From Mobula hypostoma (Eukaryota), in the NCBI RefSeq assembly GCF_963921235.1, contig NC_086097.1, positions 42,286,001 through 42,350,000 on the forward strand: a stretch of 64,000 nt of DNA, in the 5' to 3' direction. The notes below the pieces were generated by a model. The model was given only the letters and a program-made list of their open reading frames with translations. It was not told the origin of the DNA and searched no databases. Shown piece by piece: positions 1-64,000 of the stretch. The stretch's first letter is position 1; the number at the start of each line of letters is the position of its first letter. Both the position numbers and the translations under genes were made by a program.

Positions 1-1720
1 GATAGACAAGGACTGATTAGGGATAATCAATATGGCTTTGTGCATGGTAAGCCATGTCTAACCAACCTTATAGAGTTTTTTGAGTTTCCAGGAAAGTTGA
101 TGAAGGCAAGGCAGTGGATGATGTCTACATGGACTTTAGCAAGGCATTTGACAAGATCATTCTTGAGTTAAGAAGGTTTAGTTGCTTGGCATTGATGATG
201 AGGTAGTAAATTGGATTAGACATTGACTTTGTGGAAGAAGGCGGAGAATGGTTGCCTCTCTGACTGTAGAGATGTGACTGGTGCTGTGCTGCGGGACTGA
301 TGCTGGGTCCTTTATTGTTAGTAGTCATCTATATTCACAGCAGTGGTGAACGAAATTCTTCCGTGAAGTGTTCGGAGTCCCAGGGTAGGTGGGTGGTTAG
401 ACTCTCTCTTGTTGGGGATGGGTGCTTCCTGACAATTGTGAGGCACAAACGTTCCTTACAATTACTAGTTCACACCCAACGCTAAAAGCGAACTTGCTGG
501 AGGAACTAAGTCAGTGTTTCAAGTTGAGACCCTTCATCTGAACTGAAAGACAGAGGGAGATAGGCAGTATGAAGAGATGAGGAGAGGGGGTGGAGGAAGA
601 GCATCATTGAAGGCATCTTCAAAACATAGTGCCTCAAGAAGGTGACATCCATCACTGAGGGGCAACACCATCCACAACATGCTCTCTTCTCGTTGCTGCC
701 ATCCAGGAGTAGGTATAGAGGCCTGAGGATGCACACTCAATGTTTCAAGAACAGCTCATTGCTAGCGAGTAGGCGGATACAATAGGGTCTTTTAAGAGCT
801 TCTTGGATAAGTACATGGAACTTAGAAAACTAGAGGGCTATGCGTTAGGGAAATTCTAGGCAGTTTCTAGAGTAGGTTACATGGTTGGCACAACATTGTG
901 GGCCGAAGGGCCTGTAATGTGCTGTAGATTCATATGTTCTATGTTCTATATCAATGATCTGGATGATAATGCAGTAAACTGGATCAACAAATTTGCGATT
1001 ACATCAAAATTGGGGGTGTAGTGGGAAAATGGCAGAGGGAATTGAATACAGACACTTGTGAAGTATTGTACTTTGTGAGGATCAACCAGGGTAGGTCTTA
1101 CCAGCGAACGGTCGGACACTGAGGAGCGCAGTACAACAGAGGGATCTGAGAATACAGATCCATAATTCCTTGAAAGTGATGTCACAAGCACATAAGGTTG
1201 AAAAGAATGCTTTTGACTCTTTGACATTCATAATCAATGTATTTTGTACAAGAGTTTATGATGTCACATTGAAATTGTATAAGATATTAGTGAAGCCTAA
1301 TCTGGAGGATTATGCAGTTTTGGTCACCTACCTGCAGGAAAGATGTAAAGAAGATTGAAAGAGTGCAGAGAAAATTTACAAGAATGTTTCTAGTACTTAA
1401 GGGCCTGAGTTATTGGAAAAGGTTAGGACGTTATTCCCTAGAACATAGAAGATTGAGGGGAGATTTTATAAAAATGTACAAAATTATGAAGGATAGAAAG
1501 GACAAGTAGGCTTTTTCCACAGAAGTTAGGTGAGACTAAGACAAGAGGTCATGGGTTATGGGTGAAAGGTAAAATTGTCAAGTGGTAGATGCATGGTCAA
1601 TTTCAAGAGAAATTTGGATAGGTACGTGGATGAGAGGGGGATGAAGGGCTGTGGTCTGGGTTCAGTTTAATGGTTAGACACAGGCTAGGGCCTGTTTCTG
1701 TGCTACAGTGTTCTATGACT
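1..1720 (+). mobile_element. Decayed CR1 LINE (RT to 3' end), interrupted by a composite insertion at ~335-945
   Basis: YMDFSKAFD-like motif at ~125-150; LGPLL..IY at 300-334 resumes as YINDLDDN at ~947; C-terminal ERVQRKFTRM/SLEHRRLRGD at 1312-1509; CR1 tail near 1700-1720. Confidence 0.85.
765..945 (+). mobile_element. CR1 3' terminal fragment with (ATGTTCT)n tail
   Basis: ggcacaacattgtgggccgaagggcctgt...atgttctatgttct, the same tail as at 4935-4996. Confidence 0.8.
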
Positions 1721-1745
1721 ATCTTTCCAGGCCATTGGAGCTATG

Positions 1746-1943
1746 ACACCACTAGTCACAACCCTTCAATCTGAATATACTCCCTCCACCACGACCCTCT
1801 GCTTTCTGCAGGCAAGCCAATTCTGAATCCACCTGGCCAAACTTCCCTGGATCCCATGATTTCTGACTTTCTGAATAAGCCTACCGTGTGGAACCTTGTC
1901 AAATGCCTTACTAAAATCCATGTAGATCACATCCACTGCACTA
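1746..1943 (-). mobile_element. Inverted ~200-bp CR1 RT fragment
   Basis: ORF 1766..1987 SAVDVIYMDFSKAFDKVPHGRLIQKVRNHGIQGSLARWIQNWL; near reverse complement of ~3826-4023. Confidence 0.9.
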
Positions 1944-2537
1944 CACAGTGAGATTTCAGTGGAAAGCCCCGAAGAGGGACCAACCACTGAATACTGTACA
2001 GTCTCAGAGGATGAGCAAATGGGAGTATGGTATGCTTTACCTTATGTGAACTCCCCAAGAACTGATGAAGAGATTTCTGAATCTCCGAGCCCTGTCTCAG
2101 ATGTAACAGGGAGGACTACCAGCAGACGGACAGACATGATAATAGACAGTGAGGGGAAACTGGGCTCCAATATAATTGGGGATGAAGCTGAGTTCAGTCA
2201 GGTGGCCAGGGGATCTGAGTTGCCAGAAGGTATAAATGACAGACAGGGGGAAGGTATGCCCACGTGAACAGGAACAGTCACAGAAGCTTGAGGCTGAAGA
2301 AGCTGACAATAAGATACAAAGGTCTCAGAGAGTCAATAAATCCCCAGATAGCCTGGCATATGATGCACCAGGGAAACAACGTGTTGCATCCATCCCAATA
2401 GTGAGATACGTTATTGAATTTATAAATGGATTGGGGGTATCCTGAAGTCATGAAATTCATTTGAATACTGTGTTATTAAAATTGATTTAATAAGTTCCAA
2501 AGTCATGAGGAGATGACTATTTTTGGTGAGGGGAGAA
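1944..2537 (+). mobile_element. Gypsy-type LTR retrotransposon 3' internal region ending in a polypurine tract
   Basis: Peptide QRSQRVNKSPDSLAY resembles the RRSxR..PP.RL.Y tail of Gypsy integrases; PPT-like ttttggtgaggggagaa lies immediately before TGTAA at 2538. Confidence 0.65.
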
Positions 2538-5506
2538 TGTAATGCCCTGGTTAAGATTTCCACTGCTATGCTGTCCGTATTTCATTTTAGTGGTTTTATG
2601 TAAAAGCAGTGTGTTCTGCTGGTACAATGTTCTGGTTTCAGCTAAAGATAAGGAGTCATGTTGTTCAACTAAGGAATGTTGTGTCAGCTAATCAGGATGG
2701 TGGGAGCAGGAAAAATGTTCTAGAGAGAGCTGGGCTGAGAGAGATTTATGATGGACAGTGCTCAGGTTTGTGGCCTTTAGGTGGGAGATGTCAAGAGGAG
2801 AGGATCTTGATAGAATCAGAGAGGACAGGAACATTTTTAATTGGGGAAGGGCAAATTATGAGACTATCGGGCTAGAACTTGCGGGTGTGAATTGGGATGA
2901 TGTTTTTGCAGGGAAATGTACTATGGACATGTGGTCGATGTTTAGAGATCGCTTGCAGGATGTTGGGGATAAATTTGTCCCGGTGAGGAAGGTAAAGAAT
3001 GGTAAGGTGAAGGAACCATGGGTGACAAGTGAGGTGGAGAATCTAGTCAGGTGGAAGGCGGCAGCATACATGAGGTTTAGGAAACAAGGATCAGATGGGT
3101 CTATTGAGGTATATAGAGTAGCAAGAAAGAAATTTAAGAAGAGGCCGAGGAGAGCAAGAAGGGGGCATGAGAAGGCCTTGACGAGTAGGGTGAAGGAAAA
3201 TCCCAAGGCATTCTTCAATTATGTGAAGAACAAAAGGATGACAGGAGTAAAGATAGGACCAATTAGAGATAAAGATGGGAAGGTGTGCCTAGAGGCTGTG
3301 GAAGTGAGCGAGGTCCTCAATGAATACTTCTCTTCGGTATTCACCAATGAGAAGGAACTTGATGATGGTCAGGACAATATGAGTGAGGTTGATGTTTTGG
3401 AGCATGTTGATAATAAGGCAGAGGAGGTGTTGGAGTTGTTAAAAAACATTAGGACTGATAAGTCCCCGGGGCCTGACAGAGTATTCCCCAGGCTGCTCAC
3501 GAGGTGAGGGAAGAGATTGCTGAGCCTCTGGCTAGGATCTTTATGTCCTTGTTGTCCACGGGAATGGTACCGGAGGATGGGAGGGAGGCGAATGTTGTCC
3601 CTTTGTTCAAAAGAGGTAGTAGGGATAGTCCGGGTAATTATAGACCAGTAAGCCTTACGTCTGTGGTGGGAAAGCTGTTGGAAAAGATTCTTAGAGATAG
3701 GATCTATGGGCATTTAGAGAATTATGGTCTAATCAGGGACAGTCAGCATGGCTTTCTGAAGGGCAGATTGTGTCTAATAAGCCTGATAGAGTTCTTTGAT
3801 GAGGTGACCAGGCATATAGATGAGGGTAGTGCAGTGGATGTGATCTACATGGATTTTAGTAAGGCATTTGACAAGGTTCCACATGGTAGGCTTATTCAGT
3901 AAGTCAGAAATCATGGGATCCAGGGAAGTTTGGCCAGGTGGATTCAGAATTGAGTTGCCTGCAGAAGGCAGAGGGTCGTGGTGGAGGGAGTATATTCAGA
4001 TTGGAGGGTTGTGACTAGTGGTGTCCCACAAGGATCAGTTCTGGGACCTCTACTTTTTGTGATTTTTATTAACGACCTGGATGTGGGGGTAGAAGGGTGG
4101 GTTGGCAAGTTTGCAGACGACACAAAGGTTGGTAGTGTTGAGGATAGTGTAGAGGATTGTTGAAGATTGCAGAGGGACATTGATAAGATGCAGAAGTGGG
4201 CTGAGAAGTGACGGATGGAGTTCAATCTGTTGAAGTGTGAGGTGGTACATTTTGGAAGGACAAACTCCAAGGCAGAGTACAAAGTAAAGGTAGGATACTT
4301 GGGAGGAGCAGAGGGATTTGCGGGTACATGTCCACAGATCCCTGAAAGTTGCCTCACAGGTAGATAAGATAGTTAAGAAAGCTTATGGAGTGTTAGCTTT
4401 CATAAATTGAGGGATAGGGTTTAAGAGTCGTGGGGTAATGATGCAGCTCTATAAAACTCTGGTTAGGCCACACTTGGAATACTGTGTCCAGTTCTGTTCA
4501 CCTCACTATAGGAAGGATGTGGAAGCACTGGAAAGGATACAGAGGAGATTTACCAGGATGCTGCCTGGTTTAGAGAGTATGCATTATGATCAGAGATTAA
4601 GGGAGCTAGGGCTTTACTCTCTGGAGAGGAGGATGAAAGGAGACATGATAGAGGTGTACAAGGTATTAAGAGGAATAGATAGAGTGGATAGCCAGCGCCT
4701 CTTCCCCAGGGCATCACTGCTCAATACAAGAGGACATGGCTTTAAGGTAAGGGGTGGGAAGTTCAAGGGGGATATTAGAGGAAGGTTTTTTACTCAGAGA
4801 GTGGTTGGTGCGTGGAATGCACTGCCTGAGTCAGTGGTGGTGGCAGATACACTAGTGAAATTTAAGAGACTGCTAGACAGGCATATGGAGGAATTTAAGT
4901 TGGGGGGTTATATGGGAGGCAGGGTTTGAGGGTCGGCACAACATTGTGGGCCGAAGGGCCTGTACTGTGCTGCAATGTTCTATGTTCTATGTTCTACCTG
5001 AGGATCCAATCTGAAGGAGGACCCTAATGCAAGGTGTGCATCACAAGATGAAGAAATCCGTGAGGAGAAGTTCTACCTGTGATTGGTGATGAGAATTCAG
5101 TGCTGTGAGGAAAACGGTACGCCCAGCTGTCAGAGACATGACATGAAGTCCAACATTGTGTGCACATTTAAACTGGTTTGATTGTCATCTGCACTTTTAT
5201 TTTTTTCCCTTTTCCTATTGACTGGTTGATAAAGCTGAAATTGGTAAATATACTTCCTTTATAATTTTATATGGTGTATGATCTGTTATTTCTTGCCAAT
5301 TAATAATTATGTATTGGCAGTATTTACACAGCATTCACTCAGATCGAGGTTCCTTTGATCGAAATTCCCAATGTTCTTGTTTGGTTACCAAATCTTACCA
5401 ACCTGGACATATATTGTTTATGAAATGCGGCCTTCTCACTGCTGAGTAACGTGGCTGGTAGCTGAGTTAGCTAACGAGCCGAGTTTGTATACGAATCCTG
5501 GTGACA
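2538..5506 (+). mobile_element. Gypsy 3' LTR (TG...CA) split by a CR1 insertion (LTR parts ~2538-2800 and ~4997-5506)
   Basis: Starts TGTAAT right after the PPT; plausible end ...GGTGACA at 5506. Confidence 0.6.
2805..4996 (+). mobile_element. Relatively young 5'-truncated CR1 LINE (ORF2 linker, RT, C-terminus, 3' tail) with a few stops and frameshifts
   Basis: ORFs 2758-3507, 3504-3902, 3978-4163, 4438-4929: [59 protein letters not shown]; tail (ATGTTCT)3. Confidence 0.95.
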
Positions 5507-5640
5507 AGCTGACAAATGCCAAAAGTTGTACTCTCAATACAAGTTAGAGATAGGGCAATCAAAAAAAAAGTGTGGGGCAAAAACCAGTGCAGATTTGGTG
5601 CTACAGCTAGCCAGCTAAATCTCATTTCTTGTAATCCTAT

Positions 5641-5982
5641 TGTGATGCTCTGGGGAGGTGTAGTCGACAGCCCGCCCCTGCGTTCTAATGACTTGCACTG
5701 CTTCTTGTTCTTGTGTTAAAATGCTTTTATGGTGGGAAGTTCCAGTTCATTTATTGTTACGTTTTCACTTGGGTTATAGCATTATTCGCTTGTGTATTTG
5801 TGGGTCACCCTAACTGTAACTGGGGTGTGTGATGGTCACCTCCCTCGTCTGTATGAGACTGGTTGGGTTCAGGTTCACTCTCTGGGTCAGGGTGCTCGGT
5901 CTGTTTTGTGTTTATCACAATAAAATGGTTGTTGAGTTAACAGGCTTCCTCATCTTTCATTATGGACCAAATGCTCACTGCA
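5641..5982 (+). mobile_element. Possible solo LTR
   Basis: 342 bp from TGTGAT to ACTGCA, internal AATAAA near 5920, flanks ctat/atat (3 of 4 match). Confidence 0.3.
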
Positions 5983-6084
5983 ATATTCTTTTGTGTCATT
6001 CAACAGAGGCTGGAAATCTTGAGCAACACACACAAAACGCTGGAGGAACTCTGCAAGTCAAGTGGCATCTATGATGGATCCAGG

Positions 6085-6522
6085 CTAGGCCATCTGAGAT
6101 AGTAATACCCAGGAATTTAAACTTACTGACCCCACCCCCCCCCATCTCTGATCCTTCGATCCTTCGATGATTACTAGCTCATAGACCTCTGGTTTCCCTC
6201 TCCTGAAGTCTACAATCAGTTCCTTGACATTGAGGGAGAGGCTGTTGTTATCACACCACTCAGCCAAGTTTCATTCTCCCCCCGTAAGCTGATTCATCAG
6301 CCCCTTCGATACGGCCCACAAAAGTGGCATCATCAGCAAACTGGAGCTATATAGGGTAGAGCGAGTAGAGTAGGGGGCTAGGCACACATCCCTGCAGTGC
6401 TCCTGTGCTGATGGATATTGTGGATGAGATGTTTTTGGCAGTCTGAAATGACTGGGGTCGACAAATGAGGAAATCCAGGATCCAGTTGCACAAGGAGGTA
6501 TTAAGGCCCAGGTCTTGGAGCT
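6085..6522 (-). mobile_element. Rex1/Babar-type LINE RT fragment
   Basis: AEWCDNNSLSLNVKELIVDFRRGK; decayed PQG and FADD motifs. Confidence 0.75.
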
Positions 6523-6729
6523 ATCGCATGTTCTCATTATTTATGCTATTTCTTCAAACTTTCATTTGCTCAGTGTGCTGTCTTCTGTGCTCTGGTTAAT
6601 CTTTAATTGATCCTGGGAGACAGGTAGCTATTAATCTATAGATTTGCTGAGAATGCCCGCAGGAAAATGAACCTCAGGGTTGTATATGGTGACATTTATG
6701 TTCTTTGATAATAAAATTTACTTTGAACT

Positions 6730-7130
6730 ATTATTCTTATAACTTTGCAAAGTCTTCCCACATATTTGTTTTCCTAATTCACATTCACTATTTGAAGGCC
6801 TATAGTACAATCCCAACAATATGATCGCCCCCTTCTTATTTCTCAGTTTCATCCACAAAGCCTTTCTGGGAGATCCTTCAGTAATTTCATCTCTGACTAC
6901 TGCTGGGACATTCCCCTGAATCAAAAAGGCAAGTCCCCCCCTCCTCTCTTCCCTTCACCTCTATCCCACCTAAAGCTGCTGTACCTCAGAAGTTTAAACA
7001 ACCAGTCTTGTCCCTCCAGTAGCCATGTTTCCATATGGTTATAATGTCACGGTCCCATCCATCTACCCAAGCCTTAATTTCATCCTCATAACCTGTCAGA
7101 CTTCTTGCATTGAAATAAGTGCAATTTAAT
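6730..7130 (-). mobile_element. CR1 AP-endonuclease fragment
   Basis: ALWMKLRNKKGAIILLGLYYRPSNS. Confidence 0.75.
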
Positions 7131-7332
7131 ACATGGAGAGGTGAGGCTTAGATGGAAATGGGCTGAATATAGGAAATAGGGCCTAGCTAGGTGGGCATTG
7201 TGGTTGGCATGGACTCGTTGAGCTGAAGGGCCTGTATCTACGATTCAATGTGGGACTACTATTAATTCTGTCCAGTTCTTCAGACCAGCTGCTACAGGGA
7301 AAGGAACAGGTGAGAAGACAAATATTTTCTTC

Positions 7333-9892
7333 TGACCCCAGCTCTCATCTGTGCTGGGTCTTTTCCATCCCCTCTGATTTCCTCTCTCTGTGGCAGAACA
7401 TTCTGTCCTCAGTAAAGTCCTCACCTTTGTCCCACTGCGCCCACACCTTAGTGAGTTCTGTGCCCGCCATGATGCTGAGCTCTTCCTCTGCCACCTCTAT
7501 CTCCATGACTACTTCTTTGGCAAGGACTCTCCATCCCACACTGATGACCTCTTCTCCCATCTTCAACCCTCCACCTCTTTCTGGATGCCCCATTCTGGTC
7601 TTCTGCCTGCTCTGGATCTTCTTATTGCCAACTGACATCAACTGTCTCAATCTCACCACTCCTCTCTCCAATTTCAACCTCACTCTTTCCAAACACACTG
7701 CCCTCCATTCTCTCTGCACTAATCCTAATCTTACCATCAAGACCGCAGATAAGTGGGGTACTGTAGAAGTCTGGTGGACTGACCTGTACCTGCTGAGGCC
7801 CAGCGACAACTCTCAGACACTTCGTCTTACTTACCCCTCAAACAGGACCCCATTGAGGAGCACCAGGCTATTGTCTCCCACACAATCACCAGTCTTACGA
7901 ACTCTGGAGATCTCCTATCCACTGCCACCAGCCTCATAGTTCCCTCACCCCACACTTCCTACTTCTACCTCCTACCCAAGATCCATAAACCTGCTTGTCC
8001 AGGTAGACTCATTGTTTCTGCTTGTTCCTGCCCCACTGGACTCATATCTGCATACCTCGACTCTGTTTTATCTCCCCAGGTCAGTCCCTTCCTACCTACA
8101 TCCATGAAACCTCACATGCTCTGGATCTTTTCCATGATTTCAAGTTCCCCGGGCCTGAGCATCTTATTTTCACCATGGATGTCAAGTTCCTATACACCTC
8201 CACCCCCCACCAGGAAGGCCTCAATGCTCTCTGTTTCTTTCTGGACACCAAACCCAACCAGTTCCCCTCCACCACCACTCTTCTCTGTCTGGCCGAACTT
8301 GTCCTCACTCTCAATAATTTGTCCTTCAGCTCCTCCCTCTTCCTTCAAACAAAAATTGTAGCCATGGCTACTTGCATGAGTCCCAGTTATGCCTGCCTTT
8401 TTGTCAGTTAATGGAACAGTCTGTGTTCCAAGCCAACACTGGTACCACTCCCCAACTTTTCCTGTGCTACATGGACAACTGCATTGGTGCTAGTTCCTGC
8501 ACCCATGTAGAGCTCTTTGACTTCATCAACTTTGCCTCCAACTTCCATCCTGTTTTCAGATTTACCTAGTCCATTTCTGACACCTCCCTCCCCTTTCTTG
8601 ATCTCTCTGTCTCTGTCTCTGGAGACAGCTTATCTACTGATGTCTATTATAAACCAATTGGCTCTCACAGCTACCTGGACTATACCTGTTACTTGTAAAA
8701 ATACCATCCCCTTCTCTCAGTTCCTCCATCTCTGATGCATCTTCTGTCAGGATGAGGCTTTTCATTCCAGAACCAAGGAGATGTCTTCCTTCTTCAAAGA
8801 AAAGATCTTCCCTTCCTCCACCATCAATACTGCCTTCAACCGCATCTCTTTTATTTCGTGCATGTCTGCCCTCAACCCATCCTCTACCACCCCTCCAGGG
8901 ATAGGGTTCCTCTTGTCCTCACCTACCACCCCACCAGGCTCCACGTCCAGCACGTAATTCTCCGTGACATCCGCTATCTCCAACTGAAATCCCACCAGCA
9001 AGCATATCTTCCTCCCCCCCTCCCCCCACCACAACTTTCTGTAATCTGCAGGGATTGTTCCCGACACAACTCCCTGATCCACCCGTTCCTCGCCACTGAT
9101 CTCCATCCTGGCACCTGCCCCTACACCTCCTTCCTCACTACCAGTCAGGGCCACAAATAGTCCTTTCAGATGAGGTAACACTTCAGCTGTGAGTCTGTTG
9201 GGGTCATCTACAGTATCCGGTGATTCCAGTGTGGCCTCCTGTATATCAGTGAGAACCAGCATAGACTGGGAAACTGCTTCACCAAGCACCTACGCTCCAT
9301 TTGCCAGAAAAAGTGGGATCTCCAACTGGCCACCCATTTTAATGCCACTTGCCTCTATTCCAACATGTCCATCCACGGGCTCCTCTACTGCGGCGATTAA
9401 GCCATATAAGGAGCAACACCTTATATTCCATCTGGGTAGCCTCCAACCCGATGGCATGAACATTTATTTCTCAAATTCCAGGCAATGCCCCCCATTCCCC
9501 TTTCCCTATTCTTTCCCTCTCTTGCCTTATCTCGTTACCTGCCCATCACCTCCCTCTGGTGCGCCCCCTTTTCTTTCTTCCATGGCCTTCTGTCCTCTCC
9601 TATCAGATTCCCCCTTTTCCAGCTCTGGATCTCTTTCAGCAATCAATTTCCCACTCTTTACTTCACCCCTCCCCCTCCCAATTTCACCTATCACCTTGTG
9701 TTTCTTCCTCCCCTCCCCCCACCTTCTTACTCTGACTCCTCATCTTTTTTTCTCCAATCCTGATGAAGGGTCGAGGCCTGAAACATCAACAGTACTTGTT
9801 TCCATAGATGCTTTCTGGCCTGCTGAGTTCCTCCAGCATTTTGTGAATGGTGCTTGGATTTCCAGCATCTGCAGATTTTCTCTTGTTTGTGT
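7333..9892 (+). mobile_element. Penelope-like element (Neptune-type), long decayed copy: N-terminus, RT, thumb, GIY-YIG, pLTR
   Basis: SVLSKVLTFVP, IKTADKWG, FTMDVKFLYTS, YMDNC (decayed YIDD), KNTIPFSQF, RDRVPLVLTYHP, EQHLIFHLGSLQPDGMN; TSD ca(a/g)atattttcttc at 7319-7332 and 9893-9906. Confidence 0.92.
9756..9791 (+). ncRNA. Degenerate hammerhead motif in pLTR
   Basis: CTGATGA-agggtcgaggcct-GAAAC-ATC; stem I and stem III palindrome decayed. Confidence 0.55.
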
Positions 9893-10639
9893 CAGATATT
9901 TTCTTCACCTCAACTGAAATTCCTTTGCTACAAATCATAAGAAACTTTGGTGATGTGTCACAGATTTGTACTCCCCCATATTCTGTCCAAGGAAAGTACA
10001 GGAATGTAGCTGTTAGTGCTCTCCACTACTTTAATGGACCTGACATCTCCCACTCCAAGAAAATTGGCTTAATTAGCACTTGTGTGCTAAAACTAAATGT
10101 GTTTGCTTTAGCAAATTGAAGTGGTAATCAGCAATTAGCCCCCAAATTATGTGCATAAATCAGTCTTTCCCACAGACAGCACCCACTTATCGCCTGTTTT
10201 CACCCTTTCACCAAAATATTCTAATTACCTAGTGTCTAGACTTACAGGCTTTACAGCAAATGGAAGAGACTGCAATTGGAGGACTATTCTTACTCAAAGA
10301 TTTTTATCTTTATTTTAAATACCACAAAAATCTTTGTGTTTCCTTTGCCACAAGATAAGGGACTGTGTACTTAATATTGTAGCTTAAACTAAATGGAATA
10401 TTAAACTTCTTAATCCATATCAAAATCTTTCCTGCGTCGGGATGTCTAACATAGGGATCAGAATCAGGTTTATTATCACTGATACACCAGACGAAATTTG
10501 TTCTTTTGCTGCATCAGTACCGTGCAAGACAGAATGAATATAAGTTACAAAGTAAATAAATTTGCAAAAGATGAATAATTATGCATTGAGCTGCTGCCAC
10601 ATGATTGGGTGATTAGAGATTCTCATTTGTTATTTTAGT

Positions 10640-10890
10640 TTTTAATTATTTAGAGATACAGCCCAGAACAGGCCATTCTGGCCCACCATGTCACACCGCC
10701 AGCAAGCCACTGCTTTAACCCTAGCCTAATCACAGGACAATTTACAATGACCAATTAACCTACAGACTATGGACTGAGAGAGGAAACCAGAGCTACTGGA
10801 GGAAGCCCATGACCACACAGGATTGACTGTATAAACTTGCTTGCTTACAGAGGATGGCAGAATTGAACTCCAAACTCCGTGGTGCCCCAA
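10640..10890 (-). mobile_element. tRNA-derived SINE (V-SINE/HE1-like), apparently inside a Tc1 remnant ending ~10935
   Basis: Similar to 19660-19900 and to the reverse complement of 36128-36330; flanking aataaagtggccactaagtgta matches the Tc1 TIR at 32450-32477. Confidence 0.6.
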
Positions 10891-10967
10891 CGAGCAGATG
10901 TACAAGTGTACATAATAAAGTGGCCACTAAGTGTAAATATAGAGAGAGCGCAAGAAAGTAACGATAA

Positions 10968-11430
10968 GACAACAAGATATAGGAGTAGAGTTAGGCCATT
11001 TGGTCCATCGTTTGCTCCGCCATTTCATCATGGATGATCCAATTTTCCTTTCAACCCCAATCTCCTGCCTTCTCACTTCATGACCTGACCAATCAAGAAT
11101 CTATCAATCTCGGCCTTAAATATACATAAAGACTAAGCCTCCACAGCTGCCTGTGGCAAAGAATTCCACAGATTTACCACTCTTTGGCTAAAGAAATTCC
11201 TCCTCATCTCTGTTCTAAATGGATCTTCCTCTTTTCTGAGGCTGTGTCCTCTGGTCTTAGACACTCCCCAACATAGGAAACATCCTCTCCACAGCCACTT
11301 TATCAAGGCCTTTCACCATTCAGTCGGTTTCAATGAGGTCCCCCCTCATTCTTCTGAATTCTAGTGAATACAGGCCCAGAGGCATCAAACACTCTTCATA
11401 TGACAAGCCATTCAATCCTGGAATCATTAG
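10968..11430 (-). mobile_element. CR1 3' fragment
   Basis: Reverse complement encodes LGLYSLEFRRMRGDLIET; CR1 3' UTR. Confidence 0.8.
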
Positions 11431-12519
11431 GGAGAAATAAAACAAATTGTGTTTGACAGTTATAATTAATATAGATCTCTTCCAAGCAAAATATGCAATA
11501 AGGAAATTGGTTTAATTACGGCCATTGAAAGAAAATTAAGGGTAGCATTAGGTTCCAATGTATTGGCATGTAACGTTACCAAAGAAAGCTGTAACCCTGA
11601 GCATTGCAACAGATTCAGCATTCAGCAAAGGAGGAGCAAGACACTGATAAGGAAAGGGAAATTAGAATAACCCAGCAGATTCATAAGCAACATAAACACA
11701 GACTGCAACAGTGTAAGATAATGATTATGTAAAAAAGGAATAACTAAAATTAAGACAGATCCCTAGTCAGACAGAAGAAATTATATCTGAAAATAAGGAA
11801 AGGGCAGAGAAGTTATACAATTATTTTGTGCCTGATACACAGCAGAAAACCTCCCAGAGATTGTGAGAATTAAATTTTTTGAGTAAATGAGGGGCTGACA
11901 GGAACCAATCTTACTAAAACGTTTGATATTGGTGAAATTAATGAACTTCAAGTTAATAAATCCTCAGGGTCTAATGAGTTGCATTGTAACAGTTATAGAG
12001 TTGTAGAACATGGAAAGAAACAGGCCCTTTGGCTCAACTCGTCCATGCCAATTACATTGGCCAGCTAGCTAGTCTCTTTTGCCTGTGTTTGTCCATGGCC
12101 CTCTAAACCTTTCCTTTTCAAATACTTAGCTAGATGGACTTTAAATGCTGTTCGTGTGCCTCCCTCAGCCACTTTTACAGGCAGATCATTCTGAAGATGC
12201 ACTACCCCTTCCATGAAGAAGCTGCATCTGCTATCCCTTTTCAATGGTAATCCCGATGAAAGGTCTCAACCCAAAATGTTGACTACTCATTTTCCTTTCT
12301 TTCTTTTCAAATCTTTTTACTATTATTATCCAAAATTTGCCAGAGTACATCGAAGTAAGCAACACTTACAATGCCTCAAGAAAAAAAAACATTATTATAA
12401 AGATTGAAAAAATTTTTGGTGATGAAAAAAAAGAGGAAAAAAAACCCTACTAAACATCCTTTATAGATGCCGCCCGACCCTCTGAGTTCCTCCGCATTTT
12501 GTGTGCGTGATGATCCAGA

Positions 12520-13165
12520 CTGCAGGCTGCACCCGCAGTCTCTCTTGTGTCTCTCATTTAATTCTCTTGCCTGTGATCCTAACCACATGCCCTCTTGTTT
12601 TCCCCCTCCCTGGGAAAAAGATGCATTTACACACTGTCCCTGCTCTCCATCCAAGCCACAAACCTAGAGGTCCTCAACAGGGCAGGGACCATGAGTGTTG
12701 AAGCCATGATTGTAAAAGAACACCTTCAGTTGATTGGGCATGTCTTACACATGAAATATTCCCAAATTCCCAGAAAGCTACTTTACGGTGAGCTTTTGCT
12801 GGGCAAGAGGAATTGAGACAGGCCCCGAAAGAGGTTCAAAGACTGCATGAAAGCTAACATTGCACTTGCTGGACTTGTTCCAAGATGGATGGAACAGACT
12901 GGCTGGGAAGCCTTGGTTCACTCCATCCTGGAGGAGTGACACCAAGCAGTACTAATCACTGCCCGACAAAAAGGGAAAGGAATAGCAGTGGTTCCACTTC
13001 CAGATCCAGCACAGATTTCATGTCCTTTTTGTGGACATCTGTATCGCTCACAACTTGGACTCAGCAGTCACCTGTGAACAACACAGACTTGTTCACAGGT
13101 GAACAAACAAACTTGTTCACAAACTTGTCATCATCAGATATGACAGACAACCAATCATGCCCCTC
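12520..13165 (+). mobile_element. RTE-clade LINE 3' fragment
   Basis: NLEVLNRAGTMSVEAMIVKEHLQLIGHVLHMKYSQIPRKLLYGEL..GKRN*DRPRKRFKD resembles the RTE C-terminal W.GHV.RM...R.PK..LYGEL..G.R..GRP.KR.KD motif. Confidence 0.8.
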
Positions 13166-13169
13166 GTGA

Positions 13170-14190
13170 TCACATATACCTCTATCAGGTCATCCTTCAA
13201 TCTCTTACCTTCCAGAGAATAAAGTAAATCTTCAATGCACACTTTCTGGTTAAATAATCTCTTTCCTATAACAGGATAATCGAAACAATACTAAATGCTT
13301 AAAGTGTAGCCTCACCAATGTCTTACATGACTGCAACATAACTTCCCAATTCCTATACTCATTCTTCTGACTGATGATGGCCAATGTGCTATTTCTTCAC
13401 TACCCTACCTACTTTTGACACCATTTTCAGTGAACTATGCACTTGCACTCCTAGGTCTCTGTTCCAATAACATTTCCCGGGGCCCTACCATTCACTGTAT
13501 AGACCAAACCATGATTTGATCTCCCAAAACCAAAATCTGGATTGAAAGTCACTTGCCAATCCTCACCCCATGTACCTAACTGATAGAGATCCCCATTTTA
13601 TTTTTATCACCTTCTACACTCTCTATAACACCACCTATTTTAGTATCATCTACAAACTACAAAATGTACATTCACATCTAAATTGTTGGTATAAATTATG
13701 AACAAGATAAGTCCTAGCACCACATCCTATGGCATACTACTAGACACAGACCAAGAAAGAATCCTTAACCATTGCCCTTCTACCAAGCCAATAGTGAATG
13801 CAATCCATTATCTCACCCTAGATCTCATGCAATTTAACCTCCCAGGCTATCTTGGCATGAGGGACTTTATCAAAGGCCTTGCTAAAGTCTATATAGACTA
13901 CATCCACTGTCCTTACATACCTGTCATCTCTGGGGGATTTGGCAGACTTGACTTCCCATGTACAACACCATGCTAACTGTTCCAAATCTGACCCTGGTTC
14001 TCCAGATGTTGGAAGGTGCCATCACTCAGAATGCCCTCTGACAATTTACCTTCCTCTAATGTCAGACTCACTAACCTGCAGTTTCACAGCATATTTTTGC
14101 AACCCTTTTAAAGGTTTTGAAGGAAGCAACATTGGCTAGCATCTTCCAAACTTCCATAGCTTCAAGTACAGTTCTGATACAAAACAATTC
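13170..14190 (-). mobile_element. Heavily decayed CR1 RT to C-terminus fragment
   Basis: Reverse-complement remnants of VDVVYIDFSKAFDKVPH near 13850-13910 and of the C-terminal region. Confidence 0.65.
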
Positions 14191-14269
14191 AGAAACAGCC
14201 TCTTCCCTTCCACCATCAGGTTGAGTGAGAATAGAACTAGAAGTCATACGTTTAGGGTGAAAGACGAAA

Positions 14270-14562
14270 TATTTAAGGGCAACGTTACAGTAGTCATGAG
14301 GGATTTCAACATGCATGTAGATTGGGAAAATCAGGTTGGTGCTGAACTCCAAGAGGGGGAATGTCTAGAATGCCTACGAGATGGTTTTTTAGAGCAGCTT
14401 GTGGTCGAGTCCACCAGGGGATCAGCTACTCTTAGCTGGGTGTTGTGCAATGAACCAGAATTGATGAGAAAACTTAAGATAAAAGTACCCTTTGGGGAAA
14501 GTGATCATAATATGATCAAATTCACCCTGAAATTTGAGAAAGGGAAGCTAAAGTCAGATGTA
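14270..14562 (+). mobile_element. CR1 AP-endonuclease fragment
   Basis: VVMRDFNMHVDW...FLEQLVVESTRGSATLSWVLCN...GESDHNMI. Confidence 0.8.
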
Positions 14563-14673
14563 TTCATTGCTAAAATGTTCCTTGAAGGGCAATCGCCCTG
14601 AGGTCTCGGCCCGAAACATCGACTATCATTCATTTTCATACATGCTGCCTGACCTGCTGAGTTCTTCCAGCAT

Positions 14674-14697
14674 TGTGTGTGTGTGTGTGTGTGTGTG
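14674..14697. repeat. (TG)12 microsatellite expanded from the pLTR TGTGTG tract
   Basis: Directly follows pLTR sequence cctgctgagttcttccagcat. Confidence 0.9.
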
Positions 14698-14977
14698 AGA
14701 CCAAGACCAGAATGAATTTTATCGCCCAAGCTCACTCCACCCACCTCTTATCCAATTCAGTAAAACAGACAGTATAATCAAAGAAACACTTTATACTTTA
14801 TTGTCGCCAAACAATTGGTTCTAGAACGTACAATCATCACAGCGATATTTGATTCTGCGTTTCATACTCCCTGGATTACAAATATTAAATATTAAAGATA
14901 TTAAAAATAGTTAAAATTTAAAACACACACAATATGCTGGAGGAACTCAACAGGTCAGGCAGCGTCTAAGGAAAAGA

Positions 14978-15484
14978 ATCTTAGAAAGGATGTGCTGAAA
15001 CTGGAGAGGGTTCAAAGGAGGTTCACAAAAATGATTCCAGCATTGAATAACTTGTCATATGAAGAGTGTTTGATGGCTCTGGGGCTGTATTCACTGGAAT
15101 TCAGAAGAATGATCGGTGACCTAATTGAAACCTATCGAATGGTGAAAGGCCTTGATAGAGTGGATGTGCAGAGGATGCTTCCTATGGTGGGAGAGTCTAA
15201 GACCAGAGGACACACCTCAGAATAGAGATAACAAGGAATTTCTTTAGACAGAGGATGGTGAATCTATGGAATTCATTGCCTCAAGCAGTTATGGAGGCCG
15301 TGTCTTTATGTATATTTAAGGCAAAAGTTGATAGATGCTTGATTGGTCAGGGCACGAAGGGATTGGTCAGGGCACGAAGGCAGGAGATTGGGACTGAATG
15401 GAAAGATGGATCAGCCATGATGAAATAGTGGAGCAGACTTGATGGGCCAAATAGCCTAATTCTGTTTCTATGTCTTATGGTCTT
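14978..15484 (+). mobile_element. CR1 3' fragment containing a perfect 20-bp tandem duplication (15341-15380)
   Basis: LERVQRRFTKMIP...LGLYSLEFRRM; gattggtcagggcacgaagg x2. Confidence 0.85.
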
Positions 15485-16446
15485 ACATACTGGAAATCTG
15501 AGGGAGAGCTTCTTCACTCAGAGGTTGCTGCAAGGTGGTGTCAGAGATAGTAGATGCAGGTTCAATTGTAACATTTAAGGGAAGTTTGAATAGGTACAGG
15601 GATGAGAAAGGCACGGATGAACATGGTCCAAGTGCAGGCAGATTGGAATAGTCAGAAGACCAGGTCAGCATGGACTAAATAGCCCAAAGAGCCAGATCTT
15701 ATGTTGCATTGTCTGTGACTCTATGACAGTTCCTATTGAAAGGAAGGTCAGAGATACAGCCTCACTATTTAAAAAAAAAGGGAAAAGAGAAAACAGGGAG
15801 CTTCAGAACAGTTAGCTTTGTCAGCTGTAAGAAAAATGCTAGAATTTATTCTTAAGGAAGTGACAGAACACTTAGAAAGTACCAACAGGACTGGGATTTA
15901 AGAACTTGAAATAATGTTTAATAAATCCATATTTTGAGGTGGGAGCAAACAGAATACATAAAATTATAATGTGGTTTCAGAGGACTTTTGATAAGGCGCC
16001 ACACAAGAAGTTAATTAACAAACTCAAAGGTCACAGAATGTCCTGGAATGAATTGACTACCAGCTGACAAACAGAAAGGGAGAATGGAATGTGGGTCAAT
16101 TTCAGATTGACAGACTGTGACTTCTAAGTTGCTGTGATTCTGCTCCAGATGTCCAGAATTTACATAATTGATATGGATGAGGAGAATGAGTAATTTTAAT
16201 ACTGCTGATGAATCAGAGCTGGGTGGCTTTGCAGCTGGTGAGAAGCAGACACAGAGACTTCAGGGCAGAAAGAAGTTAACTGAATGAGCAAGGAAACTAA
16301 TGTGCAAAATGTGAGATCATGTACTTTATAAAAACAGAACATGTTTTAAATATTGAGAGACTGAAAGGAATCGGTGTACAGAAAATCCTGGATGCCCTTG
16401 TCCAACAAATCTCTGTAAGTTGACATTTGGGTCCAAAAGTAATGAA

Positions 16447-19240
16447 TCAGAATCAGATTTAATATCCCCAGCAGCGGTACATTGCAATACATAATAATAC
16501 AGAAAAGGACTGTGAATTACAGTATATATATAAAATAGTTAAATTAAATAAGTAGCGCAAAAATGGAAATAAAAAAGTAGTGAGGAGGTGGTCATGGGTT
16601 CAATGTCTATTCAGAAATCGGATGGCAGAATGAAAGAAGCTGTTCCTGAATCATTGAGGGTGTAACTTCAGGCTTCTGTACCTCCTTCCTGATGATAGCA
16701 AGGAGAACAGGGCATGACTTGGGTGTTGGGGCTCCTAAATGATGGACGCTGCCGTTTTGAGACATCGCTCCTTGAAGATGTCCTGGATACTACGGAGGCT
16801 AGTGTCCATGACAGAGATGATTAAGTTTACAACTCTCTGCAGCTTACTTCAGTTCTGTGCAATAGTACCCCTCCCATATCTGACAGTGATGCAGCTAATT
16901 AGAATGCTGTCCACAATACATCTGTAGAAATTTTTGAGTAGCTTTGGAGACATACCAAATCTTCTCAGACTCTTAATGAAATATAGCTATGGTTGTGCCT
17001 TCTTTGTAATTGCACTGGTATGTTGGGCCCAGGTTAGATCCTCAGAGATATTGACACCTAGGATCTTGAAGCTGCTCATTCCCTCCACTTCTGATCCCCC
17101 TCTGAGGATTGGTGTGTGTTCCCTTGTCTTACCCTTCCTGAAGTCCACAGTCAGTTCTTTGGTCTTACTGACATCGAGCGCAAGATTGTTACTATGACAC
17201 CACTCAACTAGCTGATCTGTTTTGCTCCTGTACGCCTTCTTGTCACCATCTGAAATTCTTCCAACAAAGGTTGTATCATCAGCAAATTTATAGATGGCAT
17301 TTGAGATGAGGCTAGCCTCACAGTCATGGGTATAGAGAGAGTAGAGCAGTGGGCTAAGCACACATCCCTGAGGTACACCAGTGTTGATTGTCAGCAAGGT
17401 GGAGATTTTGTTTCCGATCCACACAGATCATGGCCAACCAGTTAGGAAGTCAGGGATTCAGTTGCAGAGGGAGGTACAGAAGCTCCAGGTTCAGGAACTT
17501 GTCGATCAGAACTGTAGGAATGATGGTGTTTAACGATGAACAGTAGTCAATAAACAGCATTCTGACATAGGTATTTGTATTGTCCAGGTGATCCAAGACC
17601 ACATGGAGAGCCAATGAAATCACATCCGCCACATACCTATTGTGGCAATAGGCAAATTGCAGTGGGTCCAGGTCCCTGCTGAGACAGGAGTTAATTCTAG
17701 CTGTAACAATCCTCTTAAAACACTTCATCGCCATAGGTGTAAGTGCTACTGGATGAATATTGTAAAGGCAGTTCATCCTGCTCTTCTTGGGTACTGGTAC
17801 AATTGTTGCCCTTTTGATAGATAGATAGATATACTTTATTAATCCCGAGGGAAATTTGGTTTCGTTACAGCCGCACCAACCAAGAATAGAGCATAAATAT
17901 AGCAATACAAAAAACCCCAACAATCAAACACCAAAATTCAAACTATGCCAGATGGAAAATAAGTCCAGGACCAGTCTATTGGCTCCAGGTGTCTGACCCT
18001 CCACAGGAGGAGCTGCACGTTCGATTGTCACAAGCAGGAACGACCTCCCGTGCCGATGGGGAGCAGATGGGAACTTCCATCTGTAACAATGAGAGATTGG
18101 AAAATGTCTTTGAACACCCCCGCCAGTTGGTTGGAACAGGTTTTCAAAGCCCTACTGGGTATTCCATTGGGCCTGTCACCTTGCGAGGATTTACCCTCTT
18201 GAGAAAGAGCCTGATGTCAGCCTCTGAGACAGAGATCTCAGGATTACCGGGTGCTGCAGGGATCTGCATTGCTGTAGTTTTATTCTCCCTTTCAAACCAA
18301 GCATAAAAGACATTGAGCTCATCTGGGAGTGACGCACCACTGCCATTCATGATGTTAGGTTTTGCTTTGTAGGAAGTAATGGCCTGCAAACCTTACCAGA
18401 GTTGATGTGCGTCCAATGTCGCCTCCAACCTCATTCAAAACTATTCCTCAGCTCTTGAAATAGCCCTCCGCAAATTGTACCTGATTTTCTTGTACAGACC
18501 TGTCTGACACCAGATTCGAATGCCACAGATCTAGTTCTCAGCAGACTATGAACCTCCTGGTTCATCCACCATTTTTGATTTGTGTATGCACAGTGAGTTC
18601 TCATTGGCCCACACTCATCCACACAGATTTTAATTAAGTCAGTGACAACTGCGGTGTGCTCATTCAGACTTGAAGATGAATCCCTGAATACAGTCCAGTC
18701 CACTGATTCAAAGCAGTCCTGTAAGCACTCCGGTGCCTGCTTTGTCTAGACCTTCTTTGTCCTCATTACTGGCGCTACAGTCTTCAGTCTCTGTCTATAG
18801 TCAGCGGGTAGAAGTACAGCCAGATGACCAGACTTTCCAAAGTATGGGCGTGGGATAGCACAGTAAGCACTCTTAATGATGGTGTAACAGGTACAACAAG
18901 TGATTTGCTAGTAATAATTATTTGGAGACTTTTTCAAGCTGGCCTGGCTATGATAGAGAAGGCATCGGGATGTGCTGACATTGCTCGGTTTGCCTACAGC
19001 CTGTTTGACACAGGCCTGAAGAGGGATGTACTCTGCTACCAAGATGATGACTGAAATCTCCCACGCAGATAAAATGGATGGCACTCGACCGCAAGGTGTT
19101 CCAGGTCGGGTGAACAGAACGAGGACAGAACGCCCTCGTTTGTACACCAGAAGGAGTTGATCATGAAGCACACACCACCTCCTCTGCCTTGAAAGTCCTA
19201 GCTGGGTGGTGTACTGTGAACCCATCAACCTGAGTAGCTG
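16447..19240 (-). mobile_element. Rex1/Babar-type LINE (APE + RT + 3' tail), decayed, interrupted at ~17815-18055
   Basis: [55 protein letters not shown]; (AATCAG)n tail seen on + at 16446. Confidence 0.9.
17815..18055 (-). mobile_element. Short LINE 3' end with (CTAT)n tail nested in the Rex1 copy
   Basis: gatagatagatagatatactttattaatcccgagggaaatt interrupts the host RT between ...gcccttt and agcagatggg. Confidence 0.65.
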
Positions 19241-19659
19241 CGTCTGGACCCTTCATTGAGTACGTGAGTAGAGACACCCTGCTCCACTTACTGTAGGTAG
19301 ACCATAGTAAAGCTGCCTTTGGAATATGGTGTTAGGATTCCCGCCATGGGAGTAATACTCTAGTCTCCCAGGGAATATAGCAAAGTTACACACGTTTGAA
19401 TACTGGGACAGATGAGTTGTCGTCTGAGGAGAGATTAAGCAGATTGGACCTTGATTCTGGAATGATCTCTGTGAAACACAAGATTGTTACAGAGCTTGAC
19501 AGGGCAAATGCCTGCACTTAATCAGAAACAGATAAGCTTGTCGAATAAGGTTATAGATGGTCTGTCTGTACAAGGTGTCTCACACTTTAATCATCCCAAA
19601 GCTTACAGGGATGTCTGTGTGAAAGTAGGGCAGGTAGTATTTAATTTTATTCATTTATT

Positions 19660-19900
19660 TAGATATACAGCATGGTAACTGTCCTTTCTGGCTCAAAGAA
19701 ACCACGCCACACAATTACACCTATGCGGTCAATTAACCTTCTAACCCTTACATCTTCAGAATGTGGGAGGAAGCCAGAGAACCCAGAGGAGACCCACAGG
19801 ATCAAAGGAAAAAGTATAAATTCCTTACATACAGCAGCGGAATTGAATCAGATCACTGGCACTAAAATAGCATTACGTTAACTGTTATGTTACCGTGCCA
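19660..19900 (-). mobile_element. tRNA-derived SINE (V-SINE/HE1-like)
   Basis: tgtgggaggaagccagagaacccagaggagacccac core; reverse of the 36128-36330 family. Confidence 0.7.
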
Positions 19901-22900
19901 TGTTATGCTTTGGAACGGGGGATGTTAAGGTTTTACAAATATCCATGCAGTCAAGTATTCCATTCGTGTGTTTTTGCCCAACAGCAAGCCTGCATGGAGG
20001 TTGTCGTGCACAGACAGCGACCACAGTTGGGAGGAGTGGAGGAGAGATTGCAGGTGATAACTGGGGTAGAGACCTCATGGGATGGCGATGGTTGAGCAGA
20101 AGAGTTATCAGGTGGGGAGTGGTGGATGTGGAGAGATCCTGGGGATGGGGAAAAATCTTGGTGTGGAGATAGGTCCTGGGTGGAATAAAGGGGCTAAGTC
20201 AGTAGAGGGAAAGAGATTGCAGTGTGAAGATACTGACTGAGGAGAAACCTTGGGGGGTGGAAATGGTGATCGGTGAGAGATTGCATTGGATGGAAATGGT
20301 GGTTATAGAGATCCCAAAGGTTGAAAATGGAAACTGGGGAGAAATATAACATTCTTATTGCGGCTGAAAGAGTTAATGCAGAGATGATGTTGTGACTGCT
20401 TGGGATGTCTAGAACCAGTAATCAGAGCTTCAGAAGGGGTTAACAATTCAGTACTGGGAAGAAAAAGAAGATTTCTTCTTCTCAGACAGCAGTAAATGAG
20501 CCCTCAGTAGAGCATCAAATGTCAACTAAAGGGTAATCCACTTCACTTGACATTCAATGCTCAAGTAAAGTGGATTTCCCTGATCAATGGGCAATGAAGT
20601 CAGAATATGAGCATCATTAGGAGAGAAAAAAATGATAGGTTTATAGATATTAATATAATCAAAGGATGCAGGAATAATGCAGGAACAGCACAGTGTACAA
20701 TAGATATCCCATATTCTCCTGCAACATCACTATGTGGTTTGTAGGAAGAAGAAATGTTCAAACTGGGATAAATGATGCAAACCAAAGCAGATGCCAAATA
20801 AATTTTTGCATTTCTTATTCAATAAATAGATTACTTTGATTTTACTGGTGAACGCTCATCTAAAAGAAGTCAAAGCATCTCTTATGGCTCAGTGGTGGAG
20901 ATCTCGCCTCAGAGTTCCTTAGCTACAACTTCAGCTGTTAATCTTGAAATTTCAGGGCATTACTGTGGGAGTAGCTCACTGTTGGTGGCACTGATGAGAT
21001 ATAAATCAAGATCATTTTTTATATCATTGCAATAAGTGGGAGCTCACTGTGTGCACTTTATTAGCCGTATTACCTCATAGCAAGAGTGAAAGTATTTAAT
21101 TAGCAGTACTTTAGTTTGTTCTGATGCACTGGTGTGGAAATATGTTGTTCTAACAATGAAAAAGAAAATGGAAACGTAAAATACTGGAAAATGTGAAAAT
21201 GTTCTTAAGAAATTCAACATTGATTCCTCAGAGATTTCTGGCATAAAGTCACAATGTGAAAGCCTGAGCAAGTTATGAACTCAGAGAATGATAAGATAAT
21301 AGTCTGGCAACTTTATGCTTTGTATACACGTGATGTGAGTATTTTTACCAATCTTTATGCAACCAGCTTCTCCGATTTCCAATGGATACCAATGGCTGAG
21401 AGTATATTGAATTTCTTCTATTTTACTTTTTAAGTTCAGATTTCCAGCATCCGCAGTGTGTCAAACCTTTAACAACTTAGCAAAATTTTAAAGTACTGTT
21501 TGTCTGAACACAAGAGATTCTGCAGATGCTGAAATTCCAGACCAATGCCCACAAGATGTGAAGAAACTCAGCAGCTCAGGCAACAATGGAAATGAATAAA
21601 CAGTTTCAACTGGCCAAGACCCTTCATCAGGTCTGAAATTGTTCTTATACGCTTTGGTTCAAAGCCGAATCAGACCATTTGCCTTCCCAGATTTTTAATC
21701 AGACTGCAAACTGTTTTATGATCATGACAGAATTTATTAAATTAAAGTGAAATTGTTATAATACCAAGGTTCTGATATTGGTAAACAAGATGTGAGACAA
21801 ATTGAGCCTTAACTGGCATTCATCAAATTTTCCTTTCTCCTGAGGAAAGGCTGAAAGCCATCCAGAAACAGACAGAAAGATTTGTTTATTAGGTTGACAA
21901 AAGGTCATCATCACCTGGTACCTTCACATCTTCAACCTGAACAGCCCTGCATTCTGCATCAAAGAACGAGATGAATATGTAAGACAGTGAATGCAGAATA
22001 GAATAACAGCACCACTACTAGGAAAGTGAGTGAAAACGGATTAGATTAAGATAACTGACAAGGAACAGGGGTGCATAGGTTTTGAATCAGTGGGATTCAT
22101 GACTCCCTTCTTTTCAAGCAATCTGGACAGATGCTTAAATCAGGTGTTAGATGTCTTAAATATTAAGCAGTGGAGTTCATGTCTGCTCCAGCTCCCCCAG
22201 CAAGCAATTTGTTGCCAAATAAATTCAGTGTACATCAGACCTGCTCCACTCATGAATCTTCAATGAAGCCTGAGGCAGTGATAAAAGGTGGATGAATTTT
22301 TATTTTGAACACATGTTTGTGTAGAGCTGGAAGAGAGGTGTAAGTTGCAAACAACTCAGTATTACTTGCACTCGCTGTTGCAGGATTGACCCAAGGGGCT
22401 GCTACTCAAGGGTCACATTGATCCCTGTTCTCAGGCAAGCAGTCCAAGCCCCAAATCCATCGTTCCTCAGGCATTTCATTCCAGACTCAGACTGGCTGCA
22501 TCAAGTTAAGAATATCCTGAAAATAGATCCCAATCAGAATTCACCCTTCAGTGTCTTGGGGTAAAATTGCTTTCCACATTAGAACATGAAAGCCTGAAGG
22601 CTATGAATGTTCTGAAATAATAGTGTTTCTTTAAAATATTCCAGTCACTGACTTTAATCTATGTAAGACTCAAGTCATTCGCATAATATAGTGATACCCT
22701 GCAATGCCAAGTAAATTTAGAGGCAAGTCAAAACAACATTTCCCTCTACTATCATTGAATGTGCTGTAATACCTTTTGCAATAGCATCAGTTAGAGCTTT
22801 GAATCATGAGACAGAGTCAGTGATTTAGAATATCTTATTAAAACCCTTTGCACGATGGAATGAAGCAGAACGCATGATTCTATTTATGATACTTTCTATT

Positions 22901-24839
22901 TTCTTTTGGTTCCCCTGCTCAGAAACCATTCTGGAAATGATGTTACAAAAACTGTGAGCATTTGTAACACAGCCGTACTTTTTGCAAAGCAAGTTGTGAA
23001 ATAACAACAAGTAATAATGGCAGTGGCTTTGCTAAATGGAACGTAATTCTCAGAGATGAACATCACACCATTTTATCACTCTATCACTATGCACAAAGAG
23101 AAAGAAATGATCTGACTACAAAAGGTGTAATAGTTCATCCTTTAAGTCTATTTTACAATTGCAAGACACTGCTGGTAATTCAGAACATCATGTACTCCTG
23201 ATCTACCCCATTAGTGAGTTGCTCAATAGCGATGGACTTGGACTTGTTGTACTGTTGTAGTGTTGTTGGCTGAATTTGTTGCATACTTTTATTGTACCGA
23301 GGTGGTGCATGGTCCATAAAAAGGTACGAGTGATTGTATTGGACATTTTTCCTGTGATTGCAAGACCTTGTTGGATACTGGTAATGGAGAATACTGCAAG
23401 TGTAGTTCACTGGTTCATTGGTGAGACCTGCAACGAGGGAGCTGCGTTGCCCCGGCTGTGTTGCGGACTTGGTCCTCAAATTGCAGGTCACCTGTTGCAG
23501 CCCTCTAAGTGGGGAGACACTGTAGAAGAAAGCAAAGACTTTTGTGAGTGTGCTGGAGTTGGGGTCTACCCTCCAGTGTTCACTTGGTGGAAGAACAAGC
23601 AGGACCAGGACAACATCCCACGCACCATCATTCTACAGGCCATGCCATTCAGGGATTTGGACTATATTATTTATTCTTTGTGACTGTATGTTTTCTGCTA
23701 TCTTAACCATACGTGCTATGTGCTGCATGCCGTGTGCTGTTGGTAATGTGTTTTGCTACTTGGCCCCAGTGGAATTCTATTTCGTTTGTTTATGTTCATA
23801 TATGGTTGAATGATAATTAAACTTGAACTTGAATCTTCTCCATGTTTCTTCAAAATCCATGTAAAACCAAACATCTTATCTTCACCCTTGAAAGTAATGG
23901 TGGAGGCGTGATGGAACTCAAGATTCAAGAATCAAGATTGGTTAATATCATTTCCAATACACAAGTGTAAAAGAGTATGAAATAATAGTTGAAACTTTAA
24001 AAATCAAAACTCAATTGAAGTATTCATTTTTTTAAACCCACTCTTCTGGGCTTAAGAAAATGAATGCTAAGGTTCAGTTTTATAACATGGCTGGTATACT
24101 TTGATTTTATCTGCTTTACAGGGTTAAACCTTGATCCTTCTGGTTTTCTAGATGTAGAAAACCCAAATGCTGGATCTGTTCACTATTCAACCAGCCTATG
24201 AGCCCCACTCCTATACCAATATGGCCATCCAAGTTCTCACTTTGCTTCACAAAGGGCAGGAATGGAGCAACCTTCTACCTCACCGACAGCACTTTTTCTA
24301 TTCTCACAAAAGCAACAGCAGGTCCATTTCCTCATCTTCAGTTTCCACCTGCATAAATCCTGCTCAGCTGAAAGCTTGACTTACCCATTAGGCTGGCCAG
24401 AACAGTCCACTCCATTGACTCATGCAGGATAACAAATCTTGCAATTGTCTTGATGGAAGCCTCTATCCTTCATCCACACATACAAACATTCAAATATTTT
24501 GCTTTAAAGTGCACAGTTTCCTAATAAGTCCTTTCTCCCTGCCATGTGATTGGTTAGTTATTCAGTATATTCTTATTGATACTTTATTGGATGCCAGTGA
24601 TTGTACATAATTTCCCTCTTATTGGAAGAATAGCAACAGGGTTTCCTGCTGCTCGTGGTTGTCCCACGCACCAGCCAATAATCACAAGCTTTCCAAACCA
24701 CAAGAGATCGAAATCTGCAAAAGTGGAGGGTGAGTTATGAAAAAAAAATAGAAACTGTGTTTCTCTGAAACAGTTCCAGTTAGATCCATGATTTGTTTAG
24801 GGACGGTGAAGAAAAATGGCATGCGAACGAATTATTCTA

Positions 24840-25159
24840 CGAGGGGTAATTGATAAGTTCGTGGCCTAAGGTAGAAGGAATCAATTTTAGGAAACCTAGC
24901 ACATTTATTTTCCAACAAAGTCCCGCCTACATTTACACACTTAGTCCAGCAGTTGTGAAGCTTACGGATCTTGGACCTGCAGAAAGTGTCCACAGCAGGG
25001 GTGATTGATAAGTTTGTGGCCTAAGGTAGAAGGAGATGAGTTCTACAGCTCTTATTACATGCACATGCAGTTCAATGCTTTGAGTGATTATGCAGAAAGT
25101 TTGAAGTTAATAACTCATCTCCTTCTGCCTTAGGCCACAAACTTATCAATCACCCCTCA
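24840..25159. mobile_element. Mariner-type MITE with TA TSD and an internal third TIR copy
   Basis: TA|CGAGGGGTAATTGATAAGTTCGTGGCCTAAGGTAGAAGGA ... TCCTTCTGCCTTAGGCCACAAACTTATCAATCACCCCTCA|TA. Confidence 0.9.
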
Positions 25160-25604
25160 TACATACTAGCTGGACTAAAAATGACCATGAGAAATCCGAC
25201 TCCTAACATATCATTGGAGGGTTACAAATACTAAAAAAAAAGGTTGCTTCACAAATTCCATCCCTGAGTGGTATTTGCAGAATTGTTTTGCAAGTAATTC
25301 AATAGGAGGAATAGATATATATTCAAATCTTCTTAGAGCCACAGTAAAATGAGTTAAAGGCAGATATCAAGGATCATCTTGCATAGATTGAAAGGGATAA
25401 ACAGACTGGCAAAAAAAAGCGTGAGCTGCAAGCAATGAAAATTTCATTATTTCTCCTTTCCTGCTCCTCAGGAAAAGATCAGAACACTAACTTTGTTTTT
25501 TGTAGGTATTCAGCTTCCTGATTGCTCTCATCCAAGCAAACAGAGAATATTCCATTGAATTTCGGACTTATACCTGCATTTCATGAAGAGACTATGGGAA
25601 AAAG

Positions 25605-26105
25605 ACTTAGAAGATTGAGAGGAGATTTGATAGAGATATACAAAATTATGAGTGGTATAGATAGGGTAAATGCATGCACGCTTTTTCCACTGAGGTTGGG
25701 TGATACTATAACTAGAAGTCAAATCACAAACCGCAGATGCTGGAAATCTGAGCAATACACATAAAATGCTGCCTGGTCTGCTGAGTTCCTCCGGTATTTT
25801 GTGTGTGTTGCTACAACTGGAGGTATTGGGTTAAGGGTGAAAGGTGAAAAGTTTAAAGGAAATATGAGGAGTAAGTTCTTCACTCAGAGTGTTGTGAGAG
25901 TGGGGAACGAGCTGCCAGCACGTGGTGCATGTGAGCTGGATTTCAAAGTTTAAGAGAAGTTTAGCTAGGGACGTGGATAATAGGGGTATGGAGGGCTATG
26001 GTCTCAGTGCAGGTCACTGGAAGTGGGGAGTGTAAATGGTTTGGCACAGACTAGATGGGCCAAAGGGACTGTTTCTGTTCTGTAATTTTCTATGATTCTA
26101 TGACT
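25605..26105 (+). mobile_element. CR1 3' fragment with a mini pLTR fold-back inserted at ~25721-25810
   Basis: RRLRGDLIEIYKIMSGIDRV; degenerate TSD ctataactagaagt / ctacaactggaggt. Confidence 0.8.
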
Positions 26106-26579
26106 CAAAAAACCCAAGGAATAGACACTCACTACAGATACCCAACCCTTAACCATGTCCTATTCATTAGATGGTGTTAAACATATACAAAATTGTGCTA
26201 AGGTTTTGGCTACCTCACGAGGACACATGTTGTTTGTAGGATATTCTACTACAGAAGGACAAAAGCATTGTGTGCAGTACAGCAGGTCCTAGAAGTGCAA
26301 AAAATTAGAACACGAGCCTTCTTGGAGGAAAGTTGACAAACATGACAGGGCAGCAGTGACAAGTAGGGGCAGATATTTTAACCAAAATCATAGCAAGTTT
26401 AACAATGAGGTTAAGTGTTCAAGATTCACGCAGACCCTGCTTGTTCATTGCAACTTTGGAAAAGTGATACCAAATGAGTATTGAGTGTCATTGCATATCA
26501 TTGCTGTTGTCTAGCAGACTCCAAGCCTATGTGTGGTGTGTGCATAACGAACCCAGAAGGAAAATGCAAAAGGGAAACA

Positions 26580-28860
26580 GTACTTGTTCCTGATGGCAGC
26601 AGTGAGAAGAGAGCGTTACCTGGGTGTTGGGATCCCTGATGATGGATGCTGCTTTTCTGCATCTACACTTGGTATAGATGTGCTTAATGGTGGGGAAGGC
26701 TTTACTCATGATGGGCTGGGCTGTATCCACTATTTTTTTGCAGGATTTTCCATTCAAGGGGATTGGCGTTTCTATACCAGGCTTCCATGCAGCCAGTCAA
26801 TATACTCTGGACCACACATCTATGAAAGTTTGTCAAAGTTCTAGATGTCATGCTGAATCTTTGCAAACTCATTAGAGGTGCTGCCACGCTTTCTTTGTAA
26901 TTGCAATTACGTGCTGGGCTCAGGACAAGCTGTCCAAAATGATAACACAGAGGAATTTGAAGTTGAATGCCAAGCTGTAGTCGATGAAGAACATCCTGAT
27001 ATATGTATCTTCACTGTCCAGATGATCCATGGTTGAGAGAGGGGCCAATGAGACGGCATCTGCTGCGGATCTGTTGCTCCGCTAGGCAAATTGGAGTGGA
27101 TCCAAGTCGCTTCTCAGGAAGGAGTTGATATGTTTCATCACCAACCTTTCAAAACACTTCATCATAATGTATGTAAGTGCTACTGGATGATAGTCACTGA
27201 GACAGGTTACTACACAGGTTACCACAGCATGCACCAGTATAAATGAAGTCTGCTTGAAGCGAGAAAGACCTCTGACTGCCGAAGCGAGAGGATAAAGATC
27301 TCAGTGAACCCTCCATCCAGTTGATCAGCACAAATCTTCAGTACTAGGCCAGGTATCTCATCTGGACTGGATGCCTTCCATGGGTTCACCCTCCAGAAGT
27401 CTGCTCACAAGTTGGTTTCAGAGACTGAGATCACAGGATCATATAGGGCTGCGGCTGGTGGTGATGGTTCCTCCATGTTTTGACAGTCAAAACAAGTATA
27501 AAAGAAGTGAAGCCCTGTTGTTGCCCATGTTGTTTAAGTTTACTTTATAAGAGGTGATAGCATTTAAGCCCTGCTACAACTGTCAAATGTTCTTCATTGA
27601 TTCAAGAATTGGACCTCTTGTAATTTTCTTGATCTCCAGACTTGAATAACTCTGACCTGACCCTCAGCAGACTGTGGGTCTCATGGTTCACCCCGAGCTT
27701 CTGAATGGGGAAGACTCTGAATGATTTAGTGGGGACACACTCATTGACAGCTGTTTTAATAAAGTCTGTGACAACCAGGGTGTTCATTCAGGTCCACAGA
27801 TGAGGCCCTGAACACAGCCCAGTCCACTGACTCCAAGCAATCCCATAGCTGCTGCTCTGCTGCCTGCGACCACCTCTTTGTTGTAATCTCTGGAGTGTTG
27901 CTCTTTAGCCTCTGCCTGTACGCAAGTAGGAGAAGACAGCCAAGTGATCAGAATTACCGACGTGCAGTCTTAGCATGGAACAGTAGGCATTCCTTATCTT
28001 AGTATAATAATGGTCTTATGTGTTGGGACCTCTGGTGCCACACATGATGTGCTGATTGTAATTGTACAGGGTTTTGTTCAAACAAGCCTGATTGAAGTCC
28101 CCAACTATGATTTGAAATGCTTCAGGATGGACTCTTTCTTGTTTGCAGCCAACATCATGCAGTATCTCAAGCACTTGATTATATTCGGCTACTGGTGGAA
28201 CTGTGGTCAGGATTATGAAGAAGAATACCCGTAGTAAATAGAATAGATAGCAATTGATCATTAGATGTTCAAGGTCAGGGGAACATGAGTTTGACAAAAT
28301 TGAGACCATTGGAGCACCACTGAGAGTTTATCATGAAACACATGCCCCCGCCTTTTGCCTTTTTCCAAGTCAGCAGTTCGGTTCATCCTATGAATCAAGA
28401 AGCCTTCTGATCTTATCACCGTATCTAGTGTGTTGGGAGTAAGCCATGTCTCAATTGCACATAGAACACAACATTCCCTCATTTCCCTCTGACAAAGCAA
28501 CCTTGCCCTCAGGTCCTCAATTTTTTTCTCCAGTGACTGCACATTTGCTAACAAGATGTTGGGTAGACATTGACTCAATCCTCTGTGTTTCAGCCTAGCT
28601 TGGAGTCACCCCGGCCCCTACCTCACTTCAGGCATGGAGGTGAAACTCCAGTGCTGTACCTGCTTGCTTGAGAGTTAAGTCCTCCGAGTCCTTCAGAGGA
28701 TCGCAAAACCTATAGTTAAGTAAGTTGATTTTAAAGTACATTGCTTAAAGCTAAATTACATGCTGCAGATTGCAGTGAGAGTAATTCAAAAGAGGTATAT
28801 TTAGAAATATTGTACATAACCTGCAGAACATCGCCATGGTTCACCGGTACCATCTTGCAA
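26580..28860 (-). mobile_element. Rex1/Babar-type LINE, internally deleted (APE + partial RT + C-terminus)
   Basis: ILLANVQSLEKKIEDL, CAIETWL, IIVGDFNQA, TLTNFHRCVVQSILTGC. Confidence 0.85.
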
Positions 28861-29981
28861 TGGAATCTCTCTAGATAATTGGTTCAAAAGTACTGGGAGA
28901 AAATAATTAGTATCCGAAGACAAGATCTAACAAGCTGCATGTTATGCTGTAAGAGTTCAATCAGAACATACAACAGAAAGGAGATACAAAAGCCTGAAGA
29001 CACACACTCAGCAATTCAGGAACAGCTCCTTCTCCTTTGCCATCCGATTCCTAAATGGACGTTGAACCCATGAACATCATTTCATTTTTTAAATATTATT
29101 TCTGTTTTGCACAATTTTAAATTTAACCATTTAATATTCATAAATGTACTTCTGTAATTGATTGATTTCTATATTATGTATTGCATTGAGCTGCTGCTGC
29201 TAAGTTAACAAATTTCACAATGCATGCCGGTGATAACAAACCTGATTCTGATTCTAGTCGTCAATCCTGATCCTGCTCTGTCATTGGAGTTGAAGTTCCA
29301 GAAGATGGCACATTATATTGAGGACATCTTTACCTAAATGCATTTGCCCTACCCATTCTTTTGTTGAGGCTCATATACAAGACCTGCTCCCTGAAGAACC
29401 ATGGTGGGTATGAACTCCTGCTGAGAGATTGTCTCTCCACTTCCCGTTTGATCATCCTTGCCCTCTGTCGGCTTTGATCCTTTTTCCAGTTATACTTCAT
29501 GCCCAGGGGAATGAATGAACCCCTTTCTGAAAGCAACTGGTTTGTGCTGAAGCTGTGAAATATGTACATTGTCCTTCAGCATCTGTCACTTTCAATCCCT
29601 GGAGACATCAGCGACTTTAAAGGAAGCTTAAAAAAGCACTTGCAGGATTGTGGCAACAGCAAAATAAATCAATCCACAACAAGCCTGAAAATATTTACAG
29701 ATCTCTTTAACTAACAATGGACAATGTTACAATATGAAGGGTGATGACGCTTTGGTTACAAGATGAGAACAATGGGGTTAAATCAGACATCTTGCCCTCT
29801 TCTTTGCAGACCTCCATGAGTATTTTCTGTACGTGTTCTGACACCATCAATAATACCTCATCATACATATAATATCCCAGAAGTTCACATCCATGTTAGC
29901 AAGGAACCCGTACAAATCAGAAACATGTATTTCTGAGGCTGGTTGCTTGTAACTGCAAATAGAGTTGACTGTTTTTGGAAA

Positions 29982-31607
29982 CATGGCAGATTCCGGTTAA
30001 TTGAGTCACATTGGGGCCGGTACATTTTTGATCTATTTAAGTGGCTGCCCCAATTAGCTGAAATTTCATGAAAACAGTTGAAAAGGTATAAAAAAGACAC
30101 TTAACTGAGTAACAACTTATATATTTAAACGACATACAGAACAAATTAGAACACTGCGGATACTTCTGGTGTTTGTCTGTTATATCTGATGACGACAGGA
30201 ATCCTGTGCAGGAGAGTTGTCAAAGAGGAAAAGCCACTGCACTGGGGCAGTTCCACTCTCAGAAGTCCAGGTTCATTGGAACGAGTAGGCATCACAACTG
30301 CAATCTTTCCTTTTCACATTTTAATTCCACATTCCATTCCCATTCTGACATGTCTATCCACGGCCTCCCCTACTGTAAAGATGAAGCCACACTCAGGTTG
30401 GAGGAACAACACCTTATATTCCGTCTGGGTAGCCTCCAACCTGATGGCATGAACATCGACTTCTCTAACTTCCGATAATGCCCCACCTCCCCCTCGTACC
30501 CATCCTTTATTTATTTATATACACACATTCTTTCTCTCTCTCTCCTTTTTCTCCCTCTGTCCCTCTGACTATACCCCTTGCTCACCCTCTGGATTTCCCC
30601 CCCCTCCCCCTTTTCCTTCTCCCTAGGCCTCCTGTCCCATGATCCTCTCATATCCCTTTTGCCAATCACCTGTCCAGCTCTTGGCTCCATCCCTCCCCCT
30701 CCTGTCTTCTCCTATCATTTTGGATCTCCCCCTCCCCCTCCCATTCCCACTTTCAAATCTCTTACTAGTTCTTCCTTCAGTTAGTCCTGACAAAGGGTCT
30801 CAGCCTGAAACGTCCACTGTACCTCTTCCTAGAGATGCTGCCCAGCCTGCTGCATTCACCAGCAACTTTGATGTGTGTTGCTGCGGTCTTTCCTGTTGGC
30901 AATGGATGGCCATGACTTCTGTGCTCTGACTGCTCTCTACGCAGCATTACAGAACCACTTTCAGCCCATTTGATCGCACTCATATATCTCATCTGCCAGA
31001 GCTGACTTCACGTGCTAGCACAGACCAGGGTATGAGACCCATTGGGCACCCTCACTTGAATTTTCCGTCCTGTCAAAGTGGTGTACCGTGGTGTGGCAAA
31101 CAGCCTCATGAAACCACAGGTGTGAGCTGAGTGTCTGGTGGGGACCAAAGTAACATTTAAGGTCATTGTCGATGCCTTCAAACTCCTCATAGTTGAAGTA
31201 GTAAAACTGTTTCATTTTTACTCCTGGCCGTTTCTAACATTTCCAAGCCTGAATGCTCGAAACCATGGTGAGCAGTACAGTTCTGAATTATCTTACTACT
31301 TATTTCTCACCAACTATGAGTGACAAAAATCACTGCTTTTTGAACACAAGTACACACAACTGACACTATTTAAAAAGTGTTCACTTGAAGCTCGGTGTGG
31401 TGTCTAATAGCCACACATCAAACACGTAACTGACAGTGGTTAGAAAATGTTCGCTAACTGTCTCCTGCCCCAATTAAGTGGCAATAGTGTCCTAAATAAA
31501 TGAAGGGAATCCAGGCTATTTTCTCGAATTGTTTTTGTTCTTCAAGAGTTGTCCCAAATAAACAGCTGCTGTGATTAACCAATGGCCCAGGTAACTGAAA
31601 TTCGCTG
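29982..31607 (-). mobile_element. Tigger/pogo-like non-autonomous DNA transposon with nested insertions
   Basis: Imperfect TIRs cagattccggttaattg at ~29987 and ccaggtaactgaaattcgctg|TA ending 31607; acidic transposase C-terminus-like remnant YEEFEGIDNDLKCY. Confidence 0.65.
30312..30882 (+). mobile_element. Penelope-like 3' fragment (end of GIY-YIG + pLTR)
   Basis: HFNSTFHSHSDMSIHGL...RLEEQHLIFRLGSLQPDGMNIDFSNFR; pLTR with mutated hammerhead at 30783-30818. Confidence 0.92.
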
Positions 31608-32038
31608 TATTTTGATTTAGCTAGAGCAGCTGATAGATATGTGATGTTTATAACAAGCTCAGCATTGTGACCAAATATATTTCGCATTTATTGATTTTTC
31701 GGAATTAAGTACCACGTTTGAAGGTATAAAATTCTTGTACCATCAAATGAACAAGTCAACAGATAACAACATATATTTTACAAAGACACCCCAGACAAAC
31801 GTGAAGGAAAAATTTTCCTGAATAGTTTTCCATTTGTTTTCTATTTGTTTTCTATTTTCAGAATGTTCAAATGCGAGAAAACAATGCCATCTAGCTGTTC
31901 TTGTCATAGGAATTCACCACATAATACTATTAAATATGATCAGAGGTTTTGGTTCATCAAATTTCAGTAATTTTGCTCTACAGGGTGGTTAAACCTATAT
32001 AATCGATTAATTGATTTTTGGAGTAGCCAAGCAATTAC

Positions 32039-32475
32039 ATTCACTGGCTACCTGCACGGTAATACAAGTATCTAATCGGCCAATCAGGTGGTAGCATAAA
32101 AACATGGTCAAGAAGTTCAGACCAAACGTCAGAATTGGGAAGAAATGTGATTTAAGTGACTTTGACTGTTGGTGCCAGACAAGGTGGTTTGAGTATCTCA
32201 GAGAATGGTGCAATAAACAAAAAAAAATCCAGTGGGCGTCAGTTCTGTGGGTGAAAACACCTTGTTATTGAGAGAGGTAGGAGGAGAATAGCCACACTGA
32301 TTCAAGCTGACAGGAAGGCGACAGTAACTCAAATAACCACACATTATAAGAGTGGTGTGCAGAAGAGAGTCAATCTCTGAACGCACCACACATTGAACCT
32401 TGAAGTGGATGGGCTACAGCAGCAAAAGACCACAGTGGTTCCACTCCTGTACCTAATAATGTGGCCACTGAGGGT
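32039..32475 (+). mobile_element. Tc1 deletion derivative
   Basis: Right TIR tgtacctaataatgtggccactgaggg|TA; transposase N-terminal remnants GKKCDLSDF, QADRKATVTQITT, TLKWMGYSSKRP. Confidence 0.8.
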
Positions 32476-33427
32476 ATCTCACTAGATCTCTTCAAGTTAA
32501 AAAGCAGAGTGAAGGCTGAAAACCAGGCTGAGAAAATACTTCAATGTTTTTGCATCATCTGCCTGTAATTCATGTTATCAGTATTTTCTGTCAGGATAGT
32601 TAATGTTACAGACATTAATTGCCTATACACATAGAAAGGTTAGTAGTGGAACAGTGAAGGTTTAGATAGCGCTAGGTTTATCATTTATTACAGTTCCTAC
32701 CCACTCATTCTATCTTTGAGTGAGAGAGGAATAAACTTGCCCACTATCTGTTTGAGCACTTGGATGGGCACAGAGGGGCACAGCTTGAAGGGATGTGGGG
32801 CGAACAGAGGAGATTTGAAATAGCGGGGTGAGCACTGTGGTTGGACCAAAGGGCCATCGTTTGTGCTGTATTGCTTCATGACTATGAATCTATGATTAAA
32901 CCTTATCACCTTGTGAGGGACAGGCATCTGTGAGGCATTACCCGGCAGAGTGGTGGAGGCACATCCTATGCCGCCTTTGACTAATGAGTTAGATCAGTGC
33001 ATAGAAGGAAATGTTTTCAGGAAAGTGAGTCCAAATGGGCCTGGTGGTAATAGCTGCACTGCACTCCCAGCAAAATGGCACAGCCTCAATGGACAGAATG
33101 GCCTCATTTTGTGCTGTAGCCATCCTACAACTCTAACTCAGTGAAGAGAATCAGCGATAAAGAATGAGGCATGGGGAATGGAATGAGCTGCAGTAACGTA
33201 TGCTGTGGTGACTCGGGGAGGGAGATAGCATCCATAAAACCATAATATCATAAGACATAGGAGCAGAATTAGGCCATTCAGCCCATCATGTCTTCTCCAC
33301 AATTCCAACATGGCTGATTTATTATCTCTCTCAACTGTATTCTCCTACCTTCTTCATGTAACCTTTGACACCCTTACTAATTAAGAACTATCAGCCTCCA
33401 CTTTATATACATGACTTGACCTCCACA

Positions 33428-33629
33428 AAGCCGGCTGGTGGCATAGACTTCGGAGCAAAGGCTCCCGAGTTCGAATCCAGCCGGCTCCCTTGCACACTTT
33501 CCATCCGTGCTGGGTTGAGCGTCGAGCTAGCAACTCGGCCTCATAAAAATAAGAAAGCCTGCTAAAAAACGCCGTCATGACGACATCCCAATGACTCCAC
33601 TTGGAGTTAAGGGCTTTCTTCTTTCTTCT
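33428..33629 (+). mobile_element. Young tRNA-derived SINE with (CTT)n tail and 12-bp TSD
   Basis: B-box gagttcgaatcc; TSD ttgacctccaca at 33416-33427 and 33630-33641; many CpGs retained; inserted in a minus-strand CR1 3' end. Confidence 0.85.
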
Positions 33630-33969
33630 TTGACCTCCACATCCTTGACAGTCAATTCCACAATTCACCAGTCCCTGGCTAAAATAATTTCTCCTCATCT
33701 CTTCTCTAGAGGGATATCATCCTTACATTCTGAAACTTTCCCACTGTTGAAAAAGATGTGTTAACATTGGATAGGGTCCAGAGGAGGCTCATGGAAATTG
33801 TTCCAGGAATGAAAGGATTCATGCATGAGGAGTTTTTGATGGCTCTGGTCCTGTACTCACTGTAGTTTAGAAGAACTGGGGGGGGGGGGGGTGATCTTAT
33901 TGAAACCTATCAAATAGTGAAAGGCATGGATGAAGTGGATGTGGAGAGGATGTTTCCTGTAGTGGGGGA

Positions 33970-35121
33970 AGCACATGCAATCTCACTGGCTCTCCACTCA
34001 GTTTTGGATCACCAGAACAATAGCAATACCTACACCACGCTGCTGTTTATTGATTACAGCTCAGTGTGGAACACTATCATACCCTCAGTTCTAATCAACA
34101 AGCTCCAAAACCTGGGCCTCTGTACCTCCCTCTTCAACTGGATCCTTGACTTCCTTATCAAAAGACCGCAGTCAGTGCAGATCAGAAATAACATCTCCTC
34201 CTTGCTGACTGTCAACCCTGGTGCACCTCAAGGATGCAAGCTTAGCCCACAGCTCTACTCTGGCTACGCCGACGACTATGTGGCCATACATAACTCAAAC
34301 ACCATCCACAAATTTGCTGATGACACAGCTGGTGTTGGCAAAATTTCAGATGGTGGTGAGGAACGAGAAAGATGAGCTGGTTGAGTGGTGTCTCAACAGC
34401 AACCTTGCGCTCAAAGTCTAGGACTAAGGAATTGATGTGAACTTCAGGAAGGGGAAGTCGAGGGAATACACACCAGTCCTGATTGAGGAATCAACAGCGG
34501 AAATGTTGAGTAGTTTCAAGTTCCTGGGTGCCAACAACATCTCCAAAGATCAAAGCTGGGCCCAGCACACCGATGCAATTGCGAAAAAGACGCAGCAGCA
34601 ACGATATTTCATTAGGGGTTTGAGGAGACTTGGTATGGTATCAACAGGTTGCATCACCATCTGGTATAGAGGAGCCACTGCACAGGATCAGAAAAAGATG
34701 CAGACAGTTGTAAGTTCAGGTGTCTCCATCATGGGCACCGGCCTCCCCAGCAACCAGAACACCTTCAAAAGGCCACGCCTCAAAATGGCAGCATCCATCA
34801 TTAAGGACCACCATCACCCAGGTCATGCCCTCTTGTCATTGCTACCATCAAGTAAGAGATATAGGAACCTGAAGATGCACACTCAGTGTTGCAGTGCCAT
34901 CTTCATCCCCTCCACCATCAGATTTCAGAATGGACAATGAACCAATGAACATCAGCTCACTTTTTCTCTGCTCTCTTTTAGCATTACTTATTTAATATTT
35001 TAATAGGAACTACACTTATTGCAATTTATAGTGTTATATTATTTATGTATCGCAATGTACTGCAGGTGCTAAACAACAAATATCATGGCAAATGCCAGTG
35101 ATATTAAACCTGATCCTGATT
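33970..35121 (+). mobile_element. Rex1/Babar-type LINE 3' half nested in a CR1 3' fragment (~33745-33969 and ~35122-35375)
   Basis: [44 protein letters not shown]; tail aaacctgatcctgattc; host resumes MFPVVGE|.RTRGHS. Confidence 0.9.
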
Positions 35122-36127
35122 CAGAGTGTAGGACCAGAGGGCACAGCCACAGAATAGAGGGATGTCCCTTTGGAACAGAGATGAGGAGAAATGTCCTTAG
35201 CCAGAGAATGGTGCATCTGTCTAATTCTTTGATTCCTTGATTAGTAAGGGTGTCAAAGGTTACAGAGAGAAGGCAAGAGACAGGGGTTGAGCGGGTTTTT
35301 AAGTCAGCCATGATGGAATGGCAGAGCAGACTTTTTCTGCCAAATGGCTGAGATCTGCTCCTATGCCTTATGGATTAAATGTTATTGATGTTGACACTTT
35401 ATAAGTGAATATATCAAATGAAGTAAATGACAAGCATCAGATGTGCTACATATATTTTATGAATAAAATATATCTTCCAAATTAAGGCACGAGGTTTATC
35501 TTGTAATTTGGGTTTCACACCAGTAATCAGTTTTGTCCTCCAAGGTCACCAATTCTACAGCCTAAGTTAACCCAAACAAATATCTTACCCACAGTTAACT
35601 GCTCAAGGGATGCATAATTTGTGTGAATTCATCCAGGTCACTGATTTATCTGGTAAAGAGCTGAGGCCCCAAACCAAATCTTCAGAAAACACCATTTGAC
35701 ACAAGCCGTGAACAAAAAGGCATTCATCTCACACCTACGCCACAAGGTTACCTCCAATTCCACATGTTTCTGTCTTGCTCACAGTTGCTGTGTGAAAATA
35801 AATGGAATACTTATGAAAGAACATGTGGTTAAAAACTTTCGGATTACTTGCTTATTAGTGAGAGATTATTGGATAAACGGCATTTTTTTTCCACAGACTG
35901 GAAAAGGCAGAAAGGAAACATAATGGAATAATGTAGAGTTATGAGGGGGCACAGAAAGAATAGAAAGCAGGGATATCTATCAATAGAGTACATTAGGTAA
36001 GGACTAGGATCACTGGGGCAGATTTGAGTAAGGGTCTTTTATCTCAAATATGACTGAAATCTGAAATACAATTCTTAAGGAAGTAATGGAGACAGGTCCC
36101 TCACAACTGCTAATTCTTCCCAGAATA

Positions 36128-36330
36128 GGCAGCACAGTAACGTAATGGTTAGCGTTATGCTATTACTGTGCCAGCGATGGCGGTTCAATCCCCAGCACTG
36201 TCTGTAAGGACTTTGTATGTTCTCCCTGTGAACGTGTGGGTATTCTCCCGGTGCTCCAGTTCTCTCCCATGTTCTAATGATGTGCAGGCTTGTTGGGCCA
36301 GAAGGGCCTGTTACCATGTTGTACCTCTAG
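36128..36330 (+). mobile_element. tRNA-derived V-SINE/HE1-like SINE with CR1-like tail
   Basis: A-box-like taacgtaatgg, B-box ggttcaatccc, core gtatgttctccctgtgaacgtgtggg, tail tgggccagaagggcctgtt shared with CR1 3' ends. Confidence 0.8.
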
Positions 36331-36358
36331 ATTTAAAAAATGTAAAATATTTAGATAA

Positions 36359-37305
36359 CTTTTTCCAAGTTTAACCATGTTATAGTTTGGGAAAACCATT
36401 GAAATGTAGTAGGGGGATTAGAATCTTTCCATTTAAATAAAATGGATCTTCTGGCTATTAATGTAACAAATGCAATCAAACGACAAGCTGAAGGGGATAA
36501 ATGACTAAAGTCTATCACTGGTAATCCAAAAATTGCAGTAATAGGATGAGGCTGTAAATCAATACGCAAAACTACTGAAATAATATCAAAAATATCTTTC
36601 CAATATTTTTGCAAAAGAGGGCAAGACCAGAACATATGTGTCAAGGAAGCTACCTCAGAACTACATCTGTCACAGACAGGATTTATATGGTGATAAAAAC
36701 GAGCTAACTTATCCTTAGACATACGCGCCCTACGAACCACCTTAAATTGTATCAAAGTGTGTCTAGCACACATTGAAGAAGTGTTAACTAGTTGGAGAAT
36801 TTTCTCCCATTTCTCTATAGGTAAAGATACCTGAAGTTCTCTTTCCCATTCATTCTTAATTTTATCAGAGGGAAAAAATTAGGAGTGGTACTATTGATCC
36901 TTCCAATAAATTTGAAGAAACTTGGAGGCCACTTATTCAACATTTTCATATGATGTAAGCTGACCTTCTCCGAACCCTTTTCAATAACTTTTTGTTTGTG
37001 TATAGAGGAGCAGAGTTAATGACAAATAATGATTTTAACCGATGAAACATGGCAGCCCAGCCTTTGTTTTGTTTTGTTTTGTTTTTTTTTTGTCTTTTTT
37101 AGTGTAGGGAGACTTTTTCTTTGTATAAAATTTTTCGAATCTTTTTCATATTCAGTTATTAAGAGATCGGGAGGCTTAAATTACATAAGTTACTCGGAGT
37201 CTGTGTCTGTATACGTTAACTGTTATTAATGTAATCCCGATCCCTTTGTATCATTATCATTGTTTTGTTTATCAATTCGAAACTTAATAAAAAAGATTGA
37301 GAAAG
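36359..37305 (+). mobile_element. L1-clade LINE 3' end with 5' inversion (inverted part 36359-36870; sense part 36871-37305)
   Basis: Minus-strand CDRC..ASLTHMFWSC zinc knuckle ending WLNLEK; plus strand continues EKIRSG...WRPLIQHFHMM*, then 3' UTR and AATAAA; perfect 15-bp TSD aaaatatttagataa at 36344-36358 and 37306-37320. Confidence 0.92.
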
Positions 37306-38564
37306 AAAATATTTAGATAAGTACATCAGATACAATAGTACAGTAGTCAAAGGCTCAGGTGCTATAAAATTGGATTTGTACAATGTTCATGGTTTTGTGG
37401 TAACCAACATAATACAACAGGTTGAAGAGCCTATTTCCATAGTGAGTGGCTTTATCGCTGTAGTTGAACAACCTAAGCACAGTAAAATCCACAATACACA
37501 CTTCAGACAAACTATGATTCTACACAAATGATTGGAAAACTACAAAGTTGTGTTCATGATTACATTCTGAATTTGAGATCAAGGACAGAGAAAAATTCCC
37601 CTCTCCTCCCAAGGGAGAAATTTCTAGTGGTGAATTAATGTGGATCATCATTGCTATGACTCAAGCACCAGATCATACTGGAACAGCCTTGGAAGCTAAA
37701 CATAAATAGTACAGTGATTCAAGACAAAATCAGATCTGAAAAAAATGCTTTTACTGGTAAAAGACTAAAGACAATCATAAGTCATGGAGAAGAGCTTGAT
37801 AAGAGAGTCGTACACAAGGACTGAGAAAATGTTTTGGGAATTTGTGATGCATATTTTATATGTAATATTAGAAATCACAGAATTATACCAGTAAGTGTTT
37901 ATTTGTTAAGTGGATCTTAACAAAATACATTAAGAAGCTGATAACACAACATATCTCGTTAGGCATTGTAAAATAAAGGTAAAATAAAGCTGAATCTTCA
38001 CCTGCAAGTCAGTTATTGGCTATTGAACATTATTGCCATAATTACGGAACCATCTTTTCATTCTAAGCGAGTAATGGGACAAGAAAGAGCAGTCTGGTTT
38101 GCATTACATTGATCTTTTCCTAATGGAATTTCAATTACCACATATTTGCACAAGATAATTAATATTGAATATTGATAATGAATATTAAACAGGCTTATAA
38201 ATAAACTTCAAATTATCCTCATGAATGCTTTATAGAGTTAAAACCTTTGACCTGTATTTATCCTAAATTTGAGTGAAGTATAAGAAAATCAATCAATCAG
38301 TGTGAATGCAAGATATTCTCCATCAATTTATGAGTCTTCTTTGACAGCACTGTGTCAGCCTCTGACTTCTATTACCTAAGAAGACGTGGGAAAGTTCTCA
38401 CCTGCAAGTTCAGCCCCAAGCCTCATACTATCAGCTGATGTCGTCATGTTCACCAGATCTAAATCCTGCTTAATAGAACACTGAATATGTCTTCCAGAAG
38501 ACCAGAATTTATTCAAAGTTATCCCTCTCTGTAAATATAAACCTATAAATGTTTGCATACAAGG

Positions 38565-39012
38565 AGAACATAAGAACGTAAAAAACAGGGCCTCTCGCCT
38601 ATTGAGCCCGTTCCACCATTCATGGCTGACCTGGCCATGGACTCAGCTCTACTTAGCTGTCTCTTCCCATATCCCTTAATTCCCCTACTATGCAGGAATC
38701 TATCTAAATGTCTGAAATAATTTAATGAGGTAGCCTCTACTGCTTCTCTTGACAAAGACTCAGAATCACTGCTCTGGAAAAAGAGGCTCCACTTCATCTT
38801 ACTCATAAATCTACTTCCATGAATCTTGAGGTAATGCCCCTTACCTTTGAATGGAAACCATTTTCCTGCCTTACCTTATCTATCACTTTCATTATTTTTT
38901 ATATTTTTGTATGATTCCCCTTTTATTGTTCTGAATTCCAGTGAGTATAGTTCCAGGTGACCCAATCTCTCCTCATAGCCTAACTTCATCTCCAGAATCA
39001 GCCCAGTGAACG
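38565..39012 (-). mobile_element. CR1 3' fragment
   Basis: agaacataagaac tail; reverse complement encodes REAVEATSLNYF..LDRFL. Confidence 0.75.
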
Positions 39013-42000
39013 TTGTTTTCACTGAGTAACCACGAGAGTGAGGTGTTTAAACACTTTGCATTCATCGTTCATATCCTCGGCACCACTTGTCATTCACATC
39101 AAGGGCAAGCTCTTCCCACTGTGGGGTCTGGATGGTTTCCTGGGGGTTTAGTGGGGAGAGGGCGTATCTCCTTCTCTCTGTCCGTTGACCCCAATATCAT
39201 CAACCACTTTTAAAACCCTGGCTGACCAGTCTCACGCACTCTGCCTCCAAAAGGAACCCAAAATCTTTGGATGGTGTCCACAGGCCGGTTTAAGAGGCTG
39301 CCGGGTGAAGGTCAGCAACTACTTGCTGGTGGTAAAAACCTGAAGTGGTGGGGCAGCAGCCTGAGAGCGTATTGAAGCGGCAGGGCCCGGATACGAGAGT
39401 AACCAATGACCTGAGGTTTGGACGATTTAAGTGCCAGGCCAGAGTGAGAAAGGCCAAGGTGTCCAGGCCAGGGGCGAGGTATGGTCTGGTTCAATCACTG
39501 TTCTGTGAGCTTTACTTGACTCTGCAGTGAACCTCAGCTCGCCACTCCACAACGTCTACTTGGCTCTGCACTGAACTGTGGCTGTGGCCTGCAACCATCA
39601 AAGTGCAGACTCACTTTTGTGAACTTCAGTTCTGAATGCTATTTGCTTACTTTTATTGCTTGCGTGGATTTTGTTTTTTTTCTGTACATTGGGTCTTCTT
39701 TTTTTAATGGGTTCTATTTTTGGTTTCTTTGCTTTGTAGCTGTCTGTAAATAGAAATGAATCTCAAGGTTGTATAAAATATACATACTTTGAAAATAAAT
39801 GTACTTTGAACTTTGAACAACCAGTTGCAGGCAAAGTAGCTATGGCACTTAAAGAGGATCTGGGATGGTTCTGGCAATTACTGGCTGGCTTCAACTGGTG
39901 ATAGCCACTCAAAACTGACAATATACTCCAAGGCAATCACTAGAGTTGTTTCTGTTCTCTGGACATGAAATCATGGTAACAAGGTGAGATTACAAATACT
40001 GTACAAGTCCCACATTGGATCAATAAATACAAAATCATTGTATATTTATCCCAGAGCACATCTTCCAGCTTTACATTTTCATCTTCTATTTCAGTTGTAA
40101 CTTTTTGCTTTGGTACCTCCTCGGTTTCTAGTCGGATAGATTCCTTGAGTTCAGAGCTTCTCTCTGATCAATAGATTACATTGGTGGTTTTGTCTTTCAT
40201 GGGGAATCGTGGAGAAGCAGTACGGACACAGTGGCATAAGAGAAATTCTCCAAGGTAAGTGGAAGTCTTTTTGCTCGATAGGTAGAAATTTAGAATTTTC
40301 CATTGCCGACACCTGTTTGACCAGACTTGGGAGTTAAATACCGTTTAACAAATGCATAGCTCCTTTTTGAAAGCTTGGGTATTGAAGCCTAGTGCCTAGT
40401 GTTTGGTGATATTGTAGAACTTGTTTGGTGAGAAAGCAAGAAATCAGCACTACCTCTTCTTTCTCCACAAAATCTGCCCACTCATTTTGTTTAATAGATA
40501 CAGAGGAGTTCCAAACCCGGCATTCCTGATTTCCTAAAGCTGCTTCACAATAAAATCTTTGCTTAATAAACAATTTGCAATGATCATACTACCTTTGTAG
40601 ATAAGATGCTTCATTTTGTGACACCTTGAACTAACAGACTGATTTACAATGAATGACGTTCATTAATGTCTGTATGATTGTGTTATTGACCTTCTTCAAA
40701 AGCACAGGCTGATGGATGATGTAACAAACCGAGGTCTGGCTCCCTAAGTATGACTGCTAATGTAGTATACTGTATTGCTTCATTGCTTTCAGGAGGGCAT
40801 AGAAATAACCTCGGGGTTTCTAATTTTGGCGCAGTTAGCTCCTGCTTAGTACTCTAGCCTTAGATTTACTTTGCTCATAACCCTTCAACAGATGCTTAAC
40901 TGTATTAAAAGTGGACTAAGACAGGAAATGGCAAAGCAAACTACATTTTAAAAGGTGAGAGTCAGAGTAGTGTTGACGTTCAGACATCTGGGCGTTCTTG
41001 TATCAGGAAAACAAGTAGGTACAGCTGGAAGGATAAACAACATGTTTTATTTTTGAGTACAGGAATAAGGAAGTCTTATCATAATTGTGTTGGGTCTGGG
41101 TGAGATCACATTGGAGTACTATGTAGGGTTTGGGTCTCCTTACCTAAGCAAGGAGGCCATAAAGAGGGTTCATTGATTGCAAGTTTGCTGTATAAGGAAA
41201 GATTGAGCAGACCAGGATTGTATTCTGCAGAGTTTAGAAGAATGAGAGGAGATCTAATTGAAATTAACTAAATTCTAACTGGCTTGGGAGGTGAGATGCA
41301 GGAAGGATGTTTGTCCTAACTGAGGAGTCTAGGATAGGATAGAATAAGAGGCAGGCCAATTAAGAATGCATCATAAATTCTTTACTCAGAAGAATGAATC
41401 TTTGGAATTCTTCATCAAAATAGAGATTGATTGCTACCTGGGCATGAAGGAAATCGTGGGATCTGGAGATAGGTGCAGGAATATGATGGATGCTGGAACG
41501 GTCTTGAAGGGCTAAATAGCTTACTGTTCTTTTCGTTTTTGCAACTATTTGTTCAACAGAAAATGTAAAAGTCTTATGTAATAAACTACAGTGAAAACTT
41601 GTAGACCGGCAATGTAATTTTAGGCTTTGATAAGCGATTAGGTATTCAGGAAATAACTTTGTAAAATTAAGGCACCCATAAATATTAACAGTTTATCTTA
41701 TTTTTGTGAATTAGATTTTCTCAAGGTTTCCAATGTGAATCACTCTACAACTGAAATAAATTGAAATATTGTCAAATCCTTCTTACATCTACCAACACAG
41801 TTGCATGATCCGACACAGCCTGCTTTCTAGCACATTACCAAATAAGTTCCACAGACTCCGATTCAGTAATGGGAAAATGAAGATAAAGTAGCATTTACAT
41901 TTGTTATCTCAAAGAAGGCTGTTTCAATTTTACTGCCTTTCAAGGTTTAGCTACTGCATGGTCTTCAGTGCTGCTCCCGTACTTGCAGGATTCCTTTTAC

Positions 42001-42504
42001 CATTGGAGCTTACCTTTTGTTGGAATGCCATTGCTTCCTCTGAGATCTAAAGAGTTGTGGAAACTATGAAAATCAGCAGAAGTAAAGGAAACACATGCTG
42101 TGAAATTACTGCTTAATTCACTTCAGATTTTGAAATGTGAAAGGAAGACTGTGAAAGGATTTACATCCAGGAATTGCCATCGGAGAGACCATTCTAAGAC
42201 GGAAAATTTCCCTACATTGTATCAGAGGGGTAAATCTCCTGGTTGAAATATGGCATTCACATCTCTCTGCATTTGTTTCCTCAATTACAGTATCTACTTT
42301 GTGCTCACATTCAAAAGAAAAGAACAATAGTTGTATGTACTATATACTGTATAACACAATCATGTCCCTTTTAAGGTACCTAAGACTACTTCTTCAGAAC
42401 CAGTGAAGGGCATATTAAAGAGTAGCCCTTATGGAAAAGTAGGAAACATGACATGTTTTGTGGAAATCAAGCTCCCACAAATGGGAATACAATGACTTCC
42501 TTAT

Positions 42505-43291
42505 CGAGGGATCATAGGTAGTAGGTTCAAATTCCTTGGCGTTATCATTTCAGAGGAATTGTCCTCTGAAGTGCCATTATGAAGAAAACATGGCATTTAA
42601 ACTTCCTTAGAAGTTTGTGAAGATTCGGCATGTCATCTAAAACATTGACAGATTTCAATAGATATGTGATGGAGAGTATATTGACTGGCTGCATCACAGC
42701 CTGGTATGGGAACACCAATGCTCTTGATTGGAAAAGCCTACAAAAAAGGAATGGCTACAGTCCAGTCCATCATGGGTAAAACACTCCTCACCACTGAACA
42801 CATCTCACAGAGCGCTGTTGCAGGAAAGCAGCATCCATCATCAAGGACACCCGCCATCCAGGCCATGCTCCTTTCTTGCTGCTGCCATCAGGAAGAAGGT
42901 ATGGGAGCATCAGGACACACACTACCAGGTTGAGGAAGAGTTCATGCACCACCTGGTCCCCTCAGCCATCAGACTCTTGAATCAGAGGGGATAACTTCAC
43001 TCGCCCCATCACTGAACTGTTCCCACTAAACTGAACTCACTTTCAAGATCTCTTCAACTCATGTTCTTGATATTTATATGATAAATAAATAAATTTTTTC
43101 TTTCTTTTTGTATTTACATAGTTTGTTGTTTTTTTTGCACATTGGTTGATGTCCGCCCTGTTGGGTGTGATCTTTTATTGATTCTATTGTGTTTCTTGTA
43201 TTTACAGTGATTGCCTGCAAGAAAATGAATCTCAGGCATGTATATGGTGACATAAATGTATTTTGATAATAAATTCACTTTGTACTTTGAA
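42505..43291 (+). mobile_element. Rex1/Babar-type LINE 3' fragment
   Basis: FKFLGVIISE, FNRYVMESILTGCITAWYG, SIIKD; tail ataataaattcactttgtactttgaa. Confidence 0.8.
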
Positions 43292-44329
43292 TTAAGTATT
43301 CTGTTTTAGTAACATTAATGGAGGATGAACATCAGTCTGAAAGTAAGGGATAACTCACCACACTATCATGAAGTCTTTCATGGTCATTTCAAGACCATGA
43401 AGCCAATTTGGTAAAATATCTGAAAACTCAATTCCTCTGACAGTTTAACAATCTTTTGGTACTGGAGTGCTAGCACCAAGTTTTGGAACAAGCCTTTGGA
43501 GGGACACTTAAATCCACAATCCCCTAATTCAGAGCTAAGTTTATCATCAACTCATAGGCAACTGATAGCATTATATAAGAAGTCTGTAAAAAATTCTCTA
43601 TATCTATATAGATGAAAGCATTCTATTTGTTTTAATCTGAATGGTAATAGAAATACATTGGGAATAAGAAATGATCTATAACAGAATTGTGCTGTGTTTT
43701 TGCTTTGACCCAACTTTCACAATACAACAGAGCTCGACAATTCTGCTGATAAAACAAAGCATGCTTGTTGTATTCTTGGAATAAGCTTTTAAAATAAATC
43801 AGTCACCAGCAATTTGATGCACCGACTTTGAAGAAGAAAAGCTTTATTATCTACAGTTGTCAGGGAGAAGCAGCTTGTTTTTGCAAATCAGAAGCATATC
43901 TCCATTTGAAAATTACTGTATCATGTGGTTATTTACTAGTTTAGCATATCAATGGCCAACAGAGGCAATATAAGCATTTAAGGGTTTACAGTTTTTGTGC
44001 TGTTGAGCCTGAGATCTGCAGTCTCATACGTTGTGCTCCCGAAGTAAATAATGGGCTCCTCCAATCCCCCTACCATTTAAGTGAAAACAAAACCCTCTGT
44101 CTGCACAAGAGATCAACACTCAAGATAGCCATTTCTAAACGCTCTCCGTGGAGAACCAGTTGTGTGTCCATTATTCCGGCCAGTGCCCCACCTCAGTGCT
44201 TCTTGTGTTAATCACCTCAGACTTCATTTTCCTTGTTACTAGAAAATAAATTGGGGCTGGGGGTTGAATGAATGTGATTCTATGGTAGAGCAGAAGAAGT
44301 CAGGTGGAGAATGGATCTTTCTATAGGTA

Positions 44330-44400
44330 AGCACAAGAGATTCTGCAGAAGCTGATGCTGCCTGACCTGCTGAGTTCCTCCAGAGTTTTGTGTGTGCTAC
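44330..44400. mobile_element. 71-bp Penelope pLTR fold-back mini-insertion
   Basis: Inverted pLTR terminus joined to a sense pLTR piece; perfect 14-bp TSD tctttctataggta at 44316-44329 and 44401-44414. Confidence 0.85.
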
Positions 44401-44905
44401 TCTTTCTATAGGTACCAACTTAGTAAATTTATAAATGGCTTTATTACAGTCTCCGAGGTATAGCAAAAAACCAGTCTTGCGTACCATCCATACAGATCAA
44501 TTCATTACAACAGTACACAGAGGTAGCAAAGGGCAAAAAAAAACAGGGTGCAGAATAAACCATTACAGTATACAGTAATAATCCACAGTGCAGGTAAACA
44601 ATGAGGTGAATTGTAAGGTCGAGAGTCCATCTTGTCATGCCAGGGAGCCATTCAATAGTGCTATAACACAGGGGTAGAAAATAGAAGATATTCTTGAGCC
44701 TGCTAATAAGTGCTTTCAGTATTTTGTATCATCTGCTGGATGGGAAGAGGGAGAAGAGAGAATGTCTGGGGTGGGTGAGACCTTTCATTATGCTCCATGA
44801 CCTACTGAGGCAGTGAGATCTGTAGAAAGAGTTCATAGAGGAGCAACACACATCAAAGTTGCTGGTGAACGCAGCAGGCCAGGCAGCATCTCTAGGAAGA
44901 GGTAC

Positions 44906-44941
44906 AGTCGACGTTTCGGGCCGAGACCCTTCGTCAGGACT
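44906..44941 (-). ncRNA. Minimal type I hammerhead ribozyme, intact core
   Basis: Reverse complement AGTC CTGACGA A GGGT-CTCG-GCCC GAAAC GTC GACT: stem I AGTC/GACT, stem II 4 bp, palindromic ACGT stem III, GUC cleavage triplet. Confidence 0.85.
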
Positions 44942-46184
44942 AACTGAAGGAAGAGTTAGTAAGAGATTTGAAAGTGGGAGGGGGAGGGGGAGATCCAAAA
45001 TGATAGGAGAAGACAGGAGGGGGAGGGATGGAGCCAAGAGCTGGACAGGTGATTGGCAAAAGGGATATGAGAGGATCATGGGACAGGAAGCACAGGGAGA
45101 AGGAAAAGGGGTTGGGGGGGAAACCCAGAGGATGGGCAGGGGTTATAGTCAGAGGGACAGAGGGAGAAAAAGGAGAGAGAGAGAAAGAATGTGTGTATAT
45201 AAATAAATAACGGATGGGGTACGAGGGGGAGGTGGGGCATTAGCGGAAGTTAGAGAAGTCAATGTTCATGCCATCAGGTTGGAGGCTACCCAGACGGAAT
45301 ATAAGGCGTGTTCCCTCCAACCTGAGTGTGGCTTCATCTTTACAGTAGAGGAGGCCGTGCATAGACATATCAGAACGGGAATGGGATGTGGAATTAAAAT
45401 GTGTGGCCACTGGGAGATCCTGCTTTCTCTGGCAGACAGAGCGTAGGTGTTCAGCAAAATGATCTCCCAGTCTGCGTCGGGTCTCGCCAATATATAGAAG
45501 GCCACATTGGGAGCACCTCCTCCTGTCCTCCTTTTGTGAAGAAAGGGGCTTCCCTTCCTCCACCATCAACTCTGCTCTCAAACGCATCTCCCCCATTTCA
45601 CGCACATCTGCTCTCACTCCATCCTCCCGCCACCCCACTAGGAATAGGGCTCCCCTGGTCCTCACCTACCATCCCACCAGCCTCCGGGTCCAACATATTA
45701 TTCTCCGTAACTTCCGCCACCTCCAACAGGATCCCACCACTAAACACGTCTTTCCCTCCCCCCCCCACTTTCCGTAGGGATCGCTCCCTACGCGACTCCC
45801 TGTCCTTGTCCATTCGTCCCCCCCATCCCTCCTGGCACTTATCCTTGTAAGCGGAACAAGTGCTACACATGCCCTTACACTTCCTCCCTTACCACCATTC
45901 AGGGTCCCAGACAGTCCTTCCAGGTGAGGCGACACTTCACCTGTGAGTCGGCTGGGGTGATGTACTGCGTCCGGTGCTCCCAATGCGACCTTCGATGTGG
46001 CCCCTCTCCCCCTTTTCCTTCTCCCTGGGCCTCCTGTCCCATGATCCTCTCATATCCCTTTTGCCAATCACCTGTCCAGCTCTTGGCTCCATCCCTCCCC
46101 CTCCTGTCTTCTCCTATCATTTTGGATCTCCCCCTCCCCCTCCCATTCCCACTTTCAAATCTCTTACTAGCTCTTCCTTCAGTT

Positions 46185-46220
46185 AGTCCTGACGAAGGGT
46201 CTCAGCCCGAAACGTTGACT
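46185..46220 (+). ncRNA. Minimal hammerhead, intact core with GUU triplet
   Basis: AGTC CTGACGA AGGGTCTCAGCCC GAAAC GTT GACT. Confidence 0.75.
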
Positions 46221-47942
46221 GTACCTCTTCCTAGAGATGCTGCCTGGCCTGCTGCATTCACCAGCAACTTTGATGTGTGTTGCTTGAGTTTCCAGCATCT
46301 GCAGAATTCCTCGCGTCGTCATAGAGGAGCAGCTGGTTTCCATGATGTGCTGTGTCCACAACTTTCTCCAGTTTCTTACAGTTGTGGGCAGAGCAGTTGC
46401 CATACAAAGCCATGGCACATCAGGACAGGATGCCTTCTATGGTGCATCAATAAAAATTAGTGACCGTCAAAGGGGACATACCAAATTTCTTTAGCCTCCT
46501 GAGTAAGTAGAAGTGTTGGTGAGCTTCCTTACCGTCAATATGGTTGGAACAGAATAGGCAATTAGTGATGATCACTCCTAGAGACTTGAAATTCTCAACC
46601 CTTTTGACCTCAGTACCGATGATGCAAACAGGAGCACGTGCATTGCCCCCTTCCTGACTCCAGTGACCAGCTCTTTTATTTTGCTGATATTGAGGGAAAC
46701 ATTTGGTATGTCCCCTTTGACCCTCACCAATTTTTATTGATCTACCATAGAAAGCATCCTGTCCTGATGCATAACACCCTGTTACTAGCCTCTCTATCTC
46801 CTCCCTGTTCTCTGACTCATTGGTATTTGGGATAGAGTTTCATCTGCAAACTTGTTGATGGAACTGGAGCAGAATCTGCTCACACAGTTATGTATGTGTG
46901 TGCAGGGCGTAGAATAGGGCCCAGAGGACACGGCCTCGTGGGGCACAAATTTTGAGAGAATAACCATGACAGAGGTGTAGCTACCTATCCTTACTGCTTG
47001 TGGTCTGTTGATCAGGAGGTCAAAGATATAGTTGCAAATGGAGGTGTTGAGTCCCAGTTTTAGGAGTTTGGAGATGATTTCACTTGGAATTATAGAAATA
47101 AAGGCAGTGCTGTAGTCAATAAACAATAGTCTAATGTACAGTGCTTATAAAATGTATTCACAGCCCCCCCCCTTCATGTTTTAGTGTTTTACAACATTGA
47201 ATCACAGTGGATTTAATTTGGCTTTTTTGACACTGATCAACAGAAAAGACTCTGACATGTCCAAGTAAAAACAGATCTCTACTAAGTGATCTAAATTAAT
47301 TAAAAATATAAAACACAAGATTACTGATTGCGTAAGTACTCACCCCCTTCAAGTCAGTGTTTAGTAGGTGTACCCTTGGCAGCAGTTACAGTCTTGAGCC
47401 TGTATGGGTAGGTCTCTATCAGCTTTGCACATCTGGACGCTGCAAATTTTCCCCATTCTCTTTTATAAAACTGCTAAAGCTCTGTCAGATTGCATGGAAA
47501 TCGTGAATGAACAGCCCTTTTCAGGTCGAGCCACAAATACTTAATTGGATTGAGGTATGGACTCTGATTTGGCCAATCCAGGACATTAACTTTGTTGTTT
47601 TTAAGCCATTGCTGTGTAGCTTTGGCTTAAAGCTTAGGGTCATTGGCTTACTGGAAAACAAATCTTCTCCCAAATCACAGTTCTCTTGCAGACTGTTTCA
47701 GGTTTTTCTCCAGGATTTCCCTGTATTTTGCTGCATTCATTTTACCCTCTACTTTCACAAGCCTTCCAGGGCCTGCTGCAGTGAAGCATCCCCACTGCAT
47801 GATGCAGCCACCACCATGCTTCACGGTAGGGATTTTAAAAATGTAAACACCAGGAATTCTGCAGATGCTAGAAATTCAAGCAACACACATCAAAGTTGCT
47901 GGTGAACACAGCAGGCCAGGCAGCATCTCTAGGAAGAGGTAC

Positions 47943-47978
47943 AGTCGACGTTTCGGGCTGAGACCCTTCGTCAGGACT
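47943..47978 (-). ncRNA. Minimal type I hammerhead ribozyme, intact core
   Basis: Reverse complement AGTC CTGACGA AGGGTCTCAGCCC GAAAC GTC GACT. Confidence 0.85.
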
Positions 47979-49176
47979 GGAAACAGCTTATCTACTGATG
48001 TCTACTATAAGCCTACTGACTCTCACAGCTATCTGGACTATTCCTCTTCTCACCCTGTCTCTTGCAAAAATGCCATTCCCTTCTCGCAATTCCTCCGTCT
48101 CCACCGCATCTGCTCTCAGGATGAGGCTTTTCATTCCAGGACGAAGGAGGTGTCCTCTTTTTTTAAAGAAAGGGGCTTCCCTTCCTCCACCATCAACTCT
48201 GCTCTCAAATGCATCTCCCCCATTTCACGCACATATGCTGTCACTCCATCCTCCCGCCACCCCACTAGGAATAGGGTTCCTCTGGTCCTCACCTACCCCC
48301 CCCACCAGCCTCCGGATCCAACATATTATTCTCTGTAACTTCCGACACCTCCAACGGGATCCCACCACTAAGCACATCTTTCCCTCCACACCCCCCGCTT
48401 TCCGCAGGGATCGCTCCCTATGCGACTTCCTTGTCCATATGTCCCCCCCATCCCTCCCCACTGATCTCCCTCCTGGCTCTTATCCTTGTAAGCGGAACAA
48501 GTGCTACACATGCCCTTACACTTCCTCCCTCACCACCATTCAGGGCCCCAGACAGTCCTTCCAGATGAGGCGACACTTCACCTGTGAGTCAGCTGGTGTG
48601 ATATACTGCGTCTGGTGCTCCTGATGTGGCCTTCTATATATTGACGAGACCCGACGCAGACTGGGAGATCGTTTTGCTGAACAGCTATGCTCTGTCCGCC
48701 AGAGAAAGCAGGATCTCCCAGTGGTCACACATTTTAATTCCAAATCCCATTCCGATATGTCTATCCACGGCCTCCTCTACTGTAAAGATGAAGCCACACT
48801 CAGGTTGGAGGAACAACACCTTATATTCTGTCTGAGTAGCCTCCAACCTGATGGCATGAACATTGACTTCTCTAACTTCCACTAATGCCCCACCTCCCCC
48901 TCGTACCCCATCCGTTATTTATTTATATACACACATTCTTTCTCTCTCTCTCCTTTTTCTCCCTCTGACTATACTCCTTGCCCATCCTCTGGGTTTTTCT
49001 CCCCTCCCCCCTTTCCTTCTCCCTGGGCCTCCTGTCCCATGATCCTCTCATATCCCTTTTGCCAATCACCTGTCCAGCTCTTGGCTCCATCCCTCCCCCT
49101 CCTGTCTTCTCTTATCATTTTGGATCTCCCCTTCCCTCTCCCACTTTCAAATCTCTTACTAGTTGTTCCTTCAGTT

Positions 49177-49212
49177 AGTCCTGACAAAGGGTCTCGGCCC
49201 GAAATGTCGACT
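49177..49212 (+). ncRNA. Inactivated hammerhead copy
   Basis: CTGACAA (core G8>A) and GAAAT; both are CpG-type transitions. Confidence 0.65.
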
Positions 49213-52200
49213 GTACCTCTTCCTAGAGATGCTGCCTGGCCTGCTGCATTCACCAGCAACTTTGATGTGTGTTGCTTCACAGTAGGGATGGTGTGTTTTT
49301 AATAATGTGCAGTGTTTGGCTTACACCAAACATAACATTTAGTCTGATGGCCAAGAAGATCAACTTGGGTTTCATCAGACCATTGAACCTTCTTCTAGCT
49401 GACTTCAGCTCCCACATGCCTTCTGGCAAACTCTAGCCGAGATATCATGTGAGCTTTTTCCAACAGTGGCTTTCTCTTTGCTACTCTCCCATAAAGCTGT
49501 GACTGGTGAAACACTTGGGTAAAGTTGTTCTGTGTGCAGTCTTTCCCATCTCAGCTACTGAAGCTTGTAACTCTTCCAGAGTTGTCACAGGTATCTTGGT
49601 GGCCTCCCTCACTAGTCCCTCTTCTTGCACAGTCACTCAGTTTTTGAGGACGGCCTGCTCTGGGCAGATTTACAGCTGTACCATATTCTTTCCACTTCTT
49701 GATGATTGACTTAACTGTACTCTAAGAGATATTCGGTGACTTTGGTAATTTTCTGGTCTCCATCTCCTGACTTGTGCTTTTCAATAACCTTTTCATGGAG
49801 TTGCTTGGAGTCTTTTGTCTTCATGGTGTAGTTTTTGACATGATACTGACTCACCAGCAGTACTGACCCTCCAGATACAGGTATATTTTTACTACAACTA
49901 ATTGAAACACCTTGTCGGCACACAATGATCTTCATGTAATTAGTTGTGTGACTTCTAAAACTAATTGGCTGCACCAGTGATGATTTGGTGTGTGATATTA
50001 AAGGGGGTGAATCCTTATGCAATCAATTATTTTGTGTTTTATATTTTGTAATTAACTTAGATCACTTTGTAGAGATCTGTTTTCATTTTGACACAAACGT
50101 CTTTTTCTGTTCATCAGTGTCAAAAAAGCCAAATTAAATCCACAATAAAACATGAAAACTTCCAGCGGTGGGGGGGGGGGGGGTGAATACTTTTTATAGG
50201 CACTGTCGGTGTCTTTACTCTGCAGGTGCTCCAGAGATGTGAATAGGGCCAGGTAGACTGTGTCTGATGTAGACCTTTTTCAGCGATAAGCAAATTGCAG
50301 TGGATCAAGTTTGTCCGGGAGGTTGGTGTTAATGCTTGTCATGACCAGCTTGTCGAAGCACTTTATGATAATCAATGTCAGGGGCACTGGGCAACAGTAT
50401 CTAAAGCATGCTGGCTTGTTTTTCTTAATTACTGGGAGGATAGTGGTCTTAAAGAGCCTGGGAACCTCAGATTGCAGCAGGGAGAGGTTAAAAATGCCTG
50501 CAAATACCCCCGGTAGCTGATCTCTGCAAGATCTAAGTACATGGCCAAGAATACCATCCAGGCCAGTTACTTTCTTTGGGTGGACTCTCTGGAAGATCGC
50601 TATTAACTCCACAGTGAGGACTATAAGTTCAGGTGCTTTGGTGGCTCCAGGCTGGGTGGTGACATTCTAATTCCCTACTGCTGTTTCGTTTAGTTGTATA
50701 TATCTGTACGGTTGAATGACAATAAACTTCAACTTGAACGTACATAAAATACTTCAAGCTCATCAGGAAGTGATGTGCTGTTGTTGCCAAAGCTGCCTGA
50801 CTTTGTGCTGAGGCCCATTATAGCATGTAAGCCCTGCCAGAACGGATGACTAGTGTGGAGTTCTATTGTCTGAAGGCATGCCTGATAATTTTACAGTGGC
50901 CTCAATTTCTTGTAAAGATCAGGGTCACCTGACTTGAATGATTCCTGATCAGAATTCCTGGTTCTCCTGGTTTGTCCATGGTTTCCAGTTTGGGATTACC
51001 TGGTCTGTCCTATTTGTTAGACAATCCTCAACACACTTGCTGATAAAGTCCACGATGGTGAAGACATACTCATCAAGGCTAAATGCTGAGTCTTCGAACA
51101 TGGTCTGTCAGCTCAAAGAAGTTGCATCGAAGATCACCTGTTTCCTCAGACCAACACAGTATGACTTTCTGTACTGAATCCGCCCAACTCAGCTTCGGTT
51201 GTACGCTTTGAGAAAGAGCATGGCCTAGTGGTCGGAATTACCAAAATATGGGTGGAGGGGGGGTAGATAGTTCAGTAGGCATCTTCTATAGCTGTCTAGC
51301 GTCATCAAGGGTTACCTGAAAGATGTTCCTTCCTAGAGGTAACAACCTCTACCCTTCTCTATCAAACATTTGAGGGAATCTCCTACATAACACTGGATTG
51401 TGAAATGTAAGGCCTCCATCAAAATAAAACTACGGGAGGAACTCAGAAGGTCGAGCAGAATCTGCGATGGCAAACTGATGGTCAGAGTTACGGGTCGTGA
51501 GCCTGCTTGAGGGCTGACAGATGCTGTATCTATGATCTCCATTATTTCTCTTTTACCCAAGGGGGTGGTGGATGATTAGTCACTGAGTATCTGCCACAGG
51601 TTTTTAGACATCTTGAGATATGAGATTACAAAATGGCAAGGTATGTAATGGTGGAGCAGGTCCAGGAGACTGATTAGCCTGCTCCTGCTTCCGCACTTAT
51701 TGTGGAATAATGTCCTTTCAGTGAGTCAGGTAGTTAACAATACCTTCGTATCTGAGAAGATGCACATACCTTTGAAGTCCTCAGCTAAAGGAACAACCTC
51801 ACCAATCAGCTGCTGACAGAGCAGCGTAATCAGATTTAAGATTTTGCTTGCTGTTCATCTAGAGTAGAACTTCTCAAGCAAACATGATGATCACCCTTAA
51901 TCCTTCCATTTTAAGAAAATGTAGTCAGATGCCTGACAGGTCTTGAGAATCAGAAGGGCAGAGACAGATGATCTTTACTCAATAATGTAAGCACTAAAGG
52001 ACAGCAAATGCACATGAAGGAGTTGCTAAACGCAAATTAATTTATCCCCAGTTAGTGCAAGATGTTATTGTAATAAAAAAATTAAGGCAAGTTCCGTGGC
52101 AGGCATAGCCACCCAGTGGCATATCACAGTTGATTCCAACACTAACAAGAGAAAATCTGCAGATGCTGGAAAGGAAGATTTAAACCTCCAGGTATCCCTC

Positions 52201-52529
52201 TCATGGCCTTATAGATCTCAGTGGGGTCTGTCCTAATTGACTTTGGTTGTTTCATTCCAAAAAGATACCTCGTGAATCAAATATTTCCTTAAAGCTAAAA
52301 TTGTCTAGGCCTGGAAAGATCCTCATAAATCTCCACTTCACTCTCCCCAGTGCATCAAATCTTCTTCCAGAAATTTACAAAAGTACCAAAAATGTTTTCT
52401 ATGTCTCATGCTGTACAGTTCTAGTATTACCTCCCAGCTTTAATATTCTTTGCTTCGGCAGATGAGAAAGCACCCTTCTGCCTTTTTAACCATCTTCTCA
52501 ATATGTACTGATATTACATTAGATTGGAT

Positions 52530-53185
52530 TATGAGGACACTCAGTCCTCGTTTATTGTCATTTAGAAATGCATGCATTAAAAAATGATACAATGTTCCTC
52601 CAGAAAGATATCACAGAAACACAGGACAAACCAAGACTAAAACTGACAAAACCACATAATTATAACATATAGTTACAACAGTGCAAAGCAATAGCGTAAT
52701 TTGATAAAGAGCAGACTTAGGGAATGGTTAAATAAGTCTCAAGTCCCGATAGCCCCATCATCTCACGCAGACGGTAGAAGGGAGAAACTCTCCCTGCCAT
52801 GAACCTCCAAGCGCCGCAAACTTGCCGATGCATTGGAAGCACCCGACTGCAGCCGACTCTGAGTCCGTCCGAAAACTTCGAGCCTCCGATCAGCCCTCCG
52901 ACACTGAGCACCATCCTCTACCGAGCGCTTTCAACCCCACCACGGCCGCTGAGCAACAAGCAAAGCCGAGGACTCGGGGCCTTCCCCTCCGGAGATTCTG
53001 GACCACACAGTAGCAGCAGCAGCGAAACAGGCATTTCAGAAGTTTCACCAGATGTTCCTCTGTGCTCTCACATCCATCTCCATCAAATCAGGATTGTACA
53101 CGGCACCCTACTTGACAGTTAACAGACATCACCACTGGAGTGGCCGCTGCGAGCGGCGTCGCGTCACCATCTTCTCCTCCTCCTC
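52530..53185 (-). mobile_element. CpG-rich non-coding interspersed repeat, probably a non-autonomous LINE derivative
   Basis: Reverse complement begins ggagaagatggtgacgcgacgccg and ends ...tgacaataaacgaggactgagtgtcctc; sharp composition change against the flanks. Confidence 0.5.
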
Positions 53186-55194
53186 TTTAATGGTCAGTAG
53201 GCAGGTACATACTCCAAAGTTCCTCTGAACTCCACATTTCTTGGCAATCTTCTATTAATTGCATATTTGCTAGCTGTTGCACTACCATCTGGGTAAATTC
53301 CATTTGCCTCTCTTTTTGTCAAACAAATCAGACCCTTCTGCAGTCTGTAGCTTTGACCCTCACTATCAACCAGAGGGTAAATTTTTGTACAACCTTTAGC
53401 GTGTCTTCTGCTCTTAAGTCTAAGTTATTTATATAGTGTTCTCCTGCATTACGGAGAAGTTGTGTTCCAGAAGACTGGCTCTATCACAAAACTATTTTAT
53501 TGCCATTGAATCCAACGTTATAAGCAGAGATGTTTTCCTACAAGAAGTTTTTCTCTCAAAAGTAATGCCCATGCCAGTAACAATTTCTTGGCAAGTAAAT
53601 CTGATTATATTGTCGACAGAAGAGAAGGGATAGTTATTTTAATTCTCTAGACTGGATGTTACATTGTTAGATAAGGTATTGTTGAACAAGTATCAATGGA
53701 AGAAGTTGCTTTGTCAATTTCCAGAGCAAATCACATAATTGACTTCTGGCTGCAAAACTGCAGCCTGCAAGCATTGTCCCTGATAAATTATTTCAGGTTT
53801 CTGTTTACATTTGTGTTTACATTAATGTTTGTTTATTTATTGATTCACATAAATTCTGTAAGGGTGAATTGTTATTTTGTATCTCAAATCTTCAGGTAGT
53901 AATTTGTGAATTTTACAAAGGTAAATTTCCAATACACAAACTGTCATAACACAAGGTTACACTGTATACTACATCATAAAAAGCAAGGGGGCGAGTGTCA
54001 GAGGAAAGACAGATTCCAAAGGCAACCGGAGTTTATTCATAAGAATTCCAAAAGAAGATCGGTGGCTCAGCCAAATGGCACTACAAGACATAACGTTCTC
54101 AAAACTAGGACCCCATGATCAGCGCTAATCGGGCATCCACTTAAATAATACAATTAACACAAAATCCCCGAGCCTACCAAAATAAACTTAACAAGTTTAA
54201 ATAGATAGCACCAGGAGACCACATTACAAAGAGCGCTTCATTTGAGAAAAGAACATAAGTAATTCTGAATGATCAACAACTGTCATTAAACAACAATTAA
54301 CCAGTTCAGGTGCTCTAAACGCCTCAGAGCCCAATACTCTCCAGCTCCCATGCAAGCCTGAAGAGCTCATTATGGTCGAGCATAGAAACCAGTGGAACCG
54401 TGCTGGTAATAGCTTTGCATTTACAAAAACACCCATCAACAATTACACATTAGCAGCTTCTTTCCTCCCCCTCCTCCTCCTTCCCCTCCCTCGTCCAACT
54501 GTCTGTTCAGTCTGTATCACATATGCTCATTTTTCCAGGTATGTTTAATTCCACATTCGTGCCTGCATTTGCACACACCACATCCCCTCCCCACCATGCC
54601 TGAGAAATGTTGAAGACAGATATAACACTTACAGCAACTGCTCAACCTCTCATGTGAAACCTTTCAATGAGAAAAAGCTGTACAGAGAAGCAAGAACAAA
54701 TTGAGTGGTGACAACATCCCGAAGTAATAACTAAAGAACGAAGCCATGAATTGTCGATGATCTGTTTAAACAGAATAGTCTCAACTTCATTTTGTTTAAA
54801 TCATGCTCAACGGTGCAAGTTTAAGAAGCATAAAAGCTGAGGATAATCCAGAAGAAACTACTTGGCCCTATGCATCTACATAAAACAGAGAACGATATAA
54901 CACAGGAACAGACCCTTCAGCCCAAAATAATGTGCCAAACCTTCAAATTAGAAATCAAATGACCAACTAAACCAATCTCTTTTACCTACACAATATCTAT
55001 GTCCTTTCATTTAACTCACATTCATTTGCCTATCTAAACGTCTCTTAGAAGTCCCTAATGTACAGATCTGCCTCTAATACCACCGCAGGCAGCACGTTCC
55101 AGGCACCCATCACTCTCTGTGTAAAACACCCGCTCCTCACATCCCCTTTGAACTTACCCCCTCACCCTAAATGCATGCCCTCTGGTATTATTCT

Positions 55195-57460
55195 ATCCAA
55201 GACGGTGCCACACTAGTGGCAGCTTGTTGTAGTAGCTCTTCCACTGCACTTCCCCCACTTGGCAGATTGACCACAACCCGCTCTTGCTCACACCCGGGTA
55301 CGTGCCTCTGGTCTAACGGCAGCCTGCATCAACAAGGATTGTAAGGAGGCGGACTCAGGATGTAAATGAGGCACTGCAGGAATGCTTTGAGAGGACGGAC
55401 TGCGGTGGGTTATGTGAGCCACACAGGGAGGATGCCACCAAAATGACGGATTGTATCACAGGCTACATCAAATTCTGAGAGAACACCATCCTGCCAGCCA
55501 GGACTGTACACTGCTTCCCCGACAACAAGCCTTGGATCACCAGTGACCTGAATATGAAGAAGAAAGCCATCAGGTCTAGAAATGGACAAGTACTGAGAAA
55601 AGTACAGAGTGAACTGAGGGTAAAGCTGATGGAGTACAAAGAATCCTACAGGAGGAAGCTGGAGTACAGGCTCCAGCAGAATAACATAAGGGAGGTGTGG
55701 TCAGGTATGAAGCAGATCACCGGCTTCAAGGTTGAGGAAAGGAAGTTCGAGGGCTGCCTGGATAGGGCCAACAAATTGAAATTGTTTTTCAACAGGTTCA
55801 GCATGACAGTTCCTTCTGTGCCCTCCCCCACATGCCCAGACCACACACCCTCCTTGCCCCCAAAGCCTTCTCCCTTCACCCTTCCCTCCCCTCTGGTGAG
55901 TGGTTGTGTTCCAAAACCCCCACCCCACCAACTTTTGAGTATCCTGCCTTCATGAGGATGACCGTTGTCCCCCACCTGACTGTGACTGCAGGCCAGGTTA
56001 AGAGACAGCCGGAGGGACTACATCAAGGCAAGGCTTCTGGACCAGACGGTATCAGCCCCAGGGTACAGAAGGCCTGTGCAACCAGCTGTCTGGTATTTTG
56101 GAGCACCTTTACAATCTGAGTCTGAGTCTGAGTCAGGAAAAGATACCGGTGCTATGGAAGACTTCCTGCCTGGTTCCTGTAGAAGGGGATTCCATCTGAA
56201 CTTAATGACTACAGAACAATTCCCCTCACATCTCATGGGATGAAGGTGCTGGAGAGGCCGGTTCTGACTTACCTTGGTCCGCAGGTGAGATCTTCATTGG
56301 ACTCTCTACAGTTTGCCTGTCCATCTCGTGGGAGTGGATGATGCCATCATCTACCTTGCAGAGAGCTCACTCCCACCGGGATGATGCTGGTGGCATTGTG
56401 AGAATCACATTTTTGATTTCTCTAATGTCTTCAATACAATCCAGTCACTTCTTCTGAGTGAGAAGCTGAAAAGGCTAGGCATAGAGAAACCCATAATCTC
56501 CTGGATTACCGACTACCTGACAGATAGACCCCAGTTTGTACGGCTGGGTAGTTCTCTGTCTGAGATGGTGGTGAGTGGCTATGAAGTGCCACAAGGGACT
56601 GTCCTGTCTCCGTTTCTGTTCACACTGAACACCTCAGTCTTTCAGTACAAATCTGAGTCTTGTCACTTGCAGAAGTTCTCTGATGACTCTGCGGTGGTTG
56701 GGTGTATCAGGGATGGGCAGGAGTTGGAGTACAGAGGATTGAAGGACACGTTTGTGGAGTGGTGCAGGAGGAATCACCTGCTCGTGAATGTGGCCAAAAC
56801 CAGGGGGATGGTGATTGATTTTAGGAGGAAGAGGACTGTGACGAGTCCTGTATACATTCTGGGAGAAGAAGTTGCGGTGCTGGAGGAGTACAAATACTTG
56901 GGTGTTCACCTCGACAACGAACTTGACTGGAAAACCAACACCAGGGCCGTTTACAGGAAGGGGACGAGCAGACTCTATTTTCCAAGGAAGCTGAGATCCT
57001 TTAAAGGCTGGATCCTTGGCTACAGCCCGGACTCTTTTAAGTTAGTGGTGGAGAGGGGTCACTAAACAAACTGTTATCATCATGAACAATCAGGAACGTC
57101 CTCTCCATGACCTACTGAATAGGTAGTAGAGTACCCTTTCAAACAGGCTCATTCAGCTCCACTGTCACAAGGATCGTTACAGGAAAATCGTTCCTACCAA
57201 ATACAATAAGCATATACAACAGTTCATCTCTGTGCAGTGGGAGAACACACACCATAGTACAATGCTTTCTGTTTTATTATTTTGTACATTATTATTGTAC
57301 AGAATTGCACATTGGTAAATTATTATTGTGTATATTATTATTCTGTACTTCATTATTAGTTAAGTCTGTGCACTGCTAAGTGTGTTTTTAAATGTTGCTG
57401 CTGTAATAAAAGAATTACCCACTTGGGATCAGTAAAGTACTTATTACTATTATTATTATT
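55195..57460 (+). mobile_element. Rex1/Babar-type LINE (end of APE + RT) with (TAT)n tail
   Basis: NKPWITSDL, KASGPDGISPR, VPQGTVLSPFLFTLNTS, LQKFSDDSAVVG, KTRGMVIDFRRK, YKYLGVHLDN. Confidence 0.9.
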
Positions 57461-58554
57461 AGATGCTTTGCCCACCATTCAGTGAAATCATGACAGAACT
57501 TATCAGCATCACTCAACCTGATCTGCCTTCGAGAAGGTCAGCTGCTACAGAATTATGATGATGAGGCAGCAGTATCAAATTTCCAAGGTGTGACTTGAAG
57601 TTGATAATATTTCCATGCAGTTACTAATTTTGATCATTTATGTGGTCTGGGGCACAAGTTTGGGAGGTAGTTTGTTAGGGTATATCCTAGAAATAGTCAA
57701 GGTACATCCAATGCTGCATTCATATTGGGATAGCAAATAACTTCAAGAAAAATGCAAACAGGAAAACCATTTACTTAAATGTCCAACAATACACAATAAT
57801 GCACTTGATGCTAAATTAAAGTTTATACTCATCCAATTCTAGAAAAACCTAATTTGTTACTCTGTCTAATAGTTCAAAGCCAATAACTTACACCTTACAT
57901 GATCAAAGGAAAGTTTGAATTAACAGAGCAAATCCTACTATGCATATTTGTGTGTAGTCTGTCATTTTCCCCCATAGAATTTCTCCGGAAAGCTGTTTCT
58001 GAAGATAGTGAATTCTGATGAACAGAAAGTCACCGCAAAACTATCATCTTTCAAGCCACACAAGCGTTTTGTGCTTCAGCAAAGTAATCTTTTTCATTTC
58101 TGCTAATCAAAAATCACAGCGGTTTTCCTCCTTAATAAAAAAGATAAGTTTTCTCAGTGGAACCTGTAATGCGAACTGTGCTGCTTTATAAAGTAGTTCA
58201 TTTAACTTAATGAAATGTACTTTCTGCGGCAGTATATTAACTTATAAAAACTTGCATATATAATGAACCTGCAATAAATTATGTCTGAAAATGGGATTAA
58301 CAATTCAATTACCTTGAAATGTTTGTTTGTGTTCATGGGTATCTTAATGTAGAAACTTTGAGAAGTAACCGCTTCAGTCACATCATGAGACATGCAGTGA
58401 AACTGGGACCCTGATCTTAATTGCCATCAGTCTTTGAGCTGAGATAGCATATTTATAAGTTAATACTCATTTACATCCTGTGTGCCAACCATTCTAAGCA
58501 AAAAGAAGCAGGACCTGGAAACTGTGGCAAGTAGCAGGATCCACTACAGGGTTA

Positions 58555-59514
58555 TAGTCATAGAATCATAGAAAATTATAGCACAGAAACAGCCCTTCAG
58601 CCCATCTAGTCCATGCTGAAACCATATAAACTGCCTACTCCCATTGACCTGCACAGAGACTACAGTCCTCCATGCCCCTACTGTCCAAACTTCGCTTAGA
58701 AGTTGAAATAGCACCTGTAGCACTTGTGCTGGCAGTTCATTCCACACTCTCACAACCCCTCATGTTCCCTTAAGCTTTTCACCTTTCACCCTTAACCCAT
58801 GACCTCTGGTTGTAGTCTCATCCAACCTCAGTGGAAAAAGTCTACTTCTATTTACGCTATCTATACCCCTCATAATTTTGTATACCTCTATCAAATCTCC
58901 TCTCAATCTTCTGCATTCTAAGGAATAAATTCCTAGCCAATTCAATCTTTCCTTATACTCAGGTCCTCCAGACCTGACAACATACTGCTGAAGGGTTTCG
59001 GCCTGAAACATCGACAGTACTTTTTTCCACAGGTACTGCCTGGTCTGCTGAGTTCCTCCACCATTTTGTGTGTGTTGCTTGGATTTCCAGCATCTGCAGA
59101 TTTTCTCTTGTTTGTGATCAGGACATCTTTCCAAATTTTCACTGTAATCTTTTAAATTTATTTACATCTTTCCTGTAGTTAGGTGACCAAAACAGCTCAT
59201 AATACTTCAAATTAGGCCTCACCAGTGTTTTATACAACTTCAACATAACTTCCCAAATCCTGTACTCAGTAGATTGATTTTTGAAGGCCAATGTATGAAA
59301 AGCTTTCTTTATGACCCTATCACCTGTGACACCACTTTCAATGAATTATAGACCAGTATTCCCAGATCCCTTTGTTCTACCACACTCCTCAGTGGCCTAC
59401 CGTTCACTGTATAAGACTTACCCTGGTAGGTCCTACCGAAGTGCAACATCTTGCACTTGTCTGCATTAATTTCCATCTGCCACTTTTCAGCCCATTTTTC
59501 CAGCTGATGCAGAT
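58555..59514 (-). mobile_element. CR1 3' part; contains a pLTR fragment at ~58985-59116; continues at 62507
   Basis: QLEKWAEKWQMEINADKC, SLECRRLRGDLIEVYKIM; tail atagtcatagaatcatag. Confidence 0.88.
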
Positions 59515-60400
59515 AGAAACATAGAAACGTAGAAAACATTCAGTACAATACAGGCCCTTCGGCCCAGAAAGCTGTGCCGAACGTGTCCCTACCATAGAAC
59601 TACCTAGGCTTTAAACATAGCCCTCTATATTTCTAAGCTCCATGTAGCCATCCAGGAGACTCTTAAAAGACCCTATTGTGTTTGCCTCCACCACCGCTGC
59701 CAGCAGCCCATTCCACACACTCACCACTCTCTATGTAAAAATCTTACCCCTGACATCTCCTCTGTACCTACATCCATGCACCTTAAAACTATGCCCTCAC
59801 ATGCTAGCCATTTCAGCCCTGTGGAAAAGCCTCTGACTATCCACATGATCAATGCCTCTCATTATCTTGTACACCTCTGTCAGGTCACCTCTCATCCTCC
59901 GTCGCTCCAAGGAGAAAAGGCCGAGTTCACTCAACCTATTCTCATAAGGCATGCTCCCCAATCCAGGAAACATCCTTATAAATCTCCTCTGCGTCCTTTT
60001 TATGGTTTCCACATCCTTCCTGTAGTGAGGCAACCAGAGTTGAGCACAGTACTCCAAGTGGGGTCTGACCAGGCTCATATATAGCTGCAACATTACCTCT
60101 TGGTTCTTAAACTCAGTCCTACAGTTGATGAAAGCCAATGCACCATATGCCTTCTTAACCACAGAGTCAACCTGCATAGCTGCTTTGAGTGTCCTATGGA
60201 CCCAGACCCCAAGATCCGTCTGATCCTCCACAATGCCAAGAGTCTGACCATTAATGCTATATTCTGCCATCATATTTGACCTACCAAAATGAACCACCTC
60301 ACACTTATCTGGGTTGAACTCCATCTGCCACTTCTCAGCCCAGTTTTGCATCCTATCAATGTCCCGTTGTAATTTCTGACAGCCCTCCACATTATCTACA
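59515..60400 (-). mobile_element. CR1 3' part with (TGTTTCTA)n tail
   Basis: ORF 59797..60414 LQRDIDRMQNWAEKWQMEFNPDKC...RPHLEYCAQLW. Confidence 0.92.
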
Positions 60401-60409
60401 ACTATTATG

Positions 60410-60990
60410 ATCACTTTACCCTAAAGGTTTTAGCTTAAGCTCTCTAATCAATTTCGGTTCTTTGCACAACACCCAATCCAGAATAGCTGAAAAAAAAGCC
60501 ATTTCGTAGGCATTCTAGAAATTCCATCTCTTGGTATCCCACACCAGCTTGATTTCCCCAATCTACCTGCATATTGAAATCCCCCATGACTATTGTAACA
60601 TTTCCCTTTTTGCATGCATTTTCTATTGCATATGGTAACTTGTAGACCACGTCCTTACTACTCTTTAGGTGTCTGTATAATACAACCGCTATCAGGGTCT
60701 TTTTACCCTTGTAGTTCCTTAGCTCTATCCACAAAGATTCAACATCTTCTGACCGCCCCCCATGTCACCTCTTTCTAATGATTTAATTTCATTTTTTACC
60801 AACAGAGCCACACCACCCGCTCTGCTTTCCTGCCTGTCCTTTCAATACAATGTGTATCCTTGGACATTAAACTGCCAGCTATAATCTTCTTTCAAGCATG
60901 ATTTAATGATGCCTACAACATCATACCTGCCAATCTGTAATTGTGCTGGGAGTTCATCAACCTTATTCTGTACACTGCACACATTCACAT
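60410..60990 (-). mobile_element. CR1 AP-endonuclease fragment
   Basis: NVCSVQNKVDEL, WIELRNYKGKKTL, IVMGDFNMQVDW. Confidence 0.8.
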
Positions 60991-62056
60991 CACATATTAC
61001 ACCTTTAGTCTTGTATTCACCTTTATCGATTTTGTCCACCTTCTACACCTTTTTCAAGGACTTTAAGCTTACTGACACCCTTTTAGTTCAACAGTACTGT
61101 TATTCCAAAAATAAATAAATGCCGAAGATACCAGAGAGCAGGGGTTCCCAACCCGGGGTCCACAGATCCCTCAGTTAACGGTCAGGGTCTATGGTATAAA
61201 AATGGTTTGGAGGTACCTAGAGATATGTGGTCGAAGCCTAGGAAATTGGGATGTACTGGGTCAGCATGGATTCACTGGGCCGAAGGGCGTGTATCTGTGA
61301 TGTATTGCTCAATGACCCGAGACTATGGAAATGTGACTTTGAAGAATTGAATTACCCTCTGCCAAGTCTGTATTCAGTGGGCCTATCAGTTGTCTGATTA
61401 CATGCATCATTCATTGGTCAATTTAGTGAACAATTATTTCATTTAAAAATCAAAGTAGAACTTTTCAAGATAAAAATTAAGAACTTGGTTGAGTGGCTCT
61501 GGCTTGATGTAAGATTTCGAACATAATTTTGCAATATTGCCCTCATACATATTGTTACAGACAGGTTTGCAAACAATTAGATCTGTGGAAATGGTTAAAA
61601 TGAGGAGGCTGGTTCAAGTGTGGAACGAGCTGTCAGTGCAAGTGGTGAATGGGGGCTCAACTGCAATATTTAGGAGAAGTTTGGATAAGTTCACGGCTGA
61701 GAGGGGTAGGGAGGGCCATGGTCCTCGTGTGGGTTTATGGGACTAAACAGAAGGATTGTATGGCACAGATTAGATGGGCCAAAGGGCTTGTATTGTAGTG
61801 TGCAGTAGCTCTCTATGACTCAAAAACTCCATCGAAAAAATTATAATGAAGAATCATCCAAGGCTCAGTCGTATCACACTCACTTCTGAATCAAAATGTA
61901 GGTGCAAGTCCAACCTAGAGATTTGAACTGGTACTTCAATGCCAGTGTTGCTTGAGGTGTCTTCCTTCCATCTAAAACTGAGTTCCCTCTTAGGTGACAC
62001 ACATCAAAGTTGCTGGTGAACGCAGCAGGCCAAGCAGCATCTGTAGGAAGAGGTAC

Positions 62057-62092
62057 AGTCGACATTTCAGGCTGAGACCCTTCGTCAGGACT
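62057..62092 (-). ncRNA. Hammerhead copy with C>T change in stem III
   Basis: Reverse complement AGTC CTGACGA AGGGTCTCAGCCT GAAAT GTC GACT. Confidence 0.7.
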
Positions 62093-62116
62093 AACTGAAG
62101 GAAGAGTTTCTCAGTT

Positions 62117-62152
62117 AGTCCTGACGAAGGGTCTCGGCCTGAAACGTCGACT
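62117..62152 (+). ncRNA. Minimal type I hammerhead ribozyme, intact core
   Basis: AGTC CTGACGA AGGGTCTCGGCCT GAAAC GTC GACT. Confidence 0.8.
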
Positions 62153-62506
62153 GCACCTCTTCCTACAGATGCTGCCTGGCCTGCTGCGTTCACCAGCAAC
62201 TTTGATGTGTGTTGCTTGAATTTCCAGCAACTGCAGAATCCCTGTTGTTTCCCTCTTAGGTGGATGTAAAAGACCGTAAAATACTTGTTTAAGGAAGATT
62301 TGAGCAACTTTCTTTACTGTCTTGGCCAATATTCATCTCCCACTCAAAAAGACAAAACATTGATTTACCTAGAAGTTCAACTGTAGTCAATAGTGCTAAG
62401 GTTGCTATATAATCCAGTCAATGCACTGTACAATACCTCTGAAATTTCATTTCCATTGAAATCATTAAAAGTATTTTAAGGGCAGGATAAAGAGCACTGC
62501 TTTGAG

Positions 62507-63850
62507 AGATCTCGCTGAAAACCATGATAGCTTTCCTCACTATCCACTACACCCCTAATCTTGGTGTCACCTGCAAATTTGCAGATCCAGTTAACCACAT
62601 TATCATCCAGATCATTGATACAGATGACAAACAACAACGGACCCAGCACCAATCCCTGCGGCACTCTACTAGTCACAGGCCTCCAGTCAGAGGGGCAACC
62701 CTCTACAACCACTCTTTGGCTTCTCCCACAAAACAAGTATCTAATCCAATTTACAACCTCATCCTGAATGCTCAGCGACCGTAAGTTCTTAACCAGCATC
62801 CCATGCGGGACTTTGTCAAATGCCTTGTCAAAATTCCATGTAGGCAACATCTACTGCCTTGCCTTCATCAGCTTTCCTGGTAATTTCTTTGGTTAGACTT
62901 GACCTACCATGCATGAAGACATGCTGACTATCCTTAATCACGCCATGTCTGTCCAAATATTTAAATATCCAGTCTTCAGAATGCCTTCCAATAACTTCCC
63001 CGAAATGGATGTCAGACTCACCAGCCTATAATTTTCTGGTTTATGTTAGAGTCTTTCTTAAACAGCAGAACAGCATTGTCTATCCTCCAATACTCTGGTA
63101 CCTCTCCTGTCGCCAAGGATGATTTAAATATCTCTGCTAGGGCCTTGGCAATTTCTGCCTCCCATAGGGTCCCAGGGAACACCTTGTAGGGCCTGGGGAT
63201 TTATTCACCCTAATTTGCCTCAGGACAGCAAACACCTCCTCTGTAATCTAGATAGGCTCCATGAAGTTGATTCCCCTTTGCCTCACTTCTATAGTCTCTG
63301 TCCATCTCCTGAGTAAATACAGATGCAAAATATTTAAGATCGCCCCCATCTCTTTTGGCTCCATATATGGATTAACATTCTGATCTTCCAGAGGACCAAT
63401 TTTGTCCCTTACAATCTTTATGCTCCTAACGTATCTGTAAAATCCCGTAGGATTCTCCTTCATCTTGTCTGCCAGGGCAACTTCATGCCTTCTTTTAGCC
63501 TTCCTGATTTCTTTCTTAAGTGTTCTCTTGTATTTCTTATACTCCATAAGCACCTCATTTGTTCTTACCTGCCTATACCTGCTAGGCATCTCCTTTTTCT
63601 CATAACCAGCCTCAATATTTCCTGAAAACCAACATTCCCTGAACTTGTTATCTTTACCTTTAACTCTGACAGGCACATACAATCTCTGTACTCTCAAAAC
63701 TTCACTTTTGAAGGCCTCTCAGTTGCGAAGTGCACCTCTGCCAGCAAACAGCCTGTCCCAATCCACACATGACGTATCATTTCTGATACCATCAAGATTG
63801 GTCTTACTCCAATTCAGAATCTTAATCCACGGACCAGACTTATCTTTTCA
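62507..63850 (-). mobile_element. CR1 ORF2 (linker + RT), upstream part of the 58555-59514 copy
   Basis: KENPTGFYRYV, DKAFDKVPHG, VPQGLVLGPLLF, KFAGDTK, HGFQRDL. Confidence 0.9.
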
Positions 63851-64000
63851 TTGTGATCACTAGATGCAAAGACACAAACCTCTGTCACCTGCACTCTCCC
63901 ATTCCCTAATAGCAGATCAAGTGTCGCACACACCTATGGATACTGCACAATCAGAATGGTAACAGCTGTGAAATGGAGGAAGGATTGTCCTAAGTCCTCC

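Follow-up and report, generated by a model that had tools for sequence, protein, structure and literature searches.

We analysed a window of 64,000 nucleotides of the Mobula hypostoma genome (RefSeq assembly GCF_963921235.1, contig NC_086097.1), and all coordinates given here are those of the window. The window is repeat-rich, and we identified no host exon in it. It contains dispersed fragments of Penelope-like elements (PLEs) that share a repeated 36-nt motif which, as judged from its letters, is a minimal type I hammerhead ribozyme (HHR) sequence in the PLE terminal repeat (pLTR). Seven young copies of this motif belong to four insertions (A to D), of which A, B and C are inverted pairs, and further copies lie in older, decayed elements (Table 1). 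Other repeats accompany the PLEs. LINE-type reverse transcriptase (RT) fragments lie at 3477-3902, 16987-17923, 33866-34940, 36351-36878, 46447-47144, 56385-57065, 59797-60420 and 62476-62850, called from RVT_1, zf-RVT and ALKBH8_N-like matches and, for 46447-47144, by eye. The fragment adjoining insertion A contains a 69-nt inverted duplication (46418-46486 and 46701-46769, 91%), and a 200-nt inverted repeat of 97% identity lies at 1745-1944 and 3826-4025, about 1.9 kb apart. A third inverted repeat, at 24997-25157, with arms of about 40 nt and a 60-nt loop, is possibly a small non-autonomous DNA transposon and was a source of spurious Rfam miRNA matches.

Table 1. Hammerhead-bearing and related PLE features of the window. 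Positions with a sign are relative to the predicted cut site; TSD, target-site duplication.
Feature	Coordinates	Strand	Basis or detail
Minimal HHR, type I, intact, GUC	44906-44941	(-)	sequence, strict descriptor and consensus of PMC4209133 Fig. S3
Minimal HHR, core intact, GUU (C17U, CpG transition)	46185-46220	(+)	scan and strict descriptor
Insertion A, left arm: GIY-YIG 3' half (45240-45515), 3' UTR, HHR, short end at about +68, tailless	44842-45517	(-)	
Insertion A, right arm: thumb and linker fragment, deletion near 45996-46001, 3' UTR, HHR, tail to about +100	45518-46318	(+)	
Insertion A, TSD	44833-44847 and 46319-46333	(+)	15 nt, 1 mismatch
Insertion B, left arm: short, tailed, begins at first base of stem I (-32), intact HHR 47943-47978	47845-47978	(-)	
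Insertion B, right arm: 5'-truncated PLE with RT thumb, linker, broken GIY-YIG, 3' UTR, HHR 49177-49212, short end	47979-49277	(+)	
Insertion B, TSD	47817-47833 and 49273-49289	(+)	17 nt, 1 mismatch
Insertion C, left arm: short, starts 11-14 nt upstream of stem I, HHR 62057-62092, tailless	61997-62108	(-)	
Insertion C, right arm: short, starts 6 nt upstream of stem I, HHR 62117-62152, tail	62111-62250	(+)	
Insertion C, TSD	61983-61996 and 62249-62262	(+)	14 nt, exact
Insertion D, solo young: endonuclease end, 3' UTR, HHR 30783-30818, short end	30315-30882	(+)	
Insertion D, candidate TSD	30304-30314 and 30887-30897		weak
Older-subfamily PLE: RT fragments, endonuclease end (9441-9461), decayed HHR 9756-9791, tail	7783-9895	(+)	
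Older-subfamily terminal copy, damaged HHR and tail	58981-59121	(+)	36-mer scan and profile
Old terminal copy, start inside stem II (about -19)	14602-14684	(+)	36-mer scan and profile
Old decayed copy: HHR 12249-12284, terminal block 12461-12549 past A-rich insert	12249-12549	(+)	
Old decayed copy, HHR remnant and tail	21508-21634	(-)	36-mer scan and profile
Old HHR trace	509-544	(-)	core pattern and 36-mer scan
Faint HHR trace (51480-51515) and terminal block	51416-51515	(-)	E=0.03; newly added
Inverted mini insertion, same PLE family, HHR-less	25731-25813		profile of sequence 3' of cut site

The copy at 44906-44941 reads, on the (-) strand, AGTC CTGACGA A GGGT CTCG GCCC GAAA CG T C GACT. Both the numbering of hammerhead positions and the parts played by G8 and G12 are established. 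G12 acts as the general base (PMC6155905). Stem I (AGUC/GACU) has 4 bp, or 5 if a U.G pair is counted, and leads into the core CUGACGA, with an extra A directly after A9; stem II has 4 bp with a G10.1-C11.1 closing pair and a 4-nt loop, and GAAA is followed by the palindrome ACGU and C17, with no loop III. All of the parts named in the preliminary description, namely the hammerhead core, stems I and II, an NUH triplet and a palindromic stem III, were thus found in this copy, and the cleavage point that we predict, between 44910 and 44909, is the one predicted there.

A strict minimal-HHR descriptor matched at 44937(-), 47974(-), 62121(+) and 46189(+, GUU) and nowhere else in the 64-kb window, with 0 matches in 100 controls. 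The core (C3-U4-G5-A6-N7-G8-A9 and G12-A13-A14-A15.1) was complete in all four copies; the triplet was GUC in three and GUU in one, with U16.1-H17 followed by an open stem I, and the ACGU palindrome (15.1-16.1) was found in 4/4. These four are exactly the copies that had been called intact, and the companion list of mutated copies needs correcting for 62057, the core of which is intact too. When up to one mismatch was allowed, the core pattern gave 10 matches against 0.88 expected, and none of 100 shuffles reached 10; one of the ten, at 59504, lies outside the motif family. Scanning with the whole 36-mer found 7, 8, 11, 13 and 14 places in the window at up to 6, 8, 10, 12 and 13 mismatches, respectively, where the maxima in 30 Markov controls were 0, 0, 0, 0 and 1. 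The scan recovered 13/13 of the places counted earlier as about a dozen copies, together with a faint 14th at 51480-51515(-). Among the 14 window copies, the stem II closing pair 10.1/11.1 is G-C in five and G.U in six. An Rfam search of the window (E<=1) returned six matches and no hammerhead family, consistent with the earlier remark that annotation pipelines normally overlook such sites; the miRNA matches at 62069 and 25013 were rejected, being of inverted-repeat origin and scoring far under gathering cut-offs.

The motif lies about 300 nt past the stop codon of a GIY-YIG reading frame on the same strand. This frame (CxxC-GLLYIGE ... LQPDGMN) had its best protein matches, among 11, in rays (89% identity in Mobula hypostoma, 84% in Hypanus sabinus), and the placement of the motif in a PLE pLTR, already proposed from the sequence, is borne out by the frame and these ray proteins. 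Three pieces of the window align to ray protein P0001 with 87-92% identity. Window fragments alone matched no family in a Pfam search; GIY-YIG was matched in the related proteins P0001, P0003 and P0006 (E 5e-4, 8e-4 and 8e-5), and the longer relatives P0012 and P0016 carry RVT_1 plus a C-terminal GIY-YIG. The ESM Atlas grouped P0001 with HTH_animal/GIY-YIG clusters, which serves as a lead only. With domains assigned by way of the 87-92% identical relatives, the element, having an RT as well as a C-terminal GIY-YIG endonuclease (EN), is an EN+ PLE. A CX4CxxC linker is present at 45846-45872 and 48487-48513, along with CCHH residues in the EN. Because a CX2-5CxxC linker between RT and EN marks Neptune and Nematis (PMC8557442), and the vertebrate PLEs reported in bioRxiv 10.64898/2026.07.22.740005 are Neptune and Poseidon only, we file the host element, from its linker and the literature description, as likely a member of the Neptune clade.

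Ray gene models P0001-P0005 and P0011 are partly or wholly PLE RT-endonuclease annotated as host protein, two of them under the names 'mucin-2 isoform' and 'divergent protein kinase domain 1C isoform'. In metagenomes, relatives of P0001 were found at 29 loci (40-63% identity), mainly as RT pieces without 3' ends, and the exact motif had 0 occurrences in viral contigs. One metagenome contig, L013, carries a strict minimal HHR at 1585-1625(-) with a 7-bp stem II, an AUAU palindrome and U7; we dropped it as evidence, since its distance to the RT match is about 1.2 kb and the two are on opposite strands.

The TSDs of insertions A to C are unlikely to have arisen by chance because of their length, a judgement made on a search run without a shuffled control. 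Relative to the cut site, the 3' ends of the copies fall into two classes, one at about +64 to +69 and the other at about +100 to +109, and exactly one arm is tailed in 3/3 inverted pairs. 5' truncation, an inverted 5'-truncated partner and a 30-40-nt tail at one end have been described for PLEs (PMC8557442), and the PLE 'tail' has been traced to two internal reverse-transcription start sites (PMC11167929). The older-subfamily PLE is 72% identical to insertion B over 8619-9501. A mini insertion of about 70 nt at 44330-44401 (in 44318-44415) belongs to the same PLE family and consists of an inverted tail and terminal block without an HHR, flanked by a 14-nt target duplication read by eye. Within the 64-kb window we found no full-length pLTR-ORF-pLTR tandem unit, and the head-to-tail tandem non-coding HHR units that are a feature of retrozymes were not present.

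After insertion the copies appear to have decayed mainly via CpG transitions, as is supported by the count of differences: the 10 CpG columns, out of 92, account for 13 of the 22 that separate the seven young copies. The copy at 62117-62152(+) is intact with C11.1U, while 49177-49212(+) carries G8A and C15.2U, and 30783-30818(+) carries G8A, C11.1U and a G1.1C transversion that breaks the stem I closing pair, so that G8A is present in 2/7 young copies. In 62057-62092(-) helix III is damaged by C15.2U, and the tolerated C11.1U is present as well. The earlier reading of core damage at 30783, 49177 and 62057 as CpG-type agrees with the distribution of differences, but has to be amended in that the core of 62057 is undamaged and 30783 also carries its transversion. 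Just upstream of the damaged core at 58981, a second stem-I/core-like start at 58960-58990 suggests that the core of the ribozyme took up a short insertion or was duplicated in part, not that it was truncated.

To follow the motif beyond the window, we turned to related elements in public contigs. The query 44800-45130 matched 37,403, 6,639, 7,101 and 108 contig pieces in runs X21, X1, X3 and X9, respectively, and a 50-nt motif query matched 14,263, 374, 894 and 2,231 in runs X21, X19, X14 and X10; both count pieces, not copies, and contig depth does not equal copy number. In 7/7 runs, the loose alignment ends listed gathered at both edges of the motif (44904-44907 and 44939-44943). Downstream, the loose consensus returns to the conserved terminal block past a variable spacer, and other subfamilies therefore appear to share the motif and not its immediate flanks. 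A dip in depth at 44903-44906 in all runs was set aside, as it is accounted for by these subfamily flanks and contigs cannot show RNA ends. Among the 40 variants listed, of 67, for X21, X1, X3 and X9, C11.1U and N7 were the only motif positions more than 20% variant. C11.1U, which keeps a G.U pair, reached 17, 61, 51 and 41% in these runs, and changes at the free N7 18, 8, 13 and 72% (C7U in X9); G12A, which shares a CpG with C11.1, stood at 18, 5, 7 and 17%, and other CpG changes listed in the motif at 3-18%. The two changes of the shared CpG were asymmetric in 3/4 runs and symmetric in X21 (17.4 vs 17.8%). This pattern suggests that master elements with tolerated changes multiplied and those without G12 did not, and selection on the motif in master lineages is suggested by the same comparison.

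Between old and young window copies the terminal block was alike at 27-29/36 positions, the HHR at 27-28/36 and the upstream sequence at 19-20/36; since the terminal block is as conserved as the HHR, conservation is not peculiar to the ribozyme. Compensatory double changes numbered 0 for 8 pairs across the 14 window copies, and in the contigs the changes were one-sided and tolerated only. Of conservation and covariation, which the preliminary description had raised as a check, conservation points in its favour: similarity to other subfamilies stops at the motif edges in every run, and frequent variants occur only at tolerated positions. Covariation is not shown within the window, where no pair is compensated, and the terminal block is equally conserved. 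Because the terminal block differs by 2 nt between old and young copies, we also rejected the idea of a reading frame or uORF conserved across it.

Predicted folding indicates that the monomer alone would form an inactive rod that sequesters its core. In the predicted folds of six of the seven young 36-mers, G5-A6-N7-N8 pairs with positions 15.2-17 of the cut-site strand. For the 44906 36-mer, the predicted energies were -11.9 kcal/mol for the rod vs -7.9 for the open junction, and -23.8 for two rods vs -14.7 for the active dimer, nearest-neighbour values that ignore tertiary core contacts and Mg2+; monomer folding z-scores were unremarkable (-0.4 to -1.5). We rejected the idea that the N7:16.2 pair is an off switch conserved across animals, given that in Fig. 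S3 of PMC4209133 it is Watson-Crick in 7, wobble in 7 and unpaired in 27 of the 41 entries with a 4-nt helix III, a tally made by eye with 15 entries of longer helix III excluded. The partners of a pair cannot make a dimer in cis, because their arms are inverted and lie on opposite strands, and they would instead pair into long hairpins. Read-through of pair C in either direction is predicted to give a single hairpin of about -217 kcal/mol, and the 44906 36-mer with its partner's antisense a duplex of -69.6 kcal/mol. The sole intact pair on one strand, 47943(-) and 44906(-), is separated by 3,037 nt, and its members come from two different insertions that both have an antisense arm. The expectation that copies at this density would amount to many working self-cleavage sites was not supported, in that 6/7 young copies lie in inverted pairs with predicted long duplexes and a self-sequestered core, and published monomers are inactive. 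More generally, antisense pairs, predicted self-inhibition and CpG decay mean that motif counts overstate working ribozymes.

We next asked how the copies end relative to the predicted cut site. All 14 HHR-bearing window copies continue intact across it, and none of these 14, a small sample, starts at +1; nor did any of the HHR-less terminal matches inspected (25731/25764, 44330/44354, 5997, 14922 and 52144). Because every HHR copy spans the cut site and none starts there, the template was presumably uncut or re-ligated, and the dispersed copies were likely copied from uncut RNA, with the proviso that copies made from a circular template that had been cut and religated would look the same. At their 5' ends, three of the seven young arms start at -32, -38 and -43 to -46 from the cut site, which is 0-14 nt upstream of stem I, and the other four start about 500-1,230 nt upstream; a rough post hoc binomial estimate for this clustering is p about 0.001-0.01. 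No cap-like extra G stands directly at the 5' junction in 3/3 young short arms. The starts just upstream of stem I hint at a transcript start. In Drosophila virilis, Penelope has an internal promoter with a start 46 nt before an intron (PMC2377424), the end of which abuts helix I (PMC4209133), a position that is compatible, by analogy, with a start just upstream of stem I. We speculate that the element's RNA may begin just upstream of the ribozyme, that the short arms 47845-47978, 61997-62108 and 62111-62250 may be complete strong-stop cDNAs of its first 110-140 nt, primed at two internal sites, and that G5-G8, by pairing with the cut-site strand, may keep the ribozyme inactive until copying is over and the element's own protein refolds it. 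We hold this proposal only tentatively and think it is rather doubtful as a whole; if true, short copies would provide a genomic map of Neptune transcription starts, and PLE hammerheads would have a role in timing.

Together, these observations lead us to regard as probable, with moderate confidence, that the minimal hammerhead in the terminal repeat of this PLE, likely a Neptune, forms an inactive rod on its own and would cut only in the element's own RNA with the element's protein, and that the dispersed copies are passive leftovers, made from uncut RNA and mostly inert. That the copies would be mostly inert and the ribozyme would act in the element's own RNP is suggested by the rod fold, the published inactivity and the antisense arms. 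In vitro, monomers of the Schistosoma mansoni minimal HHR remain uncut, and dimers and trimers cleave weakly (PMC4209133). The HHR of the Anolis element PAc, which is a Poseidon and not a Neptune, cleaves only with the element's protein, PAc HHR mutants insert normally, and no RNA-seq reads are reported to end at its cut site (PMC11167929). By analogy with PAc, reverse transcription of the ray element may begin downstream of the ribozyme, at two internal sites, and proceed 5' through it, with many cDNAs stopping early to yield short copies. Cleavage may come late or be of minor weight, serving to trim tandem read-through RNA, and may be dispensable for insertion. Selection would operate in master elements only, and copies would decay neutrally after insertion.

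The strongest competitor dispenses with the protein: two pLTR ribozymes of a tandem element would pair via ACGU:ACGU and cut unit-length RNA, and the ligated circle would serve as the RT template. This is the model of Cervera & de la Peña, and dimer cleavage is also named in the preliminary description. The palindrome in 4/4 strict copies, the weak cleavage of S. mansoni dimers and trimers, and the strong cleavage of 1/9 Xenopus retrozyme dimers (bioRxiv 10.64898/2026.07.22.740005) would be expected of such a route, and reverse transcription across a re-ligated junction would likewise leave it unbroken in the copies, as observed. We nevertheless judge it unlikely, since the predicted energy of the active dimer lies about 9 kcal/mol above that of two rods and about 17 above that of the best cofold, the other 8/9 Xenopus dimers were uncut in that study, PAc needed protein and used unprocessed RNA (PMC11167929), and the window holds no pLTR-ORF-pLTR unit. 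Less probable again, and in our estimate quite improbable, is that the fold has been retained chiefly as a structural signal (for protein binding, as an internal promoter or as an RT stop at the RNA 5' end) with catalysis incidental. This would account for the 3/7 young copies that start within 14 nt of the motif's 5' edge, for PAc insertion being unaffected by HHR mutants, and for the Naiads, which thrive without HHRs (PMC8557442); it sits poorly with the conservation of the core across metazoan PLEs (PMC4209133 Fig. S3) and with G12 variants being rare where their CpG partner C11.1 is free to vary (3/4 runs), which fits selection on chemistry.

We see very little prospect that the dispersed copies have been exapted as active cleavage sites with an influence on host transcripts. 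Four strict copies in 64 kb (one selected window), two intact copies on one strand at 47943(-) and 44906(-) only 3,037 nt apart, and the abundance of intact-core contigs in runs guessed to be RNA would invite this reading, but both of those same-strand copies have an antisense partner arm and would be drawn into duplexes of the predicted strength given above, copies decay at CpG sites even to the point of losing G8, monomers are inactive in PMC4209133, and no host gene was identified in the window. Finally, a chance resemblance to the hammerhead, to which the lack of compensatory changes in the window and of an Rfam hammerhead match might point, is virtually dismissed by the empty 100 controls and by a motif that fits the published consensus in full and lies where in the pLTR it would be expected (PMC4209133).

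The class itself is known and ordinary: minimal HHRs in PLE pLTRs have been described since Cervera & de la Peña 2014 (PMC4209133), as the preliminary description had recognised, and what is added here is a Neptune-like example from a ray, of which the 2014 alignment has none: cartilaginous fish are found neither among the 56 motifs of Fig. S3 nor in Table S1. HHR retrozymes have been reported in one chondrichthyan genome (bioRxiv 10.64898/2026.07.22.740005), and a targeted literature search, with most subscription journals outside its reach, found no published ray HHR. The role of PLE hammerheads is still posed as a question in PMC8557442 and PMC11167929, and this very abundant young family, with copy ends readable genome-wide, offers a practical way to ask what they do.

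Like the metazoan PLE minimal HHRs of PMC4209133, the ray motif has a CUGANGA core with an extra base after A9, G10.1-C11.1, a palindromic helix III without a loop, NUH, a short stem I and a pLTR position. The Acropora digitifera Neptune entry of Fig. S3 shares with 44906 the C7 core, ACGU/C17 and a stem II of 4 bp capped by a 4-nt loop. The ray motif differs from most entries in its shorter, 4-bp stem II, and in that C7-G16.2 and G8-C15.2 self-pairing is possible, N7:16.2 being Watson-Crick in 7/41 entries there. Non-LTR retrozymes likewise carry a type I HHR derived from PLE pLTRs (bioRxiv 10.64898/2026.07.22.740005), but the ray copies are dispersed or inverted and joined to PLE coding fragments, with no head-to-tail units. 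The Anolis Poseidon element PAc (PMC11167929) resembles the ray element in its pLTR HHR, in two 3'-end classes 30-40 nt apart downstream and in insertions that span the cut site; unlike the ray element, with its CX4CxxC linker, it belongs to the Poseidon clade and its ORF starts in stem II, where in the ray element, known here from sequence alone, we saw no conserved reading frame across the HHR. Although the window has no full-length copy or tandem pLTR, the ray element shares with the Neptune EN+ PLEs of PMC8557442 the RT, the CX2-5CxxC linker, the C-terminal GIY-YIG with CCHH, 5' truncation, an inverted partner and the 30-40-nt tail.

Follow-up and report, generated by a model that had tools for sequence, protein, structure and literature searches.

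A TSD-flanked, head-to-head pair of truncated PLE ends in Mobula hypostoma, most likely built at its insertion site

An ORF-less insert of 252 bp in a 64,000-nucleotide stretch of Mobula hypostoma DNA (hereafter the window) raises the question of whether it is an isolated, extremely truncated product of a Penelope-like retroelement (PLE) or a member of an amplifying, non-autonomous hairpin family that is copied as a unit, both of which were entertained in a preliminary description of the locus. We conclude, with a probability of roughly 0.88, that it is an inverted PLE insertion built at this locus, i.e., a single dead-on-arrival product of an abundant endonuclease-bearing PLE.

The insert (61997-62248) is bracketed by an exact 14-bp direct repeat (61983-61996 and 62249-62262), as first described; the 14-mer has two sites within the 64-kb window, which are these two TSD copies, and it is the sole direct repeat in 61500-62800. 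Two inverted arms (61997-62098 and 62111-62212) of 102 nt each, 96% complementary and with 12 nt between them, correspond to the two pLTR arms of about 100 bp recognized earlier. The independent 12-nt spacer that had been placed between them is rejected, because the BLAST match of the left copy to the 44.9-kb pLTR (44846-44957, 95.5% over 112 nt) runs on to 62108, so that these nucleotides resolve into 10 nt of left-copy pLTR and a 2-nt joint. The description of the insert as palindromic likewise holds for the inverted arms but not for the whole, since a 36-nt tail (62213-62248), which matches tails of 38 nt in the 46.3- and 47.8-kb copies, is found on the right copy and not on the left arm. 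The left copy terminates at its 3′ end on the very base at which the tail-less 44.8- and 49.3-kb copies terminate, and its other end is formed by a 2-bp micro-hairpin (62102-62108) directly before the joint. The right arm is 93-97% identical to five window copies, and the right copy begins 6 nt upstream of the hammerhead AGTCC anchor. On folding, each strand of the insert forms a single long hairpin (z = -27.8 for the plus and -28.2 for the minus strand; 0 of 200 shuffles equally stable). The parts of the insertion are:

61983..61996, plus strand: left TSD copy (exact repeat; organisms B, C and D have one copy at their empty site)
61997..62108, minus strand: inverted 5′-truncated PLE pLTR copy, tail-less, 112 nt (BLAST and 3′-end comparison)
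62109..62110, no strand: 2-base head-to-head joint (upstream comparison with four pLTR copies)
62111..62212, plus strand: direct 5′-truncated PLE pLTR copy, 102 nt (identity and alignment with window copies)
62213..62248, plus strand: PLE tail, 36 nt (match to the 46.3- and 47.8-kb tails)
62249..62262, plus strand: right TSD copy (exact repeat; empty site)

Comparison of 61400-62700 with the Logan contigs of four runs recovered the empty site that the preliminary description had proposed to look for in related organisms. In all three of the other organisms examined (B, C and D), contigs of 579, 481 and 686 bp, respectively, run directly from 61982 into 62249, so that 266 bases are absent and one copy of the site is retained; at the joint in organism B, 14 letters fit either side. 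Since the unfilled site has a single site copy in each of these organisms, the insertion and its TSD are real. The contig from organism B already shows 21 mismatches to the window flanks over about 578 letters (3.6%), and the insertion is therefore probably younger than the split from that organism. In run X1, which derives from the organism of the window itself (A), the left-flank contig stops exactly at 61996, whereas 243 letters of the 259-long right-flank contig are placed and 16 are left unplaced before 62249. These 16 letters are not the tail, because tail letters would have been placed, and their number equals a 30-letter overlap (for an assumed word length of 31) minus the 14-bp TSD. 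We therefore infer that the X1 sample carries an empty allele, probably alongside the filled one. The contig ends concerned, at 61967-61996 and 62249-62278, thus suggest that the site may be polymorphic. Precise loss of the palindrome between the TSDs would be an alternative to a young insertion in X1. Over 868 letters, the four X1 flank contigs show no difference from the window.

The parent of the arms can be traced within the window. The arms are 93-97% identical to the pLTRs at 44.9, 46.2 and 49.2 kb that terminate broken ORFs, and the broken ORFs at 45.5-46.0 and 48.0-48.9 kb end in this same pLTR. These ORFs, in which no intact RT of the family is preserved anywhere in the window, encode a C-x4-C-x2-C linker and, after it, a region of GIY-YIG type that contains two cysteines. 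As seen in the 47.9-48.6-kb and 45.8-kb frames, this linker agrees with the CX2-5CxxC pattern upstream of GIY-YIG that marks Neptune/Nematis and is absent from Penelope/Poseidon in the account of PMC8557442, suggesting that the parent has a linker of the Neptune/Nematis type, a likeness in the linker motif as the one feature compared. A direct Pfam scan of five ORF fragments returned no matches. A neighboring 108-aa ORF piece has 404 relatives among 440 candidates, the best of them named from Mobula and Hypanus, and several are proteins of 800-900 aa with RT (PF00078) and GIY-YIG (PF01541) domains.

With a profile built from five window copies, we obtained 25 matches at E up to 1, of which 10 constitute five head-to-head pairs, each bounded by a TSD and with a tail on one end. 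The TSD search covered these five pairs and a convergent pair at 14.6-15.0 kb, where none was convincing. The insert under study is thus accompanied in the window by four other insertions of the same build, with inserts from 71 bp to 1.5 kb (none assigned a strand):

44833..46331: sibling of the same family; inverted tail-less copy and direct tailed copy with an ORF remnant; exact 13-bp TSD
47817..49289: sibling of the same family; short inverted tailed copy and 1.3-kb direct copy; 17-bp TSD with one mismatch
44316..44414: comparator, a 71-bp ORF-less head-to-head mini of a related subfamily; exact 14-bp TSD
25706..25821: comparator, an older ORF-less head-to-head mini; inverted arm tailed; 11-bp TSD with two mismatches; a weaker call

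The direct copy of the 47817-49289 insertion, which has 11 extra bases on its left, holds a broken ORF with the CX4CxxC linker and the GIY-YIG region. The inverted part of the 71-bp mini consists of tail alone, and its direct part of pLTR that lacks the tail (profile positions 115-139 versus 58-106); the two have no sequence in common, so fold-back copying is disfavored there, and its longest self-complement is a 10-nt palindrome within the tail. We regard this mini as the window's clearest case against fold-back copying. The 25706-25821 mini sits within a CR1-like fragment, and its arms overlap by about 8 nt at the joint. Compared with the 49-kb copy, the direct copy at 44.8-46.3 kb lacks about 360 bp at 45996-46001, a gap spanning the end of the nuclease region and the start of the 3′ UTR. 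A longer and older PLE remnant with RT motifs (7700-9890) is about 72% identical to the 48-49-kb copy and has many frameshifts and stops. Other repeats in the window include a roughly 320-bp element (24838-25161) that is bounded by inverted repeats of 42 bp, has TA at each end and one further copy of the repeat inside it, and resembles a mariner-type MITE; a 200-bp, 97% inverted duplication of CR1-like sequence (1745-1944 and 3826-4025, about 1.9 kb apart), with no TSD found at its outer ends; and a 69-bp, 91% inverted duplication (46418-46486 and 46701-46769) to the right of the 44.8-46.3-kb insertion, likewise with no TSD found.

Each copy in the insert contains a candidate minimal hammerhead, read by hand against the description of such motifs (min-HHRs) in PMC4209133:

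62056..62093, minus strand: left-copy minimal hammerhead with an intact core, G10.1-U11.1 and U15.2; cut predicted after 62061
62116..62153, plus strand: right-copy minimal hammerhead with an intact core and G10.1-U11.1; cut predicted after 62148

Besides the intact core, both motifs display a 5-bp helix I, a 4-bp helix II and one extra base after position 9, with G10.1-U11.1 in place of the conserved G10.1-C11.1; the palindromic 15.2-16.2 pair is kept in the right arm and lost in the left (U at 15.2). Rfam gave no match at the gathering score across the 64 kb, and by E-value just 10 sub-threshold generic hairpin matches with no hammerhead among them, which we dismiss as chance matches of shape. 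The earlier claim of a hammerhead on each strand thus stands for the minimal motif, which Rfam does not recognize at its gathering score. Because of the departures from G10.1-C11.1 and, in the left arm, from the 15.2-16.2 palindrome, the motifs look like decayed or variant members of their class, and their expected activity is lowered. There is one hammerhead per strand because the motif lies about 65 nt from the 3′ end of the element. Forcing hammerhead stems I and II in the hairpin costs 62.2 (plus strand) and 70.7 (minus strand) kcal/mol, versus 6.1 kcal/mol in the single-arm 46.2-kb copy, and the antisense arm is transcribed first, whichever strand is read. On this folding model, the hammerheads would be sequestered in the hairpin, and in a read-through transcript each would be buried in dsRNA and would not cleave. 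Truncation at the hammerhead cut was considered and rejected, as the arms reach 38 and 47 nt upstream of it. In the young family, the truncation points at 47978, 62108 and 62111 (three cases) all lie at most 16 nt upstream of helix I; this cluster of 5′ truncations may reflect an RT pause or an RNA 5′ end.

The arms differ from each other at 4 of the 96 compared positions (two CpG transitions and two non-CpG), and other pairs of window copies show 2-8 differences over the same positions. The preliminary description held that both arms share a variant against the five nearest copies and that they were therefore copied from one template or later homogenized. The shared variant, a non-CpG C, is real, and it is accompanied by a shared variant at a CpG site; the C also occurs in the older 59-kb copy. 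The conclusion drawn from it is not established, for it relies on this one non-CpG site, and homogenization is unneeded because the arms resemble each other no more than other pairs of copies do. The mismatch at 62154/62055, C in the right arm and T in the left, also tells against it. At 62154, T accounts for 2.0 of 6.9 million summed depth in X1, 4.1 of 10.2 million in X5 (organism B) and 94-95% in organisms C and D, T-bearing contigs being partly drawn to the left arm in these depths. The C of the right arm, with its high depth, is thus a common state in A and B and therefore not a private mutation, so that the arms may derive from different source RNAs, although this is only suggestive. A Poisson comparison of the four differences with the number expected since insertion gave P of about 0.06 under assumed rates, which is not proof. 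The contrast between organisms A and B, where the C at 62154 is common, and organisms C and D, where it is rare at about 5%, speaks for a burst of a single PLE subfamily in one lineage.

The head-to-head junctions bear on whether the insert is copied as a unit. The five window insertions have five different junctions; that at 62109-62110 occurs once in the window, with no second match at up to 5 mismatches. Neither this junction, sought in metagenome contigs, nor the pLTR motif, sought in metagenomic, viral and prokaryotic collections, gave a match, a result that carries no weight because fish DNA is scarce or absent in them. Of the 561 joints in the contigs, 15 are listed: one corresponds to the empty site, and the remaining 14 connect a left arm to a right arm in other ways, with left ends at 62023-62107 and right ends at 62117-62197; 12 of these 14 may hold letters between sides that are only 19-27 letters long. 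Thirteen of the 14 come from X1, at depths of 14.7-212.7 versus about 34 in the flanks, depth not being copy number. A cluster of joints (62068-62071 to 62117-62120), distinct from the 62109-62110 junction, recurs in 12 X1 contigs and in one each from X5 and X10 (organism D), and may be a hot spot for junctions or a mini amplified on a small scale. The abundance of the family is evident from the summed depth of the arm bins, which is in the millions versus about 34 in the flanks.

Two alternatives would set aside the locus-built insertion altogether. One is that no single event is recorded and that the locus combines two adjacent independent insertions, results from faulty assembly or is a MITE-like DNA element. 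The family is indeed very abundant, inverted repeats trouble assemblers, and no listed X1 contig spans the insert; against this, both copies lie within one exact 14-bp TSD, of which the empty site retains a single copy, the differences between the arms at four sites and at both ends speak against a read fold-back artifact, the ends are asymmetric, with one tail, and the sequence is PLE pLTR throughout. We therefore hold this alternative to be very improbable. The other, hardly more probable, is the retrozyme-like hairpin family of the preliminary description, in which the 252-bp unit is an amplifying non-autonomous element copied whole by PLE proteins. In keeping with such a family, the insert is ORF-less, flanked by a TSD and retains the 3′ region where RT starts; pLTR sequences alone sufficed for mobilization in trans in a rotifer (PMC3846280); if polymorphism persists at the site, the four arm differences imply a greater age than the flanks do; and another junction cluster does recur. 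Yet the window junctions all differ and the 14 listed contig arm joints are spread out, the left end falls on the RT start base of the element, which would not be expected from unit copying, and the stem-forcing cost far exceeds that in the single-arm copy. Retrozymes are head-to-tail tandems with canonical HHRs (PMC7229834; bioRxiv 10.64898/2026.07.22.740005), whereas in place of a tandem with at least two same-strand HHRs we find head-to-head copies with one HHR per strand, and in place of a canonical type I HHR foldable in the transcript, a minimal motif with a 62-71 kcal/mol penalty. Moreover, insertion of the anole element PAc in vitro did not need HHR cleavage (PMC11167929). With heterogeneous junctions, a head-to-head build and sequestered hammerheads, the retrozyme-like reading finds little footing, and it is equally improbable that a small hairpin family keeps this junction, with its dsRNA transcripts feeding small-RNA silencing of the parent.

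Given a locus-built PLE insertion, we consider two priming events rather than self-priming the fairly probable route. In the proposed scheme, the GIY-YIG nuclease of the element would nick both target strands 14 bp apart, a spacing taken from the TSD length, and each nick would prime its own reverse transcription. On the top strand, the RNA would be copied from an upstream start site, without tail, to yield the left arm; on the bottom strand, it would be copied from a downstream start site, with the 36-nt tail, to yield the right arm. Both cDNAs would end just beyond the hammerhead, 10 nt apart, and their ends would be joined with two extra bases. The two RNAs would probably have been different molecules and possibly derived from different source copies. 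Precedent comes from the anole PAc in vitro, where both target strands were cleaved and extended, two RT start sites bracket the tail and the protein is predicted to be a dimer (PMC11167929); by analogy, both PAc-type start sites would have been used here, and all three tail-less copies within paired insertions of the family end at the same base. At 47.8-49.3 kb, as in this insert, the tailed arm reaches less far at its 5′ end, so that each arm holds sequence that the other lacks and neither can have been copied as DNA from the other. The rival route is self-priming, in which the nascent strand would snap back at the 62102-62108 micro-hairpin and copy itself, the tail and asymmetry arising by end processing, from an antisense template or by later central deletion. 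The micro-hairpin lies exactly at the end of the left arm, and the continuation predicted from snap-back matches the observed bases except for one substitution and one missing base; PMC3846280 reads junction palindromes in this way; the arms share their two variants; the 44.8-46.3-kb insertion, the tailed arm of which is the longer, fits either model; and a later deletion at the palindrome center could give the 10-nt asymmetry. Conversely, copying the left arm cannot give the 36-nt tail and copying the right arm cannot give the extra 10 nt, the arms of the 71-bp mini share nothing to copy, and both letters at 62154/62055 are common in the family. Thus, two separately primed cDNAs appear to suit the data better than fold-back or homogenization, and self-priming is a doubtful, though possible, route to the same locus-built insertion. 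Of the earlier suggestion of an extreme 5′-truncated fold-back PLE, the truncated, inverted PLE is retained and simple fold-back is not, each arm having unique sequence. We give about even odds to the proposal that young minis of this kind stem from a dimeric PLE particle that used two RNA templates, priming them at the two nicks. A two-priming model for PLEs was not found in the literature searched, older reviews and supplements lying outside that search, and the consulted parts of PMC11167929 and PMC12910113 hold nothing on inverted insertions and on insertion structure, respectively.

The class of insert to which this one belongs is already known, and it is an extremely short, well-preserved form of a published PLE insertion pattern. 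PLEs are described as inserting with an inverted 5′-truncated copy and a one-sided 30-40-bp tail (PMC8557442; PMC11167929 for the tail) and as head-to-head copies with an 8-10-bp TSD (PMC3846280), and pairs of opposite-strand min-HHRs 100-700 bp apart have been tied to truncated PLEs (PMC4209133); as to how they form, PMC3846280 proposes self-priming on an antisense template and PMC8557442 calls the mechanism undefined. The closest counterparts are the inverted-repeat insertions of EN+ PLEs (such as Pen2a_Av from Adineta vaga in PMC3846280, with a general scheme in the legend to Fig. 2 of PMC8557442), with which the insert shares head-to-head 5′-truncated copies, a pLTR hammerhead, a 30-40-bp tail at one end and one TSD around the unit. 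It differs from the Pen2a_Av type in that its copies are only about 100-140 nt long, without an ORF or a second direct pLTR, and from the rotifer examples in its 14-bp TSD versus 8-10 bp. With the min-HHRs (PMC4209133), it has in common the type I minimal motif with a 5-bp helix I, the extra nucleotide between 9 and 10.1, the absence of a real helix III and the placement of two copies on opposite strands, but its motifs are about 22 nt apart rather than 100-700 bp. PAc (Poseidon, Anolis carolinensis, PMC11167929) likewise has two fixed 3′ ends separated by the tail and involves both target strands, whereas the parent here has the CX4CxxC linker and a hammerhead that does not overlap a start codon. 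Metazoan non-LTR retrozymes (PMC7229834; bioRxiv 10.64898/2026.07.22.740005) are also short, ORF-less, hammerhead-bearing and PLE-derived with a TSD of more than 4 bp, but they are head-to-tail tandems whose two HHRs are on one strand and mostly canonical and release circular RNA, unlike the one minimal HHR per strand held in dsRNA here.

The insert is thus a clean, dated specimen of a known class and is itself most likely inert; a role as an siRNA source or an A-to-I editing substrate, as had been raised, is a possibility only. Its value lies in the fact that two-armed short inserts with an empty site, i.e., this one and the 71-bp mini at 44.3 kb, allow fold-back to be tested against two-priming. 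Transcription of such loci, should it occur, would readily supply PLE-specific dsRNA.
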